Source of the DNA: Escherichia phage vB_EcoM_G50
Direction: 5' to 3' (one strand)
Length of the DNA stretch: 64,000 bases
Sequence record: NC_054917.1
Shown here: piece by piece, positions 1-64,000 of the stretch
Position numbering within the stretch: the first letter of the stretch is position 1
Layout: the number at the start of each line of letters is the position of its first letter
The notes under the pieces: generated by a model
Database searches by the model: none
Told to the model about the DNA's origin: nothing
The model's input: the letters and a program-made list of their open reading frames with translations, nothing else
Made by a program: the position numbers and the translations under genes

Positions 1-260
1 TAGGTTATAAAGGTCCGAACGAAATGGATGCAGGTATTTACTATGCTCCATATGTAGCTCTGACTCCGCTGCGTGGTTCCGATCCGAAGAACTTCCAACC
101 AGTAATGGGATTCAAAACTCGTTACGGTATCGGTATCAACCCATTTGCAGAATCCGCTGCTCAGGCTCCGGCTTCTCGCATCCAGAGCGGTATGCCTTCT
201 ATTCTGAATAGCCTTGGTAAAAACGCTTACTTCCGCCGTGTATATGTTAAAGGTATCTAA
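1..260 (+). CDS. 23: Major capsid protein gp23, C-terminal fragment (gene starts upstream of window; stop at 258-260)
   Basis: Translation ...GIYYAPYVALTPLRGSDPKNFQPVMGFKTRYGIGINPFAESAAQ... matches remembered T4 gp23 C-terminus; followed by terminator hairpin and gene 24 as in T4. Confidence 0.85.
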   Translation, partial: GYKGPNEMDAGIYYAPYVALTPLRGSDPKNFQPVMGFKTRYGIGINPFAESAAQAPASRIQSGMPSILNSLGKNAYFRRVYVKGI

Positions 261-275
261 TCTTTGACGATTTAA

Positions 276-291
276 GGGACCTTCGGGTCCC
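276..291 (+). terminator. Rho-independent terminator hairpin after gene 23
   Basis: gggacc-ttcg-ggtccc stem-loop followed by T-rich tract. Confidence 0.6.
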
Positions 292-308
292 TTTAGTTGT
301 TTTTATGG

Positions 309-316
309 TATAAATA
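309..316 (+). promoter_or_regulatory. Late promoter (TATAAATA) for gene 24
   Basis: Exact TATAAATA ~28 nt upstream of gene 24 ATG. Confidence 0.6.
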
Positions 317-343
317 AATCATATAAACCAAAAGGAAAGCGCA

Positions 344-1627
344 ATGGCTAAAATCAACGAACTTCTGCGCGAATCAACCACAACGAATAGCAACTCAATC
401 GGTCGCCCAAATCTCGTTGCTTTGACTCGCGCTACCACTAAATTAATATATTCTGACATTGTAGCAACACAAAGAACTAATCAACCTGTTGCTGCTTTTT
501 ATGGTATCAAATACCTTAACCCAGACAACGAATTTACGTTTAAAACTGGTGCTACTTACGCTGGCGAAGCTGGGTACGTAGACCGAGAACAAATCACAGA
601 ATTAACAGAAGAGTCTAAATTAACTCTCAATAAAGGCGATTTATTCAAATATAATAATATCGTTTATAAAGTATTAGAAGATACACCATTTGCTGATATT
701 GAAGAAAGCGATTTAGAATTAGCTCTTCAGATTGCAATTGTTCTTTTAAAGGTTCGTCTATTTTCTGATGCAGCATCAACAAGCAAATTTGAAAGCTCTG
801 ATAGCGAAATTGCGGATGCTAGATTCCAGATTAATAAATGGCAAACCGCAGTTAAATCTCGTAAACTTAAAACTGGCATTACAGTTGAATTAGCACAAGA
901 TTTAGAAGCAAATGGATTCGATGCTCCTAATTTCTTGGAAGATTTGCTTGCAACTGAAATGGCGGATGAAATCAATAAAGATATTCTGCAATCTTTGATT
1001 ACAGTATCAAAACGCTATAAAGTTACAGGAATTACTGATACTGGATTCATTGATTTGAGTTATGCATCTGCACCTGAAGCTGGTCGTTCATTATACCGAA
1101 TGGTGTGTGAAATGGTTTCGCATATCCAAAAAGAATCAACTTATACTGCAACGTTCTGTGTTGCTTCAGCTCGTGCCGCTGCGATTCTTGCTGCATCAGG
1201 TTGGTTAAAACATAAACCAGAAGATGATAAATATCTTTCACAAAATGCCTATGGGTTCTTAGCTAATGGTTTACCGCTTTATTGCGATACTAACAGCCCA
1301 TTAGATTATGTAATCGTTGGCGTAGTAGAAAATATTGGTGAAAAAGAAATTGTCGGATCAATTTTCTATGCTCCGTATACAGAAGGTCTTGACTTAGATG
1401 ACCCTGAACATGTAGGTGCATTTAAAGTTGTAGTTGATCCAGAAAGCTTACAACCATCTATCGGTTTATTGGTTAGATATGCTTTATCTGCAAATCCTTA
1501 CACTGTAGCAAAAGATGAAAAAGAAGCAAGAATAATTGATGGTGGAGACATGGATAAAATGGCGGGTCGTTCAGATTTGTCTGTTTTATTAGGTGTTAAA
1601 TTACCAAAAATTATCGTTGATGAATAA
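344..1627 (+). CDS. 24: Head vertex protein gp24
   Basis: 427 aa, MAKINELLRESTTTNSNSIGRPNLVALTRATTKL...; same length and N-terminus as T4 gp24; ATG with AAAGGAAAG Shine-Dalgarno; late promoter upstream. Confidence 0.95.
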   Translation: MAKINELLRESTTTNSNSIGRPNLVALTRATTKLIYSDIVATQRTNQPVAAFYGIKYLNPDNEFTFKTGATYAGEAGYVDREQITELTEESKLTLNKGDLFKYNNIVYKVLEDTPFADIEESDLELALQIAIVLLKVRLFSDAASTSKFESSDSEIADARFQINKWQTAVKSRKLKTGITVELAQDLEANGFDAPNFLEDLLATEMADEINKDILQSLITVSKRYKVTGITDTGFIDLSYASAPEAGRSLYRMVCEMVSHIQKESTYTATFCVASARAAAILAASGWLKHKPEDDKYLSQNAYGFLANGLPLYCDTNSPLDYVIVGVVENIGEKEIVGSIFYAPYTEGLDLDDPEHVGAFKVVVDPESLQPSIGLLVRYALSANPYTVAKDEKEARIIDGGDMDKMAGRSDLSVLLGVKLPKIIVDE

Positions 1628-1633
1628 AACAAA

Positions 1634-1656
1634 GGGACCAAAAGGTCCCTTTTTAT
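1634..1656. terminator. Bidirectional terminator hairpin between gene 24 and rnlB
   Basis: gggacc-aaaa-ggtccc flanked by A-run and T-run between convergent genes. Confidence 0.55.
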
Positions 1657-2661
1657 TTAACTTACCAATTCAATCCAAGCCGGACGAAGTACATCTTGTA
1701 CCATTTTAACTAATTCCTTTTTAATCAAAGAAGGATTATCTGCTTGAGTTAGAGTAATACCTTCACGAGAAGTTTCTTCCAAAATATCTTGAACAGTTAG
1801 TCCCATCACCTTTCCAAAATCTTTTGGACCAATTTCGCCAATTTTAGAAATAACGTTATTTACCCGGTTCAGTGTAACGTAGCAAGCTAAAATTCCCAGC
1901 AATTTATTATCAGCTTCTGACAGCTCAACTTTAGCTTTAATAGGCTTATCAGACTTTTTCTTTTCGCTAAATTTAGAGTTCTTGCATTTAATAGCTACAC
2001 GATTGCCATTAGGCATCCAAGAAGGATAACAAGGTTTCAATACATAACCTTCAGCGGTAAATACTTCGCCTTTTGCTTCGGCATTCCAGACGCATTTATT
2101 TGCATCAACTAATCCAGCATGGTCTACTGTAAAATTATAATCTTGGACGACAGAATCTAAATCATTTGGCAATTTAATAAGCTCTTCAAATTTACCGCGA
2201 CCTAAAAGTGGAGCCATTTTAAATTTAAATGTATTACAGAATGATTCCATCATATAATCATCGACATAAGTCACATCACCACTTTCGGTAGTAACAATAA
2301 TGTCAAATACATAAAAATCTTTATCACCATAATCGACATTCTTCTGAATGCCAGGTCCAGCAAATTCGCCAAAGACTTGATAAGATACAACTGCCGAAGT
2401 TTCCATAATATCTTGTACTGCTTTAATGGAATCAGCGTAATTCTTTAGAATAATTTCATACCCAAAGAAATCTTCAGCAGGAAGAATCGGTCCAGTACGT
2501 TTAGCACAAGTTGCTTTATCGCGTTCAATAATCAGTGAGAAATTTGTGCCATGAATCTTTTCACGAGCTACCCATTCGCCGCCAGTCAATCCTAAACTGT
2601 AAAGTTTTTCAATGAATTTAGAATTGTAATGATTTTCAAGACTGCTATACTTTTTAAACAT
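1657..2661 (-). CDS. rnlB: RNA ligase 2 (Rnl2)
   Basis: 334 aa, [19 protein letters not shown]..., KIHGTNFS nucleotidyltransferase motif I; matches T4 Rnl2 length and sequence. Confidence 0.95.
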
Positions 2662-2670
2662 AATTAATCC

Positions 2671-2949
2671 TCAAAATGTAATTTCTAACCAATCACCATC
2701 ACGCTGATCACTATTGACTTTAAAGCTAAATCCTTCTTTTCTCAGCCAATCACCAATTTCTTCAGTAATCAATTTATCGCGAGCAGTACAATAATAACTA
2801 AAATATGTTTTACCTTGTTCAGCTGCTTTATTAGCAAGTTCCGAAAAATCTTTAATAAAACACTCTAGCTTGAACTGCTTACTTTTAAGTGCTTTTTCGC
2901 GTAATTGATTAGCAAAAGATTCATTTTCATAAAGATCATACTGTTCCAT
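2671..2949 (-). CDS. Hypothetical protein (T4 24.2 position)
   Basis: 92-aa ORF, compact packing between rnlB and hoc, same strand. Confidence 0.65.
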   Translation of the reverse strand: MEQYDLYENESFANQLREKALKSKQFKLECFIKDFSELANKAAEQGKTYFSYYCTARDKLITEEIGDWLRKEGFSFKVNSDQRDGDWLEITF

Positions 2950-3151
2950 TTTTCACCTTTTTATTGATATGTCTTTTTCTATAGACAACTTTTTCTCGAG
3001 TCTCAAATTTATTCTTAGCAGTCATAGCTCGAGCCCATAATACAGCCACTTCTTTCGCCTGTAAATTCAATTCACGAGCAATTTCAATGAATGACTTTCC
3101 AGACTCATGGAGTGTAAACACCACAACCTCAGTTCTCATAATCAATCTCAT
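2936..3151 (-). CDS. Hypothetical small basic protein with possible helix-turn-helix (T4 24.3 position)
   Basis: 71-aa ORF; segment SGKSFIEIARELNLQAKEVAVLW resembles an HTH; overlaps downstream ORF by 14 nt. Confidence 0.55.
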   Translation of the reverse strand: MRLIMRTEVVVFTLHESGKSFIEIARELNLQAKEVAVLWARAMTAKNKFETREKVVYRKRHINKKVKNGTV

Positions 3152-3204
3152 GTTATCGAGTTGGTGCCATTATATACATCGTTTTCTGATTGTGTTTTGT
3201 GTGC

Positions 3205-3234
3205 TTTCAAAATGAAGAAAGGGGCCGAAGCCCC
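3205..3234 (-). terminator. Terminator hairpin downstream of hoc
   Basis: ggggc-cgaa-gcccc followed on minus strand by T-rich tract. Confidence 0.5.
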
Positions 3235-3239
3235 TGAGA

Positions 3240-4400
3240 TTATGGATAGGTATAGATGATACCAGTTTCTAAAGCAGTTTTATGAATGATGTATCCATTA
3301 CGCGATTCTTGAACATCAACTTCTGGATAGTCTTTCATCATCTTCTGAAGAGTGTAACGATGCAGGTAGTATTTACTATCTGGATCTTCAGTTTTCCAAT
3401 CTTTACCTTCTTCAGTCATTTTTTGGATTTCATCCATAACCCACCAACCGCACCAGATATAAGCTGAAGTACGATGTGGAAGAGGATGAACATAAGGCAA
3501 TTCACCTTCCGGTTCCGGAGCAACTTTATCAGTTACCTGAACTTGACCTTCTGCTGTAATAGTTTTGCTATCATAATCAGTGGCAGTAACAGTTGCAGTA
3601 ACTTCAATGGTTTGACTTCCAATAGATGATGTATCAACGGTGTATACATTAGTTGACCCTTCTACAGGAGAAGAATCTTTCTTCCATGAATACGTAATTT
3701 GTGCTTCTTCTGGAGCATCCGTAACGTTAGCAGTAAATGTAGCCGAAGCATCTTGCTGAACATTAATAGAAGGAGGAGTCAATGTAACCTGTGGATTCAT
3801 TGTCTTTTTATTAACCGTTAATGATACTTCATTAGAAGTAACTTCCTTTTCATTATCTTCATTAGAAGTAACTTCCTTTTCATTATAATTTTCTGCAGTT
3901 ACTTGGGCTACACACTTAATTGTTTTAACTCCGCTTGTGGAAGGAGTGTAATTGAATGTAGCAGAAGTTGCTTCGCCTACAGGAGAACCGTCAACGTACC
4001 ATTGATACGTAGCAGTTGCGCCAGATGGCTGTGAAGCTAAGGCAGCAGTAAATTCAACGGCTGTTCCGATTACTCCTTCTGGAGGACTATTAGGAGTTAC
4101 AGCTAAGGTAGTTGTTTGTGTCTTATTTTGAACTGTGATAGTTGTAGTAGCTTCTGCTGTTTCAGCATCAGTATCTGGGACTGGGTTTGTTGCAACTACT
4201 TTAATAGTCTTTTGACCGGCAGGTCCTTTTAATACATAATTAAAAGTTGCTTCAGCTCCATCTTGTGGAAAATCATCTACAGTCCAAGCATATGTAATAG
4301 GTCCATCTCCAGTTTGACCACTGGGTGTAGCAGTAAACTGCTTAGTTTCATCAATAACCCCTGTCGGTGTTTTAGGAGTTATATCAACTGTAAAAGCCAT
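3240..4400 (-). CDS. hoc: Highly immunogenic outer capsid protein Hoc (Ig-like domains), carrying an in-frame 10-aa tandem duplication
   Basis: 386 aa; MAFTVDITPKTPTGVIDETKQFTATPSGQ... and C-terminal ...YVHPLPHRTSAYIWCGWWVMDEIQKMTEEGKDWK match T4 Hoc (376 aa as I recall). Confidence 0.9.
   Translation of the reverse strand: MAFTVDITPKTPTGVIDETKQFTATPSGQTGDGPITYAWTVDDFPQDGAEATFNYVLKGPAGQKTIKVVATNPVPDTDAETAEATTTITVQNKTQTTTLAVTPNSPPEGVIGTAVEFTAALASQPSGATATYQWYVDGSPVGEATSATFNYTPSTSGVKTIKCVAQVTAENYNEKEVTSNEDNEKEVTSNEVSLTVNKKTMNPQVTLTPPSINVQQDASATFTANVTDAPEEAQITYSWKKDSSPVEGSTNVYTVDTSSIGSQTIEVTATVTATDYDSKTITAEGQVQVTDKVAPEPEGELPYVHPLPHRTSAYIWCGWWVMDEIQKMTEEGKDWKTEDPDSKYYLHRYTLQKMMKDYPEVDVQESRNGYIIHKTALETGIIYTYP
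3827..3886 (-). repeat. Perfect 30-bp tandem duplication (2 copies) inside hoc, encoding NEKEVTSNED twice
   Basis: cttcattagaagtaacttccttttcattat at 3827-3856 repeated exactly at 3857-3886. Confidence 0.9.
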
Positions 4401-4409
4401 AAGTTATCC

Positions 4410-5090
4410 TTATTTTAATGTTACGAAAGAAGAATTGCGTGTTTCACGAATTAAAACTGATCCGTCGCGGTTAATGTAATAAATTAAGCTAAATAAAGTT
4501 TGGTGTGCTGACGCATGTTCAAAACTAGTTGGGTGAGATTTCCAATCCGGAGTTTCAGCAATCCATTGATAAATCCACCAAGGAACAGTGCAGAATCCTG
4601 GATTTTTTCCAATCAGCTGAAGATTTGGGCTAAAGTTTTCCGGAAGAGTAAATACAGACAGCTTTTCAGATTCAATAATCTCAGCTACAGCCTGCTCGAA
4701 TTTTTCTTCAACAAAAGGAGTATCTTCAATCAAAACATCGGTATTTTCAGGAATTTTATCCGTTTCTACTACTTCAATTTTAATGTCAGATTTAACCGGA
4801 GAATCAATCAGAAGTGCTGCCTCTGGATTGACTTCTTCATCGTCATATTTTAATCCGTCTGCAGCATCAGCAGCATCAATTAAGTCTTTAATAGATAACC
4901 CATCAGTCTCTGGCATAGGTTCACTAGCGAGCTGCTGGAGGGCTTCTTCAATATCAACAACGATATTATCAAAAGATTTATTCTTTTTGACTTTTATACC
5001 AAACTGTTCAGCATATTCAGCTAATTTAGCCTTAGCTTCTTTATTATCATCAAGAGCCTTCAGCTCTGCAATATAATCTTTATCTATCAT
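4410..5090 (-). CDS. inh: Acidic protein at the T4 inh position (inhibitor of prohead protease gp21)
   Basis: 226-aa acidic ORF between hoc and uvsW as in T4; identity by position and size, not verified residue by residue. Confidence 0.7.
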   Translation of the reverse strand: MIDKDYIAELKALDDNKEAKAKLAEYAEQFGIKVKKNKSFDNIVVDIEEALQQLASEPMPETDGLSIKDLIDAADAADGLKYDDEEVNPEAALLIDSPVKSDIKIEVVETDKIPENTDVLIEDTPFVEEKFEQAVAEIIESEKLSVFTLPENFSPNLQLIGKNPGFCTVPWWIYQWIAETPDWKSHPTSFEHASAHQTLFSLIYYINRDGSVLIRETRNSSFVTLK

Positions 5091-5103
5091 AATATTTCCT
5101 CAG

Positions 5104-5111
5104 TATAAATA
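5104..5111 (+). promoter_or_regulatory. Late promoter (TATAAATA) upstream of uvsW
   Basis: Exact TATAAATA 30 nt upstream of uvsW ATG. Confidence 0.5.
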
Positions 5112-5140
5112 TAGATATATTTATTACATGGTATTTAGAC

Positions 5141-6652
5141 ATGACTGACATTAAAGTACATTTTTATGATTTTAGTCACGTGAGAATTGATTGTGAAGAA
5201 AGTACATTTCATGAACTCCGTGATTTCTTTAGCTTTGAAGCTGATGGATATCGTTTTAATCCGAAATACAAATATGGTCACTGGGATGGACGAATCCGTC
5301 TTTTAGATTATAATCGCCTTCTTCCGTTTGGCTTAGTCGGGCAAATTAAAAAGTTCTGTGATAACTTTGGCTATAAAGCCTGGATTGACCCACAAATTAA
5401 CGAAAAAGAAGAATTATCAAGAAAAGATTTTGATGAATGGCTTTCTAAATTAGAAATCTATTCAGGAAATAAAAGAATTGAACCGCATTGGTATCAAAAA
5501 GACGCAGTGTTCGAAGGGTTAGTTAATCGTCGTAGAATTCTTAATCTTCCAACATCCGCAGGTAAATCTTTAATTCAAGCTTTGCTTGCACGTTATTATT
5601 TGGAAAATTATGAAGGTAAAATTCTTATCATTGTTCCAACAACTGCTCTGACAACTCAGATGGCTGATGACTTTGTTGATTATCGTTTATTCAGTCATGC
5701 AATGATAAAGAAAATTGGCGGCGGAGCATCAAAAGATGATAAATATAAAAATGATGCACCGGTAATTGTTGGTACATGGCAAACTGTAGTAAAACAACCA
5801 AAAGAATGGTTCTCACAGTTTGGAATGATGATGAATGATGAATGCCATCTTGCTACAGGAAAAAGTATTTCATCTATCATATCAGGTTTAAATAACTGCA
5901 TGTTCAAATTCGGTTTGTCTGGTTCATTACGTGATGGCAAAGCCAATATCATGCAGTATGTTGGAATGTTTGGTGAAATATTTAAGCCAGTAACGACTTC
6001 TAAATTAATGGAAGATGGACAAGTAACTGAGCTAAAAATTAATAGTATTTTTCTTCGCTATCCCGATGAGTTCACTACTAAATTAAAGGGAAAAACTTAC
6101 CAAGAAGAAATAAAAATTATTACTGGGCTCAGTAAAAGAAATAAATGGATCGCTAAATTAGCTATTAAACTTGCGCAAAAAGATGAAAACGCTTTTGTCA
6201 TGTTTAAACACGTATCGCACGGTAAAGCTATTTTCGATTTAATTAAAAATGAATACGATAAAGTTTATTACGTATCAGGGGAAGTTGATACCGAAACTCG
6301 AAACATAATGAAAACCTTAGCTGAAAACGGTAAAGGAATAATTATAGTAGCTAGTTATGGTGTATTTTCTACTGGTATTTCAGTTAAAAATCTGCATCAT
6401 GTTGTTTTAGCGCACGGTGTTAAATCTAAAATTATTGTATTGCAAACAATAGGTCGTGTATTACGTAAGCATGGTTCTAAAACAATCGCAACGGTCTGGG
6501 ACCTCATTGATGATTGCGGTGTTAAGCCAAAATCTGCTAATACAAAAAAGAAATATGTTCATTTGAACTATCTTTTAAAACACGGCATTGATCGTATTCA
6601 GCGCTACGCAGATGAAAAATTTAATTACGTAATGAAAACAGTTAATTTATAA
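5141..6652 (+). CDS. uvsW: UvsW RNA-DNA and DNA-DNA helicase (SF2)
   Basis: 503 aa, MTDIKVHFYDFSHVRIDCEESTFHELRDFFSF...; Walker A LPTSAGKS, DECH box; matches T4 UvsW. Confidence 0.95.
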   Translation: MTDIKVHFYDFSHVRIDCEESTFHELRDFFSFEADGYRFNPKYKYGHWDGRIRLLDYNRLLPFGLVGQIKKFCDNFGYKAWIDPQINEKEELSRKDFDEWLSKLEIYSGNKRIEPHWYQKDAVFEGLVNRRRILNLPTSAGKSLIQALLARYYLENYEGKILIIVPTTALTTQMADDFVDYRLFSHAMIKKIGGGASKDDKYKNDAPVIVGTWQTVVKQPKEWFSQFGMMMNDECHLATGKSISSIISGLNNCMFKFGLSGSLRDGKANIMQYVGMFGEIFKPVTTSKLMEDGQVTELKINSIFLRYPDEFTTKLKGKTYQEEIKIITGLSKRNKWIAKLAIKLAQKDENAFVMFKHVSHGKAIFDLIKNEYDKVYYVSGEVDTETRNIMKTLAENGKGIIIVASYGVFSTGISVKNLHHVVLAHGVKSKIIVLQTIGRVLRKHGSKTIATVWDLIDDCGVKPKSANTKKKYVHLNYLLKHGIDRIQRYADEKFNYVMKTVNL

Positions 6653-6677
6653 GGGCTTCGGCCCTTTGGAGAAAAAG

Positions 6678-6908
6678 ATGTTACTAGAATTTAAACAATT
6701 TCTTTATGAAGCTTCTATTGATGAATTTATGGGTAAAATTGCCTCTTGTCAAACATTAGAAGGTCTAGAAGAACTTGAAGCTTATTATAAGAAAAGAGTT
6801 AAAGAAACTGAATTAAAAGATACTGATGACATCTCCGTGAGAGATGCTTTGGCAGGAAAAAGAGCTGAATTAGAAGATTCAGACGATGAAGTAGAAGAAA
6901 GCTTTTAA
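6678..6908 (+). CDS. uvsW.1: UvsW.1 small acidic protein
   Basis: 76 aa from ATG at 6678 with GGAGAAAAAG Shine-Dalgarno; the ORF-track start at 6666 is a TTG codon. Confidence 0.7.
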   Translation: MLLEFKQFLYEASIDEFMGKIASCQTLEGLEELEAYYKKRVKETELKDTDDISVRDALAGKRAELEDSDDEVEESF

Positions 6909-6963
6909 ATTAAAAAAGGCCCAACCAAAAAGGAAGGGCCAAAACTATAGACTAAAGGTCACA

Positions 6964-7131
6964 CTATAGCAAAAGTTGCGTTTCATTTAATTGTTCTTCC
7001 GAACTTTCTGAAACTGGTAGTTCTTTGATGTAATTATAGCAAGGCCCAGGATGTACAGGACCTTTGTCTGTTTCAACAACCAATGCAGAATCGATTGGAG
7101 TTTTACAGACAACACAAATCTTATCTGACAT
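6964..7131 (-). CDS. Small Cys-containing ORF (~55 aa), possible uvsY.-2 equivalent
   Basis: ATG preceded by GAGGAGA Shine-Dalgarno; MSDKICVVCKTPIDSALVVETDKGPVHPGPCYNY...; below ORF-track size cutoff. Confidence 0.4.
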   Translation of the reverse strand: MSDKICVVCKTPIDSALVVETDKGPVHPGPCYNYIKELPVSESSEEQLNETQLLL

Positions 7132-7159
7132 GATTGTCTCCTCTAAATTATATATCTAT

Positions 7160-7384
7160 TTATATAACTCTCATATGCATATCAATGCCCATATCTTTAG
7201 AATAAAAATATTCATCAAGATATCCGGCAAATTTTCCTTTAATATAAAGGACATCTTCACCGCATGGGTGGTCGGCCAGGATACGAATATCCTGACGCTT
7301 GAGATTATACTTTTTCATTAAGAATTGAATTTCCGTTTCGAATTCTTCTTCATAATTAAAAGCATCATCAATGCTATATTTCAT
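7160..7384 (-). CDS. Hypothetical protein (uvsY.-1 position)
   Basis: 74-aa ORF immediately downstream of uvsY on the same strand. Confidence 0.6.
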   Translation of the reverse strand: MKYSIDDAFNYEEEFETEIQFLMKKYNLKRQDIRILADHPCGEDVLYIKGKFAGYLDEYFYSKDMGIDMHMRVI

Positions 7385-7797
7385 TATTTTCCAGCCTCAA
7401 ATGCTCGCATGTCTTGAATATGCTTGATAGCAAATCCACGTGATTTAATAGCATCAAGAGCTCCGCTACAGAAATCCAATAAAATTCCCCAATATTGTAA
7501 TGAAGTATCAACTTTTAAAACATCCTTATCAGCTGATAGAACTGTCTTCATTTCTGATTTCTCATAACGATCCATACTAAATTCATCACCATCTCCTCGT
7601 CCCGAGTAGTAGTCTAATTTAGCTTTAAGAGCAACTTTTTTCTGTGCGTCAATTCTAAGCATTTCCTTTTTAATACTTGAATGCTTATTGAGCCATTTAC
7701 TATATAACATCACATTATTAGCTGCTTCATACTGTAATTTAGTCGAATCTATAAACACATCTTTCTTCAATTCTTCTTGAAGATCTTCTAATCTCAT
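7384..7797 (-). CDS. uvsY: UvsY recombination mediator protein
   Basis: 137 aa, MRLEDLQEELKKDVFIDSTKLQYEAANNVMLYSKWLNKH...; matches T4 UvsY length and sequence. Confidence 0.95.
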   Translation of the reverse strand: MRLEDLQEELKKDVFIDSTKLQYEAANNVMLYSKWLNKHSSIKKEMLRIDAQKKVALKAKLDYYSGRGDGDEFSMDRYEKSEMKTVLSADKDVLKVDTSLQYWGILLDFCSGALDAIKSRGFAIKHIQDMRAFEAGK

Positions 7798-7837
7798 ATT
7801 GTTCTCTATTCAATTGTTATTGGATGGACTTAGATTC

Positions 7838-7866
7838 ATTATACCACGTTTACACGTGAAGCATTA
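7838..7866 (-). promoter_or_regulatory. Candidate MotA-dependent middle promoter for uvsY
   Basis: Minus strand reads AATGCTTCA (MotA-box-like) then 13 nt then TGGTATAAT (extended -10), ~40 nt upstream of uvsY ATG. Confidence 0.45.
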
Positions 7867-8262
7867 TACTCTATTACTGGAAGCCAGTTGTAGTTTTATC
7901 TGCTCAATATCATCAGGGTTATCGATGACCGAAAAGCGTATTTCTACTATCAGAGTATAATCATCATAAACTGGTATTACATTAACTGCTAATTTATCAA
8001 TACGTGGCTCGTAGTTTCTTACTGCGCTTTCAATGTTACGCTCAACAGTATCAGCAGTAAGAGGAGTCATATTCTCAAAAAGCTGATCAGATAAATCACA
8101 TCCAAATTCCGGGTCAAATGGTCTCGACCCTTTTCTAGTTGTAATAATTCCCAAAAGGCTATTTTTAATTGACCTTAATCCAAGGGATCTAGAAACATCT
8201 TTGTCCCAATCCATTTTCATTTCTGGGTCAATGTCAGAATAAAGCTTATTAATATTTGCCAT
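7864..8262 (-). CDS. 25: Baseplate wedge protein gp25
   Basis: 132 aa, [54 protein letters not shown]...; matches T4 gp25. Confidence 0.95.
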   Translation of the reverse strand: MANINKLYSDIDPEMKMDWDKDVSRSLGLRSIKNSLLGIITTRKGSRPFDPEFGCDLSDQLFENMTPLTADTVERNIESAVRNYEPRIDKLAVNVIPVYDDYTLIVEIRFSVIDNPDDIEQIKLQLASSNRV

Positions 8263-8888
8263 TACAATAGCTCAAAGAATTCTTTGAGTCCTCTTATTAC
8301 ATGAGCGTGAGTTTTTCCACACTCTGGACATTTAATTGGAACAGCCAAATAAACAGTAGGCTTTAAAAGCATATCTTTTATAGCTACAATATCTGACTCT
8401 GTGATGATAGAATATAAATCTTCCAACTCTTTTTCATTTAAGTCTTCAATTGGAATGCTTTCCCCGTTAGCATGAATCGTTTCTATACATGATACTATCA
8501 TGTGGGCTATATTTTTATCATCAAAAATTTTAGGGTAATGGAACTTAATTTTAATGTCACCCAGTGTATACCAGAGGTCTTCTGGTGCATCTATTTGTGT
8601 ATGTAATAGATTTATATGGGTTGGTATTTCAGTTCCACAGGTGCACTTCCAGGAGTTTTCGTGATTAACTTCTCCAAGAGAATGCGCCCATAAATGAATC
8701 AGCAGTAGTTCTGATTCTTGGCGGTTTAAATCTTTTGCATTTGTACAGTCTTTGATTAGCTTTTTAACGATCTCTTCTACTGAACCGTTCTTTTTAGCAG
8801 TAATAAGTTCTAGATATTCTTTAAGAGTAAATGCGCGACAGTTGATTATTTTAGAACCAACTCTCACGTCAAATTTGTATTCATACAT
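8262..8888 (-). CDS. 26: Baseplate hub protein gp26
   Basis: 208-aa ORF at the T4 gene 26 position between 25 and 51, correct size. Confidence 0.85.
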
Positions 8889-8909
8889 ATTTAGCTCCTT
8901 TATTTATCA

Positions 8910-8921
8910 TATTTATAAATA
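8910..8921. promoter_or_regulatory. Overlapping divergent late promoters for gene 26 (minus) and gene 51 (plus)
   Basis: Palindromic tatttataaata contains TATAAATA on both strands (8910-8917 minus, 8914-8921 plus). Confidence 0.55.
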
Positions 8922-8938
8922 GAATAAAAGGAGCATCT

Positions 8939-9688
8939 ATGGCAAACATTATTCGTTGTAAATTACCAGATGGTGTTCATCGTTTTAAACCATTTACGGT
9001 AGAAGATTATCGAGATTTTTTGTTAGTTCGAAACGATATAGAACATCGGTCACCACAAGAACAAAAAGAAATAATTGCTGATTTAATTGCTGATTATTTT
9101 GGAGACTATCCGAAGACTTGGCAACCATTTATATTTTTGCAGGTATTTGTAGGGTCAATAGGTAAAACTAAAGTACCGGTCACATTTGTATGTCCAAAAT
9201 GTAAAAAAGAAAAGACAGTTCCATTTGAAATATATCAAAAAGAATTAAAGGAACCTGTTTTTGATGTAGCTAATGTTAAAATTAAATTAAAGTTTCCTTC
9301 TGAGTTTTATGAAAATAAAGCAAAGATGATTACTGAAAATATTCATTCTGTTCAAGTAGATGAAATATGGTATGATTGGAAGGAAATTAGTGAATCAAGT
9401 CAAATAGAACTTGTTGACGCCATCGAGATAGAAACATTAGAAAAAATTCTCGATGCAATGAATCCTATTAATTTAACGCTACACATGTCATGCTGTGATA
9501 AGTATGTAAAAAAATACACTGATATAGTAGATGTGTTTAAGCTATTAGTTAACCCAGATGAGATATTTACTTTTTATCAAATTAATCACACACTCGTAAA
9601 AAGTAATTATAGTTTAAATTCAATAATGAAAATGATTCCTGCCGAGCGCGGATTCGTATTAAAACTGATTGAGAAGGATAAACAATAA
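8939..9688 (+). CDS. 51: Baseplate hub assembly catalyst gp51
   Basis: 249-aa ORF divergent from gene 26, late promoter upstream; size and position as T4 gp51. Confidence 0.85.
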
Positions 9689-10863
9689 TGAGTATGTTGC
9701 AACGCCCAGGATATCCAAATCTCAGCGTTAAATTGTTTGATAGCTACGACGCTTGGAGTAATAATAGATTTGTTGAATTAGCTGCTACTATTACCACATT
9801 AACTATGCGGGATTCTCTTTATGGTCGAAATGAAGGAATGCTGCAGTTTTATGATTCTAAAAACATCCATACAAAAATGGATGGAAATGAAATAATTCAG
9901 ATTTCTGTAGCTAATGCAAACGATATTAATAATGTTAAAACAAGAATTTATGGATGTAAGCATTTTTCCGTGTCAGTAGATTCAAAGGGTGATAACATCA
10001 TTGCTATTGAATTGGGAACTATTCATTCTATAGAAAATCTTAAATTTGGCAGACCGTTTTTCCCTGATGCAGGTGAATCTATAAAGGAAATGCTTGGTGT
10101 CATTTATCAAGACCGTACGCTATTGACTCCACCTATAAATGCTATAAATGCTTATGTTCCTGATATTCCGTGGACTAGTACATTTGAAAACTATTTGTCA
10201 TATGTCAGAGAAGTTGCTCTAGCTGTAGGAAGTGACAAATTTGTGTTTGTGTGGCAAGACATCATGGGAGTTAACATGATGGACTATGATATGATGATAA
10301 ATCAAGAACCGTATCCAATGATTGTCGGTGAGCCATCTTTAATAGGTCAATTCATCCAAGAATTAAAATATCCATTAGCATATGATTTCGTTTGGTTGAC
10401 TAAATCGAATCCTCACAAACGCGACCCAATGAAAAACGCTACCATCTACGCGCATTCATTTTTAGATTCTTCATTGCCAATGATTACTACAGGAAAAGGC
10501 GAAAACTCTATTGTAGTGTCAAGGTCAGGTGCTTATTCTGAAATGACTTATAGGAATGGATATGAAGAAGCTATTCGTCTTCAAACTATGGCGCAATACG
10601 ATGGCTATGCTAAATGTTCTACTGTCGGTAATTTTAACTTGACTCCTGGCGTTAAAATTATTTTTAATGATAGTAAAAACCAATTTAAAACAGAATTTTA
10701 CGTTGATGAAGTCATCCATGAATTATCAAATAATAATTCAGTAACTCATCTATATATGTTCACTAATGCAACGAAACTGGAAACAATAGACCCAGTTAAG
10801 GTTAAAAATGAATTTAAATCTGATACTACCACTGAAGAAAGTAGTTCTTCCAATAAGCAATAA
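9688..10863 (+). CDS. 27: Baseplate hub protein gp27
   Basis: 391 aa, size and position as T4 gp27; start overlaps gene 51 stop. Confidence 0.9.
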
Positions 10864-11341
10864 AGAAGTTTCTATTCCTAAAATGGGTCTTAAACACTAT
10901 AACATTTTAAAAGATGTTAAAGGTCCTGATGAAAATTTAAAACTTCTTATTGATTCTATTTGTCCGAATTTATCACCGGCAGAAGTTGATTTCGTTTCTA
11001 TTCATTTATTGGAATTTAATGGAAAGATTAAATCTCGCAAAGAAATAGATGGTTATACTTATGACATTAATGATGTTTATGTATGCCAAAGATTGGAATT
11101 TCAATACCAAGGAAATACATTTTATTTTAGACCTCCTGGAAAATTTGAACAATTTTTAACGGTGAGCGATATGTTATCCAAATGCTTGCTTAAGGTCAAT
11201 GATGAAGTTAAAGAAATTAATTTTCTTGAGATGCCAGCATTCGTTTTAAAATGGGCAAATGATATTTTTACAACTTTAGCAATTCCTGGCCCTAATGGTC
11301 CAATAACCGGAATTGGCAATATTATTGGATTATTTGAATGA
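10808..11341 (+). CDS. 28: Baseplate hub distal subunit gp28
   Basis: 177 aa, overlaps 3' end of gene 27 in another frame as in T4. Confidence 0.85.
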
Positions 11342-13110
11342 AAAAGCCACAAGAAATGCAAACGATGCGTAGAAAAGTTATTTCAGATAATAAACCAACA
11401 CAGGAAGCGGCTAAATCCGCTTCTAACACTTTATCTGGACTTAACGATATATCTACGAAATTGGATGATGCTCAAGCTGCTTCTGAATTAATTGCTCAAA
11501 CTGTCGAAGAAAAATCGAATGAAATAATTGGAGCAATTGACAACGTAGAAAGCGCAGTGAGTGATACTACTGCCGGTTCTGAGTTAATTGCTGAAACTGT
11601 CGAAATTGGCAATAATATTAATAAAGAAATCGGTGAATCACTCGGGAGCAAATTAGATAAATTAACAAGTTTACTAGAACAAAAAATTCAGACAGCCGGA
11701 ATTCAACAAACAGGAACTAGTTTAGCTACGGTTGAAAGCGCTATTCCTGTTAAAGTTGTTGAGGATGATACAGCTGAATCTGTGGGTCCTTTATTACCGG
11801 CTCCTGAAGCAGTTAATAATGATCCTGATGCTGATTTTTTCCCTACCCCTCAGCCAGTTGAACCTAAACAAGAATCGCCAGAAGAAAAACAGAAAAAAGA
11901 CGCATTTAACTTAAAATTATCTCAAGCTTTAGATAAATTAACAAAGACTGTTGATTTCGGATTTAAGAAATCTATTTCAATTACTGATAAAATATCAAGC
12001 ATGCTATTTAAGTATACCGTCAGTGCTGCTATTGAAGCTGCTAAAATGACTGCAATGATATTGGCTGTTGTTGTTGGAATAGATCTGCTGATGGTTCACT
12101 TTAAATATTGGTCAGATAAATTTTCGCAGGCTTGGGATTTGTTTAGTTCAAACTTTACTAAATTCTCTAGCGAAACCGGAACATGGGGTCCTTTATTACA
12201 GAGCATCTTTAGTTCTATTGATGAAATTAAAAAATTCTGGGAAGAGGGAGATTGGGGCGGTTTGACGGTAGCTATTGTAGAAGGGCTTGGAAAGGTTCTT
12301 TATAATTTAGGTGAACTTATTCAATTAGGTATGGCTAAATTATCTGCGGCAATTCTTCGAGTCATTCCTGGTATGAAGGATACTGCTGATGAAGTAGAAG
12401 GAAGAGCACTAGAAAATTTCCAAAATTCTACTGGAGCATCTCTCAATAAAGAAGACCAGGAAAAAGTTGCAAATTATCAAGATAAACGAATGAACGGAGA
12501 CCTTGGTCCGATAGCAAAAGGATTAGATAAAATTGCTAATTGGAAAACTCGTGCATCTAACTGGATTCGTGGCGTTGATAATAAAGAAGCACTAACTACC
12601 GACGAAGAACGCGCAGCAGAAGAAGAAAAATTAAAGCAACTTTCACCAGAAGAAAGAAAAAATGCTTTAATGAAGGCTAATGAAGCTCGGGCCGCGATGA
12701 TTCGTTTTGAAAAATATGCTGATTCAGCTGATATGAGTAAAGACTCAACGGTTAAATCAGTTGAAGCTGCCTATGAAGACCTTAAAAAACGGATGGATGA
12801 CCCGGATTTAAATAATTCACCGGCAGTTAAAAAAGAACTTGCTGCTAGATTTTCTAAAATTGATGCTACTTATCAAGAGCTCAAGAAAAATCAGCCTAAT
12901 GCCAAACCTGAAACTTCTGCTAAATCGCCAGAAGCAAAACAAGTCCAGGTAATAGAAAAGAACAAAGCACAGCAAGCTCCTGTTCAACAAGCATCTCCTT
13001 CGATCAATAATACTAATAACGTTGTTAAGAAAAATACTGTCGTTCATAATATGACACCCGTAACGAGCACGACTGCTCCTGGTGTATTTGATGCGACTGG
13101 AGTTAATTAA
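11338..13110 (+). CDS. 29: Baseplate hub / tail length determinant gp29
   Basis: 590 aa, same size and position as T4 gp29; internal hydrophobic segment. Confidence 0.9.
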   Translation: MKKPQEMQTMRRKVISDNKPTQEAAKSASNTLSGLNDISTKLDDAQAASELIAQTVEEKSNEIIGAIDNVESAVSDTTAGSELIAETVEIGNNINKEIGESLGSKLDKLTSLLEQKIQTAGIQQTGTSLATVESAIPVKVVEDDTAESVGPLLPAPEAVNNDPDADFFPTPQPVEPKQESPEEKQKKDAFNLKLSQALDKLTKTVDFGFKKSISITDKISSMLFKYTVSAAIEAAKMTAMILAVVVGIDLLMVHFKYWSDKFSQAWDLFSSNFTKFSSETGTWGPLLQSIFSSIDEIKKFWEEGDWGGLTVAIVEGLGKVLYNLGELIQLGMAKLSAAILRVIPGMKDTADEVEGRALENFQNSTGASLNKEDQEKVANYQDKRMNGDLGPIAKGLDKIANWKTRASNWIRGVDNKEALTTDEERAAEEEKLKQLSPEERKNALMKANEARAAMIRFEKYADSADMSKDSTVKSVEAAYEDLKKRMDDPDLNNSPAVKKELAARFSKIDATYQELKKNQPNAKPETSAKSPEAKQVQVIEKNKAQQAPVQQASPSINNTNNVVKKNTVVHNMTPVTSTTAPGVFDATGVN

Positions 13111-13118
13111 GGAATAAT

Positions 13119-14213
13119 ATGGCAATTGTTAAAGAAATAACTGCTGATTTAATTAAAAAGTCCGGTGAGAAAATTTCAGCCGGACAGAGTACTAAATCAG
13201 AAGTAGCAACTAAAACATACACTGCCCAGTTTCCAACTGGGCGTGCTAGTGGTAATGACACTACAGGGGACTTCCAGGTAACAGATCTATATAAGAATGG
13301 ATTATTATTTACTGCATACAATATGTCATCTAGGGATTCTGGAAGTCTTAGATCGATGAGATCTAACTACTCTTCTTCATCTTCGAGTATTTTAAGTACA
13401 GCTAGAAACACTATTAGTAGTACAGTATCAAAACTATCAAATGGATTAATATCAAACAATAATTCAGGAACAATAAGTAAAGCTCCTGTGGCAAATATTC
13501 TTTTACCGAGATCTAAATCTGATGTTGATACATCATCACATAGATTTAATGATGTTCAAGAAAGTCTTATCAGCAGAGGCGGAGGTACTGCTACTGGCGT
13601 GTTAAGTAATATTGCTTCAACTGCAGTATTTGGTGCGCTAGAAAGTATAACACAAGGTATAATGGCTGATAATAATGAACAGATTTATACGACAGCCAGA
13701 AGTATGTATGGCGGTGCTGAGAATAGAACTAAAGTGTTTACATGGGATTTGACTCCACGTTCAACAGAAGATTTAATGGCTATTATTAATATCTATCAAT
13801 ATTTTAACTATTTTTCTTATGGTGAAACGGGTAAATCTCAATATGCTGCTGAAATAAAGGGGTATTTAGATGATTGGTATCGTTCTACGTTAATTGAACC
13901 TTTATCTCCGGAAGACGCGGCTAAAAATAAAACACTATTTGAGAAAATGACATCGAGTTTAACTAACGTTCTAGTAGTTTCAAACCCGACAATTTGGATG
14001 GTGAAAAACTTTGGTGCAACATCTAAGTTTGATGGAAAAACGGAAATATTTGGCCCATGCCAAATACAGAGCATCAGATTTGATAAAACACCTAATGGTA
14101 ACTTTAACGGATTAGCTATTGCTCCAAACCTCCCTAGTACATTTACTCTTGAGATTACTATGAGAGAAATTATCACGTTAAACCGTGCTTCTTTATATGC
14201 GGGGACTTTTTAA
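13119..14213 (+). CDS. 48: Baseplate tail-tube junction protein gp48
   Basis: 364 aa, size and position as T4 gp48. Confidence 0.9.
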   Translation: MAIVKEITADLIKKSGEKISAGQSTKSEVATKTYTAQFPTGRASGNDTTGDFQVTDLYKNGLLFTAYNMSSRDSGSLRSMRSNYSSSSSSILSTARNTISSTVSKLSNGLISNNNSGTISKAPVANILLPRSKSDVDTSSHRFNDVQESLISRGGGTATGVLSNIASTAVFGALESITQGIMADNNEQIYTTARSMYGGAENRTKVFTWDLTPRSTEDLMAIINIYQYFNYFSYGETGKSQYAAEIKGYLDDWYRSTLIEPLSPEDAAKNKTLFEKMTSSLTNVLVVSNPTIWMVKNFGATSKFDGKTEIFGPCQIQSIRFDKTPNGNFNGLAIAPNLPSTFTLEITMREIITLNRASLYAGTF

Positions 14214-15178
14214 TGTATTCTTTAGAGGAATTTAATAATCAAGCAATAAACGCAGATTTCCAACGTAATAATATGTTTAGCTGCGTTTTTGCGACAACTC
14301 CATCAACTAAAAGCTCTTCGTTGATAAGTTCAATTAGCAACTTTTCTTATAATAACTTGGGCCTAAATTCAGATTGGTTAGGATTAACTCAAGGCGATAT
14401 TAATCAGGGAATTACCACGCTAATTACTGCTGGCACACAAAAACTGATAAGAAAATCAGGGGTTAGTAAATATCTTATTGGTGCCATGAGTCAACGCACA
14501 GTTCAAAGTTTATTGGGCTCATTTACAGTTGGTACATATTTAATTGATTTCTTTAATATGGCATATAACTCATCTGGATTGATGATATACTCTGTAAAAA
14601 TGCCAGAGAATAGATTATCCTATGAAACTGACTGGAACTATAATTCTCCTAATATTCGTATAACTGGGAGAGAATTAGACCCTTTGGTTATTTCATTTAG
14701 AATGGATTCAGAAGCTTGTAACTATCGTGCAATGCAAGACTGGGTTAACGCTGTTCAAGACCCAGTAACTGGATTGCGTGCTTTGCCGCAAGATGTCGAG
14801 GCAGATATTCAGGTTAATCTTCATGCTCGTAATGGATTACCTCATACTGCTGTGATGTTCACTGGATGCATTCCAGTGTCAGTGAGTGCTCCTGAGTTAT
14901 CATATGATGGAGATAACCAAATAACTACATTTGATGTTACTTTTGCGTATAGAGTCATGCAGGCTGGGTCAGTTGATAGACAAGCTGCGCTTGAATGGCT
15001 TGAATCTGCTGCTATAAATGGCATTCAAAGCGTTCTCGGAAATAGTGGAGGTGTTACTGGACTATCTAATTCGCTTTCACGACTTAGTAGATTAGGAGGA
15101 ACTGCGGGAAGCATTTCAAACATTAATACTATGACGGGAATTGTCAACTCGCAAAGTAAAATATTAGGAGCAATATAA
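14213..15178 (+). CDS. 54: Baseplate tail-tube initiator gp54
   Basis: 321-aa ORF following gene 48, size and position as T4 gp54. Confidence 0.9.
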   Translation: MYSLEEFNNQAINADFQRNNMFSCVFATTPSTKSSSLISSISNFSYNNLGLNSDWLGLTQGDINQGITTLITAGTQKLIRKSGVSKYLIGAMSQRTVQSLLGSFTVGTYLIDFFNMAYNSSGLMIYSVKMPENRLSYETDWNYNSPNIRITGRELDPLVISFRMDSEACNYRAMQDWVNAVQDPVTGLRALPQDVEADIQVNLHARNGLPHTAVMFTGCIPVSVSAPELSYDGDNQITTFDVTFAYRVMQAGSVDRQAALEWLESAAINGIQSVLGNSGGVTGLSNSLSRLSRLGGTAGSISNINTMTGIVNSQSKILGAI

Positions 15179-15182
15179 CAAT

Positions 15183-15210
15183 GGGGACCGAAAGGTCCCC
15201 ATATTTTTAT
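15183..15210. terminator. Bidirectional terminator hairpin between gene 54 and the 96-aa ORF
   Basis: ggggacc-gaaa-ggtcccc followed by T-rich tract. Confidence 0.55.
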
Positions 15211-15497
15211 TTACGGAATGAAATAAAAGCAGCAACTGAAGCAACTAAACTGTCTTCAATATAAACTTCAATTTTTACCGGAGCTTCTGACTCAAATTTA
15301 CCTGTTACTACACCTTGGAAAATACTTTCAGTCTGCTCTGGCTTTGAAAAATTTTCAGAAGGAAAAATTCCGAACTTTTTATCTGTTCCAAAAATTTTGA
15401 TAAATTCATCGTAAACTGCTTCATTAAAAGCATTATCAGCAGGAATAACGCCTTCAACTACAAGTTCTTGACCTAAAAAGCGTAAAGAAGATTTCAT
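15207..15497 (-). CDS. Hypothetical protein (T4 alt.-3 position)
   Basis: 96-aa ORF with GAGGAA Shine-Dalgarno; early-type promoter immediately upstream. Confidence 0.65.
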   Translation of the reverse strand: MKSSLRFLGQELVVEGVIPADNAFNEAVYDEFIKIFGTDKKFGIFPSENFSKPEQTESIFQGVVTGKFESEAPVKIEVYIEDSLVASVAAFISFRK

Positions 15498-15528
15498 TTT
15501 GTGTTCCTCATGTTATGTAAGTAAAATT

Positions 15529-15558
15529 ATTATAACACAACACGAGGGACTTGTAAAC
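15529..15558 (-). promoter_or_regulatory. Early-type promoter (-10 TATAAT, -35 GTTTAC) for the 96-aa ORF
   Basis: Plus strand attata ... 18 nt ... gtaaac; part of a ~56-bp segment nearly identical to 31281-31336. Confidence 0.45.
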
Positions 15559-17615
15559 TACATTTTGAACTTTTTAGACATTCCGTTGATGTTAACCAAA
15601 GAAGCCAAGATTTGAGAAACTTCGTTTTCCTCTTCTTTTGATTCTTCTACAAGGAATTGATTAAATCCAGCCATTGGACGAACTTCACCAGTTTCCATCA
15701 GATGATCGCCATCATATACCGATTCTTCTAATTGTTCAGAAGGAGGAACGATTGTGCCTTCGATTAAATACTTGTTATAAGCAGTTTCTTTCATCATGTA
15801 CGTGCTCACTTTATTAATCTTCAGCAAAATTCCACGCGGTAAAATAACTTCAGCTTCTGATGGAAATCCTGATAAATGACCTGGAACGATAACTTTGATT
15901 CGCTCAGCTCCTTTTATTACCATACCTACGCTAGTTTCAGCATCTTCATTAGCATATGCGGAATGACTACCCGTATGCATTAAATCTTCAGCATCAACTG
16001 AACCTTCTCCTTCACCAGAAAATACTGCACTGGAATCATCTAGGGCCATATAGTTTTTACCATACTCACCGAAGATATTTGGTTTAAGCGATGTGGATAC
16101 GAAGTTCTTGAAATAGAACATTTTATTTTCAATATTATGACGTAAAGTTTTAAAGGTAACTTCTTGTCCACGGTAAAGTGTAGTTCCTGGAGGAAGAACT
16201 GATCCTTTGGCAAAGGCAGAATCCATTGTCTCGATGTGTTTAATAGCTCGTTCCATGTATTCTTCACGGGTAGAATCTGGTTTACCCAAGAGGAACGAGT
16301 TCATTTCAACATATGAATCTGCACAATAATCTTCAATTACATCGGACTCAGCCTGAGTTAATCCTTTTGGGGGTACTTCAGTACTTGCATATTCATACGC
16401 TTGAGAAGCAGACTCATTAATCAATTTATAAATGCCATTCATGACAAATTGAATAATAGCTACCTTTTCATCTGGCGTGGCTTTAGAACCTTTAACTAAA
16501 TCATTGACAATTTTCTTAATAACATCAAAGCTATTAGAAATATTAATGTCAGCGAGATCGCTTAAAATTTTATCAGTTTTATAATCAAAAAATTCTTTAT
16601 TCTTTAAATATTCCTGAGAACCTTGATATGTTATATCGCTCTGTAACTTGATAGATGGATCACGTAAACGTGCATGAGCCAATGCAATATGATTTCGGAA
16701 GCTTTCTAATTCATAATCGCTAGATTTAAAACGAGAAGCACTTCTCATACCACCGATAGCTCCTTTGCTGAAGTTTGAACCAACCTGAATAACGCCAGAG
16801 TTCATTGGTCCTTCTGCTTTATATACCGGAACTTTAGATTCAAACTCTTGATATTTCTTAGCAGCGAAGCTATCACCCTGAAGTGAAGCATCGACAGTAG
16901 AATATTGAGCTTGTGCTGCTAATCGACGACTAATTTTAGTTTTCTGAATAACAGCTTGATCCGTACGCTTATCATTTTCTAAAGCAATAGAAGCAGCAAC
17001 AGCAACAGCTTTAGGAACAGCATTACCTGTTTTAACGTCTACATAAACATCACCAACCTTTGATTCAACCTTTGTGAATAACTCAGTTGAAATAGGAGGT
17101 ACACCTGGAATGTCTTCTAAATTGGCATTTTTACGGTAAACCATAATATATGTGTACTTTTTATCGTAATCCCAGATTTCCTTTAAAAGAACATATCGAC
17201 CTGCTCCTTTAGTACGCACTAAACGATCGGCAATAACTTGCATTTGACGAGCTGCACCGTTTGTTTTACTCTTTAATACGCGGAATAGGCATGCGTCAAT
17301 TTTGTACTGTTTCATTGTCTGAAGAGCAGTATCAAAAACCGCATTAATGACACCAATTGGATTTCCACCTAAGTTTTTAAGTTTAACTAATGATAGTTTC
17401 TCATTAACGCCTATCATTACGATATGCATCATTTTATCGCCTGGCTTAACGTTTTTATTTGTATCACCGCCAGAGGTGTATGTACAAAATCTAAATCCAG
17501 GAAGCACACTTTCTTCACCGGCTTGAATAGCAAAAATTTGAGGTATTTTATGCTTAGGATTTAAGTTAACAACCGGCGCCGAAGCGCCGTCAAATAATTC
17601 TGTAATAAGTTCCAT
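15558..17615 (-). CDS. Alt-like ADP-ribosyltransferase, second full-length paralog
   Basis: 685 aa; N-terminal ~300 aa closely parallel the adjacent Alt (MELITELFD..., CTYTSGGDTN, YKIDAC, QVIADRL); C-terminal ART signature YRG ... NFVSTSL ... AEVILPRG. Confidence 0.85.
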   Translation of the reverse strand: MELITELFDGASAPVVNLNPKHKIPQIFAIQAGEESVLPGFRFCTYTSGGDTNKNVKPGDKMMHIVMIGVNEKLSLVKLKNLGGNPIGVINAVFDTALQTMKQYKIDACLFRVLKSKTNGAARQMQVIADRLVRTKGAGRYVLLKEIWDYDKKYTYIMVYRKNANLEDIPGVPPISTELFTKVESKVGDVYVDVKTGNAVPKAVAVAASIALENDKRTDQAVIQKTKISRRLAAQAQYSTVDASLQGDSFAAKKYQEFESKVPVYKAEGPMNSGVIQVGSNFSKGAIGGMRSASRFKSSDYELESFRNHIALAHARLRDPSIKLQSDITYQGSQEYLKNKEFFDYKTDKILSDLADINISNSFDVIKKIVNDLVKGSKATPDEKVAIIQFVMNGIYKLINESASQAYEYASTEVPPKGLTQAESDVIEDYCADSYVEMNSFLLGKPDSTREEYMERAIKHIETMDSAFAKGSVLPPGTTLYRGQEVTFKTLRHNIENKMFYFKNFVSTSLKPNIFGEYGKNYMALDDSSAVFSGEGEGSVDAEDLMHTGSHSAYANEDAETSVGMVIKGAERIKVIVPGHLSGFPSEAEVILPRGILLKINKVSTYMMKETAYNKYLIEGTIVPPSEQLEESVYDGDHLMETGEVRPMAGFNQFLVEESKEEENEVSQILASLVNINGMSKKFKM

Positions 17616-17618
17616 GAT

Positions 17619-19715
17619 TTATCCTTGAACGAACTTGTAAGGCATGTTTGTAATATCTATGCAAGACGCAATAATTCCAAGAGATGATTCTACTTTCTGT
17701 TTAACATTTGATGAAACAAACGATGCAAAGTCAACTCTGTCTTCTATTTCAATATCATCTGTCATTGCAACTACTTCACCGGTTTCCATTAGACGGTCAC
17801 CGTCATAAATGACTGATTCGGTGAGCTCTTCTGTAGTCATAACTTCAGCTTGAATGAGTTTTGTATTATTAGATGTTGTTCCGTCATTATTAGAAGCATC
17901 AGTTATTTTATTAACTTTGACCATCAATCCGCGTGGTAGAATAACTTCAGCTTCTGTTGCTATTCCGAGACTTCCTGGATATACAACATTAACTTTATGA
18001 GCTCCATCAATTGCCCATCCTATTTGAACTTTAACGTATTCAGGATTTTCTTTATACGCTCTTATTTCGTTTGGATTAATAGTTATTCCTTCTTCATTTT
18101 TATCAACTGTTAATTCATTACGAGCTTCTGGTTCTAAAAGACCAATACCAGCATGCGTAATTCCAAAACGTCCAAAAATGATAGGAGTTAAAGAAGTAGA
18201 TACAAAATTTCTGAAATAGAACACTTTATTTTTAACTAGCGCTTCGTATATAGGAGCAGTCATACTTTGAGCACGATAAACTGTAATGCCTTCTGGTATA
18301 CGGTCACCATTTTCAAAAGCTGAATCTAAATTATTTATCGCAGATTCAATTTCTTTTTCACTCATTACATCATATCGTTCTGGATTGTAGCGGCCTAAAA
18401 GAAGATTATTGATGTCAGTATATCCTGATCCACAATACTCTCTAATGCCGCGCTTTTGTGATGGAGTATATTTAGAACCATCACGGGCAATAGTAATATC
18501 AATCATTGGACCTGCACCAATTCCAGAAAAGCTATAAATCATTCGTTTGAGGAATTTAGTTTTTGCTGCGTTCCAGGAATTTTTAGTTATTTCTTCCCAG
18601 ACTTCATCTGGCTGTCCTTTACGGGTTTTATTATGTTTATCAAGCCAATTATCTTTATATTCTTCAAAGAATTGATTAACAGCTGCTGCGTATTTCTCTA
18701 AACATTTTATTGAAGTGGTTGGTTCATTTTTAATCGCATTAAGAATTACATCTTTAATTTTTTCAGAAACTTCATTAACCTCACTTTTTGAAAAGAATTT
18801 ATAGTCATAGTGAAGTTCATCTGCGGTTCCTTCGGCAATGATTTTTGCTGCCTTAGTTTTAGAAGCTAATGAATTAATTCCAAGCTTCATTTCTTCTGCT
18901 TCGGGAATTAAAGGAGCTGTAGCAGGTTTATTGAAATTAGCTGCGGTAGATTCATATTTCTGGAATAATTCACTTTCAAATCTAGAAGATTCCAATGACT
19001 GACTTTGCGCAATTGCTCTACGGGAAATTTTAACTTTAACGATTACAGCTTGGTCAGAACGTTTATCGTTTTCTTGCGCAATAGATGCCGCAATTGCCTC
19101 ATTTTTAGTTACTTGAGCTCCAGTATCTTTATTGATATAAACATCGCCGACTTTCGATTCAACTTTAGTAAAGAGCTCGGTACTAATTTCCGGAACTCCT
19201 GGAATGTCTTCTAGTGATACATTTTTGCGATGTATAAGAATATATGCATACTTTTTATCGTAATCCCAGAGTTCCTTAAGAAGGACGTATCTGCCACCTG
19301 AACGACTGCGGATAAGTCTATCAGCAATAACTTGAATTTGTCGAGCTTGACCAGCAGTTTTAGACTTAAGAATACGAAGCATACAGGCATCAATTTTATA
19401 CTGACGCATCGTTTGCATCGCAACAGTAAAAACTGAATTGATGTAATTAATTGGGCTTGGACCGAGACCTTTCAATTTAGCAATTGAACCTTTAGCAGTT
19501 AATGTAAAAGGAACAATGTGCATCATTTTATCGCCCATCTTTAGATCACGGTTAGTATCACCTCCAGATGTATAGGTACATAAACGAAAGCCTGGTTGTT
19601 CAATTGCGTCATCAACATGAACTGAAAAAATTTGCGGTATTTTCTTCTTTGGATTTAAGTTTGTAATCGGAAGAGTAGTATCTTCGTCAAATAATTCTGT
19701 AATGAGTTCCATCAT
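17619..19715 (-). CDS. alt: Alt ADP-ribosyltransferase (head-packaged; modifies host RNA polymerase alpha)
   Basis: 698 aa, MMELITELFDEDTTLPITNLNPKKKIPQIF...; R-S-E type ART motifs (VYRAQ, FVSTSLTP, EAEVILPRG); position upstream of ligase as in T4; late promoter upstream. Confidence 0.9.
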   Translation of the reverse strand: MMELITELFDEDTTLPITNLNPKKKIPQIFSVHVDDAIEQPGFRLCTYTSGGDTNRDLKMGDKMMHIVPFTLTAKGSIAKLKGLGPSPINYINSVFTVAMQTMRQYKIDACMLRILKSKTAGQARQIQVIADRLIRSRSGGRYVLLKELWDYDKKYAYILIHRKNVSLEDIPGVPEISTELFTKVESKVGDVYINKDTGAQVTKNEAIAASIAQENDKRSDQAVIVKVKISRRAIAQSQSLESSRFESELFQKYESTAANFNKPATAPLIPEAEEMKLGINSLASKTKAAKIIAEGTADELHYDYKFFSKSEVNEVSEKIKDVILNAIKNEPTTSIKCLEKYAAAVNQFFEEYKDNWLDKHNKTRKGQPDEVWEEITKNSWNAAKTKFLKRMIYSFSGIGAGPMIDITIARDGSKYTPSQKRGIREYCGSGYTDINNLLLGRYNPERYDVMSEKEIESAINNLDSAFENGDRIPEGITVYRAQSMTAPIYEALVKNKVFYFRNFVSTSLTPIIFGRFGITHAGIGLLEPEARNELTVDKNEEGITINPNEIRAYKENPEYVKVQIGWAIDGAHKVNVVYPGSLGIATEAEVILPRGLMVKVNKITDASNNDGTTSNNTKLIQAEVMTTEELTESVIYDGDRLMETGEVVAMTDDIEIEDRVDFASFVSSNVKQKVESSLGIIASCIDITNMPYKFVQG

Positions 19716-19735
19716 ATCCTCTCTAGTGTTTATTC

Positions 19736-19743
19736 TATTTATA
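19736..19743 (-). promoter_or_regulatory. Late promoter (TATAAATA on minus strand) for alt
   Basis: Plus-strand tatttata ~20 nt upstream of alt start. Confidence 0.55.
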
Positions 19744-19748
19744 AAATT

Positions 19749-19766
19749 AAAGGCCCGAAGGCCTTT
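19749..19766 (-). terminator. Hairpin between ligase operon and alt
   Basis: aaaggcc-cgaa-ggccttt. Confidence 0.45.
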
Positions 19767-19953
19767 AATAATCTAATGGTAAGAGAGTACGATATATTTC
19801 AAACTTTGGACCTTTTTCATAGGCATCAAATGTTTCTGTGAATTTATTATAAGCATATGCATCTATAAATTCAATCATAATTTGTGATACAGAAGTAGAA
19901 ACATCTCCACCTTCTTTTTGAGCAACGACAATTGTTTCTAAGTAAGCTTTCAT
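19765..19953 (-). CDS. Hypothetical protein
   Basis: 62-aa ORF whose start overlaps the ligase stop; terminator hairpin just downstream. Confidence 0.5.
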   Translation of the reverse strand: MKAYLETIVVAQKEGGDVSTSVSQIMIEFIDAYAYNKFTETFDAYEKGPKFEIYRTLLPLDY

Positions 19954-21413
19954 AGACCAGTTACCTCATGAAAATCACCAAATACATCCTCGAATGTATT
20001 AGCTTTAGTTTTATCTTCACGTAAACGAATCGCAATCGGAAGAAATAATTTAACGTAATCAGTGCGGCCATCAGATTTTAACCAACCGTTGCATTCGCAC
20101 TCTAGAATTTTTCCAATATAATAATTTTGGTTTTCCATAATGCGAGTACGGTCAAGTTCATGCGATTTTACACCGGCTTTATCTTTTAAGCCTGAACCTG
20201 CATTTACTTTAATTTTTCCACACTCTGATTCAAGAATAAATCCACCAGCTTTAGTAGGGTCTTTACGGTGAGGATAAATTCCTACAATTTTTAAATCAAC
20301 ATCAATTACTTCTTTAAATTTATAGAGATTTTTTGAACGAGCATTTTCCCACAATCCGTCGGTATTTTTGAGAATAATACCTTCAAAACCTTGGTCAATA
20401 TATTTTTTATAAATTACCTTAGCTTCATCTAGGTTATTTACTACTTGGTTTTCAATTAAAATTACTTTATCATATCCTGATGTCATTTGTTCTAGTTTAG
20501 AAAAACGTACATCATATTTTAAACGAAACGCCGGAAGACCGTATATTTCTACCAACGGGACATAATCCCAGACCTGAAACTTCATGCATTTGGCTTCTTT
20601 TTCGGAAATGGTTCCTTTTAAGGATTTATTAGCGATTCCATTAGAAGTAGTACGAGATTCCGCTACTTCGGCGAATTCTTTAGCTTTACTAATTTCAGGA
20701 TAAGCATCAAAAAGAAAATCTAGGCCTTCTGGTTCCTTTTTAACTTGCTCATGGTATACCAATTCGCCATCAATTAACACACCTTCTGGATGAATCTGGC
20801 GGGCTTCAGCAGTCATTTTGATTAATTCTTCCTTAAGAAGATCTAATCCTAGATATTCATTACCAGCTCGTGATAAAAGACGAACATCATCTAATTCATC
20901 ACCTCGAACTTCAGCAAAACACCGAGATCCATCTGCTTTTAACTGTGCAAAAGCTGGAAACTTGATATTCTTACTAATGCCTTTTTCATCATAAGAACTT
21001 GCCAGCATTTGAGGTTGTTCAGGAATTAAACCTGGCCAAACTTTGTTTGCAATAGATACTGAAGCACCGCATTCAAGGTCTCGCATCATCACTCGACGCA
21101 AAACTTCAACATCATCCTTTTTACCATCGGTGATATATCCAGTCAATTCCTCAATTGCAGCATTTCCAGTCAATTTCCGAGTAGCTAACGTGAATTCAAT
21201 GAAGTCAAGCATATCGGTAATAGTCAGCATTCCAAAACTCTGGGTAGCAATACCAGGTTTAGGCCATTTCTTTATATAATACTGTAACCCACGAGAATAA
21301 GTCAGACGATATACCCGTTTAAGCAATTCATTATCTTTATTCTTTTCAAGAATTGCTTGCTTCTGCTTAGTTGATCCAATAGATGCTATTTCATTCAGAA
21401 TTTTAAGAATCAT
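19950..21413 (-). CDS. 30: ATP-dependent DNA ligase gp30
   Basis: 487 aa, MILKILNEIASIGSTKQKQAILEKNKDNELLKRVYRLTYSRGLQYYIKKWPKPG...; KADG adenylation motif; near-identical to remembered T4 DNA ligase. Confidence 0.97.
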   Translation of the reverse strand: MILKILNEIASIGSTKQKQAILEKNKDNELLKRVYRLTYSRGLQYYIKKWPKPGIATQSFGMLTITDMLDFIEFTLATRKLTGNAAIEELTGYITDGKKDDVEVLRRVMMRDLECGASVSIANKVWPGLIPEQPQMLASSYDEKGISKNIKFPAFAQLKADGSRCFAEVRGDELDDVRLLSRAGNEYLGLDLLKEELIKMTAEARQIHPEGVLIDGELVYHEQVKKEPEGLDFLFDAYPEISKAKEFAEVAESRTTSNGIANKSLKGTISEKEAKCMKFQVWDYVPLVEIYGLPAFRLKYDVRFSKLEQMTSGYDKVILIENQVVNNLDEAKVIYKKYIDQGFEGIILKNTDGLWENARSKNLYKFKEVIDVDLKIVGIYPHRKDPTKAGGFILESECGKIKVNAGSGLKDKAGVKSHELDRTRIMENQNYYIGKILECECNGWLKSDGRTDYVKLFLPIAIRLREDKTKANTFEDVFGDFHEVTGL

Positions 21414-21679
21414 TGTTCATCCTTCAGAGTTTGATTTACAGCTCTATTATAAATCAATTCATCATTAAGCTCAGGCAAAGACTTATGATATGTAGTTCTA
21501 ACTTTATTTCCTTGCATCCAGTGCTTGACATAAATGAAACCTTGCTCTACACATTTTTTAAAAATTCGTTCGTCTTTTTGAGCTCGGAATTCTGGATTGC
21601 ATCTAAAAAATTGATTTACGTGACCGTAATCACGTGTAGTATTACCTTCATTTTCATAAATAGTGTGAACGACAAACAT
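21410..21679 (-). CDS. Hypothetical protein (T4 30.1 position)
   Basis: 89-aa ORF, start overlaps next ORF stop. Confidence 0.65.
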   Translation of the reverse strand: MFVVHTIYENEGNTTRDYGHVNQFFRCNPEFRAQKDERIFKKCVEQGFIYVKHWMQGNKVRTTYHKSLPELNDELIYNRAVNQTLKDEQ

Positions 21680-22542
21680 TAGAATGCTCCTTGGAAAATA
21701 TTATCACCACTAGTAAATCTATTAAAATACCCTGCATCGCCAGGCTTGGTATAACTCCACGTATGGAATGGATTCATATGATATGGGTGTGTATAATATG
21801 GATTATATGGATGTGTATAATATGGATTATACGGATTAAATCCAGGAGTTCTCCAGGTAGTGTTCCAACGAAAAGAATCGTTTTTAACCATCTTCTCAAT
21901 TACATCTTTTATAGCTTTTTCACTATCAAAACTTTCTTTATTTTCCTTTGGTGAAAAAAGCTTATTTTCTACATCATTCCATGTATAAACTCGCTGAGCG
22001 GTTTTTGGAATATTGTCACGCTCTCCTCGCGCCATCCAATAAACAGGAACATTTAATATTTCACTCGCATGATCGCAATGGTGAGCGAGATCGTCAATGT
22101 AACAAATTACGTTATATTTCTCTTTTGCCTTTTTGAACAACTCTTCTTTTGAAGAATCATGACCACACATCATTACTTCTGAGAAGGCACCAGGAAAAAG
22201 AGCATTCAAATTAAATTGACGATTCAACAGAGCGTCAATAGAATCACCCAATGCTGTAACAGCTACAAAATTATAATCTTCTTTTAATTTGTTAATTACA
22301 CACAGGGCATCTTTATACGGAGACAAATAACGAATAAAATCTGAACGATTGTATTTTTCAATTAACTTGACGCCAAGTTCTTCATCACAATTAAAGAGTT
22401 TACCTGGAGAAATAAATTTCTCATCTTGGATCATTTTTAAAATATGTTCTAACGGAAGATTATATTTCTGAGCAAAATAAGGAAGGCCTGATTGCCAGCT
22501 TAAACATACTCCATCAATATCAGTTAAAATAGTAGGCTTCAT
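21679..22542 (-). CDS. HAD-superfamily-like hydrolase (T4 30.2 position) with C-terminal Tyr/Pro-rich tandem repeat
   Basis: 287 aa; N-terminal DIDGV (HAD motif I-like), YIDD late motif; C-terminus NPYNPYYTHPYNPYYTHPYHMNPF. Confidence 0.7.
   Translation of the reverse strand: MKPTILTDIDGVCLSWQSGLPYFAQKYNLPLEHILKMIQDEKFISPGKLFNCDEELGVKLIEKYNRSDFIRYLSPYKDALCVINKLKEDYNFVAVTALGDSIDALLNRQFNLNALFPGAFSEVMMCGHDSSKEELFKKAKEKYNVICYIDDLAHHCDHASEILNVPVYWMARGERDNIPKTAQRVYTWNDVENKLFSPKENKESFDSEKAIKDVIEKMVKNDSFRWNTTWRTPGFNPYNPYYTHPYNPYYTHPYHMNPFHTWSYTKPGDAGYFNRFTSGDNIFQGAF
21784..21831 (-). repeat. 24-bp tandem repeat (2 copies, 1 mismatch) within the HAD-like ORF
   Basis: tgggtgtgtataatatggattata followed by tggatgtgtataatatggattata. 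Confidence 0.8.
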
Positions 22543-23003
22543 AGAGAGTCTCTTAATAGATTTAACACATCAATAAATTCAGCTTCGGTTAGTATTGTAT
22601 CATCTTTTGTTAGACCACTAGCCATGCTGTGCTTCAAAACTTTTCCTTTCGAGGCTTGTAATGCATCGCGAAAGCCCTTGTTTTGGAACGCTGCTTCAAA
22701 ATATGCATTTGTGTATAATTCTTTCCATGCTTCGGAATATCTTGAAAACGGAGTTCCAAGCCAGAACAACGTGCCACGGTCCTGAGCTCTTGCATAAGAC
22801 CTTCCAGCTTGTTGGGCGGCAAGCCCGGATAACCCAAATATACGACGCTGTTGTTCAACATTTTTCACCTTGCATCCTTGGAGGAATCCTTCGAGACCTC
22901 CAAATTGGATACCATCCATAACAAAAGGCCATTGGGCGAAATTACTTAATGCACATGATGGCCATCTAAAATTGCTTCTAATCTCTAACTCAGACATTTT
23001 CAA
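22539..23003 (-). CDS. NADAR / YbiA-like (DUF1768) protein (T4 30.3 position)
   Basis: 154 aa; SNFAQWPF..DG..F...EGFLQGCK pattern resembles E. coli YbiA SNFAAWPI..DG....SEHYFQAQK. Confidence 0.7.
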   Translation of the reverse strand: MKMSELEIRSNFRWPSCALSNFAQWPFVMDGIQFGGLEGFLQGCKVKNVEQQRRIFGLSGLAAQQAGRSYARAQDRGTLFWLGTPFSRYSEAWKELYTNAYFEAAFQNKGFRDALQASKGKVLKHSMASGLTKDDTILTEAEFIDVLNLLRDSL

Positions 23004-23196
23004 TACTTATAATTTCAACATCAGCCCAATGACCATAGCAAGGAAGACGAAATTCAACTGGCCAGTTAGGGTCCTTTTCTAATATAATAGACTGAACTTG
23101 TGGCTCTTCATGTTCATCGGTATACGGACCTTTATACGTTACTTTATATGTGACCTTAATGTACTGAATTCCAAAAATCTTATTAATTATATTCAT
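22990..23196 (-). CDS. Hypothetical protein
   Basis: 68-aa ORF in operon-like array. Confidence 0.55.
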   Translation of the reverse strand: MNIINKIFGIQYIKVTYKVTYKGPYTDEHEEPQVQSIILEKDPNWPVEFRLPCYGHWADVEIISIENV

Positions 23197-23390
23197 ATTA
23201 ATTCCTTTAATCCATAGATAGGAGATAATTCATCACCCATACGAAGGTCTTCATTTCCATCTACCCAGGAAACAATATAAGCCTCTTTTATTTGAATACC
23301 ACTCCATTTAAATGGAGGTAGAACCTTAGAAATTAATCCAGGTATACCAACTCCCTTTAATTCAACAGTTTGACCTAAAAAGAATTTCAT
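23193..23390 (-). CDS. Hypothetical protein
   Basis: 65-aa ORF, overlapping start/stop with neighbours. Confidence 0.55.
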   Translation of the reverse strand: MKFFLGQTVELKGVGIPGLISKVLPPFKWSGIQIKEAYIVSWVDGNEDLRMGDELSPIYGLKELI

Positions 23391-23677
23391 TAAAACCTCA
23401 TCTGAAAACCGTGCGATTTAACATTACCGCCGCCAATATCAGAAATATTAATTTCGCGCGCAATTGAAGGGTCAATGTCAATTTCACGATTGAGTTTAGT
23501 AATAGCTAGAGTATCACGCCCATTTACAGTACGGAACTCTAAAGGGCAGACTACATTAACGTAGTTTTTAATTGATTCACTGGTAGGTTGCAAATGAGCA
23601 GGAAGGTCTTTAGGTGCCTTAGAGAAAACCACTTCACAGAAATTTTTGCGGGTATCAAAATAAGTAGTCATAAACAT
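23390..23677 (-). CDS. Hypothetical protein
   Basis: 95-aa ORF. Confidence 0.6.
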   Translation of the reverse strand: MFMTTYFDTRKNFCEVVFSKAPKDLPAHLQPTSESIKNYVNVVCPLEFRTVNGRDTLAITKLNREIDIDPSIAREINISDIGGGNVKSHGFQMRF

Positions 23678-23694
23678 AGTATTTTCCTCAGTAA

Positions 23695-23710
23695 GGGGCC
23701 GAAGCCCCTC
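23695..23710 (-). terminator. Hairpin in 30.x cluster
   Basis: aggggc-cgaa-gcccct followed on minus strand by T-rich tract. Confidence 0.45.
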
Positions 23711-23718
23711 ATTTTATT

Positions 23719-24084
23719 TTAAATATCAAATTCGTTAAGAACTACATCAAAGATCGCTTCAAGATGCTCAGGTTTAGCTCTGTTACTCAGAATATGACGA
23801 ATCCAAGTTTTAACCAGAAGCTTACGATTGACGCCATTCCAGCAAGGATGAGTACCTAAATCGCGTTGACGGAAATCATCATCTAATGCGATTTTAAAAG
23901 AAGAACCTTCTTTCGTGATTGAAACCGTGATGCCATTTTCAAATCGCATATAAACGTAGTTAGGAGTCATATACTGTTCAATTTCGCATACTGATCCATT
24001 TTGATGTTTCCAAAGGCAGATAGTATCAATAGAACCTGCAATACCATTAGAAACATATTTACGTTCAAAGTTGATGTAGTTCAT
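23719..24084 (-). CDS. Hypothetical protein
   Basis: 121-aa ORF preceded by terminator hairpin and promoter-like region. Confidence 0.65.
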   Translation of the reverse strand: MNYINFERKYVSNGIAGSIDTICLWKHQNGSVCEIEQYMTPNYVYMRFENGITVSITKEGSSFKIALDDDFRQRDLGTHPCWNGVNRKLLVKTWIRHILSNRAKPEHLEAIFDVVLNEFDI

Positions 24085-24152
24085 TTTTATTCTCCGAGAT
24101 GTTTAATTGCGGTACAGGTATATAATATCATATCCTGTACCAAAGTAAACAA

Positions 24153-24485
24153 TTATTTTACTACTTTCCAATGTTGCATGTCAAGTTTACCAACTTTTTT
24201 CATCTTCTCAATTAAGCGTTCGGCACGTTGGCGGGCTGTAACATAATACCATTCACCCAATTCATTTTGTTCAATTTTTCCAACGATTACTGTATTCAAT
24301 TCATAAATCCAACCAGTAAAGAAATTATGAACTTGAATTGTAAAGGTGAAATCTGTTCCCATACCTTCTGTTGTTTCTACTTCAATAATATCACCTTCAA
24401 CTGCCATTAAGAACCACATAGTTTCATCATATTTACCATTGAAGCATTTAGTTTTAACTGTAGCGTTCAGATTAATCGTTTTCAT
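24153..24485 (-). CDS. Hypothetical protein
   Basis: 110-aa ORF. Confidence 0.65.
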   Translation of the reverse strand: MKTINLNATVKTKCFNGKYDETMWFLMAVEGDIIEVETTEGMGTDFTFTIQVHNFFTGWIYELNTVIVGKIEQNELGEWYYVTARQRAERLIEKMKKVGKLDMQHWKVVK

Positions 24486-24512
24486 TTTATTCTCCTTTGT
24501 TTGTGTAAGATA

Positions 24513-24542
24513 ATACTATCACAAAGGAACTATACTGTAAAC
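24513..24542 (-). promoter_or_regulatory. Early-type promoter upstream of the 110-aa ORF
   Basis: Plus-strand atacta ... 18 nt ... gtaaac; flanking inverted repeat tttgtg/cacaaa. Confidence 0.4.
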
Positions 24543-24571
24543 AACTTTATGCAATCTTTGGAAAATAAAAA

Positions 24572-24591
24572 AGGACTCCCGAAGGAGTCCT
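24572..24591 (-). terminator. Terminator hairpin
   Basis: aggactcc-cgaa-ggagtcct followed on minus strand by TTTTTTATTTT. Confidence 0.55.
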
Positions 24592-24595
24592 CAAC

Positions 24596-24772
24596 TTATG
24601 CTTTCTGCTTACCAAAACGAGAAGCATCATCTCGAAGAACCGCACGTGCTCGGCGCATGATCTTCTCAACAGTTTGATTGATACGAGAGTTCGACCCACG
24701 CTTGTAACCAGCGCGTTTAGAATCACCAACTTTCTTTTCAACTGCTTTCTTTGCTTTAGCTTGTTTTGCCAT
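24596..24772 (-). CDS. Small highly basic protein (Lys/Arg-rich), possibly nucleic-acid binding
   Basis: MAKQAKAKKAVEKKVGDSKRAGYKRGSNSRINQ...; start placed at internal ATG with better Shine-Dalgarno than the upstream ATG at 24814. Confidence 0.5.
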   Translation of the reverse strand: MAKQAKAKKAVEKKVGDSKRAGYKRGSNSRINQTVEKIMRRARAVLRDDASRFGKQKA

Positions 24773-24966
24773 TATAAATTCTCTTTTAAATGAAAATGCA
24801 GGACTTATTGGCATTGCCTGCGAAAGCCCTCAAGGGGTACTTAGGTTTTGAATATTTACCGACAGGATAACCATAAACCTCGTCAACATTCAAGAGGTAC
24901 ACCGTAAAACAAAGTTCGACGGCTCCTCGTTTTAACTTCACACTAAGGCAGTGACTCTCCAATAAA

Positions 24967-25215
24967 TTACTTCAGTGTTACCACAAAGTGACGAACTGCT
25001 TTTCGTGCAGCAGAAGCCAGAGGCTTAGCATACTTAAGTTCATCTTTTTCCTGAAGCTCAGCGGCTAATGCAGTTTGAGCAGGATTCAGATGTTTGAAAT
25101 AACGCAGGATTTCAAGAGCTTCGGCTTCAACATCAATAGATGCGCCATAGTTTTCGTGACCATTATTCCATGCGTTTCGTTGCAGTTCAAGAGCGTGTTG
25201 TAATTGTTTAATCAT
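24967..25215 (-). CDS. rIII: rIII lysis-inhibition accessory protein
   Basis: 82 aa, MIKQLQHALELQRNAWNNGHENYGASIDVEAEALEILRYFKHL...; size and position (just before gene 31) as T4 rIII. Confidence 0.85.
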   Translation of the reverse strand: MIKQLQHALELQRNAWNNGHENYGASIDVEAEALEILRYFKHLNPAQTALAAELQEKDELKYAKPLASAARKAVRHFVVTLK

Positions 25216-25354
25216 TTAAAAATTCTCGTTAGAGATTAAAACTCGGTAGTCACGTTCTTCTGAATTTCATCTTCTTTCGACAGATCTCTCAGTTGTAGAC
25301 TACCACATAGAATTGTTCGGTTAACTTATTATTCCGACACCCAATTCATATTAT

Positions 25355-25362
25355 TATTTATA
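25355..25362 (-). promoter_or_regulatory. Candidate late promoter (TATAAATA on minus strand) upstream of rIII
   Basis: Plus-strand tatttata overlapping the gene 31 stop region. Confidence 0.4.
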
Positions 25363-25698
25363 TCACTTATAAAGACACGGAATAGCTTTATAGTGACAGG
25401 TTACGAATTTTTGTTTAATTTCTTTTGGCTGCTTAAGACCCAGAGCTACAAAAGGATGAGGAACGTTTCGAATTTGACCAACTGGAAGAGAAGTCAAATC
25501 ACCAACTTCGCAGAAACCTTCAGGAACATCAGGACCAACAGAGTGAACTACACACAGTTCAGGAACTTCACCTTGGACACGTTTACCAATAATAAGTCCT
25601 GATTCTGTAACTTCTTCATCACCGGCTTGCGCAGGTTCAGAAACTAAAATAACATATTCACCGACAGCACGAATTGGTAGCTGTTGTACTTCAGACAT
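25363..25698 (-). CDS. 31: Co-chaperonin gp31 (GroES functional analogue)
   Basis: 111 aa, [61 protein letters not shown]...; matches T4 gp31. Confidence 0.95.
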
Positions 25699-25754
25699 CG
25701 TTTTTCCTTTTTGTTAACAGATGAATTAATAATAACAAATAATTCTTAAAGCAT

Positions 25755-26063
25755 TTATTTACCAATAAATTGAAGCAAATGCTCAACTTTCATACCATTA
25801 ACGGAAATCAATTTGTCAATAGAAAAACCTCGCCATGCACCAAGCTCAACATCAAATACTGGAATCATATCAGTAGATTCTTTCCGAGTAGATTCAGTCA
25901 ATTTACCGGTTTGCATAGTTGGCATAAAGTCAGCATCACGAGTGCCTTTCATAGTACGAATAGTACCATCAGACTTTTCAAAAACCACGTTTGAAATACC
26001 CATGGACAATTTAGTTTTCAAAATTTCACGAATTGCTACTTTCTGTTCAGTTGTCAGTTTCAT
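25755..26063 (-). CDS. Hypothetical protein (T4 31.1 position)
   Basis: 102-aa ORF. Confidence 0.65.
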   Translation of the reverse strand: MKLTTEQKVAIREILKTKLSMGISNVVFEKSDGTIRTMKGTRDADFMPTMQTGKLTESTRKESTDMIPVFDVELGAWRGFSIDKLISVNGMKVEHLLQFIGK

Positions 26064-26300
26064 TTATTTACCTATTACAGTTTTAATATGAGTTGTTCCA
26101 CGTTCTTTAAGAGTGGAAAGCAATTTTTGGCATTTTTCTAAATCAGATTTCCAACTATACGGCCTATCAATACAAACCCATTCTGACTTATAATACTGTT
26201 TCCATTTAGAGAAAAAATATTTCTTATACTCTACAGCAAATGAAATGTTCTCGTTAGAATAAGAACTAATTGCTGTGAGCTGTACCAAACGAAATTTCAT
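26064..26300 (-). CDS. Hypothetical protein (T4 31.2 position)
   Basis: 78-aa ORF. Confidence 0.6.
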   Translation of the reverse strand: MKFRLVQLTAISSYSNENISFAVEYKKYFFSKWKQYYKSEWVCIDRPYSWKSDLEKCQKLLSTLKERGTTHIKTVIGK

Positions 26301-26881
26301 TATTCACCACAGAATTCGTTGATATTTTCCCAATTTAACTTATTTAAGTTTTTCTTAGGAACATTAAACACTTCAATACCCGCATTTCGCAGAATATCAT
26401 CCCAGCCAGGTTTATTTTTATCGTATGTTTCGCAATAAACCAGCTTTTTAATTCCAGATTGAGCTATCGCTTTTGCACAATCTGGGCAAGGAGAAAGTGT
26501 TACATACATAGTAGCACCTTCAATTGAAGAACCATTTCGCGCAGCAAACAAAATCGCATTTAGTTCAGCATGAATTTCATTTTTAGACGACCACTCAGAG
26601 TGAGCACTACGATATTCTTTCGCCAAGACAAAACGATCAGTTGAACCAAATGATACACATTCAGGCTTATGACCTTGAATGATAGTATGTTTAGGCTTAT
26701 TTAGCAACCAACCTTGCTCAACAGCATAATCGCAGCAATTCACACCCCCGGCAGGTGAACCATTATATCCGGTAGAAATAATACGTCCATTCTTTTCAAT
26801 TACCGCTCCTACCTTCCAGGAGCAACATTTTGATTCTTGTGATACTAAATATGCAATTTGAAGTACTGTACTCGCTTTCAT
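26300..26881 (-). CDS. cd: dCMP deaminase
   Basis: 193 aa; cytidine/dCMP deaminase zinc motifs HAELNAI and PCPDCAKAI; size and position as T4 Cd. Confidence 0.95.
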   Translation of the reverse strand: MKASTVLQIAYLVSQESKCCSWKVGAVIEKNGRIISTGYNGSPAGGVNCCDYAVEQGWLLNKPKHTIIQGHKPECVSFGSTDRFVLAKEYRSAHSEWSSKNEIHAELNAILFAARNGSSIEGATMYVTLSPCPDCAKAIAQSGIKKLVYCETYDKNKPGWDDILRNAGIEVFNVPKKNLNKLNWENINEFCGE

Positions 26882-27216
26882 TTCATAATCACCAGATAAG
26901 CAGATTTAGCAGTTTCAACACGATAAATTTCGTGACGAAGTTTAGTTATACTTTTAATAACAGAACTAATTATATTCTGCCCATCTTTAAAGCGGTTTTT
27001 CTTATCAATAAAAATTGCACCAACCATCTTTTTGTGAAGCTCAACAGGATACTTCGTCACAATAATAGCATCATACACAGAAGGATGAATACTGTTCACC
27101 AGAGTATCGTTCATTAAAGTTATTCTAATGAACTGTGCTGTTTCAGAATCAAGCGCTCTATGATCGCCAGTATCATTTTCAAGACAATTATCAATTATAT
27201 CAGTTAAATTCATCAT
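26878..27216 (-). CDS. Hypothetical protein (cd.1 position)
   Basis: 112-aa ORF. Confidence 0.6.
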   Translation of the reverse strand: MMNLTDIIDNCLENDTGDHRALDSETAQFIRITLMNDTLVNSIHPSVYDAIIVTKYPVELHKKMVGAIFIDKKNRFKDGQNIISSVIKSITKLRHEIYRVETAKSAYLVIMK

Positions 27217-27449
27217 AGTACGCCATACACCCTTTGTGCTTCAACTAATCCATCAAAATCCAGTTTAAGATGTGTTATTTGGTCACCATCACCTGGATTC
27301 ACAATTACTAATACTGAACGAGGAGTTTCGGTAATGACACGAACCGATGTTTCAGGAAATCGTTCAGAAACCTTATTTACCAATTCCTGAGCAAATAGTT
27401 TAACTTTTTCTTGGAATTCTTTAGTAGTAATTGGTTTTTCACTTAGCAT
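27213..27449 (-). CDS. Hypothetical protein
   Basis: 78-aa ORF. Confidence 0.6.
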   Translation of the reverse strand: MLSEKPITTKEFQEKVKLFAQELVNKVSERFPETSVRVITETPRSVLVIVNPGDGDQITHLKLDFDGLVEAQRVYGVL

Positions 27450-27970
27450 GTTGATCCCAGCTCCTTACTTTCAACGTTTTTAACTAATTTGACAGAAACT
27501 AATTCGGCATCTTGGGTAATCATTACCGGGCCTTCTTCATACTCTTCAAGATATTCTAGAGCTTTCTTTTTAGCTTCTTCCTTCGTATCAGTTTGAGCAT
27601 AGATATAAAACATACAACCAGTAATACCTACTACTTTCCACTTAATTTCTTTATCAGTTTTAATTTCAAATTTACTGATAGAGTCATCTTTTTGAACTTC
27701 TTCGAAAAAATAATATTCTGACATATAAGTAATTGAAAATAGCGGGCTTTCTTTATAAGATTCGCCCATTACATCAACAGCTTTATACCAGCAATCGTCA
27801 ATTTCGCGTTTAATGCTAATAACATTTTTCGCAGGATCTATTTTTACTTTAAATGAATTTTCCCCAATAAACTGAGCAATTCGTTTATTAGCCCCACAAG
27901 TTTCATTAAAAATATCTTTATATCCAGCTTTAAAGCGATAAACCTTATCTTCTTCAAACCATTCGCTCAT
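27443..27970 (-). CDS. Hypothetical protein
   Basis: 175-aa ORF with Shine-Dalgarno; promoter-like element upstream. Confidence 0.65.
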   Translation of the reverse strand: MSEWFEEDKVYRFKAGYKDIFNETCGANKRIAQFIGENSFKVKIDPAKNVISIKREIDDCWYKAVDVMGESYKESPLFSITYMSEYYFFEEVQKDDSISKFEIKTDKEIKWKVVGITGCMFYIYAQTDTKEEAKKKALEYLEEYEEGPVMITQDAELVSVKLVKNVESKELGSTC

Positions 27971-27991
27971 TTCAATTTCCTCATTTGTTTT

Positions 27992-28030
27992 GGTAGAGCT
28001 ATAATATCACAACTCTACCGTAAAGTAAAC
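27992..28030 (-). promoter_or_regulatory. Early-type promoter with inverted repeat around the -10 element
   Basis: ggtagag-N14-ctctacc inverted repeat enclosing ataata; gtaaac at 28025-28030. Confidence 0.4.
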
Positions 28031-28032
28031 TA

Positions 28033-28308
28033 TTAAATTGCTTTGAATTCTGATGTCTGTGATTCAAAGCGAATATCGCCTTTGATGACTAGCTCAGCAT
28101 CAAGACCGAATACGACAATAATATGAGCAGAACCTGGATACAGAGTAATTGCAATAGAATCTACCTGGTCTGGAAGCAAAGTATTCAATACATGAGTCAC
28201 TTGAGCATGAATTCGAAGCTCAGCTGCATTATCAAGCTTTTCAAACATATTATTAGCAATAATTTGGCTAAACACTACTTCTACGATTTTAGAGTAAGTC
28301 GGAAACAT
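28033..28308 (-). CDS. Hypothetical protein
   Basis: 91-aa ORF. Confidence 0.6.
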   Translation of the reverse strand: MFPTYSKIVEVVFSQIIANNMFEKLDNAAELRIHAQVTHVLNTLLPDQVDSIAITLYPGSAHIIVVFGLDAELVIKGDIRFESQTSEFKAI

Positions 28309-28310
28309 AT

Positions 28311-28511
28311 TTACCTCACATAATTTTCTTCAAGCCAATTAATAACATCCAAAGCGTTATCAAAAATTGAACCATCTACTTTGTCTTCTGTTTCATAATC
28401 AAGAACATCTAAGCCTACTCTTCCGTCAACAATAGGCCATAAACAAAATAGATATTTCTTTTCTTTTTCAATCTTATCGCAAAGACGATAAATCTTTTCT
28501 ATGTTATTCAT
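28311..28511 (-). CDS. Hypothetical protein
   Basis: 66-aa ORF. Confidence 0.55.
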   Translation of the reverse strand: MNNIEKIYRLCDKIEKEKKYLFCLWPIVDGRVGLDVLDYETEDKVDGSIFDNALDVINWLEENYVR

Positions 28512-28700
28512 AAGTTTTCCATGGTAAAGGCAGTTTAGTTTTCTTTACTGTTAGTTCAACATCAGGATTCTTTTCTCTTAATTTAAGGCATTCCTCCCAA
28601 GCTCTGATTTCACTAGTGAATACACAAAATTGTCCATTACTAGTACCAACTAAACCACTATTTACAATAACAATAGACCAAGTTTCATGATGCCACGCCA

Positions 28701-28701
<1 letters not shown>
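28504..28701 (-). CDS. Hypothetical protein
   Basis: 65-aa ORF directly downstream of pseT. Confidence 0.55.
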
Positions 28702-29904
<1,203 letters not shown>

Positions 29905-29908
<4 letters not shown>

Positions 29909-30141
29909 TTATTTTTCTCAACTAATGATTGAATATAATCATGCAGGTCTTTAGATGCTTTACCCCACTTATTTTGATATTCATTTTTAAGATTAGCACG
30001 TGATTGAGCTAATAAAACATCATTGGTTGGAGGTAAAGATTCTAATCGTTGAATCTGGCGTCCATAAATCATTGCAGCCATCTCGGATTCATAAATCAAT
30101 CCTTTGAGATGTTCAAATTGATGCCATGAAATCATTTGCAT
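29905..30141 (-). CDS. Hypothetical protein
   Basis: 78-aa ORF. Confidence 0.55.
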
Positions 30142-30431
30142 TTATCCTCTTTTAACTCTTGGCGATAATAACATATCATAGTTTTTTGGTCATGTACATA
30201 TCGTTTTACATCATTAAGCCAAATACGAAATTCCTGGGAATCTTCGAATGGCATACCGACCCAAGCTTTACCATCAATAACTTTAACTTGCCAGGATAGT
30301 TTAGCTTCATCATATGACTTTATCTGCACAGGCCAATTAGGATGAACTGTTTCTTTCTTTACTTCTAGAGGCTTTGTCGAACAACCAACTAGAAGACCAA
30401 TAGATAATATTACTGCTGATAGTTTAATCAT
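30132..30431 (-). CDS. Putative o-spanin (outer-membrane lipoprotein; T4 PseT.2 equivalent)
   Basis: 99 aa; N-terminal lipoprotein signal MIKLSAVILSIGLLVGCS (lipobox LVGC); immediately follows the i-spanin-like ORF. Confidence 0.65.
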   Translation of the reverse strand: MIKLSAVILSIGLLVGCSTKPLEVKKETVHPNWPVQIKSYDEAKLSWQVKVIDGKAWVGMPFEDSQEFRIWLNDVKRYVHDQKTMICYYRQELKEDKCK

Positions 30432-30781
30432 TTAGAAAGGTCCTGGATGTCTTCTGCGAACTTGTTGAAGGAGTTGTTGATTTGTTTTTCAACCAATCCT
30501 GGCTTATGAGCCACCACATCCGCCTTCTTTGCGTCTTTGCGCAGTTTTTCATTTTCACGCTCAATAGCAGCAATTGCCTCACGATTTTTATTATTCATCG
30601 CATCAATATAATTATACTGAATTCGCAAATTATCTAATGCTAAAGCGTTTTCATTGGCCGTTTTTGTAATTTCTACAACAGACGTTTCTAATCTTTCAAT
30701 TTTACTTTTTAAAATTAAAGAAGTTCCGCCCAATGCAATTACAATTAATAGCAAGCCTGCTGTCGTATTACTTAATTGCAT
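30428..30781 (-). CDS. Putative i-spanin (T4 PseT.3 equivalent)
   Basis: 117 aa; N-terminal transmembrane helix TAGLLLIVIALGGTSLIL followed by coiled-coil-like charged domain. Confidence 0.65.
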   Translation of the reverse strand: MQLSNTTAGLLLIVIALGGTSLILKSKIERLETSVVEITKTANENALALDNLRIQYNYIDAMNNKNREAIAAIERENEKLRKDAKKADVVAHKPGLVEKQINNSFNKFAEDIQDLSK

Positions 30782-31278
30782 AAAGTTTTAATAACCTCTA
30801 TAATATCGTCTTGAGAAAGACCGTTAATTAAAATATGATGTTCAGCAGGAGATTTAGAAATTTTAAAGCATGCCTCAACATCTTCTGCCATATCCGATGC
30901 GCTACGATTTGGATTACTAATTCCAAGACGATGTTTTCCCGTTAAAGGATTAACGATGATATAGCATTTACAGTTGTTAATATGAACATTAGGTTGAGTC
31001 TGATTAATGAACACATCACAATCATATTTCGCAAGCTGATTTTCTAAAAAGACTTTCATCTCCTCAACTGCATCAGGAAGCATATCACGAGCTTGCTCAA
31101 GACGACGATTTCGATATTCTTTAATGGTCGTTTTCCGCTTGACTTGCTTAGCTAAATCTTTCTTAAGATCGGTGATATATCCAACTCGACGATTTCCTTT
31201 AAATACAGAAATACCATCTGTAGTATCACCGTATGCTTCAACGACCATTTCAGTAGTAATAAGCTGTAAATCCATCAT
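30772..31278 (-). CDS. alc: Alc-position protein (T4 Alc blocks elongation on cytosine-containing DNA)
   Basis: 168-aa ORF (167 from second Met) between spanins and rnlA; call by position and size only. Confidence 0.7.
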   Translation of the reverse strand: MMDLQLITTEMVVEAYGDTTDGISVFKGNRRVGYITDLKKDLAKQVKRKTTIKEYRNRRLEQARDMLPDAVEEMKVFLENQLAKYDCDVFINQTQPNVHINNCKCYIIVNPLTGKHRLGISNPNRSASDMAEDVEACFKISKSPAEHHILINGLSQDDIIEVIKTLCN

Positions 31279-31306
31279 AAAGTCCTCATGTTATGTCAGT
31301 AAGACT

Positions 31307-31336
31307 ACTGTAACACAACACGAGGGACTTGTAAAC
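31307..31336 (-). promoter_or_regulatory. Promoter upstream of the alc-position ORF
   Basis: actgta ... 18 nt ... gtaaac; ~56-bp segment nearly identical to 15503-15558. Confidence 0.45.
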
Positions 31337-31339
31337 AGC

Positions 31340-32927
<1,588 letters not shown>

Positions 32928-32934
32928 AATAAAA

Positions 32935-32950
32935 TGGGCCTTGCGGCCCA
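32935..32950 (-). terminator. Hairpin between nrdB and denA
   Basis: tgggcc-ttgc-ggccca followed on minus strand by TTTTATT. Confidence 0.4.
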
Positions 32951-32954
32951 CTCC

Positions 32955-34133
32955 TTAAAAATATTTTTTAAAACTCATCATAACTTTATCATCAACATCA
33001 TTATCAATCTGTGCAACAAGATAAGATGACAGTTCTACTTCTTGTGGCGCGGATTGAACATTATCAGAATTAAGATATTCACGAATCCAAGGATATGGGT
33101 GTTTAACCGGAGCATCGGTAATTGGGCATGGAAGACCACACTGTTTCATACGAGATACAGTTAAGTAATCAATAAAGCTCCACATGCTATTTGTATTTAA
33201 TCCAGGAACATCGCCATCTTTAAATAAATGAACTGCCCAATCTTTTTCTTGGCGGTTAACTTCCATGAAAATATCAACTGCTTCTTGTTCACACTCTTGA
33301 GCAATTTTAACCCATTCATCGCCATCAGTGCCAAGTTGAAGTTGACGAATAATATATTGGGTGCCTTTAAGGTGAAGCTGCTCATCACGTGCAATGAACT
33401 TCATAATCTTGGCATTACCTTCCATGATTTCCATGTTCTTATGGAAGTTAAAGGTACACGCGAAAGATACATAAAAACGAATAGCTTCTAAGGCATTAAT
33501 AACGTGCAAACAGAGGTAAAGAGATTTCATTAGCTCACGCTTCCAATATGTCTCATGCTCAATAGCATCTTCAATAACGTCTTCGTCTGCATTAATTTCT
33601 TTTTGGTATTCGATATCAGCTTTAGCGTTTTCCCAATAACGAGTTTTAATCAGAACATCATCATAATAACGTCCAATGGATTCAGCACGTTTCATAATAG
33701 CTTCATCTAATACAATTTCATCAAATACCTTCGATGGATCAGTATAAAGATTTCGCATGATATGTGTATATGAACGGCTGTGAATAGTTTCACTAAAAGT
33801 CCATGTAGCAACCCATGTATCAAGGCTTGGGTCTGAAATTAATGACATAAGTACAGCAGACGGTGCACGACCCTGAATGCTATCCAAAAGTGATTGATAC
33901 TTCAGGTTATTAGTAAAAATATTTTGCTGATACTGAGGAAGCTTATTAAACTGTGCAGCATCCATCATTAAGTTTACTTCTTCAGGACGCCAGAAAAATG
34001 ATAATTGCTTTTCGGTCAAATCTTCAAAAACTTTATGGCGTTGAATATCATAACGCGCAATACCAAGACCTGAACCAAAAAACATAGGTTCTTTTAAAAC
34101 ATCAACTGGATTTGTATTAAAAACTGTAGACAT
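32955..34133 (-). CDS. nrdB: Ribonucleotide reductase small subunit NrdB, uninterrupted (no intron)
   Basis: 392 aa from MSTVFNTNPVDVLKEPMFFGSG... (GAGGA Shine-Dalgarno); di-iron/tyrosyl radical family; continuous reading frame. Confidence 0.95.
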   Translation of the reverse strand: MSTVFNTNPVDVLKEPMFFGSGLGIARYDIQRHKVFEDLTEKQLSFFWRPEEVNLMMDAAQFNKLPQYQQNIFTNNLKYQSLLDSIQGRAPSAVLMSLISDPSLDTWVATWTFSETIHSRSYTHIMRNLYTDPSKVFDEIVLDEAIMKRAESIGRYYDDVLIKTRYWENAKADIEYQKEINADEDVIEDAIEHETYWKRELMKSLYLCLHVINALEAIRFYVSFACTFNFHKNMEIMEGNAKIMKFIARDEQLHLKGTQYIIRQLQLGTDGDEWVKIAQECEQEAVDIFMEVNRQEKDWAVHLFKDGDVPGLNTNSMWSFIDYLTVSRMKQCGLPCPITDAPVKHPYPWIREYLNSDNVQSAPQEVELSSYLVAQIDNDVDDKVMMSFKKYF

Positions 34134-34864
34134 TAATTTTTCCTCTTTAAAATTCTGCCGTGTTTCCAACCTGGCGGTATAATATCATCTTTACCTATAA
34201 GCGTGCATTCACTTCCATTATTAATCCATTTCTTACCGCGGATTCCTTTATAATCTCTTGGTTTTATTTTGTCAAACTTTGCATCAAGTTGATATGACCA
34301 TCTAAATCCATAAGCATATTGAAATTTACCCTCGGCACAATATTTGATATTTGACCCGTTTCCATTAACTGACCGGGACGCTGCCGCAATAGAGTGAAAG
34401 GTTTCTATGAAATCCCCATCTAATGAGAATTTATGTATTTCTACAGATGGGCACGCATATCTATTCACGTTAGATACATGCTGTTTAGTTTCGTTTTTAT
34501 GATGCTTGCCTAGCATCCCTTTAGGATGAGGATTATTTTTCCAATATTTCTTAAAGAACTCAGAATTAGCTTTAGCAAATAATTTTCTGTGTAAGCTGTA
34601 CAATCTGTTATTAATTCTATTGCCAGCTTTATCTGTTGCCATTAACGTTAACGCAGAGGCAAGACCAAAATGGCCTTCATTTATCTTACATAGTAATAGA
34701 TGAGCTATAAAATGTTCTCTGGCTGTTAATTCAACTAAATTTTCCTTATCATCAGAACCTCCCATACATTTAGGGATTATATGATGTGTCTCTTTATATT
34801 CTAGTAAAGATTCCCGAGCCTGAGCTCGGGAAATTAGGTCGTTATAGATTTTTTGATAATTCAT
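34133..34864 (-). CDS. mobE: Free-standing HNH homing endonuclease (MobE-like)
   Basis: 243 aa; HNH motif HHIIPKCMGGSDDKENLVELTAREHFIAH; C-terminal GFRWSY; sits between nrdA and nrdB where T4 carries mobE. Confidence 0.8.
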   Translation of the reverse strand: MNYQKIYNDLISRAQARESLLEYKETHHIIPKCMGGSDDKENLVELTAREHFIAHLLLCKINEGHFGLASALTLMATDKAGNRINNRLYSLHRKLFAKANSEFFKKYWKNNPHPKGMLGKHHKNETKQHVSNVNRYACPSVEIHKFSLDGDFIETFHSIAAASRSVNGNGSNIKYCAEGKFQYAYGFRWSYQLDAKFDKIKPRDYKGIRGKKWINNGSECTLIGKDDIIPPGWKHGRILKRKN

Positions 34865-37128
34865 TACAATTTACACGCTGCGCAATCATCGGCTTTTGGA
34901 GTTTCTATTTCATAATCATCAGTACCGGAACCATCACGAGTATTATGATAATAGAAGTTTTTAATGCCATAATACCATCCGTATAGCATGTCATCAATCA
35001 TTATTGACATTGGAACCTTTCCTTTTGGAAAAATCTGCGGGTCATAGTATGTATTCGCTGAAGCTGATTGACATACCCATTTCAGCATAATAGCTACCTG
35101 CGTAAGATAAGGTTTATTACCTTTCTTAGCTAATTTCCATGTATAATCATAGAGGTCTATGTTATGCTCAATATTGGGCACGACTTGATTAAAGGAGCCC
35201 TCTTTTGATTCTTTAACAGAGACTGGTCCACGTGGAGGCTCGATACCGTTTGTACTGTTAGAAACTTGGGAAGATGACTCACATGGCATAAGTGCTGATA
35301 ATGTGCTATTACGGATGCCAAAGAGCTTAAGGTCTTCCCGCAGCGACGACCAGTCACAAACGTATTTTGGAGCTGCGATTTGGTCAATCTTTTTATTGTA
35401 CCAGTCGATAGGTAATTCGCCTCGAGACCAACGAGTGTCTGAATAATATTCGCAAGGTCCTTTTTCTTTGGCGAGCTTAATGGATGCTTTAATGAGTCCA
35501 TACTGTAATCTCTCAAATAGTTCATGTGTTAAATCGTTAGCATCTTCATAAGAAGCAAAGTTACTTGCCAGCCAAGCTGCATAGTTGGTAACACCTACAC
35601 CGAGGTTACGACGCTTTTTAGCTTTTTCTGCTTCAGGAACTGGATATCCTTGATAATCCAAAAGATTATCAAGAGCACGAACTTGAACTTCTGCCAATTC
35701 ATTAATTTTATCTTGGTCTTGCCAGTCAAAATTATCTAGTACGAATGCAGAGAGAGTACACAATCCAATTTCAGCATCAGGACTGTTCACATCATTTGTT
35801 GGAATAGCAATTTCACAGCACAAGTTACTCTGACGAATAGGTGCCTTTTCACGAATAAACGGAGTATAGTTATTCGTATTATCAATGAACTGCACATAAA
35901 TCCTTGCTGTTCCTGAACGTTCAGTCATGAGCAATTCAAATAGTTCACGAGCTTTAATACGCTTTTTGCGAATATTAGGGTCTTTTTCTGCTGCTTCGTA
36001 TAATTCACGGAAACGGTCTTGGTCTTTAAAATAAGAATAATAAAGCTCGCCACCCATTTCATGCGGGCTGAACAAAGTAATGTAATCATTCTTTCCGAAT
36101 CGTTCCATCATCAAATCATTCAGCTGAACACCATAATCCATATGACGAATGCGGTTTTCTTCTACGCCTTTGTTATTTTTCAAAACGAGAAGATTTTCAA
36201 CTTCCAAATGCCAAATAGGATAATAAGCAGTAGCAGCGCCGCCACGAATTCCACCCTGTGAACATGATTTAACAGCAGTCTGAAAATGTTTCCAAAAAGG
36301 AATAACACCGGTATGGCGTACTTCACCCATGCCAATCTTAGAACCTTCGGCACGAATCATACCAACGTTAATACCAATTCCAGCGCGTTTAGAGATATAT
36401 TCAACAATTGAAGCAGAAGCCTTATTGATAGACTTCAGCGAATCACCTGCCTCAATAACAACACATGAACTAAACTGTCGAGTCGGAGTACGGCAACCAG
36501 CCATAATAGGAGTTGGCAATGAAATCTGTCGAGTAGATACTGCTTCATAAAAACGGATAACATGTTTTAGTCTATCAACAGGTTCATCTTGATGCAATGC
36601 CATTCCAATAGTCATAAATGCAAACTGTGGAGTTTCATAAATTTGACCAGTGGTTTTATCTTTAACTAGATATTTTTCTTTTAATTGCATCGCCCCGGAA
36701 TAAGTAAATTCCATATCCCGCTCATGCTTAATTTTTGATTCTAAAAATGTAATTTCTTCGGCAGAATATTTTGACAACAATTCAGGGTCGTATTTACCTT
36801 CATTTACACAGTAAGAAATATGATCAATAAATGAACGTGGTTCATACTGCCCATAAACATGCTTACGAAGAGCGAACATTAAACAGCGTGCAGCTACATA
36901 TTGATAATCAGGCTCTTCAACTGAAATAGAATTCGCAGCAGCCTTAATGACAATGGTTTGAATGTCATCAGTTGTCATTCCATCACGGAGATATGATTTA
37001 ATATTTTCATATAATTCATAAGGATCTACAGATGTTCCTTCAGCTGCCCAAGATAAAACTTTAATAATTTTTTGCGGGTCAAAGCTCTGAGAAACACCAC
37101 TACTTTTGATAACATTAATTAATTGCAT
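34864..37128 (-). CDS. nrdA: Ribonucleotide reductase large subunit NrdA (class Ia)
   Basis: 754 aa; N-terminal ATP-cone, active-site region NLCCEI, C-terminal Cys pair; same length as T4 NrdA. Confidence 0.97.
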   Translation of the reverse strand: MQLINVIKSSGVSQSFDPQKIIKVLSWAAEGTSVDPYELYENIKSYLRDGMTTDDIQTIVIKAAANSISVEEPDYQYVAARCLMFALRKHVYGQYEPRSFIDHISYCVNEGKYDPELLSKYSAEEITFLESKIKHERDMEFTYSGAMQLKEKYLVKDKTTGQIYETPQFAFMTIGMALHQDEPVDRLKHVIRFYEAVSTRQISLPTPIMAGCRTPTRQFSSCVVIEAGDSLKSINKASASIVEYISKRAGIGINVGMIRAEGSKIGMGEVRHTGVIPFWKHFQTAVKSCSQGGIRGGAATAYYPIWHLEVENLLVLKNNKGVEENRIRHMDYGVQLNDLMMERFGKNDYITLFSPHEMGGELYYSYFKDQDRFRELYEAAEKDPNIRKKRIKARELFELLMTERSGTARIYVQFIDNTNNYTPFIREKAPIRQSNLCCEIAIPTNDVNSPDAEIGLCTLSAFVLDNFDWQDQDKINELAEVQVRALDNLLDYQGYPVPEAEKAKKRRNLGVGVTNYAAWLASNFASYEDANDLTHELFERLQYGLIKASIKLAKEKGPCEYYSDTRWSRGELPIDWYNKKIDQIAAPKYVCDWSSLREDLKLFGIRNSTLSALMPCESSSQVSNSTNGIEPPRGPVSVKESKEGSFNQVVPNIEHNIDLYDYTWKLAKKGNKPYLTQVAIMLKWVCQSASANTYYDPQIFPKGKVPMSIMIDDMLYGWYYGIKNFYYHNTRDGSGTDDYEIETPKADDCAACKL

Positions 37129-37445
37129 AAGTCCTCAACTTGAAAATCGTCTTTAAACAATCGGTTAACTATATGAGCTATTATATCACCATGACACGGC
37201 TTTGGTTTACATGTGCATCCTAGCCTCATTCCACGTAAAGGCTCTAAATGTGCTTTAGTTATTTCTCCGGATTTAATTCGACGTATAAAATCTTTTTTGA
37301 ATAATTCAATGGCAGCCTCCCGGCTGCCAGCATCTTTACCGACGTAATTTCCCCAAAATGTACCACGGTGAATATTAACATCAAAGTCGGATTTATATTT
37401 ATTCACTACCCGGCATAGACGGCCCGCGCGGTAATAGTTCGTCAT
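37119..37445 (-). CDS. Hypothetical protein with Cys/His cluster (nrdA.1 position)
   Basis: 108 aa; [11 protein letters not shown] motif suggests metal binding. Confidence 0.65.
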
Positions 37446-37674
37446 ATTGTTTTTCCGTTAAAACAGTAATATCATAATAACAATCTGAAGAAGTTTTAAC
37501 TGTAGAAATTTTATTGTCAAAATACTCACGAGTCATTTTATGAGTATAATATTTTTTGCCATAAATGATAATAGGCTGTTCTGGCCCTGGAACTTCTAAC
37601 TCGCTTGGATTAGGAAGTGTAAAAAGAACAACACCAGAAGTATCCTTAAATCGTAAAATCATATATCCTCTCAA
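37399..37674 (-). CDS. Hypothetical protein (nrdA.2 position)
   Basis: 91-aa ORF overlapping neighbour. Confidence 0.55.
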
Positions 37675-37685
37675 TTAAATTAAAA

Positions 37686-38546
37686 TTACACCGCCATCTT
37701 TCCTTTCAAGACACCATGGGACTGATAATCTTTGAGAACGAAATCTCGTGCTGTCATATATTCAGTTAACCAATACATTTGAGTTTCAGTATCGCATTGA
37801 CTGAATCCATTAGGCCAATTAATACTAAGTTTGCATAGATCCATAGGAGTTCTATTTAATATCTCTTTGCATTGCTCAATATGGTTAGAATAAATGTGTG
37901 TATTACCACCCGAGAATACCAAATCGCCCGGAACTAGTTCACACATATCAGCAACAATATGCAAAAGAGCAGCATAACTCGCGATGTTAAATGGAAGACC
38001 GAGGAAAACATCTACCGAACGTTGATACCATTGGAGGTCAAGGTATCCGTTACGCACATTAAACTGATAGAACATATGACAAGGAGGTAATGCCATCTGC
38101 TTGAGTTCAGCTGGATTCCATGCCGACACAATTTGACGCCTATCGTTGGGAAATGTTTTAATACGATTAACAACTTCTACAATTTGATCTACACCACCAA
38201 AATCACGCCACTGTTTTCCGTAAATTGGACCAAGTTCACCGCTATGATAACCTAAGTCTTTGGCCTGGTTTTCGTAGTTTTCATCCCAAATTGTTTTTCC
38301 TGCAATTAAAGATCCATGAGTACGTTGACGTAAATCATTTACGTTAGTACTTCCTGATAAGAACCACAATAACTCAGAAATACATGCATTCCAGGCGAGC
38401 TTCTTAGTCGTTACTGCAGGAAAACCTTTAGTTAAATCCCAGCGTAATTTAGTACCGAACAAAGCAATTGTTCCTGTGCCTGTTCGGTCATCAGTTTCAT
38501 AGCCATTTTCAAAAATGTCTTTAATTAAATCTTGGTATTGTTTCAT
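37686..38546 (-). CDS. td: Thymidylate synthase, uninterrupted (no group I intron)
   Basis: 286 aa, MKQYQDLIKDIFENGYETDDRTGTGTIALFG...; active-site PPCH; continuous ORF. Confidence 0.97.
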   Translation of the reverse strand: MKQYQDLIKDIFENGYETDDRTGTGTIALFGTKLRWDLTKGFPAVTTKKLAWNACISELLWFLSGSTNVNDLRQRTHGSLIAGKTIWDENYENQAKDLGYHSGELGPIYGKQWRDFGGVDQIVEVVNRIKTFPNDRRQIVSAWNPAELKQMALPPCHMFYQFNVRNGYLDLQWYQRSVDVFLGLPFNIASYAALLHIVADMCELVPGDLVFSGGNTHIYSNHIEQCKEILNRTPMDLCKLSINWPNGFSQCDTETQMYWLTEYMTARDFVLKDYQSHGVLKGKMAV

Positions 38547-38590
38547 TTAGTACCTTATATAAATTATAATACATTTTATGAAGCTAATAA

Positions 38591-38938
38591 TCAATACGGT
38601 TTAGCATCAAATTTTCTTTCAATTTCAGGCGTAAAATACAATTCTTTACCACGCTTGGAAAAGCGACCAATAATATGATAATTATTCTCATCAAACGTGA
38701 TATTGCCGATATCCATAGCTTTCAACCAAATATCGATATTTCTGTCAAGCTTTATATCAAAATTCCAATACGGAGAACTATTACCGAAAATACTACAAGC
38801 GGATTCAGTGAAACAACTGCTATAAATCTTGTCTTTAGGAACTACTAATTGATAGACGCCTTTAATAAACTGAGGACCCTGCCAATTTGGTTGTTTCGCG
38901 TCTTTTTCTAATAGAATAGGGTAATAATTAAAATTCAT
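38591..38938 (-). CDS. Hypothetical protein encoded in an insertion between frd and td
   Basis: 115-aa ORF; no recognisable motif; located where T4 frd and td overlap directly. Confidence 0.6.
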   Translation of the reverse strand: MNFNYYPILLEKDAKQPNWQGPQFIKGVYQLVVPKDKIYSSCFTESACSIFGNSSPYWNFDIKLDRNIDIWLKAMDIGNITFDENNYHIIGRFSKRGKELYFTPEIERKFDAKPY

Positions 38939-38957
38939 ATTTTCCGTCAGTGTTATT

Positions 38958-39784
<827 letters not shown>

Positions 39785-39792
39785 ATTATCTC

Positions 39793-40128
39793 CTAATATA
39801 AAGGATCGGGAACATATCCACTGGCTTTAATCATTTTGATTAACGTTAGCAGTCCTTTATTAACTGCTTGTGAGATTTCATTAAAAACTTCATCACTAAA
39901 AAGTTCTAGCACACCCTTCTGAACTTTTAATTTACAGCCAACAATTTCGTCATCGCCTATAGTAAATTCGTTTCCGCCAATTCCACCGAAAAACTTAATT
40001 ACGCCAGTTAACTGTGTTCCACGAGAATATGGGTCGTGTGATAAAGTAATATGAGTCACCCCAGGTACAGTTTTAAATTGACAGCGGATGTTTACTTGAG
40101 CAATTCCAGTTACATGAATGTCAGACAT
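39793..40128 (-). CDS. Hypothetical protein (frd.2 position)
   Basis: 111-aa ORF. Confidence 0.6.
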   Translation of the reverse strand: MSDIHVTGIAQVNIRCQFKTVPGVTHITLSHDPYSRGTQLTGVIKFFGGIGGNEFTIGDDEIVGCKLKVQKGVLELFSDEVFNEISQAVNKGLLTLIKMIKASGYVPDPLY

Positions 40129-40138
40129 AATATTTTCC

Positions 40139-40381
40139 TCAAACAGACTTTTTCACAATTTTCCAATCAGCTTTAAACTGATCAACGTCAGAATGGTAAA
40201 TCCAGAATCCTGCGCTTTCTCCATCCTCATAAAGAGGGCATCCATCGCATTCATCTTCCCATCCCATATCACGCAAAAGACGTTCAGCTTTTTCAACAAG
40301 TTCAGAATCTTTACCGATGATATTAAAATACCATTTACCTCTAACTTCTGAATCTTTAATGCTCTGACGTTGTAATCTCAT
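40139..40381 (-). CDS. Hypothetical protein (frd.3 position)
   Basis: 80-aa ORF; promoter-like element upstream. Confidence 0.6.
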   Translation of the reverse strand: MRLQRQSIKDSEVRGKWYFNIIGKDSELVEKAERLLRDMGWEDECDGCPLYEDGESAGFWIYHSDVDQFKADWKIVKKSV

Positions 40382-40406
40382 TTTATTCTCCTTAGTTGAT
40401 AGGGTA

Positions 40407-40436
40407 ATAGTATCACACTACTACCCTTCTGTAAAC
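40407..40436 (-). promoter_or_regulatory. Early-type promoter upstream of the 80-aa ORF
   Basis: atagta ... 18 nt ... gtaaac with inverted repeat agggta/taccct around the -10. Confidence 0.45.
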
Positions 40437-40816
40437 TACTTTTTGAAAGTTTTTCGCAAAAGTTCAATGATTTCGTCTACATTATTTTCGTCAACAATGC
40501 AGTGAATTTTTGTTACGCCAGAAACCTTGTCTTTGACTTCATCTTCTTCAGAAGTCGGTTCTTTATACTCACGAAAACAATGAAATTCATCTTCGCAAAT
40601 TTCTAAAAGTCTATCTTTGAGGTAAAAATGCTTTCCATTAGCACATTCAATATGTTTTACCGCTTTAAATCCATTAGTAAAGAAAACTTCTTTAACTTCA
40701 AACCACCCGCCATTTTCTCGAATAATTTTAACTATTGACGCGTTGGATCGTGGGCTATAATTAATAAATGTATCAATAAGTCTTGGAACAAGTTCATACT
40801 TTTTGCCAATATACAT
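40436..40816 (-). CDS. Hypothetical protein
   Basis: 126-aa ORF, several Cys/His. Confidence 0.6.
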   Translation of the reverse strand: MYIGKKYELVPRLIDTFINYSPRSNASIVKIIRENGGWFEVKEVFFTNGFKAVKHIECANGKHFYLKDRLLEICEDEFHCFREYKEPTSEEDEVKDKVSGVTKIHCIVDENNVDEIIELLRKTFKK

Positions 40817-40860
40817 TACGTTTTCCTCATTTTAACGGGGCTGTAATAGCCCCTTGATAA

Positions 40861-41091
40861 TTATTGTTCAATCAGTCCCATGTAAAATTCTGCATCTTCA
40901 GAATCCATGCCGTCACAATACTCATTAGCCATAAAGCGGGTGAGGTCTTCAAGAGGACCTTCAATGACAATAGAAAAATTGCAATAATTGGGATCATCGT
41001 GAATACTTGTGATACTAAGTTCAGGATAACGATTACGAATAATTTCTTCAATATATTCAAAATCAACGATGTCAATATCAACTTTAGCCAT
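40861..41091 (-). CDS. Hypothetical acidic protein
   Basis: 76 aa from internal ATG with AAAGAGGAAAA Shine-Dalgarno (MAKVDIDIV...); early promoter and gene 32 terminator upstream. Confidence 0.55.
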
Positions 41092-41134
41092 ATTATTTTC
41101 CTCTTTAATCATCAGCAGTATTGCCGATAGTTGT

Positions 41135-41164
41135 ATAGTACCATAGTCCTTGATGTATGTAAAC
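41135..41164 (-). promoter_or_regulatory. Early-type promoter downstream of the gene 32 terminator
   Basis: gatagttgtatagtaccatagtccttgatgtatgtaaac plus A/T-rich upstream tract; family shared with 58264, 62126, 61401. Confidence 0.5.
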
Positions 41165-41195
41165 TGTTTTGTGAAAAAATTTTTGAAATAAAAAA

Positions 41196-41214
41196 GGGGA
41201 CCTCTAGGGTCCCC
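41196..41214 (-). terminator. Rho-independent terminator of gene 32
   Basis: ggggacc-tcta-gggtcccc followed on minus strand by TTTTTTATTTC. Confidence 0.6.
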
Positions 41215-41236
41215 AATTAATTAGTAATATAATCTA

Positions 41237-42145
41237 TTAAAGGTCATTCAAAAGGTCATCCAGGTCCGTGTCATCAGCACTAGATGAACTGCCAGAGCTT
41301 GAGCTCATAAAATCGTCTTCAGTTTTTGTATTGAAGTCATCAACATTGAATGCATCCAAATCATCAGCAACTTTATCAGCTTTCTTAGCGGCAGTCGCTG
41401 CGGCACCACCCATAGCAGCAGTTCCCATAACTTGACTAAACTTAGTGCTCAGTTCTTCAAACGATTTGAATTTATCTTTAGAAGTCATTTCAGAAAGGTC
41501 AACCATTTGTTCGAACAGTTCTTTCTGGAAAGATTCATCATCAATGTTTGGAATCGCAGATTGATTCAGGAATTTAGATTCGTCGTAGTTACTAAAACCA
41601 GAAACTTGTTTAACTTTCAGTACAAAGTTAGCACCTTCCCACGGACAAGTTACATCAACCGGAGTTTCACCCATTTCAACATCAACTGCAATCATTGCAT
41701 TGATTTTATCCCAGATTTTCTTACCGAAACGGTATTTAAATACTTTACCTTCATTTTCTGGAGCAGCTGGGTCTTTTACTACAAGAATGTTAGCCCAGTA
41801 AGAAGTTTTACGTTTAACAAGACCGTACTCTTTATTGTCAGTGTTATACAAATCATTTTTACTGATGTACTGGCATACTGGACAAGAATCGTAATCACCG
41901 TGGGTAGATGAACAGTTTTCAATATACCATTTACCATTTTTCTTGAAACCGTGATTTACAAGAATTGCGAATGGTGCTTGTTCATCATTTTTAGACGGAA
42001 GAAAACGAATTACTGCTTGACCGTTACCCGCATTGTCGAGTTTCAGTTTCCACTCGCCTTTATCTTCAGAAGAAAAACCACCTTTATTTCCAGCCAGTTT
42101 AGCCATTTGTGCAGCGAGTTCAGCAGTAGATTTACGTTTAAACAT
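41237..42145 (-). CDS. 32: Single-stranded DNA-binding protein gp32
   Basis: 302-aa [53 protein letters not shown]...; acidic Ser/Asp-rich C-terminus; matches T4 gp32. Confidence 0.97.
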
Positions 42146-42215
42146 TTTTATTTCCTTTTTAATTTAATTAACAGTTGGTGCTATGACGATGTATGACCTC
42201 ATAGCTGGTCAGTGA
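42146..42215 (-). promoter_or_regulatory. Gene 32 mRNA leader / autoregulatory translational operator
   Basis: Minus strand ends ...TTAAATTAAAAAGGAAATAAAAATG, the A/U-rich unstructured leader I recall for T4 gene 32, preceded by a GC-richer structured segment. Confidence 0.55.
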
Positions 42216-42244
42216 GCTAATTATAATCTATTTATAATAAGCAA

Positions 42245-42898
42245 TTAATACTTGCAAGATTTCACAGTTTCAATGAAAACACTTTTGGCTTTCTGTGAAT
42301 CAATATTTAAAATTTTTCTATAAGCTTTTAACTTTATAGAATAATTATTCCAGACTAAATTATCAGTCTGTTCATCGTGTTTATCGATTATATTTAAAAA
42401 CGAATCAAGCAAGATAAACGTCTCAAACGAAATTATATTCGATTGAAGTAGTTTAAAAATATAACTTGATTGAACTTTTGGATTATATTCAAAGATTTCT
42501 TTAAAAGCAGAAACTTCAACTTTTTTACTAAAATAGTAAATATTGCGAATATCTTCTTCAAACTTAAATTTAATTTGCTTTAAGCGTCCGATATATTCAC
42601 GATAAAACACAAGTGCATCAGCGTCAGAGATGTCACCAATCCAAGCATCCTGGTTAGCAACAAGATTGCTTATAAAGATTAAAGCAAGTTCCTTTAATTT
42701 ATATTTTTCTGATAACTTCTGGAAAAAATACTTATCCCTTCGCTTTTGATAAGCGGCATCAGACACCCGCATGCACCAATTATACTTAATTACATCATAC
42801 TTTCCATTCATATGTTGTTTTATCATTAAGTATAATTTATAAACTGATTTACCATCAATATATCTTTCACCACCAGCAGGCATGCGGAGTTTAATCAT
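42245..42898 (-). CDS. 59: Helicase loader gp59
   Basis: 217 aa, MIKLRMPAGGERYIDGKSVYKLYLMIKQHMNGKYDVIKYNW...; matches T4 gp59. Confidence 0.95.
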   Translation of the reverse strand: MIKLRMPAGGERYIDGKSVYKLYLMIKQHMNGKYDVIKYNWCMRVSDAAYQKRRDKYFFQKLSEKYKLKELALIFISNLVANQDAWIGDISDADALVFYREYIGRLKQIKFKFEEDIRNIYYFSKKVEVSAFKEIFEYNPKVQSSYIFKLLQSNIISFETFILLDSFLNIIDKHDEQTDNLVWNNYSIKLKAYRKILNIDSQKAKSVFIETVKSCKY

Positions 42899-43233
42899 AA
42901 TAGAAAATCTAATGTATTAGTTTTTTCACAACGAACAACAGAAGGACGTAAAAGATTTTCGTCAATAGCTTCTGACTGAATTTTTTCAATTATACCCGAA
43001 GGAATAAATTTAGCAAATTGAGTTTCAGGAATAGAATTTTCTTCCAAGAATGCTGTTGTAGCTTCAAGATAACTCATTCCAAACTCTTCTACCATTTTTT
43101 CAATAATAAATCCATTTTCTTGACGATCAAGAAGCTTTGCTATTTCATCCTTTTCTTTCTTAATTGAAAGTTCTTTTTCTGAAAGACCGGTCTCATCGAC
43201 CGGACGAATATCATTTAGAGAAAACTGTGTCAT
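42895..43233 (-). CDS. 33: Late transcription co-activator gp33
   Basis: 112 aa from MTQFSLNDIRPVDETGLSEKELS...; T4 gp33 length. Confidence 0.9.
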   Translation of the reverse strand: MTQFSLNDIRPVDETGLSEKELSIKKEKDEIAKLLDRQENGFIIEKMVEEFGMSYLEATTAFLEENSIPETQFAKFIPSGIIEKIQSEAIDENLLRPSVVRCEKTNTLDFLL

Positions 43234-43480
43234 AAAGTTCAACTACCTCTTCGGTTTCAGCTTCAAACACATCACGGTTATCTTTATGATACAAAGCTAA
43301 TAGACGATTAAACATCTTACCATCAACGCCAAGTTCATCTTTAGCACGAATTCGAATATCTTTAATCAATTCATTATAACCAGAAATTTTCAGTTTATGG
43401 TCAGATGCTTCTTTGATAAATTTGGCCAAGTCTTCGCCATGGATAGCTTCATCAAATTCAACCATTTCTTTTTTAGCCAT
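43211..43480 (-). CDS. dsbA: Double-stranded DNA-binding protein DsbA
   Basis: 89 aa, MAKKEMVEFDEAIHGEDLAKFIKEASDHKLKISGYNELIKDIRIRAKDELG...; size and position as T4 DsbA. Confidence 0.9.
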   Translation of the reverse strand: MAKKEMVEFDEAIHGEDLAKFIKEASDHKLKISGYNELIKDIRIRAKDELGVDGKMFNRLLALYHKDNRDVFEAETEEVVELYDTVFSK

Positions 43481-43488
43481 TATTCACC

Positions 43489-44406
43489 TCAAAATTCATT
43501 AATGCTATTAGTTAATTTAGAAAGACCCGCTTTTACAAAATATGAATAAATTTTGCCACGCGGTGGTAATTTATATGAATTATAGTAATTCACAATGTTT
43601 GAAGCAATATTATCAGGAATATAATCAAAATCAATTAAAACTAAATTTTCTTTATAACGATTATATTCAGATTCGGTAAGAAGCACCTTAGCTTGCTCAC
43701 GGTCATTAGCAATAGCTTCAACAATAGAGGTTTTCATTGAAGGAGTTCGTTCACCTTCAACTCTTGTAAACCAAAAGTCAGATCGTACTTTAACTGAAGC
43801 AACGTTATCCTTTTTGTCGCCTTTAAGGATTTTAGTCATACAGTCAATTTCAGCAGAACCGCTTTTAATTTTAACCCATTTCTTGTGCATCGGTGACCAT
43901 TGCTTAACATTTGGGTATTTGTGAAGTTGAGTAAAGTCACCATCCGATGAAATGATTAAAATCTTATGTCCTTCTAAAGAGAACTTTTTAACAAGAACAG
44001 CAATATGGTCATCTGCTTCATACTTATCAATATCCATAACAATGTATGGCATATAAGCTTTCAATTCATCTATAACTTTATGACTGGATTCAAAATAACC
44101 TTCCCAATCCCAAGTAGATTCTTCTCGTGCTTTTCCACGGTTTTTCTTATAATAATAAGCAAAATCACGACGCCAGTATCCAGATTTCGCGTTATCGATA
44201 CACAGTACAATTTTAGTGTATCCAAGAGTTTTTGCTTTTTTGACATTAAACTTAATTGAGTTCAATATCAAATGACGAACCATTGATAAATTAATTTTTT
44301 CTTTATCTGGGAAGTTTACCAGAGCAGTTGAAAGCGCAATTTGACTAAAGTCAATTAAGCAGATTCCTTCTTTGTAATCTTCATCCAGCATCATTTCTAA
44401 ATCCAT
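43489..44406 (-). CDS. rnh: RNase H (5'-3' exonuclease / flap endonuclease)
   Basis: 305 aa from MDLEMMLDEDYKEGICLIDFSQIALSTALVNF...; matches T4 RNase H; ORF-track 5-aa extension rejected. Confidence 0.95.
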   Translation of the reverse strand: MDLEMMLDEDYKEGICLIDFSQIALSTALVNFPDKEKINLSMVRHLILNSIKFNVKKAKTLGYTKIVLCIDNAKSGYWRRDFAYYYKKNRGKAREESTWDWEGYFESSHKVIDELKAYMPYIVMDIDKYEADDHIAVLVKKFSLEGHKILIISSDGDFTQLHKYPNVKQWSPMHKKWVKIKSGSAEIDCMTKILKGDKKDNVASVKVRSDFWFTRVEGERTPSMKTSIVEAIANDREQAKVLLTESEYNRYKENLVLIDFDYIPDNIASNIVNYYNSYKLPPRGKIYSYFVKAGLSKLTNSINEF

Positions 44407-44435
44407 ATGAACCTCGTTCAATTAGTGAGATTTCT

Positions 44436-44465
44436 ATTATATACCATCCGAATCTTAAAGTAAAC
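44436..44465 (-). promoter_or_regulatory. Early-type promoter for rnh
   Basis: attata ... 18 nt ... gtaaac ~30 nt upstream of rnh ATG. Confidence 0.45.
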
Positions 44466-44468
44466 AAG

Positions 44469-44476
44469 TATAAATA
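44469..44476 (+). promoter_or_regulatory. Late promoter (TATAAATA) for gene 34
   Basis: Exact TATAAATA ~35 nt upstream of gene 34 ATG. Confidence 0.6.
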
Positions 44477-44510
44477 CTTATTATTGAAAACACAATAGGA
44501 GCCCGGGAGA

Positions 44511-47500
44511 ATGGCCGAGATTAAAAGAAAGTTCAGAGCAGAAGATGGTCTGGACGCAGGTGGCGATAAAATAATCAACGTAGCTTTAGCTGATCGTACC
44601 GTAGGAACTGACGGTGTTAACGTTGATTACCTAATTCAAGAAAACACAGTTCAACAATACGATCCAACTCGTGGATATTTAAAAGATTTTGTAATCATTT
44701 ATGATAACCGCTTTTGGGCTGCTATAAATGATATTCCAAAACCGGCAGGAACTTTTAATAGTGGACGCTGGAGAGCATTGCGTACTGATGCTAACTGGAT
44801 CACAGTCTCATCTGGTTCATATCAATTAAAATCCGGTGAAGCTATTTCGGTTAACACTGCAGCTGGTAATGATATTACATTTACTTTACCATCTTCCCCA
44901 ATTGACGGTGATACTATCGTTCTCCAAGATATTGGAGGAAAACCTGGAGTTAACCAAGTTTTAATTGTAGCTCCAGTGCAAAGTATTGTAAACTTCAGAG
45001 GTGAACAAGTACGATCAGTACTAATGACTCATCCAAAATCACAGTTGGTTTTAATTTTTAGTAATCGTCTGTGGCAAATGTATGTTGCTGATTATAGTAG
45101 AGAAGCTGTAATTGCGACACCAGCGAATACTTATCAAGCGCAATCCAATGATTTTATCGTACGTAGATTTACTTCTGCCGCACCGATTAATATTAAACTT
45201 CCGAGATTTGCTAATCACGGTGATATTATTAATTTCGTCGATTTGGACAAATTAAATCCACTTTATCATACAATTGTCACAACATACGATGAAACTACTT
45301 CAGTACAAGAAGATGGAACTCATTCTATTGAAGGCCGTACATCAATTGACGGTTTCTTGATGTATGATGATAATGAAAAATTGTGGAGATTGTTTGACGG
45401 GGACAGTAAAGCACGTTTACGTATTATAACGACTAATTCAAACATTCGTCCAAATGAAGAAGTTATGGTATTTGGTGCGAATAATGGAATAACTCAAACA
45501 ATTGAACTCCAGCTTCCAACTAATATTTCTGTTGGTGATACTGTTAAAATTTCCATGAATTACATGAGAAAAGGACAAACAGTTAAAATCAAAGCTGCCG
45601 GTGAAGATAAAATTGCTTCTTCAGTTCAATTGCTGCAATTCCCAAAACGTTCAGAATATCCGCCTGAAGCTGAATGGGTGACTGTTCAAGAATTAGTTTT
45701 TAACGGTGAAACTAATTATGTTCCAGTTTTACAACTTGCTTATATAGAAGATTCTGACGGAAAATACTGGGTAGTACAGCAAAACGTTCCAACCGTAGAA
45801 AGAGTTGATTCTTTAAATGATTCTACTAGAGCGAGATTAGGCGTAATTGCTTTAGCTACACAAGCTCAAGCTAACGTCGATTTAGAAAATTCTCCGCAAA
45901 AAGAATTAGCAATTACACCAGAAACATTAGCTAACCGTACTGCTACAGAAACTCGCAGAGGTATCGCAAGAATAGCAACAACTGCTCAAGTGAATCAGAA
46001 CACCACATTCTCTTTTGCTGACGATATTATCATCACTCCTAAAAAGCTGAATGAAAGAACTGCTACAGAAACTCGCAGAGGCGTTGCTGAAATTGCTACG
46101 CAACAGGAAACTAATGCAGGTACTGATGATACTACAATCATCACTCCTAAAAAGCTTCAAGCTCGACAAGGTTCTGAATCATTATCAGGTATTGTAACCT
46201 TTGTATCTACTACAGGAGCTACTCCAGCTTCTAGTCGTGAATTAAATGGTACAAACGTTTATAATAAAAACACTAATAATTTAGTCGTTTCGCCTAAAGC
46301 TTTGGATCAGTATAAAGCTACTCCAACGCAACAAGGTGCAGTAATTTTAGCAGTTGAAAGTGAAGTAATTGCTGGACAAAGCCAAGAAGGATGGGCAAAT
46401 GCGGTTGTAACGCCAGAAACGTTACACAAAAAGACATCGACTGATGGAAGAATTGGTTTAATTGAAATTGCTACGCAAAGTGAAGTTAATACAGGAACTG
46501 ATTATACTCGTGCAGTCACTCCTAAAACTTTAAATGACCGTATAGCAACTGAAAGTTTAAGTGGTATAGCTGAAATTGCTACGCAAGTTGAATTCGACGC
46601 AGGCGTCGACGATACTCGTATCTCTACACCATTAAAAATTAAAACCAGATTTAATAGTACTGATCGTACTTCTGTTGTTGCTCTATCTGGATTAGTTGAA
46701 TCAGGAACTCTCTGGGACCATTATACCCTTAATATTCTTGAAGCAAATGAGACACAGCGTGGTACACTTCGTGTAGCTACACAAGTTGAAGCTGCTGCAG
46801 GAACATTAGATAATGTTTTAATAACTCCTAAAAAGCTTTTAGGTACTAAATCTACCGAATCGCAGGAAGGTGTTATTAAAGTTGCAACTCAGTCTGAAAC
46901 TGTAACTGGAACGTCAGCAAATACTGCTGTATCTCCAAAAAATTTAAAATGGATTGTGCAGAGTGAACCTACTTGGGCAGCTACTACTGCGATAAGAGGT
47001 TTTGTTAAAACTTCATCCGGTTCAATTACATTCGTTGGTAATGATACAGTTGGTTCTACACAGAGCTTAGAGCTATACGAGAAAAATAGCTATGCAGTAT
47101 CACCGTACGAATTAAACCGTGTATTAGCAAATTATTTGCCGTTAAAAGCAAAAGCCGCTGACGCGAATTTATTAGATGGTCTAGATTCATCCCAGTTCAT
47201 TCGTAGGGATATTGCACAGACGGTTAATGGTTCACTAACCTTAACCCAACAAACGAATCTAAGTGCCCCTCTTGTATCATCTAGTACTGCTACGTTTGGT
47301 GGATCAGTTTCGGCAAATAGTACATTAACTATTTCTAATACTGGAACGGCAACTCGTCTGATTTTTGAGAAAGGACCTCAAACTGGAACTAACCCAGTAC
47401 AGACGATGACTATCAGAGTTTGGGGAAATCAGTTTGGTGGCGGTTCAGATACAACACGTTCTACTGTATTTGAAGTTGGTGATGAAACGTCTAATCACTT

Positions 47501-48380
47501 TTATTCTCAACGTAATAAAGCTGGGAATATAACGTTTAGTATCAATGGTACTGTAATGCCGATAAATGTTAACGCTTCAGGTTCTTTGAATGCGAATGGC
47601 GTTGCAACATTTGGTAGTTCAGTTACTGCTAATGGTGAATTCATCAGCAAGTCTGCAAATGCTTTTAGAGCAATAAGTGGTAATTATGGATTCTTTATTC
47701 GCAATGATGCTGCTAACACCTATTTTATGCTCACTGCATCGGGTGATCAGACTGGCGGATTTAATGGATTACGTCCTTTAGCTATTAATAATGCATCTGG
47801 TCAAGTAACGATTGGTGAAAGCTTAATCATTGCCAAAGGTGCTACTATAAATTCAGGTGGTTTAACTGTTAACTCGAGAATTCGTTCTCAGGGCACTAAA
47901 ACATCTGACTTATATACCCGTGCGCCAACATCTGATACCGTAGGATTCTGGTCAATTGACATTAATGATTCAGCTACTTATAATCAGTTCCCAGGTTATT
48001 TTAAAATGGTTGAAAAAACTAATGAAGTGACTGGACTTCCATACTTAGAACGTGGTGAAGAAGTTAAATCTCCTGGTACATTGACTCAGTTTGGTAACAC
48101 ACTTGATTCGCTTTACCAAGATTGGATTACTTATCCAACGACTCCAGAAGCGCGTACCACTCGCTGGACACGCACATGGCAGAAAACCAAAAACTCCTGG
48201 TCAAGTTTTGTTCAGGTATTTGATGGAGGTAACCCTCCTCAACCGTCTGATATCGGTGCTTTACCATCTGATAATGCTACAATGGGGAATCTTACTATTC
48301 GTGATTTCTTACGAATTGGTAATGTTCGCATTATTCCTGACCCAGTGAATAAAACGGTTAAATTTGAATGGGTTGAATAA
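44511..48380 (+). CDS. 34: Long tail fibre proximal subunit gp34
   Basis: 1289 aa, same length as T4 gp34; late promoter upstream. Confidence 0.95.
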   Translation: MAEIKRKFRAEDGLDAGGDKIINVALADRTVGTDGVNVDYLIQENTVQQYDPTRGYLKDFVIIYDNRFWAAINDIPKPAGTFNSGRWRALRTDANWITVSSGSYQLKSGEAISVNTAAGNDITFTLPSSPIDGDTIVLQDIGGKPGVNQVLIVAPVQSIVNFRGEQVRSVLMTHPKSQLVLIFSNRLWQMYVADYSREAVIATPANTYQAQSNDFIVRRFTSAAPINIKLPRFANHGDIINFVDLDKLNPLYHTIVTTYDETTSVQEDGTHSIEGRTSIDGFLMYDDNEKLWRLFDGDSKARLRIITTNSNIRPNEEVMVFGANNGITQTIELQLPTNISVGDTVKISMNYMRKGQTVKIKAAGEDKIASSVQLLQFPKRSEYPPEAEWVTVQELVFNGETNYVPVLQLAYIEDSDGKYWVVQQNVPTVERVDSLNDSTRARLGVIALATQAQANVDLENSPQKELAITPETLANRTATETRRGIARIATTAQVNQNTTFSFADDIIITPKKLNERTATETRRGVAEIATQQETNAGTDDTTIITPKKLQARQGSESLSGIVTFVSTTGATPASSRELNGTNVYNKNTNNLVVSPKALDQYKATPTQQGAVILAVESEVIAGQSQEGWANAVVTPETLHKKTSTDGRIGLIEIATQSEVNTGTDYTRAVTPKTLNDRIATESLSGIAEIATQVEFDAGVDDTRISTPLKIKTRFNSTDRTSVVALSGLVESGTLWDHYTLNILEANETQRGTLRVATQVEAAAGTLDNVLITPKKLLGTKSTESQEGVIKVATQSETVTGTSANTAVSPKNLKWIVQSEPTWAATTAIRGFVKTSSGSITFVGNDTVGSTQSLELYEKNSYAVSPYELNRVLANYLPLKAKAADANLLDGLDSSQFIRRDIAQTVNGSLTLTQQTNLSAPLVSSSTATFGGSVSANSTLTISNTGTATRLIFEKGPQTGTNPVQTMTIRVWGNQFGGGSDTTRSTVFEVGDETSNHFYSQRNKAGNITFSINGTVMPINVNASGSLNANGVATFGSSVTANGEFISKSANAFRAISGNYGFFIRNDAANTYFMLTASGDQTGGFNGLRPLAINNASGQVTIGESLIIAKGATINSGGLTVNSRIRSQGTKTSDLYTRAPTSDTVGFWSIDINDSATYNQFPGYFKMVEKTNEVTGLPYLERGEEVKSPGTLTQFGNTLDSLYQDWITYPTTPEARTTRWTRTWQKTKNSWSSFVQVFDGGNPPQPSDIGALPSDNATMGNLTIRDFLRIGNVRIIPDPVNKTVKFEWVE

Positions 48381-48388
48381 GAGGTATT

Positions 48389-49504
48389 ATGGAAAAATTT
48401 ATGGCAGAGTTTGGACAAGGATACGTCCAAACGCCATTTTTATCGGAAAGTAATTCAGTAAGATATAAAATAAGTATAGCGGGTTCTTGCCCGCTTTCTA
48501 CTGCAGGACCATACGTTAAATTTCAGGATAATCCTGTCGGAAATCAAACATTTAACGCAGGTCTTCATTTAAGAGTTTTTGACCCTTCCACAGGAGCATT
48601 AGTTGATAGTAAGTCATATGCTTTTTCGACTTCAAATGATACTACATCAGCTGCTTTTGTTAGTTTCATGAATTCTTTGGCGAATAATAGACTTGTTGCT
48701 ATATTAACTAGCGGAAAGGTTAATTTTCCTCCTGAAGTAGTATCTTGGCTAAGAGCCGCAGGAACGTCTGCTTTTCCATCTGATTCTATATTGTCAAGAT
48801 TCGACGTATCATATGCTGCTTTTTACACTTCTTCTAAAAGAGCTATTGCATTAGAGCATGTTAAATTAAGTAATAGAAAAAGCACAGATGATTATCAAAC
48901 TATTTTAGATGTTGTATTTGACAGTTTAGAAGATGTTGGAGCTACCGGCTTTCCAAGAAGAACATATGAAAGCATCGAGCAATTTATGTCAGCAGTCGGT
49001 GGAACTAATAACGAAATTGCGCGATTGCCAACTTCAGCTGCCATAAGTAAATTATCTGACTATAATTTAATCCCTGGTGATGTTCTTTATCTTAAAGCAC
49101 AGTTATATGCTGATGCCGATTTACTTGCGCTTGGAACCACAAATATATCTATCCGTTTTTATAACGCATCAAATGGATATATTTCTTCAACACAAGCTGA
49201 GTTTACCGGACAAGCTGGGTCTTGGGAATTAAAGGAAGATTATGTAGTTGTTCCAGAAAACGCTGTGGGATTTACGATATATGCACAAAGAACTGCACAA
49301 GCTGGTCAAGGTGGCATGAGAAATTTAAGCTTTTCTGAAGTGTCAAGAAATGGAGGTATTTCGAAACCTGCTGAATTTGGCGTCAACGGCATTCGCGTTA
49401 ATTATATCTGTGAATCTGCTTCACCTCCGGATATAATGGTACTTCCTACACAAGCATCGTCTAAAACTGGTAAAGTGTTTGGGCAAGAATTTAGAGAAGT
49501 ATAA
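48389..49504 (+). CDS. 35: Long tail fibre hinge protein gp35
   Basis: 371 aa; GAGG Shine-Dalgarno; position as T4 gp35. Confidence 0.9.
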   Translation: MEKFMAEFGQGYVQTPFLSESNSVRYKISIAGSCPLSTAGPYVKFQDNPVGNQTFNAGLHLRVFDPSTGALVDSKSYAFSTSNDTTSAAFVSFMNSLANNRLVAILTSGKVNFPPEVVSWLRAAGTSAFPSDSILSRFDVSYAAFYTSSKRAIALEHVKLSNRKSTDDYQTILDVVFDSLEDVGATGFPRRTYESIEQFMSAVGGTNNEIARLPTSAAISKLSDYNLIPGDVLYLKAQLYADADLLALGTTNISIRFYNASNGYISSTQAEFTGQAGSWELKEDYVVVPENAVGFTIYAQRTAQAGQGGMRNLSFSEVSRNGGISKPAEFGVNGIRVNYICESASPPDIMVLPTQASSKTGKVFGQEFREV

Positions 49505-49509
49505 ATTGA

Positions 49510-49527
49510 GGGAGCCTTCGGGTTCCC
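49510..49527 (+). terminator. Terminator hairpin after gene 35
   Basis: gggagcc-ttcg-ggttccc followed by TTTTTCTTT. Confidence 0.55.
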
Positions 49528-49535
49528 TTTTTCTT

Positions 49536-49543
49536 TATAAATA
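49536..49543 (+). promoter_or_regulatory. Late promoter (TATAAATA) for gene 36
   Basis: Exact TATAAATA ~24 nt upstream of gene 36 ATG. Confidence 0.6.
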
Positions 49544-49566
49544 CTATTAAAATAAAGGGGCATACA

Positions 49567-50232
49567 ATGGCTGATTTAAAAGTAGGTTCAACAACCGGAG
49601 GCTCTGTCATTTGGCATCAAGGAAATTTTCCATTGAATCCAGCCGGTGACGATGTACTCTATAAATCATTTAAAATATATTCAGAATACAATAAACCACA
49701 AGCTGCTGATAACGATTTCGTTTCTAAAGCTAATGGTGGTACTTATGCGTCAAAGGTAACATTTAACAGTGGCGTGCAAATACCATATGCTATAAACAAC
49801 ACAAACCAAAGCGGTATTTATCCTGGCAATGGTGATGCTGCTACTTTTGATACAGCAAATATTGATATTGTTTCATGGTATGGCATTGGTTTTAAATCAT
49901 CGCAAGGATCTGCAGGTAGAACTGTTGTTGTTAACACTCGTACTGGTGATATCAGCACTAAGGGTGGTATTTATGCAATCGGACCCGTCCGTTCTAACGT
50001 TACCGCTCCAGTTGCAGCAAATGATCTTACTAGAAAAGACTATGTTGATGGAGCAATAAATACTGTTACGGCAAATGCGAACTCTAGAGTGTTACGATCT
50101 GGTGACACTATGACGGGAAACTTAACCGCACCAAACTTTTTCTCGCAGAATCCTGCATCTCAACCTTCACATGTTCCACGATTTGACCAAATCGTAATTA
50201 AGGATTCTGTTCAAGATTTCGGCTATTATTAA
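49567..50232 (+). CDS. 36: Long tail fibre distal connector gp36
   Basis: 221 aa, size as T4 gp36; late promoter and terminator hairpin upstream. Confidence 0.9.
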   Translation: MADLKVGSTTGGSVIWHQGNFPLNPAGDDVLYKSFKIYSEYNKPQAADNDFVSKANGGTYASKVTFNSGVQIPYAINNTNQSGIYPGNGDAATFDTANIDIVSWYGIGFKSSQGSAGRTVVVNTRTGDISTKGGIYAIGPVRSNVTAPVAANDLTRKDYVDGAINTVTANANSRVLRSGDTMTGNLTAPNFFSQNPASQPSHVPRFDQIVIKDSVQDFGYY

Positions 50233-50240
50233 GAGGACTT

Positions 50241-53200
50241 ATGGCTACTTTAAAACAAATACAATTTAAAAGAAGCAAAACCGCAGGTGCACGTCCTGCT
50301 GCTTCAGTATTAGCCGAAGGTGAATTGGCTATAAACTTAAAAGATAGAACAATTTTTACTAAAGATGATTCAGGAAATATCATTGACTTAAGCATTTCCG
50401 CTGGCGGTAATATCAGTGGTAATATCACTCAAACTGGTGATTATACACAGACTGGAAAATTTAATTTAATTGGTCCGCAAATTGTAGCAAGCGGTGGATA
50501 TATTGAGTTTAATTATCGTACTACTGGAAGTGGGGTTTGGTCCGGTCAACACACTGCAAAAGCTCCAATTTTTGTAGATTTAAGCTCAGCTACTTCCACA
50601 TCTGAATATAATCCTATAATTAAACAGCGCTTTAAAGACGGAACTTTTTCATTAGGTACTTTAGTTTCTGAAGGTTCGTTGAAGATTCATTATATTGATG
50701 AAACTGGTCAATCTAAATATTGGACATTTGCGCGCTCAGGTAATTTTCAAGTTGATTCTGGTAATTTATTAGTATCTGGTGGGTATTTAGTCGCTCAGAG
50801 TAATATTGAAACAAGAACAGGTTCTTTGATTGGTCCATCTGTTGTAACTAAAAATATTTCATTTGATACGAAAGCGTTTGGACAATACGATTCGCAGTCA
50901 TTAGTTCAATATGTTTATCCTGGAACAGGCGAAGAAAATGGTATAAACTATCTTCGTAAAGTTCGAGCTAAATCAGGTGGAACTATTTACCATGAAATTG
51001 CTTCTGCGCAGACTGGTAAGAATGATGAAATTTCTTGGTGGACCGGAAACTCGCTTACCACTAAATTAATGGGTCTTCGTAATGATGGCGCAATGGTATT
51101 ACGTCGTTCACTTGCTATTGGCACAATTACCGCTGATGAAAATACTAACAACTATGGTTCTCCTACTCCAATGGGAGAAAGATATATTGCTTTGGGTGAT
51201 GCTGCAACCGGTTTAAAATATATTAAGCAAGGTGTTTATGATTTAGTAGGTAATTGGAATTCTGTTGCTTCTATTACTCCTGATAGTTTCCGTAGTACTC
51301 GTAAAGCATTATTTGGACGTTCAGAAGATCAAGGCGGAACCTGGACAATGCCTGGAACGAACGCTGCTCTCTTGTCTGTTCAAACCCAGGCAGATGTGAA
51401 TAACGCAGGCGATGGTCAAACCCACATTGGATATAATTCTGGCGGTAAATTTTCCCATTATTTCCGCGGTAAAGGCCAAACCAACATTAATACACAGGAA
51501 GGTATGGAAATTAACCCTGGTATTTTGAAATTGGTAACTGGCTCTAATAACGTACAGTTTTATGCTAATGGAACAGTATCTTCAATACAAAGAATTAAAT
51601 TTGATAACGGATTAGTTCTTACTGGTGCTAGACCTGACGGTATTCAACTTGACGCTCCTACATCAGCAGATGGCACTAAAACTATACTGTGGGCTGGTGG
51701 TACTCGCGCAGGTCAGAATAAAAGTTATGTATCTATTAAAGCGTGGGGTAATTCATTTAACGCATCTGGCGATCGTGCTCGTGAAACAGTTTTTGAAGTG
51801 GCTGACGGGCAGGGATATTATTTTTATGCACAACGCACTACTCCTGCATCAGGTCAAACAGTAGGTCCGGTTAACTTTAAATTTAACGGAACTGTCGAAA
51901 CAGGCCATATCATAGGCCTTGGAAATATAAGTGCCTCCGGTACAGGTTCTTTTGGTGGCAATGTTACCATGTCTAACGGTTTGTTTGTCCAAGGTGGTTC
52001 TTCTATTACTGGACAAGTTAAAATCGGCGGAACATCAGATGCATTAAGAATTTGGAATGCTGAATATGGTGCTATTTTCCGTCGTTCTGAAGATAAGTTT
52101 TATATTATTCCAACCCCACAGAATGCGGGTGAATCAGGCGGCATTTCTAATTTACGTCCGTTCTATATTGCATTAAGTAATGGTAAAGTTTCCATGGATC
52201 ATGATGTAGATATCGGCGGCGGTAGATTTAAAGTAGAAGTGGCTGGAACTACTTCTAATCAACGTATAACACTAAATATGGCATCAGATGCTATTAGAAT
52301 AAATGCTCCAACGCAAGAGTCTTCTAACTTCATCCAAGGACGTAAAGCAGATGTCCCAAAATGGTATTTGGGTATTGGCGATGGCGGAAACGTCGTTCGT
52401 ATGCATAGTTACACTTACTCCCATGGTATTGCATTAAACTCTGATACTGTCGATATTACTAAGCCCCTTAAAATTAATAATATTCGAATTGGTACAGATG
52501 GCAACATCACAGGTGGTACTGATAATTTTGCCAACTTAAATACAACGTTAAATCGTAAAGTTAATTCTGGATTTATTACTTATGGAGCAACTGCTGGATG
52601 GTATAAGTTTGCAACAGTAACAATGCCACAATCCACTTCTACAGTCTTCTTTAAAATAGCCGGTGGTTCTGGATTTAATAGCGGATTATTCACACAGTGC
52701 AATATTGCTGAAATTGTTTTACGTACTAGTAATGAAAGACCTGCTGACTTAAATGCTGTATTATACACAAGAACAATTGCAGCTGCATTTAAAAATATTG
52801 CAGTTAATAACGTCTCTGGAGATACATATGACATTTATGTTTATGCCGGAACATATTGCAATCAATTAACTTGTGAATGGTCATGTACCGAAAATGCTGC
52901 TGTTAGCGTTATTGGTATTAACTCATCGACCCAATCACCTGTGGATGCTCTTCCAGATACAGCAGTTGATGGGCAAGTTGCTAATGTTCTTAATAACTTG
53001 GTTGATCGCGGCAAAGGTAAGCGTTATGAAGCCGATTCTGAAATAGCTATTAATAGCCAAACTGGTATTCGTATTAGAAGCAACAGCGATAAAACTGGTT
53101 CTGTTGCTACAATGCTACGAAATGATGGCGGTAGTTTTTATATTCTGTTTACAGATAAAAATGCCACCGATGGCGAAGCGACTGTTAACGGTGAATGGAA

Positions 53201-53996
53201 TAGTAAGCGTCCTTTCGCTATTAACTTAACAACCGGTGAAGTGATGATGAATAATGGCATAGCTGTTCGCAGCGCTGCTTTATTCTATAATAGCATAAAC
53301 GTCAAAGATAATGGTTCTATTAACTTTGATAAATCAGGTGCTAACCCGAGAAATATGAGAATATTTCATGCTGGCGATGCTTCTCGCGGTAACCGTATTG
53401 AAATTGCCGATGAAACTAACTATATTGCTTACTTTGAAAAAGCTCCAGGTGGAGCTAACCGCTTTGTAGTAAATAATGCTACTGTAGCTGGTGTTAACCA
53501 AATGAATTCATTTGGTATTAATATCAATAACGCACTTGGTGGAAATAGTATAGCATTTGGTGATAGCGATACTGGTATTAAGCAAAATGGCGATGGATTA
53601 TTAGACATATATGCGAACAGCGTACAAGTATTCCGTTTCCAAAACGGTGATTTGTACTCATACAAAAATATAAATGCTCCAAACGTTTATATTCGTTCTG
53701 ATATTCGTTTAAAATCCAACTTTAAACCTATCGAAAATGCACTTGATAAAGTTGAAAAACTTAACGGTGTCATTTACGATAAAGCTGAATACATTGGTGG
53801 AGAGGCAATTGAAACTGAAGCGGGTATTGTGGCTCAAACGCTACAAGACGTTTTACCAGAAGCTGTCCGTGAAACAGAAGACAGTAAGGGTAATAAAATA
53901 CTCACTGTTTCTTCTCAAGCCCAGATTGCTCTTCTGGTTGAAGCTGTGAAAACACTTTCTGCTCGTGTAAAAGAACTTGAATCTAAACTTATGTAA
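50241..53996 (+). CDS. 37: Long tail fibre distal subunit gp37, T2-type with C-terminal intramolecular chaperone domain
   Basis: 1251 aa (T4 gp37 is ~1026 as I recall); N-terminal [43 protein letters not shown] conserved; C-terminal ~100 aa begin with SDIRLK (S74-like Ser/Lys autocleavage motif). Confidence 0.9.
   Translation: [1251 protein letters not shown]
53697..53993 (+). other. Predicted intramolecular chaperone / autoproteolytic (peptidase S74-like) C-terminal domain of gp37
   Basis: Motif [28 protein letters not shown]... followed by helical C-terminus, as in endosialidase and T5 pb1 IMC domains. Confidence 0.6.
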
Positions 53997-53997
53997 A

Positions 53998-54015
53998 AGA
54001 GGGCTTCGGCCCTCT
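53998..54015 (+). terminator. Hairpin between genes 37 and 38 (possible attenuator)
   Basis: agagggc-ttcg-gccctct immediately after gene 37 stop; weak T-tract. Confidence 0.4.
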
Positions 54016-54026
54016 AAGGATTTTTA

Positions 54027-54818
54027 ATGGCAATTGTAGGTGTTCCTGGCTGGATTGGCGAATCTGCCGTGAATGAAACTGGACAACGTTGGATGGATGC
54101 TGCAATGAAAGCAGTTCGCGTTTCAGTTCCTGGTTGGATGAGCTCAATGGCTGGACAATCTAAAGAAGTATATTACAGTATTGGTGCTAGCAATTCTTAT
54201 AATAAAGACACGCTAATAAATTGGATAAAAGCCCAAGGAAGCACTCCTGTTGTTATTACAATTACAGGCAATATCGTTTCTTCATCGACAGGTCAACCAT
54301 GCTTAGATTTTCCTAGCTCATTAACTAATGCATACGTTACCTTAAACATTAATAGTGGGGTTCATGTATTAGGTCGGGGAGGAAATGGCGGAAGTAACTC
54401 TGCTGGTAGAGCAGGCGGAACTGCAATAAATAACGGAATTGGAACTCGTTTAAGAATAAACAATAATGGTATTATTGGCGGTGGCGGCGGTGGCGGCGCA
54501 GGCGCTAGATACAATCCTTTCCCTCAAATGGATATGATATTTGGCGGTGGCGGAGGTCGTCCATTTGGTGCAGCCGGTGCAGCTGGAGGCGGTGCCGCGG
54601 CAGCATCGGCTGGTACAATTTCTGCTCCTGGTAAAGGCACTGTTTCTGGGGTTCACCACGGAGGAGATGGTGGAGATTTGGGAGCTGCTGGCAAATCTTC
54701 ATATATTCAAGGCGGTACTGGAGGAACTATTTACTCGGGTGGCGCTGCTGGTAAAGCTGTTACTGGAAACGCTCCAACTTGGACTAAAGTTGGTACAATA
54801 TATGGTGCAAGGGTATAA
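54027..54818 (+). CDS. 38: Receptor-recognising adhesin gp38, T2-type with glycine-rich motifs
   Basis: 263 aa (T4 gp38 chaperone is 183 aa); poly-Gly tracts IIGGGGGGGAGA, FGGGGGRPFGAAGAAGGGAAAAS separated by variable segments. Confidence 0.88.
   Translation: MAIVGVPGWIGESAVNETGQRWMDAAMKAVRVSVPGWMSSMAGQSKEVYYSIGASNSYNKDTLINWIKAQGSTPVVITITGNIVSSSTGQPCLDFPSSLTNAYVTLNINSGVHVLGRGGNGGSNSAGRAGGTAINNGIGTRLRINNNGIIGGGGGGGAGARYNPFPQMDMIFGGGGGRPFGAAGAAGGGAAAASAGTISAPGKGTVSGVHHGGDGGDLGAAGKSSYIQGGTGGTIYSGGAAGKAVTGNAPTWTKVGTIYGARV
54478..54600 (+). repeat. GGN-codon low-complexity repeats encoding the glycine-rich motifs of gp38
   Basis: Runs of ggcggtggcggcggtggcggcgcaggc and ggcggtggcggaggt; these generate the spurious overlapping ORFs in other frames. 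Confidence 0.7.
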
Positions 54819-54849
54819 TTTTGAATAAATATCCTTAAAAGGAGGGTCT

Positions 54850-55506
54850 ATGGCAGCACCTAGAATATCATTTTCGCCCTCTGATATTCTGTTGGGTGTT
54901 CTAGATCGCTTGTTCAAAGATAACGCTACCGGGAAAGTTCTTGCTTCCCGGGTAGCTGTCGTAATTCTTTTGTTTATAATGGCGATTGTTTGGTATAGGG
55001 GAGATAGTTTCTTTGAGTACTATAAGCAATCAAAGTATGAAACATACAGTGAAATTATTGAAAAGGAAAGAAATGCACGCTTTGAATCTGTCGCCCTGGA
55101 ACAACTCCAGATAGTTCACATATCATCTGAGGCAGACTTTAGTGCGGTGTATTCTTTCCGCCCTAAAAACTTAAACTATTTTGTTGATATTATAGCATAT
55201 GAAGGAAAATTACCTTCAACAATAAGTGAAAAATCACTTGGAGGATATCCTGTTGATAAAACTATGGATGAATACACAGTTCATTTAAATGGACGTCATT
55301 ATTATTCCAACTCAAAATTTGCTTTTTTACCAACTAAAAAGCCTACTCCCGAAATAAATTACATGTACAGTTGTCCATATTTTAATTTGGATAACATCTA
55401 TGCTGGAACAATAACCATGTACTGGTATAGAAATGATCATATAAGTAATGACCGCCTTGAATCAATATGTTCTCAGGCGGCCAGAATATTAGGAAGGGCT
55501 AAATAA
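54850..55506 (+). CDS. t: Holin T
   Basis: 218 aa, MAAPRISFSPSDILLGVLDRLFKDNATGKVLASRVAVVILLFIMAIVWYRG...; single TM near N-terminus with large periplasmic domain; matches T4 T. Confidence 0.95.
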   Translation: MAAPRISFSPSDILLGVLDRLFKDNATGKVLASRVAVVILLFIMAIVWYRGDSFFEYYKQSKYETYSEIIEKERNARFESVALEQLQIVHISSEADFSAVYSFRPKNLNYFVDIIAYEGKLPSTISEKSLGGYPVDKTMDEYTVHLNGRHYYSNSKFAFLPTKKPTPEINYMYSCPYFNLDNIYAGTITMYWYRNDHISNDRLESICSQAARILGRAK

Positions 55507-55779
55507 TTATTTGTTTGTATACATCTCTAGATATCGATATACACCCTCAAAACCCTCGTTGAATTCGTCGATGAGGGTTTTCTTATCTTCTTGAGTTAAT
55601 TCAGAAACAATTTTACGGAATGAATTCTGATTTAACTTTCTACCTTCATGCGTTACTCCAATCTCATTCAGAAATGCAATAAAATTAGCACGATTCTCAA
55701 CAATATCTTCTCTGGAAAATTTAATCAAAATAGACGCAACAGTAATAATTTCACGAACTGTATCAATGTTTTTATTCAT
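55507..55779 (-). CDS. asiA: Anti-sigma-70 factor AsiA
   Basis: 90 aa, MNKNIDTVREIITVASILIKFSREDIVENRANFIAFLNEIGVTHEGRKLNQNSFRKIVSELTQEDKKTLIDEFNEGFEGVYRYLEMYTNK. Confidence 0.95.
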   Translation of the reverse strand: MNKNIDTVREIITVASILIKFSREDIVENRANFIAFLNEIGVTHEGRKLNQNSFRKIVSELTQEDKKTLIDEFNEGFEGVYRYLEMYTNK

Positions 55780-55791
55780 TAACTATACCAC

Positions 55792-55944
55792 TCAATTAGT
55801 TGACTTTATTATAATATCATCAGACACTTGATTTGTAAACTGGTCTGTGTTATTTTCTTCAAAAATTTTTTCTACGAATTCTTTGAACGACTCACGTTCC
55901 TGAGCTACATTATGCTCGATTACCTTTTCAAGATTATGACTCAT
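55792..55944 (-). CDS. Small acidic ORF (~50 aa)
   Basis: ATG overlaps stop of upstream ORF (ATGA); MSHNLEKVIEHNVAQERESFKEFVEKIFEENNTDQFTN...; below ORF-track cutoff. Confidence 0.4.
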   Translation of the reverse strand: MSHNLEKVIEHNVAQERESFKEFVEKIFEENNTDQFTNQVSDDIIIKSTN

Positions 55945-56219
55945 TCGAAATAATCTTCAATTTCGTAATCATGGACGTAAATCATTATAGTTTTTAATAC
56001 ATCATCAATACTTTTTCCTGGAGCTGGAATTACGTAAAAATATCCCGCCTTTGAGTTATCTTTATAAGTTCCAACCAAGAAATCATTATTCTCAAGATGT
56101 AGTTCTTCAACTAATTCATCGACAATTGAGTGGTATAAATTTGGTAGAAACTTATATAGCTTTTCTAGAATATCAATTTTGATTGTATATTGAACCACAG
56201 ATTGAGAATCAATAATCAT
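55941..56219 (-). CDS. arn: Arn-position protein (T4 Arn is an anti-restriction DNA mimic)
   Basis: 92-aa acidic ORF next to asiA; call by position, size and acidity only. Confidence 0.6.
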   Translation of the reverse strand: MIIDSQSVVQYTIKIDILEKLYKFLPNLYHSIVDELVEELHLENNDFLVGTYKDNSKAGYFYVIPAPGKSIDDVLKTIMIYVHDYEIEDYFE

Positions 56220-56302
56220 AGACCTTCCCCTTATGTTTCTGTTTGCGATTAGATTCTTTAAACGCTTTCTTCTTATCCTTATGGACAGAAGCTCTATTAA
56301 AA

Positions 56303-56521
56303 TTATGTTTTGCGACTAAATTGTTCATAATGCTGAATTACCTCTCTTAAACATTTGCATGTGAATGAAAACTTTTTAGCTACACCACATTCAAATATAT
56401 GTTCTCTTAAATCACGTGTGTCAGTATATCCCATCTCAACGATAAAATGCCGTATTAGATTTTTATCTTTATCATTGAGAGAATTAAAATAATCGGATTT
56501 TGAATTAATTTCCCTGGCCAA
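56303..56521 (-). CDS. Hypothetical protein
   Basis: 72-aa ORF. Confidence 0.55.
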   Translation of the reverse strand: MAREINSKSDYFNSLNDKDKNLIRHFIVEMGYTDTRDLREHIFECGVAKKFSFTCKCLREVIQHYEQFSRKT

Positions 56522-56801
56522 ATTGAATCACCTTCAGTTGACGTTTTAGTTCTTTTATCATTTCTTCGTTCATCGCAATATAAAGATCGCGTAAAGCAGG
56601 TTTTAGCATTCCATTTACTGGAGAACTAAATGGACATACATAATCTTTTCCTACGAGCTTTTTAGTGAATTCCATATTACAGAACTGAAATGCCGGTTCA
56701 TTGGCATAAATTCCCCATTTGGTTGACATCATTTTATTGGCATATTCCAATGCCTGGATTTGATTCATAATTCCATCAATTTGAAACTTTTTAATATTCA
56801 T
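56505..56801 (-). CDS. Hypothetical protein
   Basis: 98-aa ORF. Confidence 0.6.
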   Translation of the reverse strand: MNIKKFQIDGIMNQIQALEYANKMMSTKWGIYANEPAFQFCNMEFTKKLVGKDYVCPFSSPVNGMLKPALRDLYIAMNEEMIKELKRQLKVIQFGQGN

Positions 56802-57262
56802 TAGTAAAGGTCCTCAGAGTAAAGTTCTTTTTCACTACCACCACGTTCAATACGTACTTGTCCAGCGTAAGTTGCAATAATCATTGCTTCTTCACGTGTC
56901 CAATAATTACTATATTGGTCAATAAATCCTTGGTCATCATCACAAACTTGCTGAGTAACTAATTGAGGTTTAACTACATCTAAAACTGCTGCCATATCTT
57001 TAGAATAATGACGAGCACCTGGAATAACAAGAGTTCGTCCATCTTTTAATTTAAAACGGTTGGCTGCACAAACAATTCGTCGTTGATACTTTTGGTTTTC
57101 ATCCCAGTATGCAGACTGCCAACAGATTTCAGGAACTTCTTTTAGAATATCTTCTTCTGCGCATTTATAACCATGCGCTTTAAATTTTTCAGCAAGACTT
57201 TCTGGAGTTTCACGAGATAAAGGAACATTTAGCATTTTTAAACGATTAATAAATGGGTTCAT
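56801..57262 (-). CDS. Hypothetical protein
   Basis: 153-aa ORF. Confidence 0.65.
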
Positions 57263-57588
57263 TTAAACCATCCTTTAATACGCTGCCATAAAGTTTTCTG
57301 CTGAGCTTTGTTAACACCAATTGAGCGAATAACTGGTTGAGATTCTTGGAATTCTTTATAATCAGCCAGGTAAATTTCGTAAGCTGAATCTGTAAAGGAA
57401 CTTATCGCTGCCATGAAATTATTGCGAATACCTACTGGAGCATCTTTACTTTCACGAATAATCATGTATTTGCCAGTCTTAATCTTTACGATAGTTCCAA
57501 GATAAGCCCCGTGGTACCAGATGTCCCAACCCTCTTGAGTGGGTTCTGCGCAACGACGAAGTTCATTGATAATTTCTAACTTGTTCAT
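57259..57588 (-). CDS. Hypothetical protein
   Basis: 109-aa ORF. Confidence 0.6.
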
Positions 57589-57598
57589 TATTTATTCC

Positions 57599-58234
57599 TC
57601 ACAGTTCAGATGCCACGATGATTACAGCTTCAATGTTTTCTGCCGAGCGTTTAATGTCAAGATACACATTACCGTTTTTAGCGATTTTACATGACATTCC
57701 GATATCAGTAAATTTCTGAATATGATGTTCCATCATTTTGTATCCAAAAATTCGCATATTTCCATTGTTGTTAATTTCAAAATTGCGAATTCCGTGAGTG
57801 CGTTTTTCTAAAATAGCGAGATAGTTACTACGATAAGTTTCAACCTTTTTAAGAACAAATCCATTTTCATCTAAAAGTTTTAACATAAAGTCTTTATCTT
57901 CTTCCATATCAGAAGTAATCTCGCGAGCTTTACGAGTTGCTCGTTTTTTAAGTAGTTCAGGAGCATTTTCCTGCGCATATAAAGTTGCTGCATTTGAAAT
58001 AATATCCTGAGCTTCACCTGTAATGATTAATCCATCACCAGATTTCTCCACCAGGCCTTTTTTAATCAATACCCCAATATTACTATTAACTACTGCATTA
58101 CCTAAATCTGGATGCACCTCACGAACTTCTGCAGCTGTAATGAAATCTTTCTTAGCAATGGTAATTAAAATCGCAGCAGTTTTTTCATTCAGAACATCGT
58201 TAGAAGCTTTGATGATGTAAGTTACTTTAGACAT
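57599..58234 (-). CDS. motA: Middle-mode transcription activator MotA
   Basis: 211 aa, MSKVTYIIKASNDVLNEKTAAILITIAKKDFITAAEVREVHPDLG...; matches T4 MotA. Confidence 0.95.
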   Translation of the reverse strand: MSKVTYIIKASNDVLNEKTAAILITIAKKDFITAAEVREVHPDLGNAVVNSNIGVLIKKGLVEKSGDGLIITGEAQDIISNAATLYAQENAPELLKKRATRKAREITSDMEEDKDFMLKLLDENGFVLKKVETYRSNYLAILEKRTHGIRNFEINNNGNMRIFGYKMMEHHIQKFTDIGMSCKIAKNGNVYLDIKRSAENIEAVIIVASEL

Positions 58235-58275
58235 TTTCTAATCTCCGTAATTCTGTATCAGTAGTTGATAGTTGT

Positions 58276-58305
58276 ATAATACCACAGTATGCTTTGGTTG
58301 TAAAC
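58276..58305 (-). promoter_or_regulatory. Early-type promoter for motA
   Basis: gttgatagttgtataataccacagtatgctttggttgtaaac with A/T-rich upstream tract. Confidence 0.5.
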
Positions 58306-58335
58306 CGTTTTGTGAAAAAAATTTTGAAATAAAAA

Positions 58336-58355
58336 AGGGAGAGCCTCGGCTCTCC
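58336..58355 (-). terminator. Rho-independent terminator after the gene 52 operon
   Basis: gggagagcc-tc-ggctctccc followed on minus strand by TTTTTTATTTC. Confidence 0.6.
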
Positions 58356-58361
58356 CTAAAA

Positions 58362-58511
58362 TTACTGCATGACTGTGATAACTGTCATGATAACACGTTG
58401 AATGCCGAACGCAAGAAGACCTCCTGCTACGGCTGGAACAACACCTAAACCCGCCAGTAAAATGCTACCAGATACTAATGCCGCGCTTGTAATACCTATA
58501 AATGGACTCAT
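58362..58511 (-). CDS. Small hydrophobic membrane peptide (~49 aa)
   Basis: ATG overlaps gene 52 stop (ATGA); MSPFIGITSAALVSGSILLAGLGVVPAVAGGLLAFGIQRVIMTVITVMQ; followed by strong terminator hairpin. Confidence 0.5.
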   Translation of the reverse strand: MSPFIGITSAALVSGSILLAGLGVVPAVAGGLLAFGIQRVIMTVITVMQ

Positions 58512-59836
58512 TTGATTTCCTCTAAATCTTTGGTGTATTCTGTAACTACATCAGTAGTTTTCCAATATTCGTTTTCTTCTTTCTTAGCTTTAGCTTCTTC
58601 AGCAAGTTTCTTTGCTTCATCAGAAGTCATATGAAAAATATTCATTCCGACTAGTTTATCAACATAAGAAGAATACATATCAATTTTAGAAAGTTCTTCG
58701 GTCAGTTCTTTGCGAGTTTTACCTTGCACAACAATTTCACCTGAAATTACTTTCTTAATGAAATGTGCCTTGGCAAAGGCTAAACGAAATGCTGATTCAG
58801 TTTCTTTGATTTTGTTATCAATTCGCTTTTGGACATAAGTTTTACGAACTTCAACAAAGTCTTTAATTAAATCAACTACGTTATCGTAAACTTGTAGCTT
58901 TCCTTTCTCATTAATAACAGTAATATTCTGGGAACGACGCTCAATCAACCCGAAGTCTTTCATGATTTTTGCATGGCGTTCTTCTTCGTTATCGCTCAAA
59001 GAATATTCTTTACGGAATTTAACTTTAAAGCCAAAGCCATGCTCACCACAAGCATCATCCCATGTAATGAAGCCTTTATCTTCAAGCGGGTCTAAGATTT
59101 TACTCACATAAGTTTCACGATCATACTTATACGGAATCTCAGTGATATTCATTTGAGTTCGTGAAGTAAACTTGTACGTTCCACGAATTTCATATTGACC
59201 GTCAATTTCAACGACTTCACCACGAAATTCTGGGAATTCTACCTTCGGTTTAGTTACTTTCTTTCCTTGAAGAGCTTGTAATACAGCTTTCTTAACAGAA
59301 GAAACGCTATGAGGAAGAATGTAAGTTGCATAACCAGTTGCAATACCGGAAACACCATTAAGAAGAACAGTAGGAATAATAGGCAAATAGAAAGCAGGAG
59401 GAATGTGTTCTTTATCTTGATGTACCGGAGCATATTCAGTATCTTTATATACACTATAGAAATTTTTACTTACACGAGCAAAAATATAACGACTTGCTGC
59501 TGCTTTTTGGACAGTACGAGAACCAAAGTTTCCTTGACCATCTAACAAAGGAAAGTTATTATTCCAAGTATTAGCCATCAAAGCCCCCGCGTCTTGCGCA
59601 GAGTTTTCACCATGATGATATCCAAGGTCAGCTACACCACCTGCAATAGAAGCGAGTTTGTGAAACTTATCTTTATTTCCTCGCGCCAAATCAAGAGCTC
59701 GAGCAATAACAAATCGTTGGACTGGCTTAAATCCATCAATCATATTTGGAATAGCACGATTTTCAACCGTGTACATAGCATAAGCCAGTGCTTCATTATC
59801 AATGATACTTTTTAAATCGCGATTATTCAGTTGCAT
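58508..59836 (-). CDS. 52: DNA topoisomerase II medium subunit gp52
   Basis: 442 aa, MQLNNRDLKSIIDNEALAYAMYTVENRAIPNMIDGFKPVQRFVIARAL...; matches T4 gp52. Confidence 0.95.
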   Translation of the reverse strand: MQLNNRDLKSIIDNEALAYAMYTVENRAIPNMIDGFKPVQRFVIARALDLARGNKDKFHKLASIAGGVADLGYHHGENSAQDAGALMANTWNNNFPLLDGQGNFGSRTVQKAAASRYIFARVSKNFYSVYKDTEYAPVHQDKEHIPPAFYLPIIPTVLLNGVSGIATGYATYILPHSVSSVKKAVLQALQGKKVTKPKVEFPEFRGEVVEIDGQYEIRGTYKFTSRTQMNITEIPYKYDRETYVSKILDPLEDKGFITWDDACGEHGFGFKVKFRKEYSLSDNEEERHAKIMKDFGLIERRSQNITVINEKGKLQVYDNVVDLIKDFVEVRKTYVQKRIDNKIKETESAFRLAFAKAHFIKKVISGEIVVQGKTRKELTEELSKIDMYSSYVDKLVGMNIFHMTSDEAKKLAEEAKAKKEENEYWKTTDVVTEYTKDLEEIK

Positions 59837-59840
59837 AAAT

Positions 59841-59981
59841 TTACCATACTAGTGAATGTAGTGCCATAATAACATCAGAAATGAAAAGCACGACTTGAAT
59901 TAATCCGAACATTACTCCATAATATAGTGCTATCAATAAAATAGCAAGGGCTACCGAGTAGCCCAAGATTTTCTTAATCAT
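59841..59981 (-). CDS. Small hydrophobic peptide (~46 aa)
   Basis: MIKKILGYSVALAILLIALYYGVMFGLIQVVLFISDVIMALHSLVW; overlaps stop of upstream ORF. Confidence 0.45.
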   Translation of the reverse strand: MIKKILGYSVALAILLIALYYGVMFGLIQVVLFISDVIMALHSLVW

Positions 59982-60132
59982 TAGTAGATAACAACACAAA
60001 TGTTAAATATGCACACATACCCTGGGCTAAAGCTTGTGAAAACACACTGCTAGCATCGATACAGATAGTTAAAACACATGCTACTATCCAACAAATAAAT
60101 GAAATAACTCCTAATAATTTTGCGATATTCAT
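59974..60132 (-). CDS. Small membrane protein (~52 aa), candidate equivalent of T4 ac
   Basis: MNIAKLLGVISFICWIVACVLTICIDASSVFSQALAQGMCAYLTFVLLSTND; position between stp and gene 52. Confidence 0.45.
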   Translation of the reverse strand: MNIAKLLGVISFICWIVACVLTICIDASSVFSQALAQGMCAYLTFVLLSTND

Positions 60133-60139
60133 ATTTTCC

Positions 60140-60220
60140 TCACTGGCGTCCGAAGACGCCTTTAGTTTTAAGATTGTTACGATAGAACTGCATCACATGT
60201 TCGTTATGGAAATTGCTCAT
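60140..60220 (-). CDS. stp: Stp peptide (activator of the host PrrC anticodon nuclease)
   Basis: 26 aa, [26 protein letters not shown], matches remembered T4 Stp; start overlaps ndd stop (TAATG). Confidence 0.75.
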
Positions 60221-60675
60221 TAATATGCCTGCAAAACAAATTTAAAATTATCAGCCAACATACGGTTCATTTCTTCAAGTGTTTGATACTCAGAATGATG
60301 ATTACGAGTAAACGCCAAAGCTAACTGACCCTTTCCAAATCCCGTCGTCAGAGGTTTCATCTTAGAAGCAGGCAAATAAAATACTGTATATGGAACATTG
60401 TTATTTGCAATAGTACGCGCAAGCTGAGATCGACGCTGGCGAATATGACTTAGAACTGCACTGAATCCTTGCTTAGAACGCTGATTACCTACATAAAATC
60501 GTGCAGATACACACGGATTATCAAATGGACCGCCAAATTTGCTCACTAAAAAGTAAAATCCAGGGTTAGACAAAATGTCTTTATGCGGAGTTCCAAAAAC
60601 CCATTCACCACCCTTGATTGTACCAATAACAGTTGCGCCTGCATTATTCAGATCAGTAACAGTCATATATTTCAT
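60220..60675 (-). CDS. ndd: Ndd-position protein (T4 Ndd disrupts the host nucleoid)
   Basis: 151-aa ORF at the T4 ndd position upstream of stp; call by position and size. Confidence 0.7.
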
Positions 60676-60734
60676 TTTAATTTCCTCTAATTATTTTCTA
60701 CTCCAAGGCCGCATGAATACATACGGCCGATAAA

Positions 60735-60950
60735 TTAATCGTCGCAGTCGACGCTCAATTCCCAAAACTCTTCTACAGTATAAGTTTCAGTATCATTTTC
60801 AATACAGAAACGTTCATTGCTGTTATTTGCTAAAGTAGCGTTAACTGTCATTTTCTCGCTAGTGCTCTTAAGAGGTGAAATACGAATTAACTGATCACCA
60901 TTATCTAAACAGAAAATTTCACCAACTTTTACATCTTTAAAAATTTTCAT
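60735..60950 (-). CDS. Hypothetical protein
   Basis: 71-aa ORF. Confidence 0.55.
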   Translation of the reverse strand: MKIFKDVKVGEIFCLDNGDQLIRISPLKSTSEKMTVNATLANNSNERFCIENDTETYTVEEFWELSVDCDD

Positions 60951-61065
60951 AATTCACCTCAAGGAGTATAAAATCCAAATGCAGTTGTTGACCATCCCAT
61001 CCAATATGGGATATTTGCGCCAATGTAAAATACAAGAATATAAAACCAAATGCTTAGTAAATTCA

Positions 61066-61284
61066 TTATTTTACACCATTCCAAATTGTTTCAACCACAG
61101 ATTTCAAACCATTTTGGTGAATATCCATTCCGACAACCGCCATCAAATAGATTCCAACCACAACTGAACCCAAGGCGAAAATCAACATGAAAATGAATAA
61201 AGCCGGAAAAATATTATCGAAAAACCATTCAATAAATGTAAAAGCACTACGTTTACGCTTCATATTTTCCTCACATAAATCCAA
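61066..61284 (-). CDS. Hypothetical membrane protein
   Basis: 72-aa ORF with two hydrophobic segments. Confidence 0.55.
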   Translation of the reverse strand: MDLCEENMKRKRSAFTFIEWFFDNIFPALFIFMLIFALGSVVVGIYLMAVVGMDIHQNGLKSVVETIWNGVK

Positions 61285-61384
61285 AGTAAGCGTTTAATAC
61301 ATCAATCATTAAAACGATTGGGAATATACTCAAAACTACTAGTATTATAACTACATTCCATATAGCTTTAACAATCTTTTTCAT
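61271..61384 (-). CDS. Small hydrophobic peptide (37 aa)
   Basis: Internal ATG with GGAGGAA Shine-Dalgarno; MKKIVKAIWNVVIILVVLSIFPIVLMIDVLNAYFGFM; early promoter upstream overlaps the ORF-track N-terminal extension. Confidence 0.45.
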   Translation of the reverse strand: MKKIVKAIWNVVIILVVLSIFPIVLMIDVLNAYFGFM

Positions 61385-61412
61385 TTTCTGTTCCTCCGTA
61401 GTTGATAAGATA

Positions 61413-61442
61413 ATAATACCACAGAGGAACAGTCTTGTAAAC
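61413..61442 (-). promoter_or_regulatory. Early-type promoter upstream of the 37-aa hydrophobic ORF
   Basis: gttgataagataataataccacagaggaacagtcttgtaaac. Confidence 0.4.
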
Positions 61443-61627
61443 AACTTTTTTAAAAATATTCGTAATAAATGTGAATGCCAATCACTACTGCCGAAACTTG
61501 CGCAACCCACCACGCACACGCAATAAGTACAGAATTAAAAATTTTCATAATAACCTCATCACAAAAGTAAATGTTAAACAAATTAATGGAATACTAATTA
61601 ACCAAACGAAACACCACCATAATGAAC

Positions 61628-61900
61628 TCATAGTTCAATCTCAGCGATTTTCATTTCATTACTACTAATAGACGCTTTAAGACTATCTGAAAGAATTACA
61701 TTCCAGTGGTCATTCATATGACCATTAACTAAGCGTGTAATTTCTTCGGGAGTTGAAAAATAAGGCGTATCAGACTCCCAGTGCGATAGTCCCAAGCGAG
61801 TATAAATCATACCTTCATCATCGCTAGAATATTCAACTGACACAAACTCATCAGTTATTTTATGCTTAGCGTAATAAAATTTAAATTTCATTTTACTCAA
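61628..61900 (-). CDS. Hypothetical protein
   Basis: 90-aa ORF. Confidence 0.6.
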   Translation of the reverse strand: MSKMKFKFYYAKHKITDEFVSVEYSSDDEGMIYTRLGLSHWESDTPYFSTPEEITRLVNGHMNDHWNVILSDSLKASISSNEMKIAEIEL

Positions 61901-62103
61901 TAATCCGCTAAAAGATCGACGATTGCATCACGAAGACACTTATTCGCAATACGTTTAAGAGCAATTTCAGTTTCTGGAGCATTTTGAATAATCATTGAAT
62001 TCAATTCAGCCTCAGCAAACTGAAGTTCTTTAACTAATTCAGCTTTATATTTTCCTTGCCCTTTCTTAGCTTTTGCTCGTTTTAATTCAACTGTAGTAAA
62101 CAT
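61897..62103 (-). CDS. Hypothetical basic protein
   Basis: 68 aa from internal ATG with GGAGAA Shine-Dalgarno (MFTTVELKRAKAKKGQ...); the longer ORF-track version would include the upstream promoter. Confidence 0.55.
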   Translation of the reverse strand: MFTTVELKRAKAKKGQGKYKAELVKELQFAEAELNSMIIQNAPETEIALKRIANKCLRDAIVDLLADY

Positions 62104-62137
62104 TTTATTCTCCAAATCCGTATCAGTTGATAGTTGT

Positions 62138-62167
62138 ATAGTACCACAGTCCTTGTGGTATGTAAAC
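62138..62167 (-). promoter_or_regulatory. Early-type promoter downstream of denB
   Basis: gttgatagttgtatagtaccacagtccttgtggtatgtaaac; near-palindrome ccacagtccttgtgg in the spacer. Confidence 0.45.
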
Positions 62168-62183
62168 CGTTTTGTGAAAATTT

Positions 62184-62741
62184 TTAAATGGAAAGATACC
62201 ATCCGTTGTAGTTGCTTTTTCTTACAACCTTACGAAGGTCTTCTCTATCACCGATGAACTTCGGAGTGTACTGGATGACACCTGGATGAATTTCTTTAGT
62301 GTTGAATATAATTATACAGTCAGCGACCTGATGATTCAGAATGGGCCCTAGATTTATTCCAGAACCGTATGGATACTCCCCGCTGCATCCGGTTGTTACC
62401 GAAATCCAACGTGAGTCAGTTTGATGTGTTTTGACTTCTACACGAAGCCCACAGTATTTTGGATGCGCCAATACATCCCATGCGTATGTATACGGGTCAT
62501 TAACATCCTCTTGGCCTTTGTTAACATACCCGCTTAGCCAATCTGCTACAAAAAACTCTGCGTACACAGCGATACGACATCTTTCAATAACTTCTGCTTT
62601 ATCCTGGTTCGGGTTTTGTTTTAGAGAGTATCTTGCTGTATCAGCAATTTTGACCTTCATTTCACTAGTCAAGTCACTGTTCGATAGGGTAAATGTCGGA
62701 ATCTGAAATAGTCTCTGTAAACCTGGATTCGTTTTCTGCAT
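62184..62741 (-). CDS. denB: Endonuclease IV-position protein
   Basis: 185-aa ORF directly upstream of the ndd.x cluster and downstream of rIIB, size as T4 DenB. Confidence 0.8.
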   Translation of the reverse strand: MQKTNPGLQRLFQIPTFTLSNSDLTSEMKVKIADTARYSLKQNPNQDKAEVIERCRIAVYAEFFVADWLSGYVNKGQEDVNDPYTYAWDVLAHPKYCGLRVEVKTHQTDSRWISVTTGCSGEYPYGSGINLGPILNHQVADCIIIFNTKEIHPGVIQYTPKFIGDREDLRKVVRKSNYNGWYLSI

Positions 62742-62808
62742 TAAACTTTCCTTTTACGTCGGAATCACTGATATTCATATAATAAATCATAGTTTCCCTT
62801 AAAACAAA

Positions 62809-62822
62809 AGGGCCGAAGCCCT
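62809..62822. terminator. Hairpin between denB and the 64-aa ORF
   Basis: agggc-cgaa-gccct flanked by A-run and T-run. Confidence 0.4.
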
Positions 62823-62827
62823 TTATT

Positions 62828-63022
62828 TTATTTGAATTGTGCAATTCTTTTCTCTAAACAATCTGCGTAAGATTTCATTGAGATGAATTGTGAAAGCAGT
62901 AATTCTTGCTCAACTTCATTAATCGTTATAAACTTTGTGCTTTCTAAAAATTTGCTCAGCGCATTAATTTTGAGCATTAATTGATCGTATTCTTCTTTTA
63001 CTCGTGCTTGATAACCTAACAT
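62828..63022 (-). CDS. Hypothetical protein (denB.1 position)
   Basis: 64-aa ORF flanked by hairpins. Confidence 0.55.
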   Translation of the reverse strand: MLGYQARVKEEYDQLMLKINALSKFLESTKFITINEVEQELLLSQFISMKSYADCLEKRIAQFK

Positions 63023-63036
63023 AATTTTCCTTAGTT

Positions 63037-63052
63037 AAGGGCCGAAGCCCTT
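63037..63052. terminator. Hairpin at the rIIB stop
   Basis: aagggc-cgaa-gccctt. Confidence 0.4.
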
Positions 63053-63989
63053 ATTTAAATTGTTCAGTAACGTCTTCAACTACTTCGTATTGGCAGGTAC
63101 GCATTTTAGCATCGTTGTAATCAATCGGAATTGATACTACATCGCGAGGATGTACTTTAACTTTTACAACTCGGCTGGTTGAACTGCCAAAGTGCCGAAT
63201 ATAAGATTTAGAACACACATGCAGACCACGAGAACAAGTTTGTGTATCATCGTCATTCACACGAGTACGTGGCATTTTAACTACTTTACCAGGACTGTTA
63301 TCAAAAGTATTTGAATGGCAGTCAAAGTAATTACTGCGAACTACTTTCCAAGCATAGAAGTAACCGTCTTCTGTAATTTCAATATCGTTTGCTACCAAGA
63401 AATCAAAGAGTCGAGATACCGCTTTTTGGCTCGGGTTTTCCAACAGATTTTCCAAGAACGGAAAATAAAATTCAAAGTTTTCGCCTTTTTCCATCGAATC
63501 GAGAATACGATCAACTAAACCAGATCGCAATTCAATATTTTGATAGAACAAGCTTCCACCTTCAATTCGAACATCACCGGAAATATATTTTTCAACAGCG
63601 CGACGAACGTTAATTTTTTGTGCTGCTTCTTCCAATTTATCTGCAACAAGCAGGTTAAGAATTTCCTGGAAGTTTGAATGAGTATTAGGAGTTGCGTTAT
63701 AAGTTACGCCGTCAACAGTAATTGAAATGAATTTTTTAGATGCATTCCAAATAATGTCAGATTTAGCAACTGGAGCAATAGCTACATCGCTCTTAACTTC
63801 AACTGTAATGTCACCGCTAATAGTAACTTTGGAGCGTTTAGCTTCTTCAGCATTTTTCAAAACACGACGGATGGTGTCAACCGATACATCTTTCCAATAA
63901 GCCAATTCCTGTTGGGTATAATTACCGCTTGAATACAGTTTAACAATTTCAGCTTGTTCGTTTTTGGTCAGGCATTTAATATTGTACAT
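63051..63989 (-). CDS. rIIB: rIIB protein
   Basis: 312 aa, MYNIKCLTKNEQAEIVKLYSSGNYTQQELAYWKDVSVDTIRRVLKNAEE...; matches T4 rIIB. Confidence 0.95.
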   Translation of the reverse strand: MYNIKCLTKNEQAEIVKLYSSGNYTQQELAYWKDVSVDTIRRVLKNAEEAKRSKVTISGDITVEVKSDVAIAPVAKSDIIWNASKKFISITVDGVTYNATPNTHSNFQEILNLLVADKLEEAAQKINVRRAVEKYISGDVRIEGGSLFYQNIELRSGLVDRILDSMEKGENFEFYFPFLENLLENPSQKAVSRLFDFLVANDIEITEDGYFYAWKVVRSNYFDCHSNTFDNSPGKVVKMPRTRVNDDDTQTCSRGLHVCSKSYIRHFGSSTSRVVKVKVHPRDVVSIPIDYNDAKMRTCQYEVVEDVTEQFK

Positions 63990-64000
63990 AATTTTCCTTA

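Follow-up and report, generated by a model that had tools for sequence, protein, structure and literature searches.

A probable distal receptor-binding module of T2/T6/S16 type in the long tail fibre of Escherichia phage vB_EcoM_G50

At the distal end of a T-even long tail fibre, the receptor may be bound by gp37 itself, with gp38 acting as an assembly chaperone, or by gp38 carried on the tip as a separate adhesin. Which arrangement is encoded by genes 37 and 38 of Escherichia phage vB_EcoM_G50, and which receptor would be recognized, was examined in a 64,000-nt stretch of sequence record NC_054917.1 (the window). The genes are ordered 34-35-36-37-38-t (holin), and the next gene, asiA, lies on the other strand; all features given coordinates below lie on the plus strand. 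Gene 37 (50241-53996; ORF, profiles, comparison) encodes the long tail fibre distal subunit precursor of 1251 aa and 134.1 kDa, and gene 38 (54027-54818; ORF, Pfam, model) the tail fibre tip adhesin of 263 aa and 25.6 kDa, both with the boundaries given in the first-pass annotation. The two reading frames and the hairpin between them can hardly be chance features. Each protein has hundreds of homologues in phage records. We consider it very probable that the locus is the distal receptor-binding module of a T-even long tail fibre (genus Tequatrovirus) of T2/T6/S16 type, an explanation taken as a whole, with maturation, docking, receptor, hairpin and origin included.

The gp38 sequence matched the Pfam families GP38 (PF05268, E 2e-69, 234 bits) and Gp38_N (PF21721, E 7e-18, 64.7 bits; cut-off 25 each), and was 61% identical to T2 gp38, 54% to T6 gp38 and 44-48% to S16 gp38, which bore out the earlier assignment to the T2 adhesin family. 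Residues 8-261 matched S16 gp38 (6f45_D, E 1e-46). The gene lies directly downstream of a gp37 with a chaperone end and upstream of holin t. An AlphaFold2 model (pLDDT 92.5, pTM 0.87) was matched by Foldseek to the solved adhesins of S16 (6f45_D, E 8e-23, TM 0.78-0.83) and PP01 (9v85, E 5e-19), and to nothing else in the PDB below E 1. The predicted fold comprises a three-helix attachment domain, a beta-helix and a polyglycine-II sandwich.

The N-terminal attachment domain Gp38_N (aa 1-42, 54027-54152; Pfam, alignments) contains W9, W22 and W37, which were invariant in a 5-sequence gp38 alignment; W9 and W22 were at least 90% conserved in a 65-sequence alignment. A docking role of the three tryptophans was described for S16 gp38 (PMC6851490). 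Glycine accounts for 60 of 263 residues (23%) and for 32% of residues 110-263, with the longest runs at 151-157 (G7) and 173-177 (G5). Five glycine-rich motifs (GRM) alternating with four hypervariable segments (HVS), the published scheme (PMC3157838), were all present, and column entropy across 65 homologues was 0.26-0.99 bits in the GRMs and 2.1-2.6 bits in the HVSs, so that the poly-glycine motifs separated by variable segments noticed at first reading were confirmed. GRM1 (aa 116-121, GRGGNG, 54372-54389; alignment) is followed by the HVS1 region (aa 122-150, 54390-54476), of which aa 122-129 are variable and the remainder a conserved beta-helix rung. GRM2 (aa 151-158, GGGGGGGA, 54477-54500) aligns with S16 PGII helix 3 and precedes HVS2 (aa 159-172, 54501-54542; mean column entropy 2.6 bits). 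GRM3 (aa 173-184, GGGGGRPFGAAG, 54543-54578), HVS3 (aa 185-211, 54579-54659, with a conserved GxG at 202-204), GRM4 (aa 212-222, GGDGGDLGAAG, 54660-54692), HVS4 (aa 223-237, 54693-54737) and GRM5 (aa 238-247, 54738-54767) complete the series, and a conserved C-terminal motif occupies aa 248-263.

By comparison with the S16 crystal structure, a single gp38 would dock on the gp37 tip, W9, W22 and W37 entering three equivalent pockets. The C-terminal part would form a beta-helix, with the glycine-rich motifs projecting as a polyglycine-II sandwich, and the hypervariable segments would be distal loops between the motifs that bind the primary receptor. Location on the virion fibre tip and binding to an outer-membrane receptor are known for homologues of approximately 96% identity and are by analogy expected of this gp38.

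The distal tip left on the fibre after maturation (gp37 aa 1095-1152, 53523-53696, ending NVYIR) shows homology to that of S16 gp37 (PDB 6f45_A) and is the predicted gp38 docking surface. It is followed by an intramolecular chaperone/autocleavage domain (aa 1153-1251, 53697-53993, 99 aa, 10.8 kDa; Pfam, alignment, model). Peptidase_S74 (PF13884) was matched at aa 1153-1210 over profile positions 1-58 of 58 (E 2.7e-15, 56.8 bits, cut-off 22), starting at the same residue as the SDIRLK motif (residue 1153, codon TCT at 53697-53699), from which an S74-like chaperone had originally been proposed. The Ser-x4-Lys dyad is intact (S1153, 53697-53699; K1158, 53712-53714); in a 35-sequence alignment K1158 was invariant, and S1153 and D1154 were at least 90% conserved. 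The equivalent dyads are S911/K916 in endoNF and S587/K592 in MyRF (PMC8326128). The region matched the S16 tip and chaperone (6f45_A, E 9e-13) and the MyRF ICA domain (E 0.002). The AlphaFold2 model of the gp37 C-terminus (pLDDT 85.5; >90 over the chaperone domain) had as best PDB matches the MyRF ICA domain (7dc3, E 2.8e-6, TM 0.57-0.64) and an endosialidase chaperone (3gw6, E 6e-4), in agreement with the expectation that this end folds as an intramolecular chaperone; a C-terminal helix was predicted at aa ~1225-1250 (model residues 131-156).

The last 135 aa of gp37 were 100% identical to those of T2 gp37, and the distance of the SDxRxK motif from the C-terminus is 99 aa in G50, T2 and Bas43, against 113 aa in T6 and 112 aa in S16. 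Cleavage of gp37 has been published for T2, T6 and S16, and the S16 chaperone cuts itself off at DLNVS^SDRRIKK, which bares the gp38 docking face (PMC7917993). In G50, gp37 would trimerise into a beta-helical fibre, assisted by the chaperone of 99 residues at its own C-terminus; once the trimer had formed, the Ser1153/Lys1158 dyad would cut at the predicted site between R1152 and S1153 and the chaperone would leave. Autoproteolytic release after trimerisation is suggested by the complete identity to the T2 C-terminus together with the published T2, T6 and S16 cleavage. Loss of the chaperone would bare a flat tip ending ...NVYIR, as judged from T2 identity and homology to S16, in which cleavage has been observed. 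For phage G50 we infer cleavage, docking stoichiometry and receptor choice from homologues.

Two readings would break this scheme at one of its ends. If gp38 were an assembly chaperone only, as in T4, the receptor would be bound by gp37 itself, and several homologue records are indeed labelled 'distal long tail fiber assembly catalyst' or 'tail assembly protein'. Such labels are inherited annotation, however, and not evidence; G50 gp38 has no similarity to the 183-aa T4 gp38 (BLASTP E 49), from which it had also been set apart at first reading, and its predicted fold matches solved adhesins. Moreover, T4 gp37 has Collar and Phage_fiber domains but lacks an S74 domain, and in G50 gp37 the situation is reversed. 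The T4-type reading was rejected and is effectively refuted, with next to no probability left to it. It is likewise highly improbable that the S74-like domain is a degenerate remnant which has lost its cleavage activity and remains attached to the fibre, given the intact Ser/Lys dyad, the Pfam profile matched in full, the confident fold prediction over the domain, and complete identity to T2, whose gp37 is reported to be cleaved.

Upstream of the tip, gp37 contains a Gp34_trimer-like domain (PF21446, aa 508-643, 51762-52169; Pfam), which also resembles the gp34 C-terminal region, and a gp37_trimer domain (PF20744, aa 684-758, 52290-52514; Pfam). Residues 501-600, which overlap the Gp34_trimer-like domain, were the segment least similar to the comparison panel. 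The best identity of gp37 to phage records was 86.7%, and a look-up of the exact protein in public assemblies found no match. The exact gp38 was found on 9 contigs of public assemblies; on one public contig gene 38 was 100% identical at the nucleotide level and adjoined a gp37 of just 66% overall identity. The shaft is a mosaic, with segments from different relatives. Comparison with T2 DNA delimited a T2-like cassette at 53520-54120, which runs from the gp37 tip through the chaperone domain and the hairpin into the first ~30 gp38 codons. Cassette identity to T2 was ~82% in the first ~80 nt and 97-100% from ~53600 to ~54100, and the DNA on either side was diverged (35-63% identity). The module probably arose by recombination, with the conserved cassette as the link between a gp37 shaft of mosaic make-up and a gp38 specificity domain of RB18 type.

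The cassette also contains the junction between the two genes. A hairpin (AGAGGGC-UUCG-GCCCUCU, 53998-54015; folding, alignment) with a 7-bp stem and a C(UUCG)G tetraloop starts 2 nt past the gp37 stop codon; directly 3' of it come the Shine-Dalgarno sequence of gene 38 and a U5 run. The Shine-Dalgarno sequence (AAGGA, 54016-54020) lies 6 nt before the ATG and is not sequestered by the hairpin. The isolated stem folded at -13.4 kcal/mol (z -2.8), as low an energy being reached by 2 of 200 shuffles. Hairpins at the same junction were found in T2, T6, S16 and T4, with compensatory changes in 5 of 7 pairs across T2-type phages, T6, S16 and T4. The fold of the 71-nt context was not significant (z -0.77); support for the hairpin comes from the isolated stem and the covariation across phages. 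The motif CTTCGG occurred 35 times in the window against 14.1 +/- 3.6 expected (2.5-fold enrichment). A permissive Rfam scan of 49400-55900 gave no match, and the hairpin is therefore in no curated RNA family; it does fit the C(UUCG)G tetraloop hairpins described for T4 mRNA (PMC4371310) in its GGGC-UUCG-GCCC core, C-G-closed loop, G+C-rich stem and position between cistrons. The location given in the first-pass annotation was right; the hairpin is not peculiar to this module, as T4 also has this conserved T-even junction element.

A late promoter of T4-type consensus (TATAAATA, 49536-49543) lies upstream of gene 36 and was the single match of an exact search from gene 35 to the end of gene 38; neither gene 37 nor gene 38 is preceded by an exact TATAAATA. 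On this basis, genes 36, 37 and 38 are probably co-transcribed from the promoter at 49536, which would drive all three. A separate late promoter for gene 38 was considered and dropped, there being no exact TATAAATA ahead of it. Gene t is preceded by AATAAATA, one mismatch away from the late promoter consensus. The U5 run starts 5 nt after the stem, with AAGGA between, which is atypical for an intrinsic terminator, and the site was flagged by a consensus scan. Termination at the hairpin cannot be complete, because gene 38 is without its own late promoter. The hairpin is best seen as an mRNA element conserved at the junction of genes 37 and 38, which would probably act as a decay barrier or a leaky terminator. 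The hairpin and U5 run could conceivably also lower gene 38 expression relative to gene 37 and so help to set a 3:1 gp37:gp38 stoichiometry at the tip, a suggestion we regard as doubtful. The T4 junction hairpin is flanked on both sides by coding sequences of an unrelated module type. If the dosage suggestion is true, retention of the hairpin even in T4 would point to a dosage requirement that the phages have in common, or to a role of the hairpin as a fixed joint at which swappable modules recombine.

The receptor was approached through close relatives. G50 gp38 was 96-98% identical to gp38 of RB18 (97.3%), SA20RB, Bas43 and AV114; identity was 95.8% to Bas43 and to AV114/AV115, with 11 substitutions in each case. 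For Bas43 the primary receptor is listed as Tsx (Maffei 2021 supplement), and AV114 and AV115 were shown experimentally to recognise Tsx (PMC10844046). Because the phages with the near-identical Bas43 and AV114 gp38 need Tsx, this nucleoside channel is most likely the primary receptor of the G50 gp38 allele, as judged from sequence. R128 and I235/Y236, which were placed in HVS1 and HVS4, respectively, by sequence-based motif and segment assignment, differ from all 4 close relatives compared (RB18, Bas43, AV114 and SA20RB); HVS2 and HVS3 are nearly unchanged. The first-pass annotation had host range set by the gp38 variable loops, which holds for the choice of primary receptor only: host range also depends on the LPS core (a terminal receptor according to the BASEL table) and on host defences.

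Two further alternatives leave the module itself intact. The three substitutions could have redirected gp38 to another primary receptor (OmpA, OmpF, OmpC, FadL or LPS): one to few HVS substitutions can switch the receptor, as between SV76 and T2 or PST and T6 (PMC3157838), and AV108, whose related gp38 differs in HVS3 and HVS4, uses OmpA (PMC10844046). Against this stand the identity to two independently tested groups of Tsx-dependent phages, the near-constancy of HVS2 and HVS3, and the report that gp38 phylogeny predicts the receptor (PMC12032242), so that a receptor other than Tsx has a real, if minor, chance of being correct. The hairpin, for its part, could be a chance palindrome or a mere by-product of recombination with no RNA function, with which its unremarkable context fold and the lack of an Rfam match would agree. 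The junction hairpins of T6, S16 and T4 nevertheless have different stem sequences with compensatory changes, the isolated stem is more stable than most shuffles, and the CTTCGG motif is enriched, which makes a functionless hairpin quite improbable.

Set beside known systems, the module is closest to the T2 subfamily of T-even long tail fibres (T2, also K3, Ox2 and RB18). T2 has the same gene order, an identical hairpin and gene 38 ribosome-binding site, a nearly identical gp38 N-terminal domain, and the identical gp37 C-terminus with its chaperone domain and predicted cut site. T2 gp37, however, has 1341 aa against 1251 in G50, and identity between the two falls to 14-30% over the G50 shaft segments 551-750 and 1001-1100; G50 gp38 has a specificity domain of the RB18/Bas43 type, and the expected receptor is therefore Tsx, not the FadL of T2. 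Salmonella phage S16 (PDB 6F45, Dunne et al. 2018) is alike in S-D-x-R-x-K autocleavage, three-tryptophan docking, beta-helix and polyglycine-II sandwich, but differs in its more distant gp38, its longer chaperone (112 aa against 99 aa), its much shorter gp37 (749 aa) and its host and receptor. Bas43 (TadeuszReichstein) and AV114/AV115 share the HVS2 and HVS3 motifs of G50 gp38 but have different gp37 shafts: Bas43 gp37 has 1312 aa, with many 50-aa bins only 14-60% identical to the G50 shaft. AV114 belongs to another genus, Mosigvirus. The K1F endoNF chaperone and the MyRF ICA domain have the Ser-x4-Lys at the domain start, the C-terminal helix and the matching predicted fold; release of the endosialidase domain simply finishes the tailspike, whereas in G50 it would create a docking site for a separate adhesin. 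T4 has in common the gene positions, the gp37 N-terminal part, the Gp34_trimer-like domain and the C(UUCG)G junction hairpin, but its gp37 has its own receptor-binding tip and its gp38 is an unrelated chaperone.

The module is an ordinary, well-understood receptor-binding end of a T2/T6-like tail fibre, and it leaves the current understanding of T2-type fibres unchanged. Its novelty is modest: the mosaic seen in gp37 had not been recorded before, and a conserved cassette of tip, chaperone and gp38 N-terminus is combined with a different shaft. The practical value lies in the prediction of Tsx as receptor of a T-even phage that is otherwise uncharacterised. The locus, which is of use in host-range engineering and in choosing phages for cocktails, also illustrates cleanly the reshuffling of tail-fibre genes, in which a cassette of ~600 nt, containing the gp37 tip, the self-cleaving chaperone and the gp38 docking domain, is fixed, and the shaft and the receptor-binding loops are exchanged on either side of it.

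The T-even long-tail-fibre operon was found on the + strand (ORF list, 47000-58000), where gp34 (44511-48380, 1289 aa; outside the Pfam scan) is followed on the same strand by gp35 (48389-49504, 371 aa; Pfam ILEI), gp36 (49567-50232, 221 aa; Pfam Phage_T4_gp36), gp37, the distal fibre subunit precursor (50241-53996, 1251 aa; Gp34_trimer, gp37_trimer and Peptidase_S74), gp38, the tip adhesin (54027-54818, 263 aa; Gp38_N and GP38), and holin t (54850-55506, 218 aa; Pfam Phage_holin_T). Beyond holin t, asiA and then motA-side early genes were located on the - strand. The first-pass annotation had given coordinates and lengths for gp37 and gp38, a hairpin at 53998-54015 and an SDIRLK motif at the start of the gp37 chaperone domain, and all of these agreed exactly with the sequence and ORF list; the S of that motif is residue 1153 (codon at 53697-53699). 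Outside the fibre module, DNA identity of the window to several Tequatrovirus genomes was ~95% (among them Hafnia phage IsaacDaniel and Escherichia phage FriedrichMiescher), which marks the source as a T4-like coliphage. Residues 58-123 of the gp35 hinge protein matched Pfam ILEI (interleukin-like EMT inducer, PF15711; E 4.9e-8, above the curated cut-off), a family to which the gp35 of a public contig is also assigned.

The earlier reading of gp38 as a T2-family adhesin was borne out by its Pfam domains (Gp38_N, residues 1-42, E 7e-18; GP38, residues 47-263, E 2e-69), by 61% identity to T2 gp38 and by its predicted fold. The AlphaFold2 model (pLDDT 92.5, pTM 0.87) returned only S16 gp38 (6f45_D; E 8e-23, TM 0.78-0.83) and the PP01 gp38 receptor-binding domain (9v85; E 5e-19) from the PDB, and both were also matched by the protein itself, S16 gp38 over residues 8-261 (E 1.4e-46). 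Identity was 98.1% to SA20RB and REP4, 97.3% to RB18 and 95.8% to Bas43 and AV114, falling to 83% for QOTSP and teqhal, 54% for T6 and 44-48% for S16. W9, W22 and W37 are conserved, and their S16 counterparts are three tryptophans that plug into three pockets of the gp37 trimer (PMC6851490). Glycine makes up 23% of gp38 overall and 32% of residues 110-263. Across 65 gp38 homologues, the glycine-rich motifs (116-121, 151-158, 173-184, 212-222, 238-247) had a column entropy of 0.26-0.99 bits and the intervening segments (159-172, 185-211, 223-237) one of 2.1-2.6 bits, with an extra variable patch carrying insertion sites at 122-129; this pattern is the scheme of five motifs and four segments of Trojet et al. 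(PMC3157838). GC content reached 0.43-0.47 at 54000-54999 vs. about 0.35-0.40 in adjacent genes, and GC skew rose to +0.20 across gene 38, because Gly (GGN) and Ala (GCN) codons are dense in the specificity domain.

In gp37, Pfam matches were obtained for Gp34_trimer (residues 508-643, E 2.6e-9), gp37_trimer (684-758, E 1.6e-10) and Peptidase_S74 (1153-1210, E 2.7e-15, entire profile covered). The proposed intramolecular chaperone fold of the C-terminus held up, as the S74 profile was matched and the AlphaFold2 model of residues 1095-1251 (mean pLDDT 85.5, >90 across the chaperone domain), which consists of beta strands and a small alpha/beta core together with a long helix at the C-terminus, was closest to the MyRF ICA domain (7dc3; E 2.8e-6, TM 0.57-0.64), with the endosialidase intramolecular chaperone (3gw6, E 6.4e-4) also among the best matches. 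By sequence search, the C-terminal 217 residues matched the S16 gp37 fragment co-crystallised with gp38 (6f45_A, E 9e-13) and 7dc3 (E 0.002), and T2 gp37 has exactly the same final 135 residues. From SDxRxK to the C-terminal end there are 99 residues in this gp37, T2 and Bas43, 113 in T6 and 112 in S16. In the 35 S74-bearing homologues that the protein search supplied for alignment, K1158 never varies, and conservation is at least 90% at both S1153 and D1154. S1153 and K1158 correspond to the Ser-Lys dyad of endosialidase (S911/K916) and MyRF (S587/K592), and in MyRF mutation of either residue abolishes cleavage (PMC8326128).

Once trimerised, S16 gp37 loses its last 113 residues by autocleavage at DLNVS^SDRRIKK, exposing the gp38 docking face, and the equivalent site in fPS phages is DVYIR^SDGRLKI (PMC7917993). 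The corresponding site here reads NVYIR^SDIRLKS; given the published cleavage in close relatives, a cut is therefore predicted between R1152 and S1153, which would leave a mature chain of 123.3 kDa and free a 10.8 kDa fragment. The tip segment preceding the chaperone (GNSIAFGDSDTGIKQNGDGLLD..., gp37 aa ~1095-1152, nt 53523-53696) shared 55-85% identity with numerous prophage fragments from E. coli, Shigella and Salmonella that are labelled 'phage tail protein' and lack an S74 domain, which points to a fibre motif common to T-even and temperate phages. The annotation of Shigella phage JK38 splits its gp37 homologue (301-4792) into two overlapping CDS (301-3021 and 3008-4792), suggesting a frameshift or sequencing error in that record.

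A T4-type chaperone identity for gp38 was also considered and rejected, as no similarity to the 183-aa T4 gp38 was detected (E 49). T4 gp37 carries Collar and Phage_fiber domains but lacks the S74 domain present in the gp37 studied here. T4 retains a C(UUCG)G hairpin between genes 37 and 38 (4124-4145 of the T4 record; stem around GGGGC-UUCG-GCCC), despite having a gp37 C-terminus and a gp38 that bear no relation to their T2-type counterparts. The hairpin at 53998-54015 (AGAGGGC/UUCG/GCCCUCU; -13.4 kcal/mol, z -2.8) has a 7-bp stem and a UUCG loop closed by C-G, and starts 2 nt past the gp37 stop codon. Directly 3' of it lie AAGGA, the gene 38 Shine-Dalgarno, and then UUUUU, and the ribosome-binding site is not sequestered by the hairpin. 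T2, RB18, QOTSP, JLBYU22, teqhal and AV114 share this exact hairpin sequence, and the same junction carries AAGGGGC-UUU-GCCCCUU in T6 and AAGAGCC-UACG-GGCUCUU in S16, so that across T6, S16, T4 and the T2 type compensatory changes are seen in 5 of the 7 pairs. We conclude that the hairpin is a conserved junction element, with a putative role that is most likely that of an mRNA decay barrier or leaky terminator. The first description of UUCG tetraloop hairpins came from T4 mRNA (PMC4371310). Over the whole window, the hairpin core CTTCGG occurred 35 times on both strands vs. 14.1 +/- 3.6 in shuffles (2.5-fold enriched; count reached in 0/100 shuffles), with instances including 49516-49521 and 54004-54009.

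From gene 35 to gene t, an exact late-promoter consensus was present only at 49536, before gene 36, and gene 38 must therefore be transcribed through the hairpin. A second UUCG hairpin lies directly after gene 35 (region 49508-49543; 9 bp, -15.1 kcal/mol, z -3.9) and is followed by a T-run and that consensus (TATAAATA); together they look like a terminator-promoter pair that sets one transcription unit, genes 34-35, apart from another, genes 36-38. The sequence AATAAATA (54824-54831), which lies past the gene 38 stop and ahead of the ribosome-binding site of holin t, has one mismatch to the T4 late-promoter consensus and may be a candidate promoter for t alone.

When identity was calculated per 50-residue bin against a panel of relatives, gp37 was a patchwork of segments closest to different phages. 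Residues 1-150 were nearest to T2, QOTSP and JLBYU22 (96-100%; RB18 and teqhal about equal), 201-500 to T2 (92-100%), 151-200 and 601-1100 to QOTSP and JLBYU22 (86-100%), and 1101-1251 to T2, RB18 and teqhal (98-100%). No close panel member was found for 501-600 (at most 76%); the top DNA match to a query of aa 440-720, which includes these residues, was Mosigvirus mar005p1 (94%). The top full-length gp37 protein match among 50,697 phage records was 86.7%, and the exact protein had no record in the assembly index, while 9 public contigs encode exactly this gp38, which is thus not unique to the window. DNA identity to T2 was ~82% at ~53500, 97-100% from ~53600 to ~54100 and 35-63% on either flank, a block that holds the gp37 tip, chaperone domain, hairpin and gp38 start, together the docking interface. 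On a metagenome-derived public contig (Logan SRR30937726, 2092-6792), gene 38 was 100% identical at the nucleotide level, and the accompanying gp37 (1292 aa) was 66% identical overall and 98-99% identical in its last ~150 residues. From this block and this pairing it follows that the docking-interface cassette moves together with gp38 and becomes joined to differing shafts; such modular exchange in T-even fibres has already been described (PMC3157838).

For Bas43 (TadeuszReichstein), the primary receptor is listed as Tsx and the terminal receptor as the LPS deep core (Maffei 2021 supplement), Tsx recognition has been demonstrated for the Mosigvirus phages AV114 and AV115 (PMC10844046), and the receptor is reported to be predictable from Gp38 phylogeny (PMC12032242). 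Given this predictive value and the 95.8% gp38 identity to Bas43 and AV114/AV115, Tsx was assigned as the probable primary receptor. The assignment is qualified by R128 in the first hypervariable segment and I235/Y236 in the fourth, at which this gp38 differs from all four close relatives compared, since one to a few such changes in these segments are known to shift specificity (PMC3157838).

Every testable defining feature of the gp38-adhesin family and of the S74 intramolecular-chaperone family was found in the module, which is a member of the S16/T2 fibre-tip family and is predicted to work likewise. What is new is only an unrecorded mosaic gp37 allele and the particular pairing of shaft and adhesin; the module is otherwise ordinary.
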